Shown here: piece after piece, positions 1 to 64,000 of the stretch
Numbering within the stretch: position 1 is the first letter of the stretch
How the letters are laid out: every line of letters begins with the position of its first letter
From: Trichosphaerium sp. ATCC 40318
Taxonomy: Eukaryota > Protista > Tubulinea
NCBI GenBank assembly: GCA_038496445.1
Contig: JALMLS010000548.1
Span: 62,001 to 126,000, forward strand
Direction: 5' to 3'
Length of the DNA: 64,000 bases
Position numbers and translations under genes: made by a program
The notes under the pieces: model-generated
Seen by the model: only the letters and a program-made list of their open reading frames with translations
Told to the model about the DNA's origin: nothing
The model's database searches: none

Positions 1-3000
1 ATAAATTACTGGTATGTTTCACTTGCTGGTTAGGGATCAGAAGTCGTCTCACTCTTTTTGTGCAGGTTTAATGTTAAAAAAGAAGAACTAAATGAACATC
101 TGCATAAAATCTTGCCTTTGCTGAATGATTATCTTCGCCTTACTGACACAGAAACTGAATCAGCTGCTTTGGGACAAAAAGAGGATATGGAGAAAATTGA
201 GCAAAACAAAGCAGCGGAAGAAAAGAGTGAACAGTACGAAGTCAAAATCAAAATCTTGAAATTGTTGGCAAGATTTGGAGGAGATAACATTAACTTGATA
301 AAAGATGTCAACCTCTCTTCAGTGCGCTTTTACTTAACAACCTTCATCCTGGTTTACTGAATTTACCACTGTTACTGACGCGTGATTTCTATAGGATTCA
401 GATTCAGCTATGGCATGGGATACAGTCAAACGTGTTGCGTTTTACCTTCCATTCCAAAACTTAAAACCAAAGTTGATGCTTGACGAAATGTTACCTCGTA
501 TTACTGAGCTTGCAGAGGTACATTCCACTTATTATACCACTCATTGCTCATTATTCCTTGTAGAACTCTAGCGACAGACAGACAAAGGTTGCTGCGTGTG
601 AATTGCTCCATTCACTCATACTATTAATGCTTGGTAGCAACGCAAAACCTAAACCTGTACGACCTTAACTTTTTTACTTGTCTCTGTTTTTATAAAGTCG
701 TAGGATCCTTTGTTTAAGTTGTATGGGAAACTATTCCCTGCAGGTAATATTACCCATCTAAGTCAATACCAAGTTTCTCACATACTTGTAGTTATAAGAC
801 TCGCTTGCGATGCTGAGCAAGTGGCTAGACAACTTTTTGAAGCATTGACAATGCAACTCATTCATTGGTTTACTAAAAATATGAAATTTGAAAACCCTGA
901 CACAGTAGCATTACTAGACTCAATAATAGAAGTAAGTGTTGGCAGCAACTAAATGGAAAATATGTATGTTTGTTAACCTTTTCGTTCTAGGCTGTTGGTG
1001 ATTCATCTAGCTCTGGATTACGGGATTTCGCTGCTAAATGTCTTGCTGAGTTTTTGAGGTGGTCTATTAAACAGAGAACAAAAAAGGTACTGGCTGAGTT
1101 TTATGAAGTGTTGTTTTCATTGTTCTTTTTTTGTCTAACTCATGTGATTAGCAACAAAAAGATAATCCGTTTAATGCACTTTCTCTATTCAAGAGACTTT
1201 ATAGTCTTGCACAACATCCTAACCCTTACAAACGCCTCGGATGTGCCCTTACTTTCAAGGTACATTAATACCGTTACATGCAACAATAACTTATCGGTCT
1301 TTTTTAATGAAGCAACTTTATCGTGTTTTCCGAGAGGAGGAAGCCCTAGTTGACCAATTTGTATTGGAAATGGCTAGTATTATGCTTGTAAGTATGCGTC
1401 TTGCTGCAACAGATCCAGATTCTGTTGGTACAGAGAGATTAGTCGGTCAAGTCCTTGAACATCTTGGAAAGATATTAAAACACTACAGAAAAAAGTTACT
1501 AAAACCTAACCCAAAACGTCGCATGCACAAGAACCTAGTACGCTCTTTTTAATTTACTTTATCTAGCTTACGTCTGCTGTTTAGATAAAATTTGTGGATT
1601 GGCTGTTCAAGGAAGTAGGACGCCAAGAAGAGTGTGTTAGGAGGACGGCATTTTCTTTGTTCCTTACTCTTGTAACAGCTATTCCAGGCACGTGTTTTTC
1701 AATCATATCCAAATAATTTTGTTTACATTCGTACAGAGGTTTCAACGCCAGCAGATTGGCTAGAAAGGAAGGTAACATCAAAAGGAAGTGCTTGGTTAGT
1801 AAAAATCTTTGAAGAGGACCTCATTGTGCGTTACATGTTTCTCTTCGTTCGAAAACTGACTTGCTTTTAACAACAGCCGCTCGATCCCAACACTATGAAG
1901 TATAGTCTTGCTATTAAGTCTCATCAAAGAACAGCTGGTTGTATGGATGGGTATGTTTGGATTCTATCTCATAAGATGATCGATCCACGACGTATTTTCG
2001 GAAAAGCAGAGGTAGAGTCCACGTTTAAGTTTATTGTTTTACTTACGCTGTTTTTTATAAGGGTTCTTCAAAAGTTGTAATTTTAGCACGTGATTTCGTA
2101 GCCAAGCTCGCTTCAGTACCATCTTCTCATGATACATTCAATTCATGGACTTTAACAGAGGTGGCGGAGTATAATAGATATAAATGCCAAGTATGTAGAA
2201 CAAAGCAATTTGCCGAGCAAAAACTGCTTTTAAATCTCAATCTTTTTTTTTTGCTTTCACTTTTTTGTCTAATACAAGAACATAATTAGGTAGTTTCACG
2301 GATATTCAAGCTATTCATTATATTCGTTGAAAAGTATAACTATGCAGATAAGCTTGCACGTGCAAAAATATTTGATAAAAAGTTATACACGCTTCTTTTC
2401 ACGTGTATGTTGGCTCCGCAAGATATTGGATTCCAACATGATAACCAAGAAGAACTAAAAAAGTTAATGATGATTACAACAAAGCTATGCAAACTACTAT
2501 CTAAGAATCTAAGCGAAAATTATAAGAAGATTATGATAGATTCACTTCGTGTTGTTCTATCAAACCCAGAAAGAAATATTACAAATGTTCAGTTTGAGCA
2601 TCCTCATTTGAAGAAGAATAATGAAGAAACTCGTTGTCTAGTATTCGGATACATAGCTCTACATTCTGTAGGTATCCTCGTTGATGCTTTGAGTACGTTA
2701 TAAAATGTCAAAAGGGCTGAGCGAACTTACAATTTCTTTAGAGAACAAAAATGCTGGACAGATTTTGTCTCAACATTTGTTGAGTAATGTGTTTTCTTGT
2801 AGTGAGGCTTATGAGCCTATAGAAATGGTTCTAGGTGGACATGTATTACAACTAGCTATGGCACTTAATCCCTCAGTGCAGGGGCTTATTAAGTTGCTTC
2901 TTGACGACAATACATCTAAGCAAGGATCTCAATCATCTCAACAACCAAATGTTTCTCTTCCTTCTATCGACTTGGGCAGTATTGATCAGCATGGTGTACA

Positions 3001-6000
3001 ACAAGTTCCACAAAATTTTATAGCTGCATACGCTGTTAAGAAAATTACAAAAGGAGAGTTGTTCTACAACAACTTTCGCGACCAGGTAAGCCCATTAGTG
3101 CTGACACGCATAAGATATTTTTTGTGGTTTACTTCGATAGCAAATAGTTTTCTTTGATTCACCTTCTTCTAAACTTACCTTACAGATTGATCATCAAATT
3201 ATAATCAGGTTCCACCAATTTGCTCCAATCATACTGTCTATCGTCCATAAGAATCAGCTCATTTTTCACATACTTTTGAGTTTAATTGATAGACATTTTA
3301 AGAATCCAAACCTTCCCTCGAAACCGTTTGTTGCGCAAGTACGTACTTGTAATAATAAGTTGAACATAATTTTACTTAATCCATGAATAGATGCTCAAAC
3401 ATTTCAGTAAAATATCAGCATGGATAAAGCCAGAAAGTACAGAAGAGCAAAAAAACAACATTTTGGAATTGACATATAAATTATTGAAACTCGATAAGAT
3501 CTCTTTCCTCTCCAGTGGGTTTCAGTTCATAACACAATTGATAAAGAATTTCTTGGCAAGAGGTAACGTTTACTTACATTTACACATACATTCTATTTAC
3601 ATGCTTAACTCTTAGACCTTGCCTTGTCCTTCAAATCAAACGTTTTGAATATTTTACCTTTTGTTCTTGTAAAAGGCAAGAAGCTTGATACTGTGCAAAA
3701 GTCTCTCAAGAATATGTTACTATACGACTTCCCTATGCAGTCAACAGAGTTACCAAAGGATTCCCCACTGTACTGTCGAACTATTTTAGATTTTTTATGA
3801 CCAACATTGGACTTACTCAATTTTTCCTTTTAGTTATGGTGATTATATCAGTTGCGTTGAGAAGCTCTTTTTGGCGCTTGTAGGGACAGGAAACTTGATA
3901 CTACTTGATATCATTTTACCTATTTTACGCGAACAAAATCACGTGATTCAAAAGAGTATTGACCATTACTTGACACTGTTTGTTAAAGCTGTTTCTGACG
4001 ATAATGCGAAAGATGCCTTTGATCTTTGTTTTGAGTACGTATTTCATTTTGTTTGAAAGCAAAAAACCTTCAGACTCTGTTCATAACATCGCCGTTTATT
4101 AGGTCTGCAATGGACGAGCAGTTGAGCGAAGAACTGCGTATTTCTCTTGTTTGTAAGCTATGTCTTCCGTTGATCCATAAAGTTAGTACAGTTAATGCGT
4201 TAGCTTTATTCAAACAGGTATTGTGATATTTGTTCAGGAAACAAAACATAACGTTGCGTGACACTTTATGTAGCATACAAAGACAATTATGTCCAAAATC
4301 GCTGGATTACTACCTACCGCATCACAGGATGACACAGTAATGTTAGACATGCTTTCAAAGACTGAGATTACAGATAGAATAGTGGCGTTCAACTTGTTGG
4401 AGGTGAGCACTTTTTCTTGTTTAACCTTTAAGCCAGTCACTTATGCGAACCAACACTAGGCTATGTTTCAAACACTACCAGCTGCATTAATTCGATCTAA
4501 ACTCAACCCTCTGTATTGTGAAAAAGCGAACCCTCAAGGTACTGAACTTACTCGTGCTGCGATGAGAGCAGCATATAGCGCAAGAGCGGACTCAGCTGTA
4601 CGTTGATGACTTCTGCCTTAATGATACTCACGTTTTGCTTTAATGCAGGAGCACATGAACTTGCCTAAAAAGTTTTTATTGGATTATCATCGTACTGCTT
4701 ATAATACACTTGCTGCTATTGTTATTGCTACACAGACAAAGGAGAAATTCTTTACTGTTTTTTGCTTCTCCGAAAACTATTCAAAGGATCCTGAGGAGAT
4801 TCTTTGGGACAATATTGTTGACTTGGAGGTAAAGTTTTGTTTTTTCACTTGCCACGTGTTTTTTTTGTTTGCACGAACGATTCTCGCTTTTTTCTTTCGT
4901 TTTTTGAAGAAACTGGATCGTAATATGTTGTTCTCACTCTGTTTTACATAACTCTCAACAAGTTTGATTCGAACGTTTGTTTTTTGTTAATCCCATTTTT
5001 AGGTGAGACACGATTTTGAAGTTGAAACCAATTTCCCTGTTGCTTCACAAAAAGTAGCATCGTTATTCTCTAGATCAAAGACAAAAGAAGATAAGGAAAT
5101 CAATACAGCGTATGGAGTAGTTTTTTTTAGTGATTGTTATAGTTGTTGATGTAAATACCTTTTAGAAAAGAATCTGATTGGCGATATATTTCTTCTCAGT
5201 ATCTTGCTGATAGTAGTCTTTCTCAAGCTGTTGAGAATAGCGCTTTCTTTGGATCTTCACAATCTCGAAAGAGCCTTGAAGATAGTAAAGACAAGGTAGA
5301 CGCCAGTAATATGGCTGTAGCTGCACCAAAGAAGAAGGATGAAGCGAAAAAACCTGAAGAACAAGTTGTTGATAGCGAGATTGAACTTGACAGTTTCAAT
5401 CTTAATCCTAGCATGTTCACAGTCCTTAATCTTATTGACCATCTACAAAAGAAGTTTGGTAGCACATATACTGACGATAAAATGCCAGAATGGATGGGAA
5501 AAATGCATACAAAACTGACTGACAGAGGAACACATCTAAACATAAAGTTATTCTTGGCAAAGATAGTAACTAACAGACCGGAAGTATTCATGCGTTATGC
5601 ATCAGAATGGTTTGTAGTTTATTTCGATTTGGTCCGAATACTCACTTGTACCACGTGATTTTAGGTTCAAACCATTGGTGGAGTTGATTATGCACAACAA
5701 AACAGGAAGTAGCGGCTTTAATTATTTCAATCGTGATATTTGTATTCTGTTTCTTAAGTACCTTATTCTTTTATCTTTATTACAAAGTCGTAGATTTAAC
5801 ACATGTAAGGTGGGATACATACAAACCAAAGCGGCCTGACACAAAGACACAAGCTTCGAAGTTTTTGGCAAGTCAAGGATTCGTTTAAATTTTTTCGTAT
5901 TCTCGTCAATCTTTTGCATCTCTTATACTTTTCTAGGAGTACTTGATGACTCACGCAATATTCCCAAGCCCTAGGATCGTTAGATCTAATTTACAGATTA

Positions 6001-9000
6001 TAAAGCTATTAGTTGAGCGATGGAAAGGTGCTCTTAAATTATCACGTGTGCGTCAATAAACACCAAATCGTGCATTGCTTGCGTAAACTTAATCTTTTTC
6101 TAAAGGTTGTGATTTTCGAATACATAAGCAGAGAGCTTGACAAGAAGCGCGGTAAGCTGTTCCGTTTAACTGGACTCCAACTCCTTGGCATGTTGCTCAC
6201 AAATGGGTTTGGGCTATACGATGTTGATGTGCGTAAATACGTATTAAAGTAGATAGCTTACTTATTCAGATGTACTACGGAATCTCAGAAGCAAAATTTT
6301 ACGACAAGCTTTTGAGCAATCTTCACTCCAAGAGAGTTTGTAGCTCGGCTGCAGAAGTACTCGGTCTTGCTCTTAAAAAGGATAGCGATGATATGATAAA
6401 TGATGAGTCCCATTTAGAGCAGTTGTTGAAAGACAAGGTGAGCCATAAAAAACCGCTTTGAATTTAAGTCACCAAAAATTAAGTGTCGCTTACTTTGTCT
6501 ATAGATAACGGGCTTGTTCCAACAAGCTAGATTTGAAGAAGCTATTCAGAGTCTAACAGCTATTTCTAAATATGTTCCTACATTCTTGGACCATTTCTTT
6601 CTTTACCTCTTCAACAACTTGAAAAAGTTCCGAGATAAACAGAGCGCATTGGCTTTAATTGAGCTTCGTGTTGATCAAATAGAAGATGGTTTCAAGAGCT
6701 TACATCCATTTTTACATGACCTTATTAGACAAAGGTACGTATTATTTTCACATGTGCTTGCACGTGATCATGCATTTTAAAGGCTAAATGATAATTAGGG
6801 ATGAACAAAACCAAACAATTACTTTACGTATCATACGTAAGCTTCTACCTACTATAAGTTTGGAAGATGCTAGCAACGCATTTTTGGATGACATTGTAGA
6901 GATTTTTGTCAACCATCCAAGTATTGAGTGTCGTGTATCCTGTCCTAAACAATCGTTTTTTTTGTTTCTCTCTTTTTTTTCTTTTAACTCTCAAAGGAAA
7001 TCTACTACGATATCCTAATATGGCTCTACAAGAAGAACCAATCGCTTCAAGATAATCAATTATTCAAGTTGAGTCTACTTCGTGGACTATCAGATGATGA
7101 GAAATCTATACGCGATAAGGTTCTTTCATTTTGGGACAACCAAGCTGGTATCTCCGATGATCCACAAAAACGTCTTTCCCAACTCATGACGGAATTGTAC
7201 GATCCAGGTACATACTATTGCTACAAAAATTGAGTTACGACTAACTTTGTTGTGCGTTATAGAGCTGGACGACCATTGGTTGGAATACACAAGTTCTTTG
7301 ATACTTGCATTGACATCTAGATCTATTGATTATGAGCGTGTAATCTTTGAGCATGCTCTCACTGACTGTCAATTCACGTGCGCTTGCCTTTAGTTTGATT
7401 TTATGTTAATGTTTTTGTTTTATAGAGAGTATCATATTGATACATCGTGGCAAGCCAAACAAGCACCAATGACTCCTTTGTTTTCGCCGTCCTCTCAGGA
7501 TTTTGATGTACAGTGCTTCGATATGAAATAGTATTCTTACGGTTTTAGGCGTTTTATTCACAAGACGGGGATTCTATGTCTCTGTCTTCATCTCAATCCG
7601 ATGAACTGGGTCCTGGTGGTTTGCGTATGACGCAAAACAATAATAAGTTCAGTCAGACACAAAGCACATTTGGTCAACCTATGAGTACAACATTTTTGAT
7701 TTTTCGATATTTTTTCAATCATTAATGTTTATTCACACTAGCTAATATGACGTTGACCCAATTTGGTGGATCGAGATACATAAATCTCATGCCTTCTTCG
7801 TCATCGCAGTCATCTGGCTTTAAAAAACCAATGGGACCACCAGGGCTTCCAAAAAAGAATGGCCCTAAGTCAAACAAGATGACGAATAACTCGAACTCTG
7901 GTAGCTCCTCTCAAAGTCAAGATTTTGCATCTGAGCGTCTTGTACGATTAGAAAGACGTTTTGAGAAGTCTCCAGCAGGTATGAGCGTTGTATATTTGGT
8001 ACTGTGTTCCTTATTTTTATCAAAAAGGACAATCAAGGTTTTTCTTCCGCCAGCAACATTTACAAAAAGAGAAAAGACGTTTGGCAGGACTTAAACGACA
8101 ACGACAAACGCGTCGTCACAAGGTTACAATATTTAGACAATACAGGTACTACTTTATTGTCTTCATATGTGGTCATCACTTAACACATTTAAAGGCAAGG
8201 AGAACTCCCTGATATTCAGTTAAAACCAAACGAAATTATTCTACCAATGAAAGCTTTAGCTACCAAAGACTCTAATTTAGCTCGGCTTTTACTGTCTCAA
8301 TTGATAATTCTTCTGTTTAATGGTAAGCCTTTTGTAGTTGTCTTAAGTAATTTCTCCTTAGAAGAGACACCTGATAGTATCATCAGTATGCTTGAAAGAT
8401 CGGCTAGAACTTCTGCACCTTTTGTAAACTGTTTACTGCGTGCTTGCTTCTCCATGAGTGATGTTACTATCCCACCAAAACTCGTAGGTGACGCTTGTTT
8501 ATCGTCAGATAATGCACATATTGGTATAACATTGTTGGAGAAACAAATTCTAGAAGAAGGCTTGAAAGGTAAGTGATAAGAGTTTTTGCAATCTTTTTTG
8601 TTAACTGGTCTTTTTTTTTTCGTAGAAAACAAAGATACACAGTTAACGAATGACTCATGGCTTCAGCTATCAAGACTCAATAAAGATCTTGGTAATGATG
8701 ACGTATTGTTGGGTATATTCGAGAAACACATTTGTAAGAATTACCTCACTAGTAAAGCACTAGAGTGCGAACTCAGAGGGTACAAAACATATTGTTGTTT
8801 GTATTTCCTTATTTTTCGCATGTAGATCGTACTCTGAAGCGCTACGCATTTATAGCGCCGCTATTGAGAAACTATGGGATCAAAGCACTGAATGGAAGGG
8901 TAGTAGACCAACACAGCGAGAACAGGACTTGTGGGAAGTGCGTAACCTTGTACCTAAGGTTAAACATAATGCTAATTTGTTTCTTCACTTCTAGAATGGT

Positions 9001-12000
9001 AAACTGGAATGTTTGTTTAAATTGACGCATTGGGAAACACTCTCGAAGACTGTTGATGCGGAAGTATCAGATCAAATGGATAATCTATGGGACGAATCAT
9101 ACCAAGTACTGCCTTTTGATCAAGACGTGATCTAACTTGAGTTTTTTTTAATCTAGTTTCCGTACTTGGATTACTTTATCAAGAGTAACATAAAACTGAA
9201 AGAGTGTTGGCCTGAGCTTTGGGATTTTATAGATACATCTGTGGTTAATCCTGATCGTAAAGATTATCTTGAAACCCTGTACATACCAGGTACACAGCAT
9301 CAAAGAACAAGCCAAAAAAACACTATCATGTCATTGTTCAATTTACTTATATCTTTCATAGAATTGGCATACATGAGTGTTGCCAGAGATGACATTACTA
9401 AAGCAAAACACTACATTAGTACGCTTGTTTGCTTTGGAAATTAATGCTTACCACCTGTTTTAAGGCCTCTTTTATCGACAATTTCTCAAAGAATGGAACT
9501 CTTTACCTACATATGCTATTGCTGCAAGACACCGTAAACTTCAGACACTTCAACGTGTCTTTGAAATTGATGAGGTGTTCAAATTTATGGGCTACTACAA
9601 AAACTTTGAGTCCATAGATAAGTTTAAAAACCTAATTAAAAAATGGTATGGGTTTGGCCAGTCACACCGAACAAGTCTTACAGTCATGATTGATTCAATA
9701 ACTTAATTCATTTGTTAAGGGAAAACCGTTATCCATCAGTAGATTTTGATAGTGTAAATGTATGGGATGATATTGTAGTTCAACGTATAACACTTCTTGA
9801 CAAACTCAAGAAACGGTATGTTTCATACCACGAACATGACATGGTAGTAGATGGCGAAGAGGTACAGCATATTACGATTTTTTTTGGCATCTTGAATCAC
9901 ACTCGTTCAAGGATAAGGACCCATTTGATATTATGGGTATGAAGCACGAGTTTATGAATGCGCATTCTCGTATTTATCGCCGTATGGCTACTGGTGCAAC
10001 TACACAACTCAACTTTATCGTACGTTAATTAACTACGATTTTTCTTTGTTGTTTTTGTAAAGCTAATGAGTAAATAATAGGTTGCTGAGAAATACTTGAA
10101 ACTGGCGCTTAAGACACAAAGCTTAATGAACGTTAAATTCAACTTTGAGTTTTTCCACTCTATTGTAAGCCTTCATTGCTTAAAGGCAAAACGCACATCA
10201 CATGTAAGTTTGTTTCACTACCTTTAGGATTTGTGTTTTAACATTATGCCTTTGTCTGCTTATTAACCGTGAAAAAAAATAGGAAAGTGTTGCGATTCAA
10301 AAGTATACAAAAGCATTAAAGTACATGGAAGATAAACGCGATGAAGAACAAATAGTAAATAATCCAGAGAATCAGCAACAATTCTTGCTTTTACAGGTTC
10401 GCTTTTAATTAAAGAATTGATCTTCTGCTCTGTTTTTGTGCTCCATAAAAATAACACGTGTTGATTCTCATGTGAAATTTACAGGGAGATATATTCAACG
10501 ACTTGAGGCATATTGCTAGAACAAATCCTGATGGTTTAACAAATTCGTTTAACGAGAATGATCTAGACTTTTTAAGAGGTCAACAAAGCCCAGGAGGTAC
10601 CATGAAATACTAGCGCTACATTTAGCTAACTCTATAACATCAGATAAACTTTTGTCAAAGGCGTATTCTTGCTATGACAAGGCTATTAAGCATTACGGAG
10701 TTGGAGCTCAAGATGTACTTTTTTTGTTGCTTGTATTGTACCTATTAACTTTTTAACTTAGGATGCTAGTGCTAAAGCACAGCTAAAGTTCGGTTTATTC
10801 TGTAATAGTGTTCTAAAGTATGCAGAACAAACAGGAAAGAATCTTAAATCAAAGACAACTTTTGAGAAAAAAGTAGTAAAGCTCATCTTGACAGCAATGC
10901 GTGCAGGAAACGTTACTGCTAGAGGTACGAGAGGAATCACTAGTAGTAAAGCGTATGACTAATATTAAATCTACTACAGATCATTTCCCACGGTTATTAC
11001 AGCTCATTGCTAACCATGATGATGTCGGACAAGTGTTCAATGAAGAAATAGAGAATGTTCCAAGATGGATGTTTTTGGGTTGGTTATCTCAAATGATGGC
11101 GCTTCTGTCACAACCAGAAGTATGTTTTCTTTTCTATCATTGTGTTATTATTTATTAACTAATATACCTATTAGGCTGTATACTTGATGCCTCTGCTTAA
11201 GGATATTGCTAGAATGTACCCTCAAGGTATATACTTCCCATTCAAAATATCCTCCGAAAACCTGCAATGGAATGTACAAAGATCAGCTCCTATCAGAGAA
11301 TTGAGTGCCATACTCAAGAATGATCTTTTGGATATGTTTGTTTCAGGTCTGGGTAAATTAACGCATCCAGAACATCGCTTCAAAGATTGGTTGGATGAAT
11401 TGAAGGTAAGTAACAAGTGTTACCGCTAATTCTTATATTCTCTTTTAGTCTCTTTTCGGTTCTTCAAAAACGAAGATGGTTCAAACGTGGAAGCTCGCGT
11501 ATGCTGGTATGTTTTTCCTTGCGTTTGTTTTTTTGGCCAGATCACGTGATATGTTTCAAGTTTTAATGTGTTGGTTTGTAGATTGCTTTGATGATAAAGA
11601 TCACAACTCTGGATCATATAATCTGGCTTTTGCTAAGAAATATGGTCCTAAAGTAAGCGCAAGTTTTGGTGGAGCAAGTACGTATTGTTTCTCAGTTTTT
11701 TCTTCCTTTTTATGTGCTACGCCATTGCTTCAATTAAACTCATAATAATCTATTATTAGATGGTTCGAAACTGCTTAAGATGAATGCAGCGCAGTTCACT
11801 AATGCTTGTCAAATTTATAATGATATGAGAAAAAATATGGGTCCAAGCAAAACATCAAAGCAAAGACTTACACAATTCTCAATGTGGCTTAAGTATTTTG
11901 ACAGCTCAAACTATCAAGATGATATAGAGTTACCAGGACAATACAGTGGTAGTAAAGAACCAAACATAAACCGCCACATCAAGATTTCTAGGTACATAAA

Positions 12001-13951
12001 AAAACCTCTAAAATGAGGGTTTTTTCACTTGACTGCTTCTTACTATTGGCTTGTAGTTTCGATGAGAGCCTACTTGTTATGGGTTCTATGAGAAGACCAA
12101 AAAGGCTTAAAATGCGTGGTAACGATGAGAAGGATTATCCGTACCTTATAAAGGGTGGTGAAGATCTTCGACTTGATCAGCGTGTTGAACAGTTATTCGG
12201 CGTTATGAACCAAATATTTAAGAAAACACCGGCTACATCAAAGCGTAAACTGCGTATTCATACATACCAGGTACTGATTTGGATATTCCCTTTTGGATAA
12301 TAATTCTGTTGAATCTCACAATACACGTGTTTAAGGTAATACCAATGACAAACAAAGTTGGTATCATTGAGTGGCTTAACAATACAAAACCACTTAAAGC
12401 AATCGTTGAAGAAGAATTAGAAAAACGTGGTGGTAAAGGAGCTCATATTTTAAAGTTACCTGCTGCTAAGATGCATGATCAATGGCTTAAGCAGTATGAA
12501 AAGAGGGCAAAACAGAAAGGTAAGTTTTTTGGTTCTTATTTCTTTCCCGTTTTTGTTCGAAAGATTTATGTTTCGTTAGTTACCTCTGTATCTGAATATT
12601 ACTATCTCATGTTCAAAAGCGCTACCAGAAAGGTAAGTATAAATAGCACACTACTAAATAAACACATATTTAATTTGTTTGTAGGAAACAATGTACAAGA
12701 TGAACAAACAATACGAGTCTGTTCCTTGGGATATTTTGCGTGCTGGTGTTTTATCACTTAGTCGCTCTCCTGAGGCATACCTTCAAATCCGAGAACACTT
12801 TGCTCGCACATTAGCTGTATTCAGCATAGGTTCTTATATTATTGGTACGGCTACATAGTACAATATAAACAACGATGAACTAATTATTTTTAAAGGTATT
12901 GGTGACAGACATCTTGATAACTTCTTATTGGACTTATCTAAGTACGTGTAACGCAATTGATAAAATAGAATTAATTTGTACTTGTTAAAATCTTATTTTT
13001 GCGTTTTTAGTGGTGGCGTAATTGGTATTGATTTCGGACATGCATTCGGTAGTGCAACACAGTTTTTGCCTATTCCAGAATTGATTCCATTCCGTTTAAC
13101 AATGCAGCTTCAAAATTTCCTAAAACCTCTTGATTCTCAAGGTCTTCTTAAGCACGATATGGTCCATGCACTATCAGGTACTTCAACCAGATCATTTTTT
13201 TGCTACATCGCCAATCATGTCTTTCTTTAACTTGTATCCAACTTGTTCGTTTACAGCTTTCTCCGTTCCAACTCAATGTTCCTTGAATAGTTTTTTCCGA
13301 ATTTGTTTTATAACTATGGAGGAGTGTTATCATATTGTTGTTTGGTTATTAACCTATCTGTTTTTTGTAGCATTACAAGGTGGTAAAGAAATTCTTCTTG
13401 GAACTATGGATGTCTTTATCAAAGAACCCTTACTTGATTGGGAAAAACTTGCCAGAAAGCTAGCTGCTGCTCAAGGCAGTAGAGGTATGAGTATAACCAA
13501 AACAGCCAATCAAAAGATTAAACCTGTATGTTTTATTAAACCAATTTGTAGGAAAACAAGAAAAGACTTGGTTCCCAAAGAAAAAGATACAAATCGCTAG
13601 AAGAAAGTTAGAATGTTATAATCCAGCTTTTGTTACTATGGCTGAATTGAAAGATTCTGTTCACCAGAAGCGTAGTTATTTGAACAATGTACTTAATATT
13701 GTATATGGAGATAAAAAGCACAACATAAGGTACAAAACGTCAAAGAAAATCATCAACGTGCACAGAAAAAGACTTGTTTTCTCCGCATTTTTTTCTGCCA
13801 AAAAAAAGGATTCATTTAACTCTTTGGGTTTAGGGCACAAACTGGAGAGATTTGTCCTTCTGTAAAGCGTCAAGTAGATTGTCTAGTAGATCAAGCAACG
13901 GATGATAATATTCTTGGAAGAACGTGGGGAGGTTGGGCCAGTTGGATATAA
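1..13951 (+). CDS. PRKDC: DNA-dependent protein kinase catalytic subunit (PIKK family); multi-exon, 5' end outside the window
   Basis: Exons encode [30 protein letters not shown], kinase motifs [30 protein letters not shown] and [25 protein letters not shown], and the FATC end [22 protein letters not shown] (TAA 13949-13951). All closely resemble DNA-PKcs. Confidence 0.97.
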
Positions 13952-14121
13952 AAAAAAGAATCCAAAAAATGTAAATAAAAAACTTATCCTACACTCTATC
14001 TATATCCTTGATTACAAAATAGTATCTTGTATAAAGAGGCCTTGTAAAATAAATTGACAAATTGCAAACCATTTATGCAACTGATTTGCTTCCAAGAGAA
14101 GAAAGAGGAGCAGAATTTTAT

Positions 14122-17100
14122 TTATTTTTTTGAAAAGTCAAATGGAGGTGAGATTTTGTGTGTATAAAATCCCTGCTCGTCCTTAAACCATTCTCTTAAT
14201 CCATCATAATCACAAGCATCTGCTAAATCATACAGCACTTTATAATGTAATCTATGCGGATGATGAATTAACTTATCCCACTCTCCAACTTACACTATGT
14301 GCTTTGAAAAATTAGGTCGTTCATCATACAGTAATTGGTTCAGCCTAGCTAGCAAAAGCTCAAGTAGGAACATAATTGCTAGAGGAAAGATTTTACTTCG
14401 AATTGGGTGAACTTTTTGAGTCTTCTTCTTTGTTCACAAGGAACAAGTGTGCGTTTTCTTTTAACCACGTTTCATAATTCTAGGGTAAAATACTTAGATG
14501 AATATTTGAGTTATATTCAGTAATGTACCAGAGGTTCAGAGCCTGTTAAATATCTTATGATTTCAGAGCCAGTTTTAAAGTTATGAAAATTCGCAAACCA
14601 AGGCATGCTTATCTCTTCAACAAATCGTCTTGGCATGCCCCTAGTACTGCAATTTTCTACCCACTCTTCTTTTTCTAATTTAAGGAGATAAAGTTCTTCA
14701 CCAACTAGTAACATTCGGTTAGTTCCAACAGACCAAGCAAGTAGGAAAACACAACTTAGTTGACTTGAAGCTAGAAGGAATAGTACAAACATAGCAGTTA
14801 GTCAGTTAGTGTTTACACAAGATAAGAGGTGATTTTATAACTTATTCTTCGCTGTTGCTTTTTTTTTTGTATGGAAATCTGGCGAGTACCTATTTCAGAA
14901 ACAAGCTGCAATGTCTTGTGTATAGTCATAAACTCAGGTCCACTCAATGTGTATGTCTTACCACCATGTCTATCTTTATCTGCCATAACACCAAGAATAC
15001 ATTCCGTCACATCTCTATTAGCAATCTACAAACGTAAGGCTGTTTTTTCCTCACATTTTGACAGCAAATCATTTTGACGTACTACAGGACCAAGGTCTGC
15101 AATAGGCCAAAAAATTGCCCCAGTTTGTCTCACTTCATCTCCATACCAGAACATTGGTGATTCCATTAGTAAGTGGTATTGTAGTGTACAAGTTGGTATA
15201 CCAATCGTCTAGCTTTAATGTCAACTATTTACAAATGTTTGGTAGGTGCCTTGAATATTGATGCACATTCTTCCATGATTGATTTGGTTGGTTCAGGAAC
15301 TGGTGGTAACGTAGAGTGTACAGCGAATACAATATACTCAAGGGTTGTATTACCTTGTAAAGCTTTTTGTAGTTGCTTGACATGACCAACAAGAGTATAT
15401 CCATTGTCAGGCAGAAACAACAATGTTTTAATACCTATATCAAGTGCAAATGATTAGACACTAAGTTCAATTCCTATTGACTAACCCTTCAATACACGTT
15501 TCATACTGCTTATTTTATCATAATCAAAATAGTGTATATCTGGATCAAGGCCAGACAATTGACGTGGAAAACCTGTAAAAGTAAATTATATTAATTTACA
15601 AATTTAAATAAATGAAAATGTTATGCTTGAGTACCCCTTCTCTGTTCAGTACATACACGTGGATCAAGAATATTATTCTTTAGCACATGCTCAACAAAGT
15701 ACCTACCTGCTTGAGTCACAGCAAAAGCAAGAATCTAAAAATAAATCAAACTCTACTATGTAAAAAATAGTACAGTTGATGATGACGACTTGGTGTTGGT
15801 CTTTGATTTTCTTGAAATCTTTTGTTTAATCTGTAAAGCAGACTTTGTCAACCATCGTGTACGTTTCACACCAGTAGCTTTCTGCATTATGTATCTCATG
15901 TTAGTGTCAACCATTTTTTGAGATAAACTATTATCTGTTTTTGAGATGCTACCAACAACCGTTTAAGAGAAATACGAGATACTGAACTACTTACTTCCCA
16001 AAAACAATGACCATAGACTTGTATTCAGTGAGTGGAATAGGTATAGTTTTAAGGACTTGAACCTAGAAAAAAATAAATTAACACGTGATTGTTCGACTGA
16101 TGGCACACTACCTTGTAGTCTAGCTTTTTTCCTTTTAGCTTTTGCTTAAGATTCTTGAATACATAATCTGCTTGGTTCATTGCAGGTACACATAACTTAT
16201 GTTCAATGCCTTCAATGACATCACCAAGTGCAAAGATATGCGGATACTTTTCAAGATGAAGGTTTTTAGTTACCTTAGCTAGTTAATATTAATACCTTGT
16301 AGCTATTTCTACCTTAATGTGACCGTCTACAGTTAGTTCATTATTAAACTCCGCTTGAAGAAACTTGGTATTTGGTGTTGGCTTCTCACACCAAAAAACC
16401 TTAATATCTGACTTAGCATATTCTGTTGAATAATAGTATTGGTACCTCATCTGCCCTTATAGGCTTTTTTTGTCCAGAAATAGTATATTCGGATTCCCGC
16501 AGCTTTTTAACAGTTGATCCGAAGTTGAAGGTTACACCACTAGCCCTCAAATCTGCCAGCAGGTCCTTTTCGTGCTTGGCCTTTAGTAATCTACGTAAAC
16601 ATGTTTAGTTTGGTTTCTGTAACGTGTTACCTTGGCAAGAACCTATTACTTTGAGTAACTACGGTTATTACTGGTTTTTTGCATTTATTCTTCAACTCGT
16701 GGATTAGCCTCAATGCAATTATACCTATGTTGCATCAGTAATAATTGAATAAGTGAGGTGTTGTACCAGAACCAATAATAAGTAGCTGACTATTGTCATT
16801 GAGAGCTACAGCAACATTGCCAAGCTTTCCTACCCAAGAAAAAGCATCCCAAACTCCACCGAGATCACGTTGAAGACACTTCCAGCTGTACCTATGTAAG
16901 CGGCGTAAGCAACCCAAAACAACAAAAATTTTGTTTAGAACAACAATAAAAGTACGAGCTAATCACGTGCACAATGATTTCGTTTCACGTGCTTATCAAG
17001 CGTTGTGCATGCTTAGAAATGGTTTTCAGATGTGAAATTAACTTGCAGTCATACCCAGTGCATATAACTGCGTAGTCATAAAATATTGTTTGATCTTCAA

Positions 17101-17540
17101 GTATGATGAGTTTCGGTGTCATTTTTTTTACTTTTCCTTTTACAAACGTTGAAGAAGAAGCGGTGAGGATTTTGTTGTGCTGTTAGAAATACGTTAGTGT
17201 AATTTCTACGCAAAGGAGGGTCTACAGACAAGCCACGCACCGAAACAACGAGGTTTTTTAGTTTTTCAATGCATGTCTCTATTGACGTCTCAAAACAGTG
17301 TGATATGCTGTATGGTACTGCTTCAAAGTATTCCTTTTGAAATCAAATAAGGTAAACAGGAAAAATGTACTCATTTTGTACAGAATCATCTATGAGTGTC
17401 AAGTCATAACTAGCGTATTTGTCTAACTTTTGAGCTAACGCAGAACCTGACAAAAAAGGTTTAAACAGCTAATTTGTGAAAAACAACGCTAGTTTACCTG
17501 CAATTCCCCCTCCAATTATCACAACATGCTTTGTAGTCAT
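14122..17540 (-). CDS. AIFM2/FSP1-like FAD-dependent oxidoreductase fused to a C-terminal NmrA-like (atypical SDR) domain; multi-exon
   Basis: Start MTTKHVVIIGGGIAG (FAD Rossmann), then YDYAVICTG, LIIGSGIIA and IFALGDV. Later exons give GAIFWP and DVTECILGVMADKDRHGGKTYTLSGPEFMT, typical of the NmrA C-terminus. I found no intervening stop or new start; last exon ends ...PPFDFSKK*. Confidence 0.7.
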
Positions 17541-17621
17541 TGTAAGCTCGTTCTCGGCTCTGACACGAACTTAGACTGTTATTGACCTTTGCACGACACA
17601 AACAGCACCAAACAAGCAGCA
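17541..17621. promoter_or_regulatory. Putative compact bidirectional promoter (81 bp between divergent ATGs)
   Basis: Divergent start codons at 17540 (-) and 17622 (+). A similar 84-bp gap lies between 19648 (-) and 19733 (+). Confidence 0.45.
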
Positions 17622-18133
17622 ATGTTCCGTGCGTTCGCGTGCAGAGCTAACCACGACCATAGGATTGCGCCACGTGCGTTTAATCGCAATATAAAAGTTA
17701 GAAGCAGGAAACCTCCTGAGAAGCCTAAACCGAAAAAAATTAACTATGGTCAACGCGTTGGTGAAGAATTCAACCGCTTGCATGACAAATTGGAAGAAAA
17801 AGAGCTACACACTGGTAAAAAGGCAACAGAGGAAGAAAGAGTGAAGTTAGAGATTCAAATGAACAGAGCGCAATCAAAAATAAGGTTTAGTAGCGTATTT
17901 CATCGCCTTAACAACTAACCGCGTCTACAGGGAGGAAAAGATTGCTGAAATGAAAGCAGATCCAGAATTTGATTTTGACAGCAAATTCGAGGTTGTCGAA
18001 GGAAACAGGCCCATAAGCGATCAATTAACATAACTATACATGTACAATACAGAAAACAACATTAGAGACCACCTGTCAGTGTGAGTGTATTTACAATTCG
18101 CCCAAAAACCCCAGTTCCTGTCCCTACATGTAG
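17622..18133 (+). CDS. Small basic/charged hypothetical protein with a possible mitochondrial targeting peptide
   Basis: ATG 17622 MFRAFACRANHDHRIAPRAFNRNIKVRS (Arg-rich, nearly acid-free), then a coiled-coil; two GT-AG introns. The 3' end is uncertain. Confidence 0.5.
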
Positions 18134-19648
18134 CGCAAAGCAAGGAAACTAAGATCTAACGCTTCCAGTGCTGTTTGAGATGCCCACGATGGTACAAAAA
18201 GCGCTACAATAAATACCTACATCGTATTAAAGAAGAAGTGTAATACACCAATTTGAATGAATAAGGCGCGAAGACCAAGGTGAGAGGATTACGTACCACT
18301 ACTGTGAAGAAGATATAAGAATTTACGAAGTAACCAAGATACTGAAATTGTAAAAATTTCTTGGCTAGATGAAGATCTCGTTGTCCAATATAAGTATCTC
18401 TTGATGATGCCTTGCTCTTTGTAATCTCTACAATAATTATAATCCAACCAATGCATTGTAAAATCATTGTGAACATCTACAAAGTGTTAAAACGAAAACT
18501 TCAAACCGTTTTTGTTTATGCGAAAAAAAACTATAACACGTACGTGTATGTAACCAGATACGAAAGAAGCGGCTAATCCACAAACTACAAAACCACCCCA
18601 AGGACCTTAAAGCCATAAGTTTAATCAATCTTTAGTCTTAAAAATAAAAGTTTACCAAAAAGTTTCAGAGATCCAGTGACGCCACTTTTACGGTTACTTG
18701 GCCATCCAGAAGCCAGTAAATGAATCATAACCATAAATGAAAATCTTTGTATGTAGAATACAGCATAGTACGGAAGTGTGAGCCACAAAGGAGACGTACC
18801 TTAGCACCGTTAAATTAAGTTTGTTCTGCAATTTTTTTTGTAATCCGTACCAGCTTTTTCCATGTACCAATACGCTGCAGCAACACCACACCACACAATT
18901 TTTAATACAGGCAACCCAAACATAAACTTGTGAATGTATCGAGATTTCTAAATGTCAAAATGTCAAAAAGTGACACATTGCACTTGCCATTTTCAAAAAA
19001 ATTACAATTTTCGTACGTCTCTCAAATAAAACCAAGCTGGTAGTACCAATACCCATAGTACTCCTAGAACACCAAAACATATCATCATATACTCAAAATC
19101 TGTAGTGATATGGCTGTTAGGGTTGACAAGCCTCATGTGAATCTGATAGTTATGTGAATATGTAGTTTTCAAAAAATATCCGTACAGATGATGTTGTATT
19201 CAATTTATAGCAATCTATAGCGTAAAAATCTAACGTAGCGGTAGTTTTAATATCGAGGACGCCTGTTGAGTTGTAGCTTAAGGTATTAGGAGGTATAGCA
19301 CATGGGCTTGGTACACCATTCGAAATACGGCATAAGCTGGCGTTTGGCGTCATAAATGTTTCTTTAAATTGTGCTGCAGTGCATCCAACAATGTGTACAA
19401 GCGAAGTTCTGTTACTCTAGACGTTGTCAATTGACTAGTGGCTTATACAACAATCGTACAATACTTGTGACAGTTAAAGACGCCGTTCCACCCGATTTGA
19501 ACCCAAAACTATGTTTGTTATTACATAATACAGAAATATAATATTACCGTATTAAATGCGAAATCCTCTCTGTGTTTGGAACGTTTATGGTTGTTTCAAA
19601 CGAGTTAACCATAATAATCAACGACAATGCCAATAAAATCAAACGCAT
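18125..19648 (-). CDS. GOST/LUSTR family (GPR107/GPR108/TMEM87-like) seven-transmembrane protein
   Basis: Signal peptide MRLILLALSLIIMVNS, a luminal domain, then several hydrophobic exons. YIHKFMFGLPVLKIVW and KKFLQFQYLGYFVNSYIFFTVVV resemble GPR107/108 IHWLMxxL..K and KLKLFRHYYVMVxCYxYFTRII. The 3' end is approximate. Confidence 0.55.
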
Positions 19649-19732
19649 AGTTACAGCACCAAGTAGGGGTGTTGGTGTAATGACGGCGATGTTGACTTAA
19701 ATCACGCGCTAAGTGGCTGAGCTCCAAGTGCC

Positions 19733-21080
19733 ATGGACAGAGAAGGTACGTACTTGTGACTCATGGAAAATGTTAACAACGGAAACAATAGTGTTTTTGA
19801 ACAGTCAACCGTTTCTGCAACGCTATGAAGAATATGGAAGTGGCGTCAATGATGCTATGAACAACCAACACCAAATTTTTGAAGGGCTTTGCCACTTTGA
19901 ACATTTTCCAACCAAAAAGTAGTGTTATTAGCGTTTTAACTTACTTCAACAATGCTTACACACTTTGTAGAACAATGCACTTTGCTGTAACAAATTCTAA
20001 CCAAAATGCAACGCAAACGGTACAACAACGCAGTTTACAACAAATTTACGTTATCTTTAGCGTCTAAAGCTGATATTGATTCGTGAAGGCGAAAACACCT
20101 CGTGCGTTATTTCATCTATCCGCAATTTATACCTTACCCTACATAGTACCAAGTTGATGGCAGTATTCAATGAGCAATGGTTTTATATTGTCGATCACGT
20201 GAGCATAACGTTGATTGCAGTTGTACCATCTTTAGAAGGCAAACATGGTTTTTTCAAGAAAAATGCATTTTTTGTAATTGGCGTTATTTTGCTTGGAGTA
20301 TAGTGCACTTCTAACGCATACCATAGACTATTTGACATTAGTTTCTGAAAACAAATTACCACAGAGACCAGCTCACGTATTTGTTATGTTCCCTTCTCTC
20401 ACAATGATATACTACACATCAAACACGACTACTACCTGGCAGAATGATCACGAACAACTTCACGGGTAATATCCAAGGTGAAAGTGAATCTTAACAACAT
20501 ATAGATCAATGAAAACAATGCTCCAATCGCTTGGTAAACAAACTGAGACAGAACCAAAACAAAACAGTCAAAACTTCAAATTGATTGAACAGCAGCTTGA
20601 AGGTCTCAAGCTTCGAGGCTTATCTTTTGTGAGTATGCTGGGTAACGCATGTGAAGCATATGGTAGTCATTCTGTAACAAACGTAGAGTGCGTATATGTC
20701 AAATCCGTCATATTGACAAGGGTTAATAGAGCGGTTGATACAGAGCAAGTTAAATCTGTTCTTAACGATATTTTTAATACTCAAAAAAAGATTCAAGGTG
20801 ATACTAAAGCTATATCAAGTACAAAGGCAATTTTTGAAGAACGAATGCAACAAGCAGAGAAAGAGTCCAAGAGTTGCATTGCATCTATTTGCGAACGAGC
20901 AAATAAGAAACAAATCCCAAATGTAGTAAGTAAAATCAAGTTAATTTTATTTTTGTGCTTACTGTTTTAAGACATGCAGAGAAAAATTAGAGCAATTGAC
21001 GTCACAATTAGAAAAAGATTTTGACTTGTCTCTAAGCTGCGATATAGCGAAATGTGTATACGGTGTAAATATGTAAAATA
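19733..21080 (+). CDS. Hypothetical multi-exon protein with C-terminal coiled-coil
   Basis: ATG 19733 (MDRE|GTACG) followed by GT-AG-bounded coding blocks (FLNSQPFLQRYEEYGSG..., SMKTMLQSLGKQTETE..., AVDTEQVKSVLNDIFNTQKKIQG). No family recognised; ends are approximate. Confidence 0.5.
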
Positions 21081-21199
21081 CAAAACAATATCGACAATTT
21101 TAAAGTAAAAAAATGTATTTCACATACTTATGCTGTCGCTACATAGTTGGCCGTAGCACAATAATGTTGTGAAAGGTCGCAAGAACGGGATTGACCAAG

Positions 21200-24100
21200 C
21201 TTGCTTTTGTTTGGTTTGTGCCTTTCTATCACTAGTATCAACAACAGCGTAACGTATTGTTTTAACTACCAATACTTTAATAATTCAGTACAAATAAACG
21301 AGGCCTCAATTAGTTCAACCTACATCAATACCTACGAACGTACAACATGGAGAGTGAGTTTTCAGGGGGTACAAAGCTTTTTAGCCTGTTTTTAGCTCAC
21401 AGGCGTTGTAGTAGAGTTACAACCCGTCACAAGGCCTAAAACTCAATCCAAAGTTAATTTGGTACGTTTACTCTGTTTGGCCTAATACGTAACTATACTA
21501 ATAAGAATCAACGCTTACTTGTCATCGTAGGGAGACCCAGGGCTGTACCCAGCTAACTTTCAAGATCCTGATTACCGCAAACACTTCGTTCCATGGAATC
21601 AATTCGTTGCGCTTCTTTCCGACCTGACGCGCTCCGGTGAGCGCACAAAGAGCACTTATGGGGTGAGTACAATCCAAACTAGCGTATTTTAAGACATACT
21701 TATTTCCTACGCGTGTAGGGTAACGTAGGCGTTAATGAATCCAAGTTCCTCGCCCTAGTAGAGGATTCTGTCACAAATTTGAACTCGTTCTGCAACGAAA
21801 AGGTAGAAGATCTTAAAACTGATATTACGTTTCTACGACGTAAAGTGGAGCGTAAAGTAGGACCAGAAGAAAGACCTATGCGTACGAACAACGATGGCTT
21901 TTTTGGTTTTATTTCCTTGTTTGGGACTTACTATTCGACTAAACTACGCTTGCAGGTACTACCAAATTGGTGGTACAAGAGATAGATAGAGCTGCAGAGG
22001 CTATACTTACGCTAGACCAATTTGTTGGTCAAAACTTTATAATGATCATTTCGCTGGTCGCAAGGCATGACAAGATTATGGGTGTGCCTACAATTAAATA
22101 GTACGCCAAAGTTTTGTTGTTTGGCTTCGCACTAACGCTTCTCAGCTGGACAAATCGTCTAGAAAAGGAAGATTTTACAAATGTTATCTTCCCTGGATTG
22201 CTCGTAGGGTTATCCGATATAAGACGTGCTTTATCAGGTGATACTGATAAAAAGGCAGCTAAGGCTCTAAAGAGTGCTGTTATTCAAAGCCAGTACAAAT
22301 CTCAGAAATTTTGGTACGCGTAGAAGAGACAGCTAACGAGCTTTTGTTCATTTTTCTCGCACAGGGTTCGATTGCAAGATGTTATTAAGGCTAAAACTAT
22401 GGTTTTAAAATACGTGCCTTGCGTTAAAACTGGGTACAAAAAAGGTGCGTGTTTGGAATGGAAAAACAAAAAAATAACCAAACTCGTTCTCTTTCTTATA
22501 AAAAGTGTTGTTGCTCGTTAAAAGTAATATGCGATGGCGTACTGATAATGTGAAAAGGAAAATTCAATAAGGAGAAAGCATTTGATCAGCCAGATTATGA
22601 TACAAGGACTGTAGTGTTTTTTGATGATGATCAGTTATCAGTCTACAATTCTAGGTTAGCTGGTCAGGATTGTTACTCGTTTAACGTGGCATGGTACCAT
22701 CTTTTTATTGAGTAGCTTATAGCGTATTAAAGATGCTCTTAGGAAGCATGACGTGGAAAAAGAGGGCGAAAACGATTTTGTAATCGCACAGAGAAAAGCT
22801 CATTACACAACAGCGGGACAGAGTAATGTCGAGTCTATACCATTAAAATATAAGCAAGTGTCTCAGTTCTTAGGAGGTAGATGGCAATGGGAGTTACTAG
22901 GCGATAGACTTCTTGACAATAGTACGTATTGCTTTACCATCTCTACAAAACTTCCTTTTTTGCGCTAATACTTCGCTTTAGGTAAAATTACAGACGATCA
23001 GTACAAGAAAACATCTAAAGTAGCTGGTGAAGTACAGAAATTCATTCTAGGTGGAGGTTTAAAGCCTACAGTAAAAGTTATCTACAATCGGTAATGGTTT
23101 TCGCTATCTTTTTGAAGTACAGGTCTACAAGTTTACTAACGTACTGGTATAGTTCTGCATACTTTTTTACCAATTCAGACGATAGAATTGTACTCGATAC
23201 GAGCATTTCGATGGTTAAGGAAAAATCATACAGTGCGTCAATCTACTGTATGCTTTATGGCTTTTCTGACGATTTATTAAAGCCAAAAAGGGACAATGGA
23301 CAAGAGATATGACATCTCTACGCGAAGACCAAGAATGCGTAAGAATTTCTTTCAAGCTCTTTTAGAGGTTGCAGTGATAGTTCTTTTTGTTTATTTGGTT
23401 TTTATTAGTTGTTTCCATTTGCTACACTAGAAATGCGCTACGATGTGTCAAACCCACCAAAATGGGCCACAGATTTGCTTCAATCAGGTCTTCTCATTCT
23501 TGTAGACGATTTCTCAAAGTTTCTACATGGTGAGCGTGCAACTACTTGCAAACCAATCCTCTAAAAACGCGTTTAGGCAGTGCTATGTTCAATCCAAAGG
23601 CTCAAAATCAACCACATTGGTAAGCACTTTTTGGCTTAGTTGTAGGGCCTCTTTATCTTACCAGGGGACATAGGTTTGCTAACCCTGGTGCTCTATTACT
23701 TGGTGTAAAGGGTGGTAGATGGTACACGTTCGCAACTCAGCTTGCTAATGAAATGGGTATGTGATTATGTTTGGAAAGAAAAACAACATGCGAGCAGCTT
23801 CATTTCTATTTTTCTTACCTACGTTTAGCTATAAGAAGGAATACACATGCGCCAATAAGTATATCACCGCCACCTATGAATTCATCTCCTAGAGAACGCA
23901 TACGGTGTACGTACTGACAACAAACCAACTGTTTGTTTTACCATCTGCATGAAAACCCTATTGTCTTACTCGCTCACTCATGTAATAATAGCTGGATCTA
24001 AAGTAGCTCCTGTAAGTATAAGAGAAAGTAGTGCTCCAGTGGATTCAAAACGCTTGCAGCAAAATATACGTATAGAACCTAAAACGTTCTTTGCAAATGA

Positions 24101-24622
24101 AAGGTAGTTTTTTTGTCACTTATTTTTTAATTACTTCTCTCTAGGACTATGTTGCAATGGGTTAATAGTGTAGTACTTCTTGCTACAGTTGGTCTAGCAC
24201 TTGTTTCACTTGGAAACAGTGGTGCTCGGATAGCAGGTAAGTGTCATACGCAATGACAAAGGAAATATTTTACAAGTTTTTTTGAGTACTTACACCACAT
24301 GCAAAGGTTTCATTCTTGGTCCAGTTTCTATCATTTTTGCAATTTATGCACTAGTTATCTACCATATTCGTAGACGTGCTATTCGTGCAAGGAGGAATAC
24401 AAACGCTTATGACGATCGTATAGGACCTTACGTTTTAGTTCCAATACTTATTGTACGAATGGTTGTCTTTTACTTGTTCTCGCTAATGATTTTTGTTAGA
24501 TCGCCATTATTGTCTCTGGTGTATTTTCAGCACTAGAATCAGGGGTAAGTCACAAAGAAATAATTTACTCTTACAATGTACTAACGTTTTTTTGATAGAC
24601 AAACCTCGCTTCTGCATTTTAA
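21200..24622 (+). CDS. Vacuolar transporter chaperone subunit (SPX + VTC/TTM tunnel + DUF202 three-TM), probably non-catalytic Vtc2/Vtc3-like
   Basis: RIEPKTFFANERTMLQW, YHIRRRAIRARRNTNAYDDRIGP, DDFSKFLHG, PTVKVIYNRSAYF, DRIVLDTSISMVKE and FPFATLEMRY; N-terminal SPX-like helices. Start codon not located; TAA at 24620-24622. Confidence 0.88.
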
Positions 24623-25244
24623 ATTAACTATTTGCGCTTCGCAGCTGTAACATAAATAAAAAGGCCTTGAAATGGATTTTTACGACTTTTCTCACCATCC
24701 GTTTCCAGCTATTGGCAATGATTTAAATACATATGTTGCTCTACAGTAGACATTTTTGGAAATGCGCAGTATTTACGAGACAAAAACCTGAACAAATATG
24801 CCAAAATTATGAGTTTTCTGAAATACCGAAATGTTTCAGAACCCAGTGGAGTTGCGACCATCAGCCAATGTAGGGTACCTTCACATACTCGTGTGCAAAT
24901 CTTTACAAACCACTTTTTATTGTGTTTGGTTTTCTCTTGCTTTAAAATAAGTTTGCAATCTGCTTTCTACCAGATCCATCAGTCATCTTTACCTTACTTT
25001 ACTTTCTTAAATAAACAAACTTTGGGGCTTTGGCTATATGGATCTTTTTGTACATAAATATTTTTTGTGGCAATCAGGCTTTGCTGGACCATGTCATATA
25101 TCAGCTTTCTCGAGGCTCCACAAACACAAGGGAGGAGCTGAGGAGGAGACAATACTTGTAAAATAGAACTTGTTACGGACCGTCAAAGCGAATCTTGACC
25201 AATCGGGTAAAGTAATAGTAAAAAATACGCTTGACAGAGCCCTA

Positions 25245-27367
25245 ATGGCTTCGTTTTCGTATTACATACCTGTTTTGGCTTTTTTGGTAGTGTGCGTTGC
25301 GTCTAAAGACGTTACAGGTACATACAGTAAGTATTCTGACACTAAAACGTTACAGTTGATTTTACTTCGCCAATAAGATATTGGGACGGTTTTGGGGTAC
25401 TGAATTGAACACAACGAAGCGTGGCACTATCTAAATCAAACACTAGCTAAACTACGTTGAAACGGCCCAAACGCTAAACTATAGTGCATGGCAACAAGAT
25501 TACGGCGGTTTTAGTATAATGTCGTCCGATGATAGAGCAAAAGTAATGGAACTTTTCTTTGGCAAAGACGGCTTACGTCCAGGTTAGTTAAAGCCAGCCT
25601 GCTGTTACTAGACAGATATATTGTAATACCAATACACAGGTTTGTTAAAAATGTTTCTTGATCCATTCCACGAGGGATACACTATTGCTGGCACGTGATT
25701 TTTTTTTTGAAAAACTTTTCGAAAACACAACTTTTCTTACAACAATTCGTTTAGGTAACGATAATGGCGACCCTTATGTTTTGAATATGCCAGGTTTTGA
25801 TCATACTACAACGACCAAAAATCAGTTATTTCATGCGACAGAAGGGCTTAAAATGATCAAGGAATGGGGGTACGACAAAATTGTAATTGTTTACAATTCT
25901 CTGAATGCATACTGTTTAGGGGTACGCTCAAAGTACTAGCTGGAATGTACGGTCCAGCTGGCTGGGTAACTAAGGAGAGAAAAATAAGGTCCAGAGACCT
26001 TGATCCTGAACGTAAATATGAATGTGGAGAGTACCTAGTTTCTTGGGCAAAATTTCTGAAAACCAAAGGTCTACCAGTACATGCTATATCCCTTCACAAC
26101 GAAGGCGAGGATGGCGGGCCTGACCGATATCCTACACATCCAGGTTAGTCAGAAAGGAGCATGCATCGTTTCTCATGCCACTTAGGGCAAGACTATGACA
26201 TGTTTTGGCCTGCAGATCAGATTGTCGAGTTTATAGTATTCCTTCGTGATATGCTTGACAAAGATGACCTGGATGAAGTACTCATATCACCGGGTAGGCA
26301 ATAATAATTTGTTAAACTAACTAAGAGTAAAACAAGGCGAGACATCCAGTTTGGACCATTTGATTTCGTTTAACATTTCAACTGCAATTTCGTCAAACCC
26401 AGAAGCACTAAAGAATCTTGGTATTATAACCTCACATGGGTTCGGAAGTGCCGACAATAGGGCTATAAATATGTTGCGTGAAAAGAGTAATAAAGGAAAT
26501 AACCTTCATGCATGGGTATGTCCTCTGTATTGTGGTGATAACCTAACAATATCTGATCAGATTACTTCCGACTCTTTTGAGCAAATGACAGTCCCATTTA
26601 TTGAGGTAGGCCCTTGGCCACTATTTAGTTGGGTATATGCTAACCCTAACGGTAGCAATACATTTCACATATTTACACCAGCGGTATAAATGGACTTATT
26701 CCTTGGGCTACAATCCAGAGGTAGCGTTATTTTATCAGCGAGGTTTTTTGACTAACATTTGTTTAAGGCCATCTCAGGTACGATTCATAGTTAGAATCGC
26801 TCAATGACTAATTGTATAAAGTGGGTTAGAGGGGATCCTAATCCAGGTACTTGCGTAATTGTAAATGATGATGGCACCTTCAAAGTGACAAGGTACAACA
26901 TTCTCATAATTTTATCAAACTGTTATTATTGAGTAACAAAATTTTTAGAGGGTATTACTACTTGAAGCAGCTTTCTCGTGCAGGACAAGCAGGTACATAC
27001 TATTACTCTCCATACAGTGTAAACAATAAAAAACATCCACAAAGGTTCTACAGTTGTTTCTGTATCTCCTACAGATAACACTGTGGCAGCTTGGGCTTCT
27101 ACAAGTGATGCAGTAAAAGATTCATTCGTGATAGTAAATTCGGTATGTTAGCTTTTCTCTCTTTACTTGGTAACCTTCTCTTAGAACAACGCAACTGAAT
27201 CAATGAGTATTGCAATTAAAGGGTCTGGGGATACTTGGTTAGGCACACGAACTAATGACATGGGAACAGAAGAGTACTATGATATTGGCACTTTTGTTTC
27301 GAAGAATAATGTCCTGGTGTACAGTGCTCCACCGTTATCAGTTACAACCTTCTTTAGAAGTGACTAG
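25245..27367 (+). CDS. Secreted clan GH-A (GH30-like) TIM-barrel glycoside hydrolase with C-terminal beta-sandwich
   Basis: Signal peptide MASFSYYIPVLAFLVVCVAS; WDGFG, ELFFGKDGL, AISLHNEGE (acid/base NE), ITSHGFG, YYYLKQLSRAGQAG and YSAPPLSVTTFF ends. About 13 introns including a 10-nt micro-exon near 26768-26777. Confidence 0.75.
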
Positions 27368-27839
27368 TGCTTGGTGTTGGAACAATGGCTTGAATAATAT
27401 CTCTGCTTTATGATGAAGAAGGCTCATTTACACCATGACAATCAAAAAATAAATAACATTTAAAACAAAAAAAATACAGGCAGAGGTAGAAATTTCTTTC
27501 TTCCAACAAAAAAGTTAACTATCACGTGCAAGTATAAAAAAGAAACTGTTCTGGTGTTAGTAATACGAGACTATTTAGAAGTATGTAAACGTTACCAGGT
27601 GATTGTGGTGAAGAAGCACATTTCCAAACGTTGCCTTGCAATGCTTGGCTCCCAAGGCAGCTTCGGCTGTTTTCAAAGGCGAGATAACTGCTCAGTAAGT
27701 GCCGTAATTTTTTGTTTGTTGGCATGGACTTTCTGTCTTTAGACTGCCTAGTACTACCAATCTTGAGCAGTTCAATGTAAGAATACTCTCGAGCCAGTGG
27801 TATTAAATGGAAATGGCAATACCCAATGATACACGCCTG

Positions 27840-30405
27840 CTATTTATTACTACTCTGGTTTACCATTACTACAGTGCTAGTAGAACGGCCATTTTTCCTA
27901 GAAAAAGGAAAAACGGCTCTTCTCCAAGAGGGTTTTAAGAATATTGCAATGACTATCAAGACGGCAAGCTGCGTGTAGAGTGAGTAAAAAAAAGAGCCAT
28001 TAAGTGCATACTACTATTATGATTGCTGCTACAATTGCAAAGATAATTCCAAGTGAAGAATCAGCATTGTCTTGAGTACATCCTGATTGTACTTCAAACA
28101 GAATGTCTACTCTAGAGTAAAAAATGTAAGTCAAATCTGTTAAACTGTCGGACAAAAAAAAAAAGGGTGTACTTGGTAGTTTTTTGTTCTTGGATTGTGT
28201 TAACACAAGTTTTACTCCCTTTAATTGCGCTTATTGGACACTTTTTAGGAGATTCCACAACAATACATGAATATTCCATAGCGGTTATACTATTATTTAT
28301 CATGTGATCTACCTGAGTAACATCAACCTCAAAAGTACTTTCGCTTTTGAGAATAATACAGCCTATAATATTAATTAAGCTTTTTTGGGCATCAATTGTA
28401 TGTTTCAATGTTGTACCGTTTACTGTCATTCCTTTATTTCCCTTATGGAGTAATACAATGGTACCATTATTTGTAAAGTTGCCAAGAATCGTCACATCGT
28501 TTTGAATAATAAGAGTTCCTGTGTTTATTACATTGCCAAAGGTACATGATCCTGTATCACAATCCAAACAATCTTCAGTTGTACATATAACTACACAAGT
28601 GTGTAAGAGAATAATAGTAAATTGTTAGTGGTAACATATTACTTACTAGTGTTGTACTGTGTTGGACTCGCTAATGTTGGTATCGGAGATTCAGTAGTGG
28701 GAACGTCACCGCCGATTGTAACAGAACAAGGTGGTGTATCTGCTTCTAGAGCCTTATTAAAGAGCGTACTGTTGCAGCATAATGCTTGAGAAGAGCAAGA
28801 TATGCAGTCAGAGGCTGCTGTCACCATGTTATTACAAATACATCATGACTGAGTGCACGTACAGTTCATGTTACGGGCACACGACTCCCCGTTCGAAAAA
28901 GCCCTATTACAATCAAGGACGTTGTACAGATTGACAATACCACCTTGGTAATCACACGACATTCCTGTGTTCTTGGCTTCAAAATTTCGTTAACAAGTAC
29001 TTTTTTGCTCTAACACTTACGGACGTTTAATATGCTTCCACTAAACCACCATTAGGCTAATAATATGCTATTACTTAACTGTATCTCCCCGCCATTGTGT
29101 GCGTGGATGGCTGAATAATCCGTCCTAAGCCAAAGAGTGAATTATAAAAAATACAACAAAAAGTTGTACCTATCGCAATTAACTAAGTTTTTTATGGTTG
29201 AGTTTCTTAGTACTAGAAATGGAAGGGAGAAAATGACACAACCTTTTAGTAGTATTTAATAATGAAGATTTAACTTTATTGAGCGAACCTTGGTACATCG
29301 GGGCATAGAGTCCACGTTTTGAAAAACTTGGAACAATTTTGTTGAGTGAGAAGACTGAGTTTGTGATGGTTGCATCCACGCCTGCAAACCCAACGTATAT
29401 TGCACCTCCTTGTACTGTGCCTCTAGCTAAAGAAATAAAAATAAGAATTATACTTTTAAGAAGAGCACGTGCCATAGGTAATTACAGAGTTGTTCGCAAA
29501 GTAGCAATTAGAAATATCGATGGCCTAATTTTTTGGTAGCAGTTTTGATAGAAATTGACGAAGCATGTACCTGCGTTACGTTCTCTATATAAAGAGCACC
29601 ACCCCTCAGTGAAGAAATTCCATTAAAACTATCATCAACTAGGTTGTTCTCAAAACGACAGCTCGAAACAGTAACCATGTCAGAAATAGTTATTGTCAAA
29701 GCACCGGACGAGATAGGTGCGGACATTTCGGCTGTCATATGATTGTCCAAGAAACGTGTATCGTCAACGGTAACATTATTACTATCCATTAGCGTATTGA
29801 TTAGATTACCACCAAGATATAGTGAGCGTACCAGTTCATGAAAGCAAGAGGTCCATATTGGGTATTGGCTGCATAGCCAAAAAAAAAGCACGACCTTTAA
29901 CACGTGATTTTTTAGTCACAAAACAGCAGTATTTGGTAAGTTACCTTACAATTGCAGTAGAAAAATTTTTGAGCACTAGCTGGCAATTTTTGAATGTTAC
30001 GTTGTATACTTCAACCTTAAACTCTCCTTCGCTATTCAATGCGAGAGATTGAAGTCCCAGGGCTCCGTCGACTGTAGCGCGGTCGTTTATTCCTTAAAGT
30101 AGCCATTAGTTGAAAATCAATATTCGATATATTACGAATTTAATTACCGCTTCGTATCACGAGGTTTTTCCTCAGTACTACTAAGTTGCTCGTATTTGAT
30201 AAGGATAGATCGAAATCGCCAAGTATTATCTCGTCTACGTTTAAGGAAATATAACACCGTAGCCTATTTGAACATGCGTGCTGAGTGTCAGCGGTAACTG
30301 AAGCGAAAGGTTAGTTTTTTAGATCGCTACTTGTATTGTTATACCACTTTGACAACCAACAGTCGTGAAGCACGTCATAATGAAAAAAAAAGCGCCGAAA
30401 AACAT
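27840..30405 (-). CDS. Single-pass cell-surface protein with Chlamydia Pmp-like GGA[IL]/FxxN beta-helix repeats
   Basis: Signal peptide MFFGAFFFIMTCFTTVGC; repeats RGGALYI and QGGAIYV with FLDN/FENN/FANN/FSLN; Cys-rich stalk; TM SSLGIIFAIVAAIIIVV..LAVLIVIAIF; short tail ending ...NQSSNK*. Confidence 0.75.
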
Positions 30406-31344
30406 TGTTTGTTGTTGGATGATATGTGGTACCTCCGTACTTAGTACAAAGGCGACCCCGAAGACCAAAGTTGACCTCTTAAATTGAAATTGGATCTAAT
30501 TCTCGGTTAAGTACGTTGCCGTTCTTTTAGCTTCAAACTCTACAGTGCACATAGTACTTGCTGGCTGCTTTCTGGTGAAAATGTTTCTGATAGTCATGGC
30601 ACGTGATAGGCTAGGCTACTGAGTTCCAGACGTTGTTCCAATTGTTCTAATTTATGATCGCGTACAGTTTCTACACGAAACATTGAAAAAATTGGATAGA
30701 CAGGCATTCGAATTACTAACAATATGTTTATTAGTATGGTGAGTAAATAAAAATTCACAATTTCTACTTGCATTTCGGAGTGTATCAACAGCGATACTGG
30801 ACGTGTAATTACCACTTAAAGCAGTTAACACCTATGTCTATAACACTTGTGAAAGAGGTGTGACATCGACTCATACTACATTTATAGCAAAGGAATACAA
30901 AACAGCTTCTTTGCTGTGCCACCCAAGCTCCTAAAATTAGATGTTTGCAAAAAAGAAAAAGATATGCGTTGTTTGGTTCACGTAGTATGTCTCTTTGCCA
31001 AAACTGTCACCAAACACCGCTTTTCTACCTCTGAGAGCGCTTTAGTCGGAGTCACCTCCTACTTTCAAGGGTGTGAGTTTTTTTGAAAATGTTGTGTTGT
31101 GCTATGTTTAACTCGAAAAATACCACAATGATACATTTTGTTACTTTAAATACTTGCAATAGTATTAATACTAGATTATTGTCAATATTCAAATGACATA
31201 CTAAGTAGGTAGAGGAAACAAACTCATGGTCGTTGATAAAAATTTTAGTTTAAATAATTCACAAACACGAGCTGTACAAGGGTAACAAAAAAATTTTGGG
31301 GTTGGTTTTTTTTTTGTTCTCGAAAAAATCCAGAAGTATGTCAT

Positions 31345-34300
31345 CTACTTCTTTGTGATAGTAGATCCTGTCCTTCGTAATAGTTCTCTACATAAATATT
31401 AATTATACGTAAAACACATCATCAATCAAAATTATAATAAAAAATCGAAAAAATCACGTGCCTGAAGTCTCCAGAGGTCTTGGCTTCGTCCTCTTTCTTT
31501 TCTTTATTTGCACTTCGAAGTTTAACTGCGGCCGGATTGAATCCTCCGAATGGGTTCATACCCATTCCTCCACCGCCACCGCCACCACGTGATCCACGTG
31601 CAGCACGTAGTCTGGAACCAAATGATCCACCTGGTGGTAAATTAAGCTTCTTTTTTGGGCCAGCACGGTCATCTGACACAAGGTTGTGAAATTCTATTTA
31701 ACAAATAAGTATTATGGCTTGTACACAATTATCTATAAAGGTATTACCTGAAACAGACTTTGTAGGTAACGCCCTGGCTCCTCTTTGGTGTCCAGCGCGT
31801 TGAGATCTAAAGAAAGTAAGTTTGAGGTGTTTTTGTTGCTGAATAGTTTCTTGTCTTTTTAAAAAGTTGTTTTAAGGTACCTTCTAAGTAAGTAAGCATG
31901 ATCTCTGAGTAATGGTGCCTCGTCAATTCTAGATCCTCTTCGACCTCTTGTCTTTGTACCAATAATCTTCTTAGCTGCAACACCTCCTAGTACAATGTGA
32001 GATTACCAAACAAACACATCGTTTCATCAAAAACAAAACAAAAAAAAAAACTTACTGCGTCTAGTTGGTTGTGGTGGTCCGCTGCTTCCACCATCAGCTG
32101 AATCAAGCGCAGCGAAAAATTTAGTAGCACCAGAAAGAGCCTAATGGAACAAATAAGGTTCAACAACTAAGAAAAGAAATCGTACTTGTGCAATAGAAGC
32201 ATCCATTTCTCTTTCTGTTTCAGAATCTACTTCAGAACTCTTTGAAAGCTCTGAACGCTCTGAAAGTGTCTCACTATCGCTATCAGCAGCAAGAAGCTCT
32301 GATTCACGTTCTCTCTGCATCCTGAGCTGTTCTTTTTCTTGCCACTCATCACGTTCTCTGCGTTCTTTCTCCTACAAAAAAAATAAGCAAGGAAACAAGT
32401 TTCTTGTCTTTTCTTTGACGAAATCGATTCAGAGTGACGTACACGTTGAGCACGTAATCTCTCCTTTCGTAGTCTTTCTTGTTCCTTGATCTCATCTTGC
32501 TCTCTTTCGTACTCGGTACGTATTGTGGCTTGAGCATTCTGTGTTTTTTCTGAAATTGCATCCAGTTCTTTTTGTTTCTGTGCTTGCTCTCTTGCATAGG
32601 CGCCTTCTCGTTCCTTTCTTTCACGTTCTCGTAGTGCCATGAACTCTTGACGTTCACGTTCTTCAAGTTCCTTACGTGCTTTTTCTTCAGCAAGACGTTG
32701 GTCCTCGAGTTCTTTTTCACGTGCAAGCTTAGCAAGACGCTCACGCTCACGTTTTTCAGCAAGGTCACGTTTGAGCTTTTCTTCATCAGCCTTTTTCTTT
32801 GCAGCCCATCTAAACCAGCGTGTCAATAAATTCTATGTATATAGTGAGTAAGACATACCGTTTCCGACGTTCTTCTGCTTGTTGTTGCTTCAAACGTTTC
32901 TTCTCTTCTTCAGCTCTACAACAAAATTAAGAAACTTATGAGAAACAAATTATCGCTCAATCATACCTTCTTTCAGCAGCTGCAGCTTCCTCTTGTTGCT
33001 TCTTTTTCAAAGCCATACGTTGTCCAAAAGTCAACTTCTTCTTAGGTGCCGGAGCAGCTTCAACTGGTTTAGGCTCTTCTTTTGGTGCTACATCAATACG
33101 AAGAGGAGCAGGTTTTGCAACTTCCTTAACAACAGGTTTCGCTTCAACAACCTTTTCTGGTTCAGGTGTAGGCTCAGGGTCATCATCTGTAGCTAATCCC
33201 AAGCGTACTACTGTTGTTGATTGAACAGTATCAGAGATGGCTTGAAGCTCACGGTCTTTTTCTTCTTGCTCTCTTTCATAAGCCTCTTGAAGCTCACGAC
33301 GTTCTCGTTCTCTTAAGGCTTCAAACTGAGCACGTTCTCTCTCTTCCTGGGCTTTACGTTCGCGTTCTTCAGCAAGACGTTGTTCCTCAAGCTCTTTTTC
33401 AAGTGCAAGCTTAGCAAGACGCTCACGTTCACGTTTTTCAGCAAGGTCACGTTTGAGCTTTTCTTCATCTGCCTTTTTCTTCGCAGCCCATCTAAACATC
33501 CCGTAAGTAAAACAACTATTAGCATCACAGATTAATCTTACCGTTTTTTACGCTCTTCTGCTTGTTGTTGCTTCAAACGCTTCTTCTCTTCCTCTGCTCT
33601 ACGTAATTGTTTAATATTTTGAATCGTATACACGTGAAGATTATCATACCTTCTCTCAGCAGCTGCAGCTTCCTCTTGTTGCTTCTTTTTCAAAGCCATA
33701 CGTTGTCCGAAAGTCAACTTCTTCTTTGGAGCTGGAGCAGGTTCTGGTTCTGGTTCTGGTTTGGCTTCAACAACAGGTGCTGGTGTTGGCTCTGGTTCGG
33801 GTTCCTGAGGAGCTTGTACAGGCTCTGGTTCTGGTGTTGGCTCCACCTCGCCAGCAGTGGTAGATTGAACAGCATCAGAGATAGCAGCAAGTTCACGTTC
33901 TCGTTCTTCTTGAGCACGAATCTCAGCTTGACGAGCTTCTTCAATCTCTTTTTGACGAACTGCTTCGAATGCTTGTCGCTCACGCTCTTCTTGCTCAAGT
34001 CTAAGACGTTCAGTCTCTTCTTCTTGGCGTTTAAGTTCAGCAGCGATACGATCGCGCTCTTCTTGAGCCTTACGCTCTTTCTCAGCAGCTTCACGTTTGA
34101 TCTTTTCTTCTTGTTCTTTCTTCTTTGCAGCCCATCTAATTATTAAAAAGTTAATCTTTTTTACTTTTCGTTTTCAATAAAATCTACATACCTTCTTTTA
34201 CGCTCAGCTGCAGCTTCAGCTTTCTTTCTCTTGGCTTCTTCAGCTGCTCTAAGAAAACAATTAATAAATCACTGATGTCAGTAGGGAATTTGTGTACCTT

Positions 34301-37300
34301 CTTTCAGCGGCTGCAGCTTCCTCTTGTTGTTTCTTTTTCAAAGCCATACGTTGTCCGAAAGTCAACTTCTTCTTTGGAGCAGGTTCTGGTTCTGGCTCTG
34401 GTTTGGCTTCAACAACAGGCTCTGGTGTTGGCTCAGGTGTTGCCACTGGCTCTGGTTCTGGTTCTTTAGTGGCTTCAACAACAGGTGCGGATTCTTCGGC
34501 TGGTGGCGCAGTAGTCGATTGAACAGCATCAGAGATGGCAGCAAGTTCACGTTCACGTTCTTCTTGAGCACGAATCTCAGCTTGACGAGCTTCTTCAATC
34601 TCTTTTTGACGAACTGCTTCGAATGCTTGTCGCTCACGCTCTTCTTGCTCAAGTCTAAGACGTTCAGTCTCTTCTTCTTGGCGTTTAAGTTCAGCAGCGA
34701 TACGATCACGCTCTTCTTGAGCTTTGCGCTCTTTCTCAGCAGCTTCACGTTTGATCTTTTCTTCCTGTTCTTTCTTCTTTGCAGCCCATCTAAATACTAT
34801 GTCAAAACATTATCAGTATATATTTTCTGTACCGTTTCCGACGTTCTTCTGCTTGTTGTTGCTTCAAACGTTTCTTCTCTTCTTCAGCTCTACAACAAAA
34901 TTAAGAAACTTATGAGAAACAAATTATCGCTCAATCATACCTTCTCTCAGCAGCTGCAGCTTCCTCTTGTTGCTTCTTTTTCAAAGCCATACGTTGTCCG
35001 AAAGTCAACTTCTTCTTTGGTGCCGGTGCTGGCTCTGGTTTAGGTTCTGGCTTAACTTCTGCAACTGGTGCTGGCTCTGGTTTTGTTTCGACAACAGGTT
35101 CAGGTTTCGCTTCTACTACTGGTTCTGGTTTTGGTTCAGGTGTAGCTTCAACAACCTCTGCAAGTTCAGGTTTATCATCAACAGGGGTTGGAGTAGGTTC
35201 TACTGCTTGAACAGGTTCTTCAGCAGGCTCAGATACTGGTTCCGTGACTTCCCCAGCAGTGGTAGATTGAACCGCATTTGAAATAGCAGCAAGTTCGCGT
35301 TCACGTTCTTCTTGAGCACGAATCTCAGCTTGACGGGCTTCTTCGATTTCTCGTTGGCGAACAGCTTCGAACTCTTGTCGCTCACGCTCTTCTTGCTCAA
35401 GTCGAAGACGTTCAGTCTCTTCTTCTTGGCGTTTAAGTTCAGCAGCAACACGATCACGCTCTTCTTGAGCCTTACGTTCTTTCTCAGCAGCTTCACGTTT
35501 GATACGTTCTTCTTCCTCTTTTTGTTTTTGAGCCCACCTTCGTCGACGTTCTTCGGCCTTTTGTTGCCTCAATCGCTTTTTCTCTTCTTCAGCTCTAAAG
35601 TAAAATTAGAACAAAAAGGAAAGTATTTAAGAGTATCGTACCTTCTCTCAGCGGCTGCAGCTTCCTCTTGTTGCTTCTTTTTCAAAGCCATGCGTTGACC
35701 GAAAGTCAACTTCTTCTTTGGAGCTGGAGCTGGTTCTGGTTTTGTTTCAACAGGAGCAGGTGTTGGTTCAGGTTTAGGTTCTTCTTTAGCTTCCTCAACT
35801 GGAGCTGGCTCTGCTGCTACCTCAACAGGTTCAGGTGTAGGTTCGGGTTTCGTCTCTACTGGCTCAGGCTTAGTCTCCTCAACAGGTTGTGGAGTAGGCT
35901 CTGCTACAACAGGTTCTGGCTCAGAAGTGGCTTCAACAGGTTTAGCTGCCTCAGTCTCTTGTGGTTCATGTGATTCTGTTGCTTCGATGGATTGAGTTTC
36001 TTCAACAGGTTGTGGGGATGTAGATTGAACGGCATTTGAAATAGCTGCAAGTTCACGTTCACGTTCTTCTTGAGCACGAATTTCGGCTTGACGAGCTTCT
36101 TCAATTTCTCGTTGACGAACAGCTTCAAACTCTTGTCGCTCACGCTCTTCTTGCTCAAGTCTAAGACGCTCTATCTCTTCTTCTTGACGTTTAAGTTCAG
36201 CAGCAACGCGATCACGCTCTTCTTGAGCTTTACGTTCTTTCTCAGCAGCTTCACGTTTGATACGTTCTTCTTCTTCTTTTTGTTTTTGAGCCCATCTAGT
36301 ACAAAATTAGTAATTTCACCTTGTCAAAATAATAAAATCAGCAATACCTTCTTTTACGCTCAGCTGCAGCTTCAGCTTTCTTTCTCTTGGCTTCTTCTGC
36401 AGCTCTAAAATATAAATTAAAAAACTTCAAAAGTAGCACGTGAAGATTATTCATACCTTCTTTCAGCGGCTGCAGCTTCCTCTTGTTGTTTCTTTTTCAA
36501 AGCCATACGTTGTCCAAAAGTCAACTTCTTCTTTGGTGCTGGAGCTGGCTCTGGTTTTGTTTCAACAGGAGCAGGTTTAGGCTCTTCTTTAGCTTCCTCA
36601 ACTGGAGCTGGCTCTGGTTTAGGTTCTGGCTTAACTTCTGTAACTGGAGCAGGCTCTGGTTTTGCCTCAACAACAGGCGCAGGGTTCTCATCTTTAGCTA
36701 CCATAACTGGAGCTGGCTCTGGTGTTGCCTCAACAACAGGTGTCACATCTTCAGTTGCAGGTTTTGCTTCCTCTGGGTCAGGCTTAACCTCTTCAGGTTG
36801 TGGAGTAGGTTCTGTAGGTTTTTCTGGAGCTTGGGCTTCAACGGTTGGTTCAGTATTAGCCTCAACAAGAGCAGGTTCCTTTGTTGTTTCAGTAACATCT
36901 TTTTCATCGACAACTGCTTCCACTGATGGCTCTTCTGCTGTTGGTTCCTTTGGTTGAGGTTCAGGTTCAGAGACAGGTTCTGTGATTTCTGGTTCGTCTG
37001 ATACTTCTTGTGTAACAGCTTTAACTGGCTCGGATGGTGTTTCAAGAGGTTCAGTAGCAACGGGCTCTGTTTTCGCTTCAGCTGGTTTCGGATCCTCAGT
37101 AGAAACTGTTGAATCTGTAGCTGGAACTTGTTCAGGTTCTTCGACTGGCTCTGCTTCTGGTTCTTTAACGGGTTCTGGCACTTCCTCAGGTTCAGGCTCG
37201 TCCACCTTATCAGAAACAGTAGCGTCAGTTTTCTCAACTACGACTAATTCTACTTCCTTTGATGGAGCTACAGTTTGCTCAACACTGCAAGAGAAAACAA

Positions 37301-40300
37301 GTTAGAAACGATGTACCGAACTGTATGCTTCCGTACGGTTTATCATCTTCTTCATCTATATGTTCTGGTATGAATTCGACAACAGCATCCGTTTCAGCAA
37401 CAAAAGGTGCAGGTATAGCTTCATGTAATTCATGGTGATCGATTGTATCAAGTTCAACAATGACATCCAGTTCTAATGCATTTTCTTTAGATTCATGAGT
37501 TTCAGTTGGAAACTGTGGTGATTTGACAGCGTTAAAATACGCCACGTGTTGAACACTTGAAGGAGGTTCTTGGACTTCTTGAGTACCTTGAGCAATAGGT
37601 TCTTCAGCTTTCTCAACAGGTTTTGGCTCTTCAATTGGTGTTGCTTCTTCAACAGCCTCAGTTTCTACTGTAGTTGTTTTAGGTTCATGACTTTCAACTG
37701 GGAACTTAGGCGATTTGATAGCGTCATAGTACGCCACATGTTGAACACTTGAAGGAGGTTCTTTAACTTCTTGGGTACCTTGTGTAGGTTCCGTAGTTTT
37801 TTCAACAGTTTGAGGTGCTTCAACGACTTCTTCCTTAGTTGATTGTTCTACCGGCGCTTTAAGTTCGTGAGTTTCAGTCGGGAACTTTGGTGATTTGACA
37901 GCGTTGAAATACGCTACATGTTGCACGCTTGAAGGAGGTTCTTGAATCTCTTGAGTACCTGGAACAACTGGTTCTTGGGTTTCTTCAGCTTGTGCTTCAG
38001 TTGGTTTCTCAACAGGTTTTGGCTCTTCAATTGGTGTCGCTTCTTCAACAGCCTTGGTTTCTAATGCAATTGTTTTAGATTCATGTAATTCTAATGGGAA
38101 CTTTGGCGATTTGATAGCGTTGTAGTATGACACGTGCTGAACTGTTGAAGGTGGTTCTTGAATTTCTTGAGTACCTTGAACAATAGGTTCTTCAACTTCT
38201 TCACTAGGCTTTGTAGCTTCAACAGTTGTTTCTACTGGAGTCGGTTTAGGTTCATGCGATTCTGTTGGGAATTTTGGTGATTTGATGGCGTTGAAGTATG
38301 CCACGTGTTGAACCGTAGATGGAGGTTGGTCAAGATTGCTGGTACCTTCTGCTTCTTTGATTGGTTCTTCTGTAACCGATGGTTCAGTGGCTTCTTGTTT
38401 ATCTGCAACGGGTTCGGCAATAGCTGTTTCTTGTTCTACAGGTACTGATTTAATTTCGTGCGTTTCATCAAAGAACTTTGGAGATTTGATTGCGTTGTAG
38501 AATAAGATGTGTTGAACACTTGAAGGTGGAACTGGTTTTGTTGTTTGAACTTCGTTGGTACCTTTTTCAGGTTGTTCTTGAGATACAACTGGTGCAAGTG
38601 GTTCTGAGACAACTTCTTCTTGTTGAGGTTCTATTGCAACAGATTTAGGTTCTTCATGACTTTCAACTGGGAACTTTGGAGATTTTGTTGCGTTGTAGAA
38701 TAGAACGTGTTGAACTGTTGAAGGTGGCAGCGCTTGAGCTTGAGGAGTACCTTGAACAGGTTCTTCGGATGCCTTCTCAACAGGTTGAGCTTCTTCCGAT
38801 ACAACATCTTCAACGACTGGTTCTACAGGAATAGCCTGAGGTTCAGCAGATTCTACTGGCGCTGGAGGTTCGTGAGTTTCGGTTGGGAACTTTGGAGATT
38901 TGATAGCATTGAAGTACGCCACGTGCTGGACGTTCGAGATAGGTTCACCTATTTGAGTACCTTGAACAGGTTCTTGAGATTTTTCCACTGGTACTACAGT
39001 TTCTTCTTTCTCTGGTTCTAATGGAGTTGATTTAGGTTCATGCATTTCAGCTGGAAATTGTGGTGATTTGACAGCGTTGAAGTACACCACGTGTTGAACG
39101 CTTGAAGGAGGTTCTTGAATTTCTTGAGTACCTTGAGCAGTAGGTTCTGAAACTTTTTCAACAGGTTTCGTTGCTTCTACAGGCGCAGCTTCTTTGGCAA
39201 CAATCGCGACGTCGGTTTCTACTGGACTCGGTTTAGGTTCATGAGTTTCAGATGGGAACTTTGGCGATTTGACTGCGTTGAAGTACGCCACGTGTTGAAC
39301 GCTTGATGGAGGCACTTGAATCTCTTGAGTACCTTGTGAAGGCTCTTCAAACTTTTCAGTAGGTCGTGGTGATTCTTCAACTGGCTCTTGAACAACTTCT
39401 TGTTTTTCTGCAGGTTGTATTGGCGCTTGAAGTTCGTGAGTTTCTGTTGGAAACCGTGGTGATTTGATAGCGGCATAGTACGCCACGTGTTGGACATTCG
39501 AAAGCGGTTCGCGTATTTGAGTACCTTGCGAAGCCTCTTGATCTTTCTCATCAACTACTATTTCTTCCTTCTTTGATTGTTGTTCTACTGGAGCTGAGTT
39601 AGCTTCATGGGCATCAGATGGAAATTGAGGTGATTTAGTTGTGTCGCAATAAGAAATATGCTGAACACTTGAAAATGGCTTTGGCGGTTGAGTTTCGTTT
39701 GTACCTTGAACAACAGGTTCTTCAGCCTTTTCTACAGGTTTTGGCTCTTCGATTGGTGTTGCTTCTTTAACAGCCTCAGTTTCTACTGTAGTTGTTTTAG
39801 GTTCATGCGATTCGGTTGGGAACTTTGGCGATTTGACAGCGTTGTAGTATGCCACGTGCTGAACACTTGATGGTGGTGCTTGAATTTCTTGAGTACCTTG
39901 ATTGCTCGAGGTAACCTCTTTAGGTTCAATACTTGGTACGTCTTTAGCAATCGGTTCAGAAACTTCGCCTGTCGCCTTTTCTTCAGTTGATAATGGTTCA
40001 ACCTTATGAACTTCTGTAGGGAACTTTGGCGCCTTTACTGTGTTATAATATGCCACATGTTGAACGCTTGAAAATTGTGTTTCTTTAGGCTGAGATTCAG
40101 CTTTTTCAGCTTCATTCAAATGTAAATTATCAGCAGTTTCTACCTTGTTCTCTGGAACAGCCTAATCGAAGATTTTAGAGAGAGCAGAAAAGAAAGAAAA
40201 AAATAGGAAACAATGTATTGTTAAGTGGGAGTACCTTCTCAGGATTTGATGCTTCTGGTACAGTTGTGCTTTGAACTTCTGTTGGGAATTTAGGCGAGGT

Positions 40301-43300
40301 TACAGCGCTGTAGTATGTGACGTGTTGAACTGCGGAAGGTGGTCCGCTTAAAATTTGTGTAGGTGCCTGTGGCTGCTTCGATGTTGTTGGTGTTTCCAAT
40401 ACAACTTCGGGTTTCACTGGCATAGATACTACTTCTTGTTGTTCTACAGGTACTGATTTAGGTTCATGTGCCTCATCAAAGAACTTTGGAGATTTGATTG
40501 CGTTGTAGAATAAGATGTGTTGAACACTTGAAGGTGGAACTGGTTTTGTTGATTGAACTTCGTTGGTACCTTTTTCAGGTTGTTCTTGAGATACAACTGG
40601 TACAATTGGTTCTGAGACAACTTCTTCTTGTTGAGGTTGAGGTTCTATTGCAACAGATTTAGGTTCTTCATGGCTCTCAACTGGGAACTTTGGAGATTTT
40701 GTTGCGTTGTAGAATAGAACGTGTTGAACTGTTGAAGGCGGCAGTGCTTGAACTTGAGGAGTACCTTGAACAGGTTCTTCGGCCGCCTGTTGTGGTACTT
40801 CGATTGGAGAAACTTCTGCTTCTTTAACAACAGGTTCAGCTTTCGGTTGTTCTATTGGCAGCGCTTTAGGTTCATGGCTTTCAGTTGGAAACTTCGGCGA
40901 TTTGACAGCGTTGAAGTACACCACATGTTGAACGCTTGATGGTGGTATTTGAGCTTCTTGGGTACCTTGAACAACAGGTTCTTCCACTTTCTCTGCAGTT
41001 ACCGGTGCTTCGATTGTAGAAACTTCTTCGCCGCCTTGTTGCTTGATTGCAGGCTCAAGTTCTGTTGCTGCTACAGCTGGTTTAGGTGTATGCAATTCTG
41101 TTGGAAATTGAGGCGATTTAGTTGCATTGAAATAAGCAACATGCCGAACGCTTGAAAGAGGATGCAAAGATTGTTCTTGATGGTTACCTTGAGCAACAGG
41201 TTCTGGAACTTTTTCGGCGACAGCTTTTTGAACTTCACTTTGAACAGGCGCTTCAGTTGGTTCGTCGTTCTGTTTTGGTTCTACCGCAGTTGATTTAGAT
41301 TCATGACTTTCAGTTGGAAACTTTGGTGATTTGACTGCGTTGAAGTACGCCACGTGTTGAGTGCTTGAAGGAGGTTCTTGGACTTCTTGAGTACCTTGAA
41401 CAATAGGTTCTTCAGCTTTTTCAATTGTTTCAACTTCTACTTCGGCAGTTTTTGTAGCATCAACGACTGGCGCTTCGACAGGTGCAGTTTCTTTGAGAAC
41501 CTCGGTTTCTACTGGATTCTGTTTAGGTTCATGACTTTCAGATGGAAACTGTGGCGATTTGACAGCGTTGAAATATGTCACGTGTTGAACGCTTGAAGGC
41601 GGCTTCTGAACCTCTTGGGTACCTTCGGCAGGGGAATCATTATCCGCAGTAGCAACTTTTTGCTTCTGCTCTTTTACGTCTGCTAGAGCCTCAATGGTCT
41701 CTTCTTTGTTCACTTCATGAACTTGAGATACTACCTGTTCTGGAGCATCAGAGGAAACAGTTTCAGCGGCCTTGTCAACAACACTTTCGTCGGTAGAATC
41801 TTGCGACTTTAAAGTGGGTTTTGACTCGGGCTCAACAACTGTTTGCTCCGCTGCATCCTCTACAGGCGTTGGAGTAACCTCTGAAGGCTCTTGAACTTCG
41901 TTTGTTGGCTCCGCGGATTCGATATTAATTTTCGATTCTCCGGATGTAACTTCCGTAGTTTGCGTCTCCTCTGGTTGTTTTTCGGCTGGTTCTTCAACCT
42001 TTGAAGAGGATTCTGGGTCGTCCTTGTTTAGGGAGGGTTCTTTAGAAGTTTCATTTTGTGAAGTCTCTTCTTTTGGTTTTTCAGCTTTTTCTGAATTACT
42101 TTCGTCATTTGAAGCCTTTGGTTCTTCAACAACTGTAGGTTCTTTAGAATCCTTCTTATTTACATCTTCTTCTACTGATTGAACCGCTTCAGAAATCAAA
42201 GAAAGCCTTTGCTCTCTTTCAAGTTGTTTTCTTTTAACAGCTTCACGCGCTGCTTGTCTTTGTTGTTCTTGAAGTTTTGCGTATGCTTTTCTCTCCCTTT
42301 CTACTTGTTCTCTACGAAGACGTTGTTGTTCTTCGTCTTGTTGCTTAAGCTTAAGTTTAAGAAGCCTTGCTTCTTCCTCAGCTTGTAATTCTTTTTTCCT
42401 TTTTTCTTCAGCAACACGGGCAACACGCTCTCTTTCTAGGCGTTCTTTTTCTGCCCATCTAATTTATGACGTGAGTATAATAACATAACAACTAACAATC
42501 GATTTTTTTTAAAAAACAAGAAACTGCAATACTTCCGAAGAGCTCTTCAAGACTTCTTTTTTCTGAAAATATTATGTGAATTTTTTTTTTCCGCTTCGTA
42601 TGCGGCTTGTGTTTTTCTAATTTTTTTTTTTCGTACCTTCTCCTCCTTTCTGCTGATTTCTCTTCACGAATACGCTGTCTTTCAGCTTCAGCTCTGTAAT
42701 AGTACACCGTCAGTATAATTTAGTTATTTTTTTCGTAAAAACAAGAAAATTAATCTTACTTTTTCCTTTTATCTTCTTCCGCTTTTTGTAGGCGTATCTT
42801 TTCTGCTCTTATCTCAGCAAATGATCTCTTCTTCTTTAAAGCCTTTTGATCGCGTTATTAAATTAAAAAAAAAGCAAAAAAAAAATAATAATTCGATAAA
42901 TATCGTCGTAAGGGTACCTTAGACTCGCGATCTTTTGCTGCTTTTTTCTCTCGTTCTTTTCTATCGCGAATTTGCTTCTTTATACGTTCTTCTTCTTGTT
43001 TCTTCTTAGCAATCCATCTATATCGATCACGTGTTAACATAATTGTTAACTAAACATGTAATTGCGCTTTTTGAAAATTTTTGAATATTTGTCACGTGCG
43101 CCACGTGATTTTTTGGTGAATTTCTTTTTTCGCCTCAAAAAAAAAAAAAAGGATCAAAAACGTGGTATTACCTCTTCTCGCGTTCCTCTTTTTCCTTTTG
43201 GACACGTTTATTACGCTCATCGAGTGCTCTAGTAAAAATATTAGTACCCTCCGATAACCTTTTTTGAAATCGAGAAGCAGTAAACTTCAACGCACTTTAA

Positions 43301-45098
43301 CTTTCGCTCCTTTTCCTCTTTAGCTCTTCGTCGTCTGTCAGCCATACGAGCAAAAAATCCAAGCCCTTCTCCAGACTTGCTTGCAGCTTTTGGTTGAGCC
43401 GGCTTCGGATCATTCTTTCGCGATCGTGGTTCGTTGCCACGCTTTGAGTTTGTCTTTTCAGGCTTGTCTTCGACTTTTTTATCGACATTCTGGTTTTCGG
43501 TTTTGTCTGGTGAAGAAGCCTCTTGCGGTTCATCTACCTTGTCTTTAGGACGCTTTGGTTGCACTTTCTTTGCTCCCTTTTTAGGTGCTGGTTTCACTTT
43601 ACGCTTACTATTTCAGCGCATTAGTAACTCAAATCCAAGGAAAAAATGCATTTGTGCCTTTTGCCCTCTGTAGCTTTATTGTTATCACCAGCAACTGTTC
43701 TTCTAGAAGACTTTTTACGAACCAATGCCCTAGTAGACTTGCTTCTACCAGGACCACTCCTTGCAGCCACTTGGTCAGCTAAAGTGCGTGTAGATTTGGC
43801 GCGCTGTAGTAAACAATGTAAGTTTCTTAACCACTATCAAAACTTTTGCATACAACAGAATTTCTGGTACGAAGAGATCTCTCAGAGCGCTTGCTTGGCG
43901 ACTTCGATCGAGTAGTAGTTAATATTTCTGCATTGTTTGAAGCCTTTGAACGCGTTGTAATAACTGTCTCTCGCTTTGGTGATTTGTTTCTGCTTTTTTC
44001 ACGTTTGGGAGATATAGACCGCCTCTTCTTTGGTGTGACTGGTTGTGGCACTACATGAGGTTAATATAAATCACCTTGTGATCAACTTTATGGCAAAGGT
44101 GGTAGAAACTTATGACAAAAACGCACGTGATTTTCTACGTGTTCTTTCTCCCGCTCTTTGTGCAGTCTTGAACTCAAAAGCAGCAGGTTGTTTTTTTCTT
44201 TGCCTCGAAGGACTCTTTTTTTCGCGTTAATGATAAATATAATGCAACACACGCATACCTTGTTCCTCCACCTTTAAAAATACGTTAACCTTGGTACATA
44301 AAACAACAAACATTGTACGTACTTTGACATTTCATCCTCGGCCTTTGAAGGAGACCAGGTTCTAAACAATCTAATTAACACCACTCCGGCTATTTGATGA
44401 AAAAAAAAAAATAAACAGAAAAGGCAACAACTAATCATCATATGATCCACCTCTATCGGCACGTACTGTCTTCTAGAAGGAACGCGAGTCTTCTTCTTCG
44501 CACTCGGTGGTCGTTCTGATGCTTTTTTTGTGCGTTTAACAGGTGGTTTTGCCTGTTCTTTAGGCTGTCCGTTTTCTTCTGGCTTCTTTTTGCCTTCAGA
44601 TGTTCCGTTGGTCTTCTTTTCGGTCGGTTTACCTTTACCCTTGTCCTCAACCTTGTTACCACCCTTTTCAGCCTTATTGCTACCCCACCAGAGGTTCGCA
44701 AAACTGCCACTAAGCACAAAGGTAAACTTCCACAAATTTATGGTTCTTTGATGCAATTGGTGCTACGTACGATTTTCTAGTGGTACGTTTTTCATTTTTA
44801 GGCTGACTTTTGGTCCATGATGAAAACCAACCAGAGTTTTGTTCTGTGGTCTCTTTACCACCCTTACGCCTTGTAAAAATAGTTAATTAAAACAGTTTTG
44901 GGTTCATTCCGGATTTTCTGTGCACAAACCTGGATGCGTCTAGAAAATGAAGTTAGATGACGGAAATTAGCATAAACTGGGAAGTAGTCATCATATTAAA
45001 GAGTTTTGGCTTTTTTTTGTAATTCACCTTTAGAACAGGCGCAAAAAAAAAACACGTGATTTTGGTTAGGGAATGCATAACGTACTTTGATCGGCCAT
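31345..45098 (-). CDS. Giant (roughly 3,500-4,000 aa) repetitive E/P/K/V-rich protein with two tandem repeat families, charged helices and a C-terminal DFRxxL motif; putative cytoskeletal scaffold/spring
   Basis: Minus-strand exons splice in frame from a basic/SP-rich N-terminus through the 674-aa and 946-aa exons and six KKKLTFGQRMALKKK modules to ...AVKLRSA...GDFRELLRRTGSTITKK* (TAG 31345-31347). The 5' start (ATG 45096-45098, MADQ) is tentative. Confidence 0.75.
32790..36545 (-). repeat. Six tandem multi-exon modules: PEVK-like linker - KKKLTFGQRMALKKKQQEEAAAAERR | RAxEE.. | WA[QA]KKK..E/R/K helix
   Basis: Core motif at about 36520, 35710, 35005, 34365, 33715 and 33035. The intron at 32917-32968 is identical to that at 34890-34941. 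Confidence 0.95.
37490..41620 (-). repeat. 21 copies of a ~25-aa motif (P)PSSVQHVxY[FY]NAxKSP[KQ]FPxExHE, spaced about 55-70 aa apart
   Basis: Counted in the ORF translations: 7 copies in 40175..42199 and 14 in 37279..40119. Confidence 0.95.
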
Positions 45099-45886
45099 TA
45101 TGAGTAAGAATTTACAGGATAGAACCTATCCCGGTGAGTTTGAAAACTAAGAGTGGAACAGGTGTACCCTTTTGATCTACAAGTAACGAAGACCCTTATC
45201 GCTATGTTGTGGCGCCTATGAGAAAGTAAATTCTAGAACTATTTAAACTTTACAAATTTCTGTTCAGGAAAATGCCCAGAGTAGGCGGAATGGATATAAG
45301 ATATCGCGTTGTATCATACAAGAGCTTTTAAAGTCCTAACTTTTGTAGACTGTCTACGCGTGTAAATGGTGTAAACAACTCGAGTTCTCACAATAGAGTT
45401 CTTGCTAACCACGCTAGATGTACTGAATTGTTATTGCTTGACCCGATCAACCAATGTGAATCATAGCATCATCACAAAGCCAAGTTGGTTCCTATTACCT
45501 CTTGTTTACGCTATCAACACTTATCATGTTCCTAGTAAACTCTAGACATTATTTAGGTCCATTTTCTGTTATCGGTGGTTTTATCGTAAAAACTGCACGC
45601 AATTTTGCTGTACAGCGAGTTGTTGGCCATGAGTATAAGTTACATAGTCGTTTTGTACAGCAATCAACACGCTGTATTCTTTCAACTTGCATCCACGTCA
45701 CGTGCCTTTTTGGACTATATCCAGATAGGGTTTAACCAATACCCATTGATAGCAAAAATAAAAATAGTCTATTGCTGTATGACGTGACTACATGCGTACA
45801 ATAATGCTCTACTGCGGTGTAATCCAATAACAATGGAAAAGACAAAGAATCAATTGGCAGATACGCGCGGGAACAGAGCACACTGT

Positions 45887-45926
45887 TGTAAAAACCGCCT
45901 CAGAACTGTAAAAACCGCCTGAGAAC
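45887..45926. repeat. 20-bp tandem duplication TGTAAAAACCGCCT[C/G]AGAAC x2 (intergenic)
   Basis: Read directly from the sequence. Confidence 0.8.
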
Positions 45927-46065
45927 GCAAAGTGCCGCAAAAATCTATGCCTAGCAAGGCACCAACTAATTTACCTAACCTGCCAAGTAATATTACGATG
46001 CTTCGCCTAGATTTCAGTAGTTGTGGAGCCAGAAGTACTATTTTTGTGAAAAGGACAGTGGCCTT

Positions 46066-48240
46066 TTATTTAGTCGATTTTTGTTTTGGTTTTTGTTCTA
46101 CAAACCGCATTTGTGCAGCCAATGCTACGTGATCAGAACAAAAGTAAGCATTTGGAAAGAACTTTGCAGGAGCGACACGTTCGCTTGTCATCTTCTCTAA
46201 TATCTTTACAGGTTGAAGTGCATTACCAAACCATATGTAATCCAAGCAACCTATAAACAATCCGTGAGAAACAGGGAATCTTGGAGTTTTTGGCTGACCT
46301 TTGAAGTGTCCACAAATGTTTGTGTATGGTTCTTTTATGCATGCGTAACAACTTTCTAAAGATAAGTTGTGTTTGAGTGTAGAAATATCGACGCGTCTCA
46401 TAGCGCTTAGGTGTTGTCTACAATCACGGTGGCGCTTAGGAATGGACCCATTTCGCAAAAAGCTGAAACAAAATTAGCAAGGACAAGTGCTGGGTTTGGT
46501 TCTATTTTACGTACTCATACACTGAGGAACCAGGTTTACTATTGAAATCTCCAACAATTACATAAGGATAATTATACTTGGTAAGCACTTTTTCTACAGC
46601 TTTTGCAAGATGTAACGACTAAGAGAGTTAATTTACTAATTGGGTAGTTTTTTTTCTAAAAGTGCAGTTGTGCTAGAATGAGTAATCGTACTTGTGCTAA
46701 TTTAATATCTGGTTCAGCAGGATTCCAGTATAAGTGAGTTGAAATAAACCACATTCTTCTTTTATTATCCTTGAACTCTTTTATCTTGTGTAAGCACAGT
46801 GTAACAATTGCATGAAGACTTAAACCAAAAAAAAAAAAAAAGTAAAAAATCCACAGTTGTTGTGCGTACCTTGTTTATCTTTATCAAAAGCTGATTTATC
46901 ATGTACAGAAAACCCTACATTTATACTATATCCCTCAGTAGGGTCAACATCACCTTCTTTATCATCTTCCTTAAACTCCAATAGCAACATAATTCCTACA
47001 TTGTTTTTTCTGTATCTGCTAGATCCAAGCCTGTATGTTTTTACATAGTTACATATATCATCGTAATTTAAGTCTATACGTCGTAAAGCACGAAATCTAA
47101 CAACACTTGAGTAAGAAGACGAATCCAAAAAAGGAAGGATAAAAATTGACAACGACTTGTAAGCTTGGACGTACTTTTTCTTGTTGTAGAATATAGCAGA
47201 TCCATCTGAGGCCATTTTTGGCCGTTTTTTGTATACACTATCATATGTATTACCGAGTTCGCCTTTTAACTCCTTGTATGCGCTTGGTTCAACCTCCTGA
47301 AGACCAACCAAATCGCATGTGTAGTGTCGAAGTTTGGTGATTAGCTTATCTCTACGATACCCCCTAAATTCATAAGTTAGGTTATTCTTGCAGCAAAATA
47401 CAAAGAATATGCAAAGAAAATTAGTGTACCATTTGAGAGCGTATGTTGGAGTGTACCAATAACGCTTTTTATCTGCATAAGAGCTTGCAAGTATATTGTA
47501 AGTCATAACAGTGAATCCTAGAAGTATATTAAACGCATTTAAAGGTAAAAAAATGACCAACAAAAAAAAATCAAATGTTAGATGACACCTGTCGCTGTTT
47601 TTCTATTCAACTAGTCCAATGCGCACCTCCTTTCTCTTGTAATTTAATTCCCTCTGGTTGTGGGTGATCTATCCAATCTCTATATGGCGTAGCCATAGCC
47701 TAGTTGTACGAGTAAACAATGACGCGTCACGGGGTTTTTTTTCACTTACTTCGCTGCCAACCCATATAAGGTGCGCGCTGTGATGTCTACAGTCTGGAAT
47801 AACGACCTCATATTTTATAACATAACCCACATCCTCTCGGAGAAAAGTGTACGACCTGTTTTGTGTTATTGTGTAAACTTACAACGCATTCGTACTCTTG
47901 TTCTGATAGGTCAATCCACTCCTCGTTCTCCAACAGTTGTTTTTTGACAACAGAATTATTTGTTAGACTTCTTTTCTTAACATCGAAAGTAGGACCTTTA
48001 TACCTTTGGGGTCACTCTTAGCGATGTTTAAACTGCTACGTACCAATGAACAATTGCATTTTTATTTAAAGCGTGCTCAACGCGTGGAGTGAATGTATCA
48101 CCCACTCTCGCATGTTTGATAAGCCCAAAAACGCGAATCGACTTTTTCTGATCTTGCCAAACGCTTTTACTCAGGTTTGAGTCCACTTCGCTTGCGAGCG
48201 AAGCCATACCAAGTTCCTCAGTGCCGAAGACGCTTCCCAT
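46066..48240 (-). CDS. CCR4/PDE12/angel-family EEP (endonuclease/exonuclease/phosphatase) deadenylase-like protein
   Basis: FTVMTYNILA, YALKW.YRR..LI, DLVGLQEV, DGSAIFY, ISTHLYWNP...IKLAQ, IVGDFNS, CLDYIWF and FPN...SDHVAL. The N-terminal YTFLREDVGYVIKYEV extension resembles PDE12/plant CCR4; MGSVFG may be myristoylated. Confidence 0.9.
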
Positions 48241-48672
48241 AGCTATTACAGAACAAGAATAACTAAAATTTAATCTTGTTGACCTTCCATAAGCACTCTT
48301 GGCCTACATTCTGCCAACAGGCGAGCAACCAGTAAAAACTAAGCCAAAAAGAGGTGGTTCAATTTGCGTATAACGTTGTGGTACAAAAAAAAGCACAACA
48401 CGCGACATTTCATACGAGAGGTAATATTTCCGAACTCTACCGCAATATATTCGGTTTTTGAGCAACACAGATTGGGCTCTAATGATCTCTTGATTTTTCG
48501 TTTCTTTCCATAATCTTGGAAGCTATCGCGTTCAAATATTGCACACGCGCGTAGTTCTTTACACGGCTCTGTATTTGGTCTTTTTGGCCTACCTAGTTTT
48601 TTTGAATAATCTTTGGTGTACTAACTGCACGCACAGCATATTGCCACGCCACAATTGTTGAATTGAACGTAA

Positions 48673-51600
48673 ATGGCATCTCTAAAAGAACAAGTTTCAG
48701 AAGCCACTGTTCTGCTATTGAAGTCCTGCAAGAGCGTCAGTGGTGGTACGCATATATAATACAAACATGGCATAACTTTTGTGTCAGGCCAGTATGGAAA
48801 AGAAACTGTTATTGCGCTTGCAAGAGACTCTAGAGTTGCAATACAGAAGATGGAGGGCATAATCAAAGATTTTCGGTAGTGCCGCCCAATTAGTTCTTTC
48901 TTTTCACTAACATTTCATTGTTTTCCTTAGAACGTCACCAAAAACTCGTGATTTTGCCCAAGTAATTAACAATTTTGAAGAAGAAGTAAAAAGCATGATG
49001 GCAGCTATTGTAGTTCTCATTCGTCATGCAAAGCTCCTCCTTACAAACCCTGATAATAAACAATGTCTTGTGGACGCATTGCGCGAAGTTACGGGTGCGT
49101 ATGAATTCATTATTTAATTTGAACTTTTGTGATTCGAATCAAAGAAAAACGAAAAAAATTGAATGCACTAACTTTAATTAACTCCGCTAACTCTCAAAAA
49201 AGGCCTCGCTAGGCGCCTCATTCGAAGTGCTGCTAGTTTAGAATCACCAGGCACTGCACAGCCACGACAAACCGCTCATTCGCCTCAACAAAGCCAACGC
49301 GCTCCATCAAGCTTTCAAAAAGCCAAACAGTCTTTTTCGCATAAACCAGTCGCCCACGTGCCTAAAAATCAACCAAGAGCAAACGTTGCAGTTAACGTAC
49401 GATCTACTAATAACAAAAAAATGACCGACGTTACCTCACGCTCACGTACGTTAACCTTGATGCGTTTTTCTATTTTCAATGTTTTATAATTATTTTACAT
49501 CTCTTATTCTAATTAGCTCCAAAACTCGTTGAAAATAAGTTGCCTGTACGGGAACGATATGAATCTGGCTCTTCAAGGGAATTGAGTTCTAATAAGCGAT
49601 ATGATTCTGGTTCTTCTCGGGAATTGAACTCTAACACAAGTGCAGGAGTACGCACTGCAGCTGTTTCTAACCAAGGAGCTGGTATCAATATTGAAGGTAT
49701 GTTGCTTGCTCATCGCGTGTGTTGACGTGTTGTAGTGATGACCTCATTGCCACCGAAAAAAGATTCATTCAGTTCTTTTCAATCGTTTGAAAGCAAAAGC
49801 TCTGCGACACCTAGTGCAGCAAGTACTACAAGCTCTACAAACAACAAACTTGTTATCAATGAGAAACGAGCAACCTCAGAAGACAAGATGGTGCATCCAA
49901 TAGCACCAATCCTGTCAGCAGAAAGTGGCAGCCAAGGATCGTCTATATCAGGCGGTAGCCCACCTCAGTGTACGTTAGCTGAAACAAGTCAAAAGGGTGT
50001 AATACTGAACAATTTAAATATTGCGTCTGTGACCTCCTGTGATGCTAAATTCAGTTTAATGAGTTTAAAAGTCATCCTGCTAATTTATTTAATAGCTGTT
50101 GCAATGGAAAGAAGTACTAAGAACCCTACAGGACGCTTAACAGTTGTCATGGTACAGTTTTTTTTTCCTGTTATTGAAAAAACTAGAAAACCCTTAAAAG
50201 TATATGTATCCCTTCCTATTTAGTATTTATCATATATATTCATAACATCAGGATGATAATACAGGCGATAGTCGTAAAACAGGCGTTGTCGTAGTTTCAG
50301 TAAGTTTTTTTTTGTTCTTTCACAAAAAAACTCTGAATACTTCATTCTTTGCTCTATAGGCATTGTACTATTAGTACTTTGTCTATTGTCGCTATTATTA
50401 TTATATAGAATGAATTAACTATACACTTTCAAACTCTAAATGATTTATTCAAAGGCTGTTGTGCGCGTTTATTTAACGAATGGAACATATAAAAGTTTCA
50501 AAGTACTACCTCAGCAATGTGGTGATGATTTGCTTCAAATGTGTTTTGTAAAGTTAGCTGTACCTAAGAATGAGCATATATCATATGGTCTATACGCTGT
50601 AGAAGGAAAAAACGGTACACAAACAAAGATTTAATACCAACAACAAAAAACTCACATTAGAATAAGAAAAATTTCTGATTTTAGCTCACGTGCTTACTCC
50701 TTCCTTTAGTTGAAGAGATTGGTGCTAATAAGCTTCCTTTTGATATTCACAAGAAGTGGGGACTTAAAGCAGGCGACGTCAATAGATTTGTGTTTAAATT
50801 AAAATCAGCTAAAGTGAAACCCGTGAAGCCAAGCTCCGTCAAATCTCCAAGAACTAAAGACAGCAAAAAAAGTTTTAAAAGGAACTTTTCTAGAGGACTT
50901 AAAAAGAGAAAGGAATCATTTATGAGCAAAAGCAGCTCTTCTCCTGGTCGTAATACAGTTGCTACTGGTGGATCTACATCACCAAAGTCACCTAAATTCG
51001 GAAGACAAGCTGCACCATCTACTGTTTCGATAACGTCGAAATCAGCAAAGGTTGCTGCAAAACCTACAAGCAAAGATGATGTTGACCTAATGGCAGAGGT
51101 GAGTTATTTTTATTTTCTGTCGTGTGCTCCCTGTCTTACACGTGGTTTTCTTAAATTAGGGTAAGATGAAGAAAGACAATATAATTATATCTACGAAAGA
51201 TCCACTACAAGACGTTATTATGTTTTGTAAGAAAAATGGTACGCAAGAAACAAAAGCGATTTATTTACTGACTTTTTTCCCCTTAGCCCTTCATGAACCT
51301 GGGTTATTTACAAACTGGGGTGATCCAGCTAAAGTTGAAGCAGCCATGAGCGATTATGCTGCGGGTGAGTAAAACGTTTTATTGCATTTTAGAAACTTTT
51401 TCACTTTTTTTTCTCCTGGATTTATATTTACTTTATCGATTAGGTAAAAAACCTTGGTTGATGGATTGGTCTCCTCCAGTTGCTGCAGGTGTACTTAAAG
51501 CGCATTTGACATCTTCTGAATTAATCCCTTCAACTATTGTTGAAAAACTATCAGGTATGTGTATCACAAGTTGCATTTCCTTTTTCTTCATCTTTTGTTC

Positions 51601-52525
51601 GCCATCGTTAATCTCCTTCTATTGCGTGTAAAAACAAAAATATAACTAAAAACTTTACTATGATAGGTTTGGGATCACTTAAAGATAACATGTATGAAGC
51701 TTGGGAAGCCTTTCAAAATTTATCACCTCAACAAGGAAAACGTCTCAAAGAATTTTTGGAATTTCTTGATTTATTGGATGTATTAAGCTTTAGTAATGGT
51801 ATGACAAAGGAAAAATCGGCAGAGGTATTTGGTCCTATGTTGAAACTATCAAAAGAGTGCTTCTCAGCTGTAATCGTTGAGCGTACTACAATCTTTTCAC
51901 CTGATCCTCCAAAGAAACCTGAACCTGCTGGTATTATTGAAGAAAAAGAACCTAGCTCTGTTGTTCCTGCTCTTGGTGTTGTAGAAAAATCAGAAGCAGA
52001 TAATGACTTAGAGATGATGATAAGTAACTTTTCTTCTACGAACTTGGCTTCAGAGACTGATAGCGTATCAATGGATAAGCAAAGAAGAATTTCTAATGCT
52101 AGTATACCAAATGATAACATTCCAAGTCCTTCATACTCTAGTCCTGCAGTGGCTTCCTTTGACTTTAATGAAGAATCTAGTTCTCCGTCAATAGGCATCA
52201 GTGCGCGTCAAGAGGCTCCAAAGGAGAGCGCTCCTGTCACCTCTTATGGCGATTATAATTTTGATACAGACGATATTATAGACTCCTTCGTTTCAGAAGG
52301 TGACCCTATAGCAGCTGATACAGAATTTAATTATGATGATTTCACTGCGGATATAGATATGGGTGCTGATGGTGAGGATGAGGATAAGTTTGATGATATT
52401 TTAGCCATGCTTGCGCAGCAACAGGTAATGATGCTTTTTTTTTTTCACGTTTTTCAAGTGTTTTGTTTGTTCTTCTTCTTATGTGTTTTTTTGTTTAGGA
52501 TGACTTGTCTAATATTTTAAATTAA
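48673..52525 (+). CDS. Multidomain signalling protein: N-terminal helical bundle, Ser-rich linker, RA/FERM-F1-like ubiquitin fold, RhoGAP-like domain (no Arg finger), acidic tail
   Basis: VVRVYLTNGTYKSFKV...YGLYAV (RA-like); ALHEPGLFTNWG, VAAGVLKAHL and LKEFLEFL..LSFSNGMTKEKSAEVFGPML (RhoGAP-like). Start MASLKEQVSEAT at 48673; TAA 52523-52525. Confidence 0.75.
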
Positions 52526-53042
52526 GTGGACTAAAAGTAATTTATTGCTCTCTGATTGTAACAAATGTGTAATATAGTGATTGGTTTGCCTGTCATTTTT
52601 TTTTTTGTGTTACAAATTGCTTTCGCCATTTTACATGTTTTCAGAAAGTGATACGTCGGTTAATTGCTACCTGGGCACTTATTATGCGGTTGTAACTAAT
52701 TTGTGACAATAATTTAGTGTCGTGTGCAAATAATGTTCAAACAACGCTTGGTAGCATTACATGACTTCCGACAGGCGAAAGAGATTACATTAAAAGCATT
52801 AACTGTCGTTCAGGAGAAGTTGGCTTGTAATTTCCGTATTTAGAACATTTTATGTTGCAACATTTGTACTTCGGTGAGCCAGCTTGCAATGAGTAGTATC
52901 AATAGCACGGGACATTATTGTTTCGTCTATTATCAAATTTATCCTTGAAATACTTGAAATTTCCGAGCAGCAATTTGTGTAGCCCAAAATTCCTTGTGTA
53001 TTGTTGTAACGATTTGTAGTCAATAAAAGTTAATCTACAACA

Positions 53043-55468
53043 ATGGCAGAATCAACTAAAAAAATTACTCTTCCGCCTGGTTTGAAGCTACTCGATTTTA
53101 CAGTAACAAAATGCGAAGCAGGCTTCGAAGAGGGATACCCTGTTGAAAATTCATTTAAAAACGACAAACGTGCATTCTATTGTAGTCCTGTTGGTACACC
53201 AGCGAACGTTAACATAGAACTTGCTTATACAGGCGAAACTTTTACTTTAACGCACTTACTGGCCAGAGCACCTGATAATTGTACTGCTCCATTGAAAACT
53301 GGTACATTAGAGCGTTTTTCGGTAAAAGCATTCTAAACCGAACACAAGGAGCTGTTTTCGTTTCGAATGAGCCTATTGACGTTGCTACAACAAAGCAATA
53401 TGATGATTTGAACAAAGACGCTTTCGACGCGTTGACAGGAAAGCCTGGAGAGCCAGTGGTGTTCTTTGACATTGACTCAGAGACACAACAGTGTGAAGTA
53501 CAACTATCTAAGCCTTGTACCGGTATGAAACCGTTTAAACTCGTCAAAACATCAACCATGCGTCGTAATGTTGTTTGTTAACAAACACGTAGGAAAGTAT
53601 GCCGTTTTAAAGCTTATTTCTTCTGAACCTGTTGATGAGAATATGGACGTTGATTTCGTCGGTCTAGTCGGTTATGATGGCGAAAGTAAGGACTTGTCTA
53701 AAGAATCGGTTCAGAATGTTGGTGTTTCTCTTGGTATTCTAGATCCTCCTATGGCTACGTTTATGGAGTTAAAGCAAGCTTCTGCACGTTATCTTCGTGT
53801 TGGTGATGGTAAAAAGATAATCATGTTTGTTGATAAAGTGAAAGAAGAGGATAAACAGAAATACATAGACGCTGTACGTTCAAAGAAACAACCTGACCTA
53901 TTTGATTTTTTTGTGCTTTTTTCGTTTTGCCGTTCTGATGCTTTTTCTGACTTGCTGTTGTTTTTAGCTTGATGCACTTGCTTCTAAACCTGAAAAAGGA
54001 TACGATCGTTACTTTTTTGCTAATGACGACAAGTTTGTGCCAAGGTATGGTTGTCATCTGTATCTATTTTTTTTTTGTAATTTTTGTTTGCAGATCAAGA
54101 GAATGGGCAGGTGTTAAAGGTGAAGGTATCGCAATGGTTATTGTTGATGACCAGACCAAATTCCTTCATCAACCAAAAGACGGTTCATTAGATACAAGCG
54201 ATATGCGCGCATTCATAACACAACATAGAGAGGTGAGTTACAACTTATTTTTTTGAAGAAAAGACGAAAAGTCACCTCGTTTGTTCTTCTTTTCACCTCT
54301 CTTTAGAATAAATTGTCACCTTATTTAAAGTCTGGTCCTGTACCTGAGCAACCTGTTGAGAATGGTTTAACAACTATTGTTGCTGACACATTCGTATCAG
54401 TAGTACTTGATAACACTAAATACGTACTACTTGATGTATACGCTGACTGGTGTGGTCCTTGTCGTACGCTTAAACCTGAGTATGCACGTGTAGCAAGAGT
54501 ACTCAAAGACGTAGAAGTACGTATATCATTTATTTTTGTCTTTTCTGTATGCCGCTAGCAGTTCTGAATGGTGCAGTATTTTCAACAAGGCATAGTTTGA
54601 CTTTTAGCTTCTTTTTCTTTTCGGACTGCTAATAATGCCTTTTTTGTACAGAATATCGTCTTGGCCAAGATGGACAGTGATGATAATGATGTTGATGCAA
54701 AGTATTTACCTGAAACTTCTGTGCCAAATGTAAAGTTTTTCCCTATCGATAAAAAAGAGGAACCTATCAAGTATTCAGGAGATCTTACAGCTGAGGCCAT
54801 CCTCTCATTTTTGCATGAGCAAACAGGTGGTAAACTATTCAAACTTGATGAAACTACAAAGAAGGCACTTGAAGCCAAAAAAGAAGATGAGGCAAAGGCG
54901 CTAAAGAATGTCAAGAAGGTAAATACATCTTCTTTGTTTTCCAATTTTTTTTTTGCAATACACAGTACTTGGTATGTCGTATTTTATATTCAGTTTTCTG
55001 TTTTTAAAATACAATACCTATAGTCATTTATAATTATGGTGTTATCGATTTGTGGCTTGTACACGCGATAGTGGTTTTTTTTCCTATTTTTTTCTGAAAC
55101 TTACTTTTTTCATGAAGGTTCACAGTGCAGAAGAATATAAACAATTGCTGGCTTCAGATGGTTTAGTATTAGTTGACTGGTTTGCCACATGGTATTTAAT
55201 TACAATACTAAGTAATTAGTTAAATAACATGTTTTTTAGGTGTGGACCTTGCGTTGCTATCTCACCGCTTTTTGCAGACCTTTCTGAAGAATTTCCAGAT
55301 GTCACTTTTGTAAAAGTTGATGTTGACCAGTTTGAAGATTTATCTGCTGCTGCTGATATACAATGTATGCCTACTTTCCATTTTATGAAAGGTGGTAAAA
55401 AGCTAGAATCAGTAGAAGGTAGTGCTTCAGGTGATAAATTCAAAGAATTGATTGAGAAACATAAGTAA
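53043..55468 (+). CDS. Cytosolic multi-thioredoxin protein: N-terminal jelly-roll-like domain, PDI b'/x/a'-like part and a C-terminal thioredoxin
   Basis: PYLKSGPVP (PDI x-linker), VLLDVYADWCGPC, VLAKMD, and a second LVDWFATW|CGPC...QCMPTFHF. No signal peptide or KDEL. Confidence 0.85.
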
Positions 55469-56904
55469 AACTTATGAGAAAAAAAAACTAAAATAAAACA
55501 GCGAGATAAAGTCGCTTTATCATCTGACACACAGTCGGGTTAAAATCAAGTCGTTTTTGATTTATTAGTAGTACAAAGTTGTTAACTTTAAACACCACTT
55601 TTCACATCAGTAAGCCTCCTCAGATACGGAATACATACAATTTATTGATATAATACAATTTTGACATGTGTCAGTTTTACTTTTTCGTTTAATACTTTCA
55701 GTTCTTGTGTACCTTATAACCTCATGGTAAGTAAGGATAAATGAGGTTAACACATATGGTCGACAGTTCATGTCTCGTTTACGAAACTTAAACGAGCTGT
55801 TCTGGCCTTCGAAATGGTACTGTGTTGTACGATTTTGTTGAATTGATGCCAGCCTTATCTATGATTTATGTAAGATAGAGATTGGATCAAATATCAATAA
55901 TATAGTACCTGGTGAAACAATATGAACCTCTACTGCCGGCTTTGCTCCAAAATGTCTGTTGTGACATGTCTTACAACAATATTTCCAAATAAATAAACCA
56001 GTGAGACAAACAATACAAAATAATCCAAAAGCAATAGAACATAGGAAAGTGACTTCTGAGTTAGTAAGCCCTGTACAATCTTCATAGTCATGTATGCACT
56101 TGCTACGCCCTTTACTAATAGTAGGGTGTTAAAAATACTACAATAACATGTTAACAAACCTGCAATAAGTGCATTCATTCGTTGAATAGCAATGGTCTTC
56201 CGACAAATTGTGACATTGTGCAGTTCCATTATGTGATAACTCAGAAGCGTAGCATAACTGTGCTGTGGTAAAAATTAAAATGGTGATGAATGTTGGTAGC
56301 ATGGTAGGTTGTTGTTGGTTGAAACAAAATAATGATGGTCGTATCCTAAAAATTTGAGTGATTCGTTGAATTCTTGTAAAGTAACGTACTCTTTGGGAAT
56401 ACGTTCACAGTTAAGGGATAGGCACCTATTTTGAGGTAAAATATGGTCAGTACATGCGCGCATACCAGCGCGGAGGGATATATCACATTTCGCCTGTAGC
56501 ACAAGGAAACTTGCAGTACTCTTCCCAAACTTTTAGGTAGAATATTCGTTATTGCTTTGTTATATAAATCGGGATTACAGCAGAATTACGACAAGTACAT
56601 GACATTTCTTACCTTACCAAGCTTGATTCAGCAATGGTTAAAGTCGAATGATTTGTTAAGACAATGGACCAAAGATACAAATGTGCACAAGGCATGTTGA
56701 TTGTCAAAGTGATAACAAAATGAGCGAAATTATTTGCAACACTTGATGACGTTTCAGGACAAGACAGAGATGCGTCATAAACAGTGCCCACAGATATTAC
56801 TTCGGTAGGCAACCAAACACGAGACATCAACTGCTAAGTTAACATCTTGAGAGACCCTATGTAAAGTTGGCAAGTGATATGACTTTCTCAAATGTTGATA
56901 CAGC

Positions 56905-57030
56905 TCAATTTTTCGAATTGCATCTCAGATCATCAACATCAAAACCAGCATTGCCTGTTCCTCCTAAAGACTCTAGAGGCATCACCATAGCCTCCTTGTA
57001 TAAATACGCGTCAATAAGGGAGTGTTCCGC
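56905..57030 (-). pseudogene. Degenerate duplicate of exon 1 of the filamin-repeat gene (ATG mutated to GCG)
   Basis: Aligns to 62505-62630 (e.g. ATCAAAACCAGCA..CCTGTTCCTCCT and ACGCGTCAATAA.GGAGT.TTCC); CCAT is replaced by CCGC. Confidence 0.75.
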
Positions 57031-57149
57031 ACAGGTAACGAAATCACAAATACTGTTTGACTACATGTGACAATTGAAAAGCTAACTAATGTTGTATTCT
57101 TGTGTTCGCAATCAAAGAATACAGATCAATCTTTGGTTACAGTTCTATT

Positions 57150-57644
57150 CTACTTATTTCCCTTCAGCGGTGTTTCCCCCCCTACCCAGGATTCTTTTTA
57201 ATAACCCTTTCTCCCACTTTGACATTTCTTCAGGGAGTTTTCCACTTCTCTTGTTATAGTGTCCCCTTTCTCAAAGTTGAGGCTTTTAGGTTTGTATGTG
57301 ATCTCTCCTGGCTTGCCTCTTTGTTCGTGCTTGTCGTCATTTGCAAAAGCCCAACCGGAGCATGCAAGCAACCTGCCATGATCTGTGGTTATTTTATCAG
57401 TCCGCATTGCCTCTTCAAACAAACGCTCGTGAAGAGAACCGCTATGCCCCAAACGGCTTACGTGTTCTCCATGCATAAATACAGCAACGTTACAGTTTTC
57501 AAAGTACAAAAGAACACCGACATATCCTATGTACTCGCCTACTGGGCTTTCAAGCTCGGTAAAACCGGCACCTTCTTCAAACACATAAATCTCGCTGGTA
57601 TTACCCACTACTTTAAGTCTAAGCTTCTCCTTGTCCTTTCCCAT
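57150..57644 (-). CDS. Intronless orphan protein, copy A; frameshifted near 57262-57266 (pseudogene or homopolymer error)
   Basis: Core YIGYVGVLLYFENCNVAVFMHGEHVSRLGHSGSLHERL..LACSGWAF..YKPKSLN matches copy B. The conserved HYN..EMSKWEKGLL continues in another frame after AAAGGGGAC to TAG at 57150-57152. Confidence 0.7.
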
Positions 57645-58087
57645 TGTTTGTGTTGATGAGGTGGTGTTGTTTGTTAGTTGATTGTTGTTTAATGCTATTT
57701 TATTTCGCTATTGTATTCAATGAAAGAATTGTATCACGTGACGTTGCATCATTTTTATTATTTACAAATACTACAACTACGATGCGGGTGATTGTAGTTC
57801 TTCAAAAACTACAAATAGTATGCTTTACATTATCAACGTGTAACGATAGGAATTTAGTTTTATAAAACTTTGTTGAAAAAACTAATGTTGATATGTGACG
57901 TCTATGTAAGTACCAGCAATAAAAGAATTGGTGATATTCTATAGATTTGAGTAGCCGCAGAGTATCCTCAGAATTCATCATTGTTGTTGCTATATCATGC
58001 CTTAATGAAGCGTCATATAGAATAAACACCTTTTTTCATTAAACGTGAAGTATATCATTTTAACAACGATTTATTTTCATAACCGTT

Positions 58088-59335
58088 CTAATCTACAGGT
58101 GCCGTCAAAACGCAAATATTCTCTTTAGTTTTTTTGCCGAGTTCATAAATAATCTGTGCTTGTAGCTGCCCATTTTCATACCACTTCTTATGTACACCAT
58201 GCTTTTTACCATTAACATAAGAACCTTGCCTTAGCAGAATACCATCATGGTACCACTGCTTATATTCGCCATTTTTTTTACCATTAACAAAAGCAGCTGT
58301 TACTTGAAGTTGTTCATTTTCATGCCACTGTCTGCTAAGACCACTTTGCTTACCATCAACAAACTTACAATGTACATGAAGTGTACCACTATAATACCAT
58401 TGTCTATGCTCTCCATTATTTTTACCATGAATATATGTACATTGTATTTGAAGTTGTCCATTCTCATACCAAGCCTTGAACTCACCATTTATCTTTCCAT
58501 CACTATAAACACATTGTTTACTGAGTCGTCCATTATCATACCAATGTGTAACCGCACCATTAGGTTTATCATCTGAAAACATACAGTCAATAGCAAGTTG
58601 TTCATTCCTATGCCATTTCTTATAGCTACCTTGTTTTTTACCATCAATGACTGTATACTGTAATCGAATTTGTCCATGTTTACGAAATGTAATGACCTCA
58701 CCGTTCTCTAGACCATCAATGAACATACGCTCCATAGCAAGTCGTCCATTTTTATGCCATGTTTTATGTTCGCCGACCTTTTTACCATGATTGTACATAC
58801 ACAGCACTTGAAGCTGTCCATTATTATGCCAACCCTTGAACTCACCATTTCTCTTTCCGTTAATGTAAACACATTGATTACTTAGTTGTCCGTTTTTATG
58901 CCATTCACTTCTTTGACCATTCTCTACATCATCAACAAACATTTGAAGGTATCGAAGTTGTCCATTATCAAACCAAATCCTAAACTCACCTGTTCTCTTA
59001 TCATCAACGTGTGTTGCCTTTATATAAACTTGTCCATTCTTATGCCATTGAGTGTACTTACCATGTTTCTTACCATTCAAAATAGGGTATTGAGCACTCA
59101 TCTCACCACTTGAGTACCAAGTCATCCAACTACCGTGTTTTTGGAGGTCGGCGTTGTAGTGTGTGTTGGTCGCTGCTCTTTTTGATAGCATATGAAACTT
59201 GCGAAATGTTTCTGGGTTGAAGGTGCACAAGTAACACTGAATATCAGTGGGAATGTCCAAGATGTTTTGAGATGAAGGTACAACACTTGTATTGGTGCGA
59301 CAGCACTTATTTGGGTGCGATGATGGTGACTGCAT
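58088..59335 (-). CDS. Intronless F-box-like + MORN-variant (MORN_2/YwqK-like) repeat protein
   Basis: ATG 59335; ILDIPTDIQCYLCTF (F-box-like), then about 14 tandem 24-aa repeats of the type GEFKGWHNNGQLQVLCMYNHGKKV; single open exon. Confidence 0.85.
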   Translation of the reverse strand: MQSPSSHPNKCCRTNTSVVPSSQNILDIPTDIQCYLCTFNPETFRKFHMLSKRAATNTHYNADLQKHGSWMTWYSSGEMSAQYPILNGKKHGKYTQWHKNGQVYIKATHVDDKRTGEFRIWFDNGQLRYLQMFVDDVENGQRSEWHKNGQLSNQCVYINGKRNGEFKGWHNNGQLQVLCMYNHGKKVGEHKTWHKNGRLAMERMFIDGLENGEVITFRKHGQIRLQYTVIDGKKQGSYKKWHRNEQLAIDCMFSDDKPNGAVTHWYDNGRLSKQCVYSDGKINGEFKAWYENGQLQIQCTYIHGKNNGEHRQWYYSGTLHVHCKFVDGKQSGLSRQWHENEQLQVTAAFVNGKKNGEYKQWYHDGILLRQGSYVNGKKHGVHKKWYENGQLQAQIIYELGKKTKENICVLTAPVD

Positions 59336-60071
59336 TGTTGGCGATCTACAAGAAGCTTGTGAGTCAGAAAAAAATACGAAAGCACGTGTTTTCAAAGTAT
59401 GAAACGCAAGAGTAAAACGGCGGTATTTGCGCAATTTACGAGTAAATTGAAAACAAAAGACTATGAGAACTCGCTACACAAAAAAAACCGTCAAAAGGCC
59501 GCAAAAAACGAAGCGCTGGCTTCTGCTCGGGCTGGAATCTCGTCCGATGATATAATTTTTAAGTCGGCTTAAGAAAACTAGAAAATGGCTCGCTTTTAGA
59601 GGTCCTTACGCTAAGGAATACTATTTGCCGCGGTTTTAGAGTGAGATCGATGGTGGTTTTAGTATGCGCCTTTTTACGCTTATATAACGGCTACAACGCG
59701 TCTAGCGTACCTTTTTAGACGGTTTAACGTAAAATATCGACTAAATACGCTTTTTGTTCTTAAATCCTGCTTTACTGGTGAATGTGAGTGAAGGTAGGTA
59801 TTGCAATGGCCAAAGAAAGTCTCGTAGAAGCTTAGGGACTTTTTCTTCGTACCGCCAAATTTTTTTACCGCCTCGTCACGTTTGTTGCGTTGGTTTTATA
59901 CAGGTACATTGTACTTCAACACAAAGCAATGTAAAGTGCGCGTAATGCGAGTACGTTTAAAATTTTTAATAATGACCACGTGGGATTACACAACTCTTGG
60001 TGAGATACTGTAAAGTAGGCTCAAATTTTTTTCGCTGAGGTAAAGACGTTGTGGCTTATGTATCTTCATCA

Positions 60072-62626
60072 CTATTTGTTTGTTGTTATTACGATTGGAC
60101 TACATTGTATTGTTAATACGATAGGATAAATATATGTAATAGTAGAAGGAAGATTCGCACCTGTTTCCAATCTCTGTTCCATCTAACATTGCACTGAATG
60201 TAAAGTCTTCTCCAGGTAAGTTTAATTCGCATGTGACTGTCTAAATCACGTGATTAACAAAGGCATCATTGAAACTTGACTTCGTACATAGGTGCCATCG
60301 CTGTTATCGTATATTTGTGGCGCTTCAAATGAATTTGCAGTAGGCGGACCAGCAACTATAAAAAAAAATAGTTGAGAAAAGTTATGGTGGTTCCTTGTAA
60401 GTGTACCCATAATCTCAAATTTATCACCTCCTTTACCTACTCTATACCCATCCTTGTCTTTAGCAAATATTTTAAATGCGAATGGTTTTTTAGCAGGCAC
60501 TAAAACCATGTGAGAGGAGAGATACTTTTGATTGAAATTTTTTTCATTGAGTCACCTTTTCTTGCCAATATTGGGCATGCAAGCATTGATTGGCTTGCAT
60601 TTGTATCTAATAATGAAAATTAATAAAATAGGAATAGACACTTATCATACCTGAAGCAAACTTTACCCACATTGGTCGTTGAAGTACACTGTTTCCGCAT
60701 AGCTATAAACGTGTTTGATTCATATTTTTTAACATTTATACTGTTGCTTACCTGTACATCAACACTGTAAATTCCTTGAACTAATGGTTCATAGGTTACG
60801 ATATATATATGATTATTATCCGGGTCAACCTCAACTGTATACTCAAGTTCGACTAGTGGGAAGTTAACAACGAGTAGAAAACAAAGGTTCAGATTCCAAA
60901 AAAAACTAACATTGGGTTAACATAGTTCATACCTTTATCTGGATTCTTGATTACTACGTTTATATATTGTTTTGCCACCGGTAAAGGTTTTCCATCTTGG
61001 TATGTGACTATGATATTAAACATGTATTTACCACCTGTAATAAGAAATCATTTTTTGACCTCGTACAAAGTTCTGTTGTTGACGTGTACTTGCCTATATG
61101 ACCACCACGAAGACCAACACCTTTGAGCAGTACACTAGTTTTCTGCGTTCCTTGAGACGCTTGAGCACCACTTGCTACTAACGGTACTGTAAACAGTTTC
61201 TTTCCAGACTCAGGCCTCTTAAAGAAAGAGAATTAATACTAAGTTTCACTTGCGTTCCCCTTGTTGTTACGCACTGTAATGACAAGTTTGTAATTTCCTG
61301 GTCTGTAAGGGAATAGCGTAAAAGAGAAAGAACCATCAGGTTGTTCGATAACTAATAATCAAGCGTTAGGACTTGTGTTAACTATTCTAGATAGCTTGTA
61401 GTACGTTTAGGCGTTGAAGTCTTTATAGGTCCCTCAAGCTCAACAAAAAACTCTTTGGGTGATATACCAGTGTAAACAATTTCTTGTGCATCATCTATGG
61501 CAATCGTAAGGTCATTTATCCTACTTTAGGAAGAACATAACAGTCTAAAAAAAGAAGTACTTACTTTCTGCAAGCAAAATAAATTCTGATTTTTTTCCAC
61601 TTATCAGATCAATATCGCCATCAATCTGCCACGTGACTTTACCAATGTAAGGTTTCTATAACACATCAATACCTAAAGAAATAACTAATGAGTACCCTGT
61701 CTTCAGGTGGTGTTGGAACAACTGCTTGTTCAGGAGGACTTTGAATCAAGTCATCAATAAGGAAATCCAGGCTAAATTCAACTTCTGCATCGTTGTCATC
61801 TAGGTAACAAAGGTAAGTTGCCTATCAAGAAGTTTCGCGCTTTGGGAGCAAACATGAGAACAGGCGCTTTATTCGGACAACTTGCCCCCTGTGTCCAAAC
61901 CACGCATTGGCGTCATCTCATACTCATCATGTATCTCAGCTATTGGTCGTCTTTGTGGTGATACATATCTTGGACCGTCAATAGGTGGAGGCAAAGGTTG
62001 ATGAACTCTTTCAATTGGTACTGGTGCTGGTGTAGGCATAGGTGGTATACCTAGCGCTTCAGCTTGTTCTGCACTGATTTCCAGCGATTCAAAGAGATCA
62101 TCCAAGTCGTTAAATCCTCCCTTTCCTCCAATATCCTGAGTTACAGCTTGGGCCTTAAATTCGTTCTCTATAGCTTCTTCTTGTTCGTCGTCTGAATCGG
62201 AAGAAGACGACACTTCATCGGAGAACAAATCCTGAACTTCCTAGCGAAAAACACTCAACCGGATTTATTTTGTTTATCACGTGCTAATAGCGACTTACTT
62301 CAGAATCGTCTTCATCGCCATCTATGTCTTCCTCAAGAACATCCAACTGTTCGCCTGCTATTGGCACTTCTGTTTCTACTTGTTTTTTATCTGGTTCATC
62401 TATTGAGTGGTAAATAACACGCGAACGCTTTTGGTTTGATAAATTACAGTTTTGACAAAAAAATAAAAAGCAACCGCTGTATAATGTTGTAACCTGCGAT
62501 CAAAGCCTCGAATTGCGCGTCTAGATCATCAAAATCAAAACCAGCAGTCCCTGTTCCTCCTGAAGGCTCTGGAGGTGTCGCTACAGCGTCTCCGGATAAC
62601 CACGCGTCAATAAAGGAGTCTTCCAT
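60072..62626 (-). CDS. Filamin (Ig-like) repeat protein with acidic, LD-motif-like N-terminus and no CH actin-binding domain
   Basis: FAFKIFAKDKDGYRVGKGGDKFEIM, VAGPP...IYDNSDGTY, EQPDGSFSFTLFPYRPGNYKLVIT, IYIVTYEPLVQGIYSVDV; ends EIGNSPIVITTNK*. About three filamin repeats. Confidence 0.85.
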
Positions 62627-63690
62627 ACGAGTAACGCAAAATCACAAACTTTGCTGTTTGAATACACGTGCTCTATGACTTGACAAAAGTTGAGGCGAAA
62701 AAAAAGTCAAGATATTTATTATTGATTCATACACGTGACAATCGAAAAGCTAAGTGTTGTTTTATTCTTGTGGCTCAATAATCATTTGTTGGCAACTGTA
62801 CTATTCTACTTCTTCAAGGAGTTCGGGTTTTTCATGGTCTTTTTTCCTTTTAGTATTTCTCCTAACAGATCTTGCTCCCACTTCGACATTTGTTCAAGAG
62901 TTTCCTTTTCATCAAGATCACCCTGAATATTATAATTTCTCGCTTCGTATACGAAGTTGAGGCTAGTAGATTTGTATGTAACCTGTCCAGGAAGACCTCT
63001 TGTATCTTCGTGATTTGCAAAAGCCCAACCTGAGCAGGCAAGCAACCTGCCACGATCCGTGGTTATTTTCTCGTTTTGTATGACCTCTGTATACAAACGC
63101 TCGTGAAGAGAACCGCTATGCCCCAAACGGCTTACGTGGTCTCCATGCATAAATGCAGCAACGTTACAGTTTTCAAAGTACACAAGGACACCGACATATC
63201 CTATGTACTCGTCTACTGGGGTTTCAAGCTCGGTTACATTGTCTTCTGTAAGTAAATAAACGGCGCTTTTATTGTACTTTACTTTGTTCTTAAGATTGTC
63301 GTCCTTTCCCATTGTTTGTGTTGATGAGGTGGTGTTGTTTGTTAGTTGTTTGTTGTTTAATGCTATTTTATTTCGCTATTGTATTCAATGAAAGAATTGT
63401 ATCACGTGATGTTGCATCATTTTTATTATCTACAAATAATACAACTACGATGCGGGTGATTGTAGTTCTTCAAAAACTACAAATAGAATATGCTTGGCTA
63501 TGTTATCAACGCGTAACGATTTTACAGAGAGTTACGAACAGGAATTTAGTTTTAAGTGAAACAAAAAGGTTAGTATGTAGGTGCACTACAACAATAAAAG
63601 AATTGGCTATTCTAGAAGGTTTGAGTGACCATTGGGTATCCTCAGAATTCGTAGTTGCTGTTGTTATATCATGCCTTAATGGCGTTATAC
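62505..63690. repeat. Segmental duplication copy B (paralog of about 56905-58020)
   Basis: See copy A. Confidence 0.9.
62806..63312 (-). CDS. Intronless orphan protein, copy B (168 aa, intact)
   Basis: Open ATG-to-TAG frame. Its core is conserved at protein level with copy A, which supports coding status. Confidence 0.8.
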   Translation of the reverse strand: MGKDDNLKNKVKYNKSAVYLLTEDNVTELETPVDEYIGYVGVLVYFENCNVAAFMHGDHVSRLGHSGSLHERLYTEVIQNEKITTDRGRLLACSGWAFANHEDTRGLPGQVTYKSTSLNFVYEARNYNIQGDLDEKETLEQMSKWEQDLLGEILKGKKTMKNPNSLKK

Positions 63691-64000
63691 CATATGGTAC
63701 CGTAATGTGAGACGATACTTTACTAGTTTTAGTTTCGTGCTAGCACGCAGGTAATTTGCATACAACGTCACGAAAGAAAGAAGTTGTAGCTACATAAGCG
63801 TAATGATTTTTGCTCTGTTTTACTACTTTCCAAGGCCAGTGTCGTTTCATATTGTCCTAACTACCACAAATGTCGTGGCAGATGTCTAAAATCTCAGGTA
63901 AAATGATTGCCGATGCCTCATTCAGGCTTCACAATGACTTGCGAAGTTTCACGTGTCAATGGGGTACCGTACGATGTAGTCAGCTGCTGGATGGACAACT

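Follow-up and report, generated by a model that had tools for sequence, protein, structure and literature searches.

A single expressed gene in Trichosphaerium sp. ATCC 40318 encodes a very long non-globular protein with motif units, at least three of which are excised from RNA as in-frame introns

In this study, we analyzed a window of 64,000 nucleotides from the marine amoeba Trichosphaerium sp. ATCC 40318 (GenBank assembly GCA_038496445.1, contig JALMLS010000548.1, positions 62,001 to 126,000 of the forward strand). All coordinates count from the window's first letter, and all features described lie on its minus strand. Our results support a single expressed gene for one very long non-globular protein of ~3,700-3,835 residues. 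What is new here is that at least three units of a repeated motif are cut out of RNA as exact in-frame GT-AG introns, and that the Gly codon at the donor is GGT in 19 of 19 motif units. The best explanation that we can offer, held with almost as much confidence as doubt, is that the protein is a long, extensible and multivalent tether or spacer without a globular domain.

Results

The gene runs from an ATG at 45098-45096 to a TAG stop codon at 31347-31345, with 34 exons and a 3,835-codon open frame that is maintained over 33 introns. These limits, 45098 to 31345, are exactly those given by an earlier note made from the DNA letters, and every element that it described was found in its place. 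The joined 3,835-aa model was used for the frame, composition and allele statistics. In cDNA-like contigs the start exon is joined to the first giant exon across 14 GT-AG introns, and a 1,614-nt contig from X2 has 0 mismatches and is spliced at each junction of the head. Direct transcript support covers the 5′ 40% of the gene only, with RNA contigs aligned over 39200-45150. The 18 introns of the 3′ half are inferred, which makes the physical link between the array and the modules and tail a putative one. The proposal of one gene of ~13.7 kb is thus borne out by the single open frame and by the cDNA joint between head and array, but the transcript begins further upstream than had been proposed, with a 5′UTR exon that ends at 45168.

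The 5′UTR exon (45168..45300, upstream limit approximate) was recognized because contigs from X1, X2 and X4 have loose ends, 101-132 nt long, which map to 45169-45198 and beyond. It is followed by a 42-nt GT-AG intron (45167-45126) and by fourteen small exons (42637..45125) that, according to the X2 contig and to frame and composition, cover the basic head (aa 1-485) together with the first ER/K exons. Among them are a micro-exon of 10 nt (44939-44930), another of 13 nt (44271-44259) and a single GC-AG intron (43657-43608). A cDNA joint (42458/42637) connects the head to giant exon 1 (40235..42458), which has a 762-codon open frame and carries an ER/K helix, an acidic spacer and motif copies 1-7. 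Giant exon 2 (37337..40161) carries copies 8-21, and its first 18 nt (40161-40144) form a separate mini-exon in X2. A putative intron (37336-37285) leads to a long P/E/V/T-rich exon (36457..37284), at the end of which stands the first KKKLTFGQRMALKKK unit.

The basic, SP-rich head that had been described is indeed present, with a net charge of +93 (K 19%, R 13%). All seven [ST]Px[KR] sites (CDK-type) fall within it; the head sites include TPKK, SPKR, SPKR and SPSK, and NLS-like runs such as KRKVKPAPKKGAKK also occur there. The net charges of the array and the modules are -117 and -90, respectively.

Alignment of units showed that the array (37480..41638) contains 21 copies of the motif, confirming the count of 21 repeats in Pro/Glu/Val/Lys-rich linkers that had been made earlier. 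The units are 37-39 residues in size, have the consensus QGTQExQxPPSSVQHVAYxNAxKSPKFPTExHExK (in short form QGTQE..PPSSVQHVAYFNAVKSPKFP) and are carried on acidic linkers (0.55 P/E/V/K) with a period of 56-76 aa. Copy 8 is degenerate, and KSP is found in 19 of the 21 motifs. AlphaFold2 predicted the motif core to be a 13-residue amphipathic helix (pLDDT 66-76). Diversity among the 21 copies is 0.20/0.20/0.42 at the three codon positions. Since variation at third positions is double that at the other two and the amino-acid replacements are conservative, the repeats were rejected as non-coding 'introner' elements. A secreted-matrix protein was rejected because there is no signal peptide. Support was not found for an LC8 TQT reading or for a tau-like reading, where the likeness is limited to a VQxV-like core, and both were rejected.

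At least four in-frame segments inside the two giant exons are spliced out in RNA contigs, and at least three motif units are excised as exact in-frame GT-AG introns. Motif unit 1 corresponds to an optional intron of 111 nt (41512..41622; GT..AG joint 41511/41623 in X1), motif unit 3 to one of 117 nt (41071..41187; GT..AG joint 41070/41188 in X1) and motif unit 10 to another of 117 nt (39588..39704; joint 39587/39705 in both X1 and X4). A further optional in-frame intron of 111 nt (40033..40143), with boundaries read from the sequence, takes out the first half of the degenerate unit 8; here a loose end of X2 at 40035 continues with the letters of the AVPEN mini-exon. X2 also joins the unit 10 donor to an acceptor at 37474, skipping ~2.2 kb, with a loose end that matches 37473 downward. 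The putative intron signals lie within the repeat, namely the donor G|GTAC of 'QGT', a branch-like CCTAAA from 'HEPK' and the acceptor CCAG|TA of 'PVE'. The phase-1 donor G|GTAC is kept in 19 of the 21 units, each time with GGT as the Gly codon, and because of this shared phase and codon any donor could be joined to any acceptor further along without loss of frame. Both isoform length and motif number can be altered when motif units are spliced out in frame.

Three other readings were rejected. Genomic deletions and template switching by reverse transcriptase would not account for the excised segments, which have exact GT-AG ends, share no more than 2 nt of letters and do not reach the length of the repeat period; both assembled haplotypes moreover contain unit 10. 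X1 is not the allele on contig C407, since the two agree at 1 of 4 variant positions.

The exon-duplicated modules (32443..36404) were analyzed by sequence, AlphaFold2 and allele comparison. Each starts with a 57-nt mini-exon (RAEEEKKRL..), continues with an ER/K helix of ~131 residues and a linker, P/E-rich and 42-99 aa in length, and then has KKKLTFGQRMALKKKQQEEAAAAER. A phase-2 intron at R|RW recurs wherever modules are joined. We counted six KKKLTFGQRMALKKK units, and eight ER/K helices that begin with RW. The six helix + PEVK modules of the earlier note therefore stand as six KKKLTFGQRMALKKK units, but complete modules of helix, P/E-rich linker and KKKLTF number five, preceded by a further P/E-rich unit and followed by a further helix. 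KKKLTF was also considered as a PP1-binding RVxF motif, which was rejected since a paralog has KKKMTF.

Eight charged stretches of 106-226 aa contain no Pro or Gly. Their charged fraction is 0.48-0.64, with 0.27-0.54 opposite-charge pairs per residue at i to i+3/i+4, and the best hydrophobic occupancy of heptad a/d positions is 0.17-0.23. They are E/K/R-rich with charge pairs and without a heptad seam, as is characteristic of ER/K single alpha-helices. In the AlphaFold2 model of a module, residues 2-112 form an uninterrupted helix (~111 residues, pLDDT 94-97), followed by disorder and then by a helix at the KKKLTF segment. Prediction thus gives one continuous helix each, alternating with disordered linkers that are 63-77% P/E/V/K. 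The ER/K helices, which are charge-neutral and ~20 nm long, probably behave as single alpha-helices. Published work presents domains of this type as constant-force springs and as spacers (PMC4183817, PMC5812594).

Comparison with the second haplotype, on contig C407 (97.3% identity), showed that the gene is under purifying selection. pN/pS is 0.18 overall, 0.01 in the helices (38 synonymous versus 1 non-synonymous), 0 in the tail (6 versus 0) and 0.24-0.29 in the motif cores; the array linkers, at 0.69, evolve almost neutrally. Two partial paralogs within the same genome keep both motif and module. KSP is absent from one of them, C22, which has KSQ, AST and SSA instead.

A match to an already characterized family was looked for, and no relative was found outside this genome. 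A Pfam scan of the ten large exons (E<=1) returned no domain, consistent with the earlier statement that no globular domain is recognizable. No relatives came from word searches that used the 960-aa exon or the KKKLTF module end, from searches of PDB sequences with either the motif profile or a module, or from a metagenome scan with the motif pattern. A profile of the 21 motifs gave six matches among 1.84 billion representative proteins, all of them translated junk repeats, and a search for look-alikes in the ESM Atlas found nothing. This is weak evidence for an orphan protein because the libraries are poor in amoebozoan proteins and returned not even the organism's own transcripts.

Six exons (31345..32371; aa 3600-3835) encode the tail, which is acidic and Ser-rich, then Arg/Gly-rich, and ends in ..GDFR|ELLRRTGSTITKK. 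It contains RAARGSRGGGGGGG, and the Gly-rich sequence with AVKLRS and DFRELL noted previously is present. DFRELL occurs once, at aa 3820 (31378..31469), split as DFR|ELL by a putative last intron of the GC-AG type (31461-31388). Alignment and complex prediction point to FGGFNPAAVKLRSANKEKKEDE (31485..31550) as a candidate WH2/thymosin-like actin-binding element. Since this organism's actin genes are all split by introns, an actin obtained by protein search (P0086) served as the partner; the tail exon was used without the DFRELL end that crosses the exon junction. This complex reached a predicted score of 0.58, whereas the best control reached 0.02; partner pLDDT was 40-41, and runs agreed in at least 36% of contacts; scores in this band are more often wrong than right, and the score may reflect the model's memory of WH2-actin structures. 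The tail sequence VKLRSANKEKKEDE aligned to NSLRSVQEKKMED of leiomodin-2 with a non-significant E of 0.64, the likeness being confined to LRSA and the following KEKKEDE. No family, WH2 included, was matched by the tail in Pfam even at E<=10. The tail resembles WH2/thymosin-beta elements in its faint LRSA-region alignment and, weakly, in its modeled position on actin, but differs in that the segment before LRSA is Gly/Pro-rich and forms no clear amphipathic helix.

Discussion

The earlier note described this gene as a candidate titin/nebulin-like scaffold. Pfam, word and profile searches showed no homology to either, and the likeness is one of design. The protein shares with the PEVK region of titin and the N-terminus of MLCK a long P/E/V/K-rich disorder, modular exons, a length altered by splicing and one DFRxxL. 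The module linkers (0.63-0.77 Pro, Glu, Val and Lys) reach the ~70% that is typical of titin's PEVK segment, which is a match of composition and not of homology. In contrast to titin and MLCK, no Ig, Fn3 or kinase domain and no match to the PPAK repeat (Pfam, E<=1) was found here, and DFRxxL is single. As in nebulin, many short, evenly spaced repeats lie in a giant protein with a proposed ruler role. However, PPSSVQHVAYFNAVKSPKFP is unrelated to SDxxYK, the nebulin repeat was not found by Pfam, and the units here are separated by acidic disordered linkers, giving a period of 56-76 aa, where nebulin has contiguous 35-aa helical repeats.

Both ER/K helices and PEVK-type linkers are known mechanical springs or spacers. 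In a tether or spacer of the kind we favor, the ER/K helices would serve as stiff spacers or constant-force springs and the P/E-rich linkers as entropic springs. The 21 motifs would fold on binding and might recruit many copies of one partner, while the basic head could stick to an acidic surface and the Gly/Arg-rich tail could touch actin via the WH2-like LRSA. The protein may also be elastic and may serve as a ruler. Against a tether, no homolog of known function was found in the searches run.

The complex prediction lends weak support to the contact with actin. In MLCK, DFRxxL is required in tandem, with three to five copies and one per actin monomer (PMC2196421), whereas the whole model has a single copy. 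The actin anchor proposed earlier is thus weakly supported, by the tail-actin score and by a faint, non-significant alignment to leiomodin-2, and the DFRxxL argument finds no support in the form proposed.

Most known giant modular proteins that act as springs or spacers come from animal muscle. If our reading is correct, an amoeba appears to have arrived independently at such a protein, made of nothing but single alpha-helices, PEVK-like elements and a new motif in 21 copies. The mechanical design would then be a solution of general use, not one special to muscle. It would also offer a simple system for the mechanics of alternating stiff and floppy segments and for the tuning of length and valency by repeat splicing. 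Further, as the motif has no detectable relative, finding its partner could reveal a new interaction module.

The charge distribution is open to other interpretations. MAP2/MAP4 projection domains and the KSP-rich side arms of neurofilament H are comparable spacing arms, and the overall design here resembles structural MAPs by analogy. A CDK-regulated basic head would bind the acidic microtubule surface, with the acidic array and modules projecting as a spacing arm or entropic bristle. The charge contrast between head (+93, with all seven [ST]Px[KR] sites) and array and modules (-117 and -90) agrees with this, as does KSP in 19 of 21 motifs. However, tau/MAP2/MAP4 repeats (31-32 residues, ending in PGGG) and other MAP domains were not found in Pfam, KSP is not kept in the C22 paralog and the one partner test run, with actin, was passed weakly. 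We consider a structural MAP unlikely.

The basic head with its S/TPKK sites and NLS-like runs, taken with the RGG-like tail, is equally compatible with a nuclear protein or one bound to microtubules. In a scaffold of chromatin, the chromosome periphery or the nucleolus, rather like Ki-67, a head like the tail of histone H1 would bind nucleic acid, with the Arg/Gly-rich tail as an RGG box and the charged body as spacer or surfactant. The S/TPKK-type sites and NLS-like runs of the head and RAARGSRGGGGGGG in the tail are consistent with such a role, and the organism is reportedly multinucleate (PMC10521059). On the other hand, Pfam found no FHA, PP1-binding or other nuclear domain, there is just one RGG-like stretch and the tail passed the actin test, if weakly; the ER/K helices are unlikely to bind DNA because they are charge-neutral. 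A nuclear scaffold is, in our view, improbable. A fast-evolving low-complexity frame without specific function, or independent genes merged wrongly, would agree with the lack of relatives outside this genome, the nearly neutral array linkers and the lack of direct RNA support over 31.3-37.3 kb, but is very hard to reconcile with the helix and tail substitution counts, a frame kept across 33 introns, cDNA that joins head to array, an R|RW junction identical in cDNA-confirmed and inferred introns, and paralogs that keep both motif and module.

Returning to the tether or spacer, we can speculate that its units are dual-purpose, each a selected peptide and a self-contained phase-1 intron, and that combinatorial splicing from a donor to any later acceptor sets motif number and tether length. 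This is a possibility about which we are more doubtful. If true, a protist would have its own parallel to the differential splicing by which the spring of titin is tuned.

The helices and the excised units each depart from their nearest known counterparts. Like the SAH domains of myosin VI/X, caldesmon and drebrin, the helices are long E/K/R stretches that lack Pro, Gly and a hydrophobic seam, and each is predicted as a single helix. In contrast to those proteins, there are eight per protein, six of which are exon duplicates, nearly identical and subject to very strong purifying selection, and no motor or folded domain is attached. The excised segments share with exitrons their coding content, 111-117 nt length that is a multiple of three, GT-AG ends, lack of a stop codon and removal in some RNA contigs; these calls rest on contigs, which give no proportions of the forms. 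The difference is that the unit excised here is itself a conserved repeat motif.

Gene structure and transcripts

The minus strand at 45.3-31.3 kb carries one multi-exon gene. A model assembled from junction sequences runs from an ATG at 45098 to a TAG at 31347-31345 and comprises 34 coding exons and 33 introns, with an open reading frame of 3,835 codons without internal stop. These limits are exactly those proposed in an earlier note, whose elements are already visible in the stop-free segments of the three minus frames. The gene's introns measure just 42-178 nt (43-178 nt for the 33 in the coding model); their donors read GTA(C/A/T), and TAAC/TAAT branch-like boxes sit near the AG. GT-AG ends are the rule, the two exceptions being GC-AG introns that start GCAC (43657-43608, seen in cDNA, and 31461-31388, inferred).

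Public RNA runs contain the locus, and cDNA-like contigs from runs X1, X2 and X4 were mapped onto window positions 39200-45150. An X2 contig of 1,614 nt, with 0 mismatches to the window, is spliced at all predicted junctions between the ATG exon and position 42458, where the first giant exon begins, taking in micro-exons of 10 nt (44939-44930) and 13 nt (44271-44259) and one GC-AG intron. Contigs of X1, X2 and X4 extend upstream of 45126 to a 5'UTR exon ending at 45168. Since the contigs join the 5'UTR and ATG exon through to the giant exon, one mRNA carries both the basic head and the motif array. The 18 introns at 31.3-39.2 kb were inferred from junction sequences; their placement is well grounded because junction types recur and the frame is kept open. 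Two junction types, ..ERR|R-AEEE.. and the phase-2 ..R|R-W.., account for eleven of the 18, and the second type is also found at the cDNA-confirmed joints 43017/43172 and 42458/42637.

Motif units as in-frame introns

Spanning aa 760-2121 and carrying a net charge of -117, the motif array consists of 21 units with the consensus QGTQExQxPPSSVQHVAYxNAxKSPKFPTExHExK and a period of 56-76 aa. Our most original point, and a new observation, is that motif units also serve as in-frame introns. Missing from X1 and X4 contigs are three segments of 111 or 117 nt (41622-41512, 41187-41071 and 39704-39588), each starting with GT and ending with AG, which match motif units 1, 3 and 10. X2 splices out 40143-40033, by which half of the degenerate unit 8 is lost, and in a second event pairs the 39705 donor with the 37474 acceptor, so that about 2.2 kb is skipped in frame. 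Further units are kept in contigs (e.g. 39333-39587 and 40824-40994). The contigs give no isoform proportions, and the X1 sequence differs from both assembled haplotypes, so the excised units may be constitutive or alternative introns.

The splice signals of the excised units sit inside coding sequence: the donor is G|GTAC within QGT, and ..CCAG|TA in PVE, downstream of HEPK (CCTAAA), provides the acceptor. A phase-1 G|GTAC donor is present in 19 of the 21 units, and a phase-1 AG acceptor lies right behind the motif in all of them. The donor glycine codon is GGT in 19/19 units, compared with 37% at the gene's remaining glycine codons, whereas the adjoining synonymous sites do vary. This pattern suggests that the nucleotide signal is itself under selection, with the reservation that the copies are not mutually independent.

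Loose ends of X2 contigs at 39830 and 44590 continue as sequence located elsewhere, and one runs on as ..NAVKYPTAPEPE, a match to a paralog on contig C22. Assembly has probably fused paralogs into chimeras in these two contigs, and any joint in the motif array that rests on a single contig should be read with care.

Protein architecture and selection

Residues 1-485 form the head, with 19% K, 13% R and a net charge of +93. Every one of the protein's seven [ST]Px[KR] sites lies in the head, which terminates in the first ER/K exons; another ER/K helix and an acidic spacer follow. When four motif units were modelled with AlphaFold2, the sole predicted structure was a 13-residue helix, STVQHVAYFNAIK, in each motif (pLDDT 66-76), the remainder being predicted disordered. 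Elements that fold when they bind typically show such a pattern, a short helix predicted within disorder. A long P/E-rich exon precedes the exon-duplicated modules, each made of an ER/K helix, a P/E-rich linker (P/E/V/K 63-77%) and a KKKLTF unit. For a module, AlphaFold2 predicted a single helix at residues 2-112 (pLDDT 94-97), disorder at residues 113-197 and, over KKKLTFGQRMALKKKQQEEAAAAER, another helix that would continue into the next module. Eight Pro/Gly-free charged stretches of 106-226 aa each (1,112 aa in total) have an LIVMFYW content of 11-16% and a best heptad a/d hydrophobic occupancy of 0.17-0.23; these low values speak against a coiled coil and argue for ER/K single alpha-helices. 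The tail (aa 3600-3835) is Arg/Gly/Ser-rich and ends in ..FGGFNPAAVKLRSANKEKKEDEAKTSGDFR|ELLRRTGSTITKK. The entire protein has one Cys.

The assembly also contains a second haplotype, on contig C407, which is collinear with window positions 39688-31204 for 8.5 kb and 97.3% identical to them. Codon-by-codon comparison with the window gene gave a pN/pS of 0.18 over all compared codons (synonymous to non-synonymous, 87.5 : 54.5), 0.01 in the ER/K helices (38 : 1), 0 in the tail (6 : 0), 0.17 in the P-rich module parts (12 : 6), 0.24-0.29 in the motif cores (15-16 : 12-16) and 0.69 in the array linkers (13.5 : 31.5). Nucleotide diversity over the 21 motif copies was 0.20/0.20/0.42 at codon positions 1/2/3. 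Based on these values, the protein is translated and under constraint, most strongly in the helices and tail. The uncollapsed haplotype (C407:1-8488; stretches L012 and L014) extends into neighbouring genes; haplotigs are thus present in the assembly, and heterozygosity of the genome is about 2-3%.

Relatives

Outside the organism's own genome, no relatives were found in Pfam, the ESM Atlas, a metagenome scan or PDB sequences queried with the motif profile and one module, nor by word searches, and the motif profile had six matches among 1.84 billion representative proteins, all translated junk repeats; since these libraries are poor in amoebozoan proteins, this lack is weak evidence. Within the organism's own assembly, whose 642 contigs total 70.28 Mb at a GC content of about 37-38%, motif and module building blocks occur apart in two genes, and the tail occurs in the window gene only. 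The C22 paralog (C22:488991-491273; L013:992-3274) has a 761-codon exon with eight PPSTVQHVLYYNALKSQKFP motifs and lacks the QGTQE donor part, the ER/K modules and the tail. Its possible first exon starts MGAIIS, resembling an N-myristoylation signal, and a C2-domain gene lies 1.1 kb downstream. The C27 paralog (C27:223990-226200; L015:4990-7200) has only ER/K helices, P/E-rich linkers (EPEPIKEPEP..) and a KKKMTFAEKLAAMKRKQKEEE unit; its modules combine ER/K, P/E-rich and KKKMTF parts and share the RW intron junction ..RR|RWAAKKK with the window gene.

Possible function

Composition, structure prediction and strong purifying selection suggest that in this protein stiff single helices and entropic linkers would be strung into one long chain, serving as a spring, spacer or tether. 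Single alpha-helix domains have been described as constant-force springs (PMC4183817), and as such they are common in eukaryotes (PMC5812594). The earlier observation is confirmed and extended; the actin anchor proposed with it is live but weakly supported. The protein may instead be a microtubule-associated or a nuclear scaffold, readings that the basic, CDK-site-rich head and RGG-like tail fit equally well.

Regarding actin, the DFRELL element is present, but DFRxxL occurs once in the protein (composition-based expectation 0.004, for a motif picked after the fact), whereas MLCK binds F-actin through three to five tandem copies (PMC2196421). Against PDB sequences, the tail exon aligned non-significantly with the WH2 region of leiomodin-2 (E 0.64; ..NSLRSVQEKKMED vs ..VKLRSANKEKKEDE), and Pfam WH2 did not match the tail. 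The organism's actin genes are all intron-split, and a canonical 376-aa actin from a protein search (P0086) was used instead for complex prediction with the 76-aa tail exon; the DFRELL end, which spans an exon junction, was left out. Three runs scored 0.57-0.59 (median 0.58; best of three controls 0.02), with partner pLDDT of 40-41 and at least 36% of contacts agreeing between runs. When the tool was calibrated, 51 of 78 solved complexes passed the mark, as did 2 of 108 mismatched pairs; just 5 of those 78 and all 4 passing mismatches (of 180) fell in the band up to 0.60. The score of 0.58, in that band, lends weak support to predicted actin binding, and the pass can reflect the model's memory of WH2-actin structures. 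Binding by the tail, which we had considered unlikely, now seems a tentative possibility still short of even. None of the tests run placed the protein in the titin, nebulin, MLCK or WH2 families, although it may work like their members.

An actin profile matched 112 places on dozens of contigs genome-wide, nearly all split by an intron near residue 110; the actin gene family of this amoeba is very large. Neighbouring open frames in the window include a MORN-repeat protein (58088-59434, minus strand; E 5.5e-40), a possible retroelement remnant that weakly matches the endonuclease/exonuclease/phosphatase family (46820-47563, minus strand) and a weakly matching PI3/PI4-kinase fragment (12279-12761, plus strand).

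Follow-up and report, generated by a model that had tools for sequence, protein, structure and literature searches.

Several proteins are known in which short motifs are repeated many times along an extended chain, and the repeat array described here, which is encoded by a giant gene of the amoeba Trichosphaerium sp. ATCC 40318, resembles each of them in part. For instance, the array shares with the PEVK region of titin (PPAK and poly-Glu) a disordered, Pro/Glu/Val/Lys-rich sequence, short imperfect repeats, a place within a giant modular protein and a plausible role as an entropic tether. However, the PPAK profile (PF02818) is not matched, the unit measures 66 aa instead of about 28 aa, and it is the composition alone that is alike. 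Moreover, PEVK is devoid of an aromatic, His-bearing conserved core of 20-25 aa, and the amoeba protein has no Ig or Fn3 domains. Nebulin, whose 35-aa repeat carries the motif Ser-Asp-x-x-Tyr-Lys, is likewise a very long protein with many short tandem motifs. Its profile (PF00880) is not matched either, and the period of the amoeba array is variable (56-76 aa) and nearly twice as long. Furthermore, nebulin is basic and organised in seven-unit super-repeats, whereas the amoeba array is acidic (pI 4.7) and shows no such super-repeat. The disordered proteins tau, MAP2 and MAP4 possess a conserved core of ~18 aa, which includes a Ser as well as a His and is separated by less conserved inter-repeats, and the binding of tau is regulated by Ser phosphorylation. 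However, tau contains 3-5 basic repeats of 31 aa as compared to 21 acidic units of 66 aa in the amoeba protein, in which the tau/MAP profile (PF00418) finds no match.

The tails of the neurofilament proteins H and M resemble the array in their Lys-Ser-Pro tripeptides, which occur in 20 of the 21 amoeba copies, and in their acidic, Glu/Lys/Pro/Val-rich sequence. However, neurofilament repeats span 6-8 aa and are attached to an intermediate-filament rod, whereas the amoeba unit comprises 66 aa and no rod domain is present in the exons scanned. Moreover, Lys-Ser-Pro makes up only three of the 25 aa of the amoeba motif, and its Pro is lost in a paralog. Many short docking motifs on a disordered chain, which is the mechanism that we propose below, are known from the LC8-binding arrays of ASCIZ and from the repeat clusters of MDC1. 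There is no homology to these proteins, and the MDC1 motifs are absent. LC8 ligands are anchored by a consensus of the Thr-Gln-Thr type, which is also missing; the Gln-centred triplets in nearly all amoeba copies are Thr-Gln-Glu and Val-Gln-His.

Layout of the gene and of the repeat array

The window, i.e. the whole stretch of 64,000 nucleotides that was analysed, carries on its minus strand a multi-exon gene with an approximate span from position 31425 to 45098. The gene was delineated by chaining minus-strand open segments via short GT-AG introns, and both its 5' end (candidate ATG at 45098) and its 3' end are provisional. The region is protein-coding, and the host is a eukaryote with short spliceosomal introns (52-73 nt); nothing points to human DNA. 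A six-frame pattern scan of the window identified exactly 21 copies of the motif between positions 37492 and 41632 of the minus strand, a number that the first-pass annotation of this DNA had already given; composition-preserving shuffles of the same protein contained a mean of 0.0005 copies. The copies are split over two exons and lie in two reading frames, seven in that of exon A and 14 in that of exon B.

Exon A (40235-42463, minus strand) is a 762-codon open frame with an approximate upstream acceptor. It encodes a Glu/Arg/Lys-rich helix-type segment, ~190 aa of acidic low-complexity sequence and copies 1 to 7, which together with their spacers were mapped by the pattern scan to 40268-41632 (starts of the 75-nt cores: 41528, 41300, 41087, 40871, 40667, 40463 and 40268). 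The exon ends at the donor GT (40234-40233) of a 73-nt GT...AG intron (40162-40234). Removal of this intron keeps the frame and reduces the apparent gap of 88 aa between copies 7 and 8 to 64 aa. Exon B (37337-40161, minus strand) is a 960-codon open frame encoding copies 8 to 21 and a short acidic tail. According to the pattern scan, these copies and their spacers occupy 37492-40107, with cores starting at 40003, 39802, 39604, 39433, 39238, 39037 and 38869 (copies 8 to 14) and at 38653, 38455, 38251, 38080, 37864, 37684 and 37492 (copies 15 to 21). A Pro codon is split at the end of exon B and receives its third base from the next exon. The intervening 52-nt intron (37285-37336) has a GTACGG donor at 37336, a CTAAC branch-like site and a CAG acceptor.

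The array is ~1,400 aa (1,406 aa) long and has a unit of ~66 aa. The distance between copies is 56-76 aa (mean 66.2, SD 5.5), which is fairly regular and not constant. Thus, the period, which had been annotated as near-constant at about 60 aa, is closer to 66 aa. Apart from one recent two-unit duplication, no super-repeat was detected. Core identity reaches 95-96% for units 5-6 and 15-16, which indicates at least one recent block duplication.

The motif has a length of 25-33 aa. The conserved element of ~33 aa consists of a Gly-Thr-Gln-Glu stretch, the core consensus PPSSVQHVAYFNAVKSPKFP and x-Glu-x-His-Glu. Four residues of the 25-aa core occur in all 21 copies, namely the Ser at position 3, the first His, the Phe and the Pro of Ser-Pro; Ser-Pro-[K/Q/R]-Phe and the second His are each found in 20. 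These counts agree with the invariant His, the near-invariant KSP[KQR]F and the usual second His noticed in the first-pass annotation. The QGTQE-type lead-in, which had been called frequent, was recovered as an exact Gly-Thr-Gln-Glu upstream of 10 copies and in a looser Gly-Thr form in ~16. Val, His and three aromatic residues are found in each core. The spacers (30-45 aa) are otherwise free of aromatics; they are acidic and Pro/Glu/Val/Lys-rich, and both substitutions and indels are tolerated in them. In the array as a whole, Glu accounts for 15%, Pro for 13% and Val for 12% of the residues, and these three together with Lys for 48%. The array has a net charge of about -126 and contains 0.3% Arg and a single dibasic pair over its 1,406 aa.

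Conservation, recurrence and search for relatives

The motif is under purifying selection and the linkers are relaxed. Among the copies, the core shows a pN of 0.17 and a pS of 0.60, and its invariant residues are encoded by many synonymous codons; the conservation is thus not due to recent homogenisation. A dN/dS near 1 on the motif codons had been suggested beforehand as a sign of such homogenisation, and the ratio found lies well below 1. When the window was compared with the haplotype-like contig C407 (97% identity), the pN/pS was 0.28 for the core, 0.17 for the upstream element and 0.85 for the linkers, a contrast that is based on small counts of ~30-40 substitutions per class (Fisher p ~0.02-0.05). 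The indels between both contigs are located in the linkers, except for one in the upstream element. Moreover, the mean top-residue frequency is 0.82 in core columns and 0.47 in linker columns, which is in line with the earlier impression that the motif is kept while the linkers diverge. The silent-site difference between the contigs is higher in the cores (0.080) than in the linkers (0.037), and gene conversion among the cores could be responsible for this.

The same genome encodes a paralog on contig C22 with seven copies of a 20-aa core. The cores are spaced by 70-91 aa, and the Pro/Glu/Val/Ala/Lys spacers are unrelated to those of the main gene and cannot be aligned with them. The core thus acts like a transferable module. 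The paralog retains Ser-x-Lys-Phe-Pro and the first His. However, all seven copies are devoid of the Ser-Pro site and of the second His, which places a proline-directed phospho-switch or a two-His element outside the shared core. The paralog lacks Gly-Thr-Gln-Glu upstream of the core as well. Two ideas of the first-pass annotation are therefore weakened: the putative phospho-switchable S-P site is present in nearly all main copies but does not belong to the shared core, and of the His-dependent metal- or pH-sensitive element the first His is kept, whereas the two-His form is not. Tandem BRCT domains recognise phospho-Ser-x-x-Phe ligands in a manner that depends on Ser phosphorylation. The pattern Ser-x-x-[Phe/Tyr], which is so short that its occurrence is weak evidence, is found in 20 of the 21 main-gene copies and in six of the seven paralog copies. 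By-eye comparison with other consensus motifs revealed that SH3-type Pro-x-x-Pro, EB1-type Ser-x-Ile-Pro, TRAF6-type Pro-x-Glu and SH2-type Tyr-x-Asn are either unsupported or not kept in the paralog.

All searches and structure predictions were performed exon by exon and not with an assembled spliced protein. Neither exon B (946 aa) nor the paralog (748 aa) found a match in a length-filtered, word-based protein search, and no relatives were detected by a profile search of PDB sequences (E<=10), in the ESM Atlas or in a metagenome contig scan. Among 1.84 billion protein representatives, a profile search yielded no credible relative; the only match (P0001) is a translated satellite repeat in which 13 profile positions were matched 15 times and is spurious. 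Pfam searches by hmmscan with 16 exon pieces and 20 single units (E<=1 for both exons, E<=10 for the single units) identified no family above the cut-off and no recognised domain in any exon tested. The sub-threshold names Ets1 flank, MINAR1_N, LXG and DUF3113 were below the cut-offs and inconsistent between units. As had been supposed, the motif does not correspond to a named repeat: no Pfam repeat matches. A full-text search of the literature with four motif strings had no match, and a literature search on Physarum and connectin yielded no pertinent article. The best reading of these sequence comparisons is that the array is lineage-restricted, without detectable relatives in the libraries searched. 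AlphaFold2, for which shallow alignments were built from the repeats themselves, found no fold for one or three units. A single unit (pLDDT 60, pTM 0.17) was modelled with a weak helix alone, which lies over the core, and three units (pLDDT 50, pTM 0.10) were modelled without secondary structure. Judged from these models, the array looks intrinsically disordered, like "beads on a string".

Possible roles of the array

We consider it likely, with a probability of roughly 55%, that the disordered array of 1,400 aa serves as a series of multivalent docking sites in the giant protein, its motifs being kept by selection. Docking and multivalency are inferred from the sequence, the selection, the predicted disorder and the paralog. 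Each core would represent a short linear binding motif that is shaped only upon contact with its partner, and the acidic spacers would form a flexible, entropic tether between the cores. The array would then gather numerous molecules of a single partner or grip an oligomeric one with high avidity. The repeated binding element proposed in the first-pass annotation fits with the selection on the motif, the drifting linkers and the recurrence in a second gene. If the docking reading is true, the array would be a clean natural case of extreme multivalency, with 21 kept motifs on neutral, length-tolerant spacers. Moreover, it would provide a short defined peptide with which a novel pairing of motif and domain could be sought in a eukaryotic lineage that has received little study, and the paralog marks the key residues (Ser-[Ser/Thr]-Val-Gln-His, the Tyr pair and Ser-x-Lys-Phe-Pro). 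If a partner does not exist, this would be one more orphan protist repeat protein, which is a common thing. A more far-reaching version, which we regard as rather speculative, holds that the core is a new docking motif with its own reader domain, and that dozens of partner molecules are recruited to a giant tether under the control of Ser phosphorylation and His protonation. The protein would then be a lineage-specific switchable scaffold of the amoeba cortex or cytoplasm, and the paralog a second, possibly membrane-anchored version.

The conservation of the core could also serve self-association or mechanics instead of docking. The aromatic, His-bearing cores might weakly bind each other and the acidic, Pro-rich spacers extend the chain, resulting in an elastic or gel-like network that is perhaps tuned by pH or phosphorylation and is comparable to FG nucleoporins and titin PEVK. 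The distribution of the aromatics, the abundance of Pro, Glu, Val and Lys and the predicted disorder are in favour of such a network. However, typical cohesive stickers are less specific than a 20-aa core in which at least eight positions are nearly fixed, the strong negative net charge opposes condensation and the AlphaFold2 model of three units is without core-core contacts (weak evidence); we therefore hold the network to be improbable. A nebulin- or tau-like ruler, in which each motif binds one actin or microtubule subunit and the protein runs along the polymer, is disfavoured and seems similarly doubtful. The fairly regular spacing of 66 +/- 5.5 aa speaks for it, and the Glu/Arg/Lys helices and a basic motif array elsewhere in the protein are reminiscent of filament-associated proteins of the caldesmon type. 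Proteins known to bind along the sides of acidic filaments are basic, however, and the array has a net charge of about -126. Furthermore, the period varies between 56 and 76 aa (70-91 aa in the paralog), a super-repeat beyond the single two-unit duplication is lacking and the nebulin, tau/MAP and WH2 profiles remained unmatched even at lax thresholds. The actin or tubulin binding considered in the first-pass annotation is thus not borne out.

It is very unlikely that the motif as such has no function and that its copies are alike because of recent amplification or concerted evolution of a repeat. The block duplication of units 5-6 and 15-16 and the somewhat higher silent difference of the cores between the haplotype-like contigs would be expected from such a history. 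However, most core pairs have only 65-90% DNA identity with a pS of 0.60 as compared to a pN of 0.17, the linkers belonging to the same units have diverged with indels, and the core survives in the paralog amid unalignable spacers. The arrangement of conserved peptides and acidic spacers is also classic for multi-peptide precursors, from which cleavage would release 21 similar peptides. This explanation is the least credible because the array is nearly free of Arg and of dibasic pairs and the candidate ATG is not followed by a signal peptide or a hydrophobic start. Moreover, the same protein contains long Glu/Arg/Lys helices that are typical of intracellular proteins.

A second repeat array in the same gene

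Downstream of the 52-nt intron, the gene encodes a second, unrelated repeat array (32960-37284, minus strand). It is composed of six units, in each of which a Glu/Arg/Lys helix and a Pro/Glu spacer are combined with a 27-aa motif of basic character. A WH2-like reading of this array (PF02205) is not supported, as a 40-aa segment around the basic motif matched no family at E<=10. Within this genome, the basic motif is confined to this gene. Its six copies are identical at the protein level; in their DNA, 3.9 of the 81 nt differ on average, and every one of these differences is silent.

The motif array and the gene that carries it

A pattern for the first half of the motif was scanned against all six frames of the window and matched 21 times, always within the two minus-strand open frames of the main array (42463-40178, 762 codons; 40161-37282, 960 codons), against 0.0005 copies in shuffles of the array protein. 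The count of 21 in the first-pass annotation was thus confirmed. On the minus strand, the 75-nt cores start at 41528, 41300, 41087, 40871, 40667, 40463 and 40268 (copies 1-7) and at 40003, 39802, 39604, 39433, 39238, 39037, 38869, 38653, 38455, 38251, 38080, 37864, 37684 and 37492 (copies 8-21). Alignment of the copies defines a conserved element of 33 aa, consisting of Gly-Thr-Gln-Glu, a few residues, the core PPSSVQHVAYFNAVKSPKFP and x-Glu-x-His-Glu. Every core has Ser at position 3, the first His, Phe and the Pro of Ser-Pro; 20 of 21 have the second His, and as many have Ser-Pro-[K/Q/R]-Phe, in agreement with the invariant His, near-invariant KSP[KQR]F and usual second His described from sequence alone. 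The repeated spacing noted there also holds; however, instead of being near-constant at about 60 aa, the period averages 66.2 +/- 5.5 aa, with extremes of 56 and 76.

Reading of the junctions revealed a frame-keeping GT-AG intron of 73 nt between copies 7 and 8 (40162-40234, minus strand) and a second intron of 52 nt with a CTAAC branch-like site (37285-37336, minus strand). Splicing reduces the odd gap of 88 aa between copies 7 and 8 to 64 aa, which independently supports the first intron. Given the two long open frames and the intron junctions, the main array sits in two exons of a far larger minus-strand gene (roughly 45098-31425), whose many exons are separated by short introns; the organism is a eukaryote whose spliceosomal introns are short, and there is no sign of a human contig. 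The G+C content of the window is about 37% and is higher in the block at 32-42 kb. Upstream of the array, the exons encode basic, Ser/Lys/Arg-rich and then Glu/Arg/Lys-rich helix-type segments. Searches and folds on the giant gene were run exon by exon, and no Pfam domain was found in the exons scanned.

Downstream of the main array lies an unrelated second array of six units (32960-37284, minus strand). Each unit, spliced from three exons of which one is a 57-nt micro-exon, combines about 110 aa of Glu/Arg/Lys helix with a Pro/Glu spacer and a 27-aa basic motif. The basic motif, which does not occur elsewhere in the genome, is identical at the protein level in all six units, the DNA differences being silent only.

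Relatives of the motif and selection on its core

Neither the exons nor single units of the main array matched Pfam, even at E<=10, in line with the first description, in which the motif was not recognised as a named repeat. No match to the motif profile was found among PDB sequences at E<=10, and no relative in word-based protein searches, the ESM Atlas or scanned JGI metagenome contigs; four motif strings gave no match in full-text literature. When 1.84 billion cluster representatives were scanned in full with HMMER, the single match was to a translated satellite repeat, which was rejected as spurious. The organism's own proteins for the giant gene and its paralog are likewise missing from the searched libraries, so sampling may simply have missed close relatives. 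The motif is an orphan relative to public data.

A profile search of the organism's 70-Mb assembly located the motif at only three places: the giant gene, contig C407 and a gene on contig C22. The large open exon of this C22 paralog (L013:2992-5274, 761 codons) holds seven copies spaced 70-91 aa apart, with spacers that are likewise Val/Pro/Glu/Ala/Lys-rich and cannot be aligned with those of the main array. All or nearly all 28 copies have in common Pro-Ser-[Ser/Thr]-Val-Gln-His-[Val/Ile] and Ser-x-Lys-[Phe/Tyr]-Pro, together with an aromatic pair. None of the seven paralog copies has Gly-Thr-Gln-Glu upstream of the core, the second His or the Pro of Ser-Pro. Judged from sequence, retention of the motif across two architectures with replaced spacers would be expected if it were a portable docking element. 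Upstream of the large exon, small candidate exons (L013:2330-3030) may start with a hydrophobic segment or with Met-Gly-x-x-x-Ser resembling a myristoylation signal; if this start is right, the paralog could be membrane-associated.

Among the 21 main-array cores, pN is 0.17 and pS 0.60, several synonymous codons are in use at invariant residues, and the DNA identity of most core pairs is only 65-90%. One recent block duplication involves two units (5-6 versus 15-16, 95-96% identity). C407, a haplotig or else a duplicate of very recent origin, carries a 97% copy of window 39688-31204. Comparison of its codons with the window gave pN/pS values of 0.28 for the core (16 silent and 15-16 replacement changes), 0.17 for the upstream element (5 and 3) and 0.85 for the linkers (10.5 and 29.5); Fisher's test gave p ~0.02-0.05, with small counts. 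The four indels all spare the cores: linkers contain three of them and the upstream element the fourth. The contrast between conserved motif and diverging linkers reported earlier is thereby upheld, and dN/dS on motif codons is not near 1. These comparisons argue that core conservation is due to selection rather than homogenisation. Silent divergence is higher in the cores (0.080) than in the linkers (0.037), and some conversion among cores may have contributed. Copy 10 (window 39604-39678; C407 8-91), the most divergent of the main array, accounts for four of the 15-16 core replacements: in C407, Tyr replaces the otherwise invariant His, alongside three further replacements. This copy seems to be decaying.

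Physical nature and possible function of the main array

The 1,408-aa main array is rich in Glu (15%), Pro (13%), Val (12%) and Lys (7%), nearly devoid of Arg, Cys, Met and Trp, and has a pI of 4.7 and a net charge of about -126. AlphaFold2 predicted for one unit, using the alignment of the 20 units, a weak helix over the core and nothing more (pLDDT 60, pTM 0.17); the model of three consecutive units (pLDDT 50, pTM 0.10) contained neither secondary structure nor core-core contacts. From these models, we read the main array as a disordered chain and not a folded repeat domain, whose short conserved elements could become ordered upon binding.

We favour, with a probability of roughly 55%, a multivalent array in which linear docking motifs alternate with entropic, acidic spacers: each core, repeated along an acidic tether, would dock a putative partner. 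Docking to a polymer such as actin or tubulin had been proposed earlier; in the form of a nebulin- or tau-like lattice ruler it is now disfavoured, because the period is variable, the array is strongly negatively charged and it gives no profile match, which leaves the ruler improbable. A possible but equally improbable alternative is an elastic or gel network in which the cores act as self-associating stickers. Pure concerted evolution, in which the copies would be alike through homogenisation, is largely excluded and very improbable, and a peptide precursor, also largely excluded, is hardly credible. As to partners of the favoured docking motifs, the Ser-x-x-Phe common to both genes is similar to the phospho-Ser-x-x-Phe ligands that BRCT domains bind, and Ser-Pro and Thr-Gln sites are further present in the main gene; we regard these as leads only.

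Neighbouring features

C407 (L012, L015 and L016) matches window 39688-31204 in reverse and 16782-26492 in forward orientation, both at 97-98%, which implies that a 9.7-kb stretch is inverted relative to the giant gene in one contig or the other. The C407 version of this stretch lies between inverted copies of an element of 370-570 bp that the window contains once (14290-14859). A misassembly could account for the arrangement, as could an inversion between haplotypes or a mobile element bearing long terminal inverted repeats. Upstream of the giant gene, its neighbour (46820-47563, minus strand) weakly matches an endonuclease/exonuclease/phosphatase domain, and a 448-codon open frame (58088-59434, minus strand) codes for a protein with MORN repeats (MORN_2, E 5e-40).
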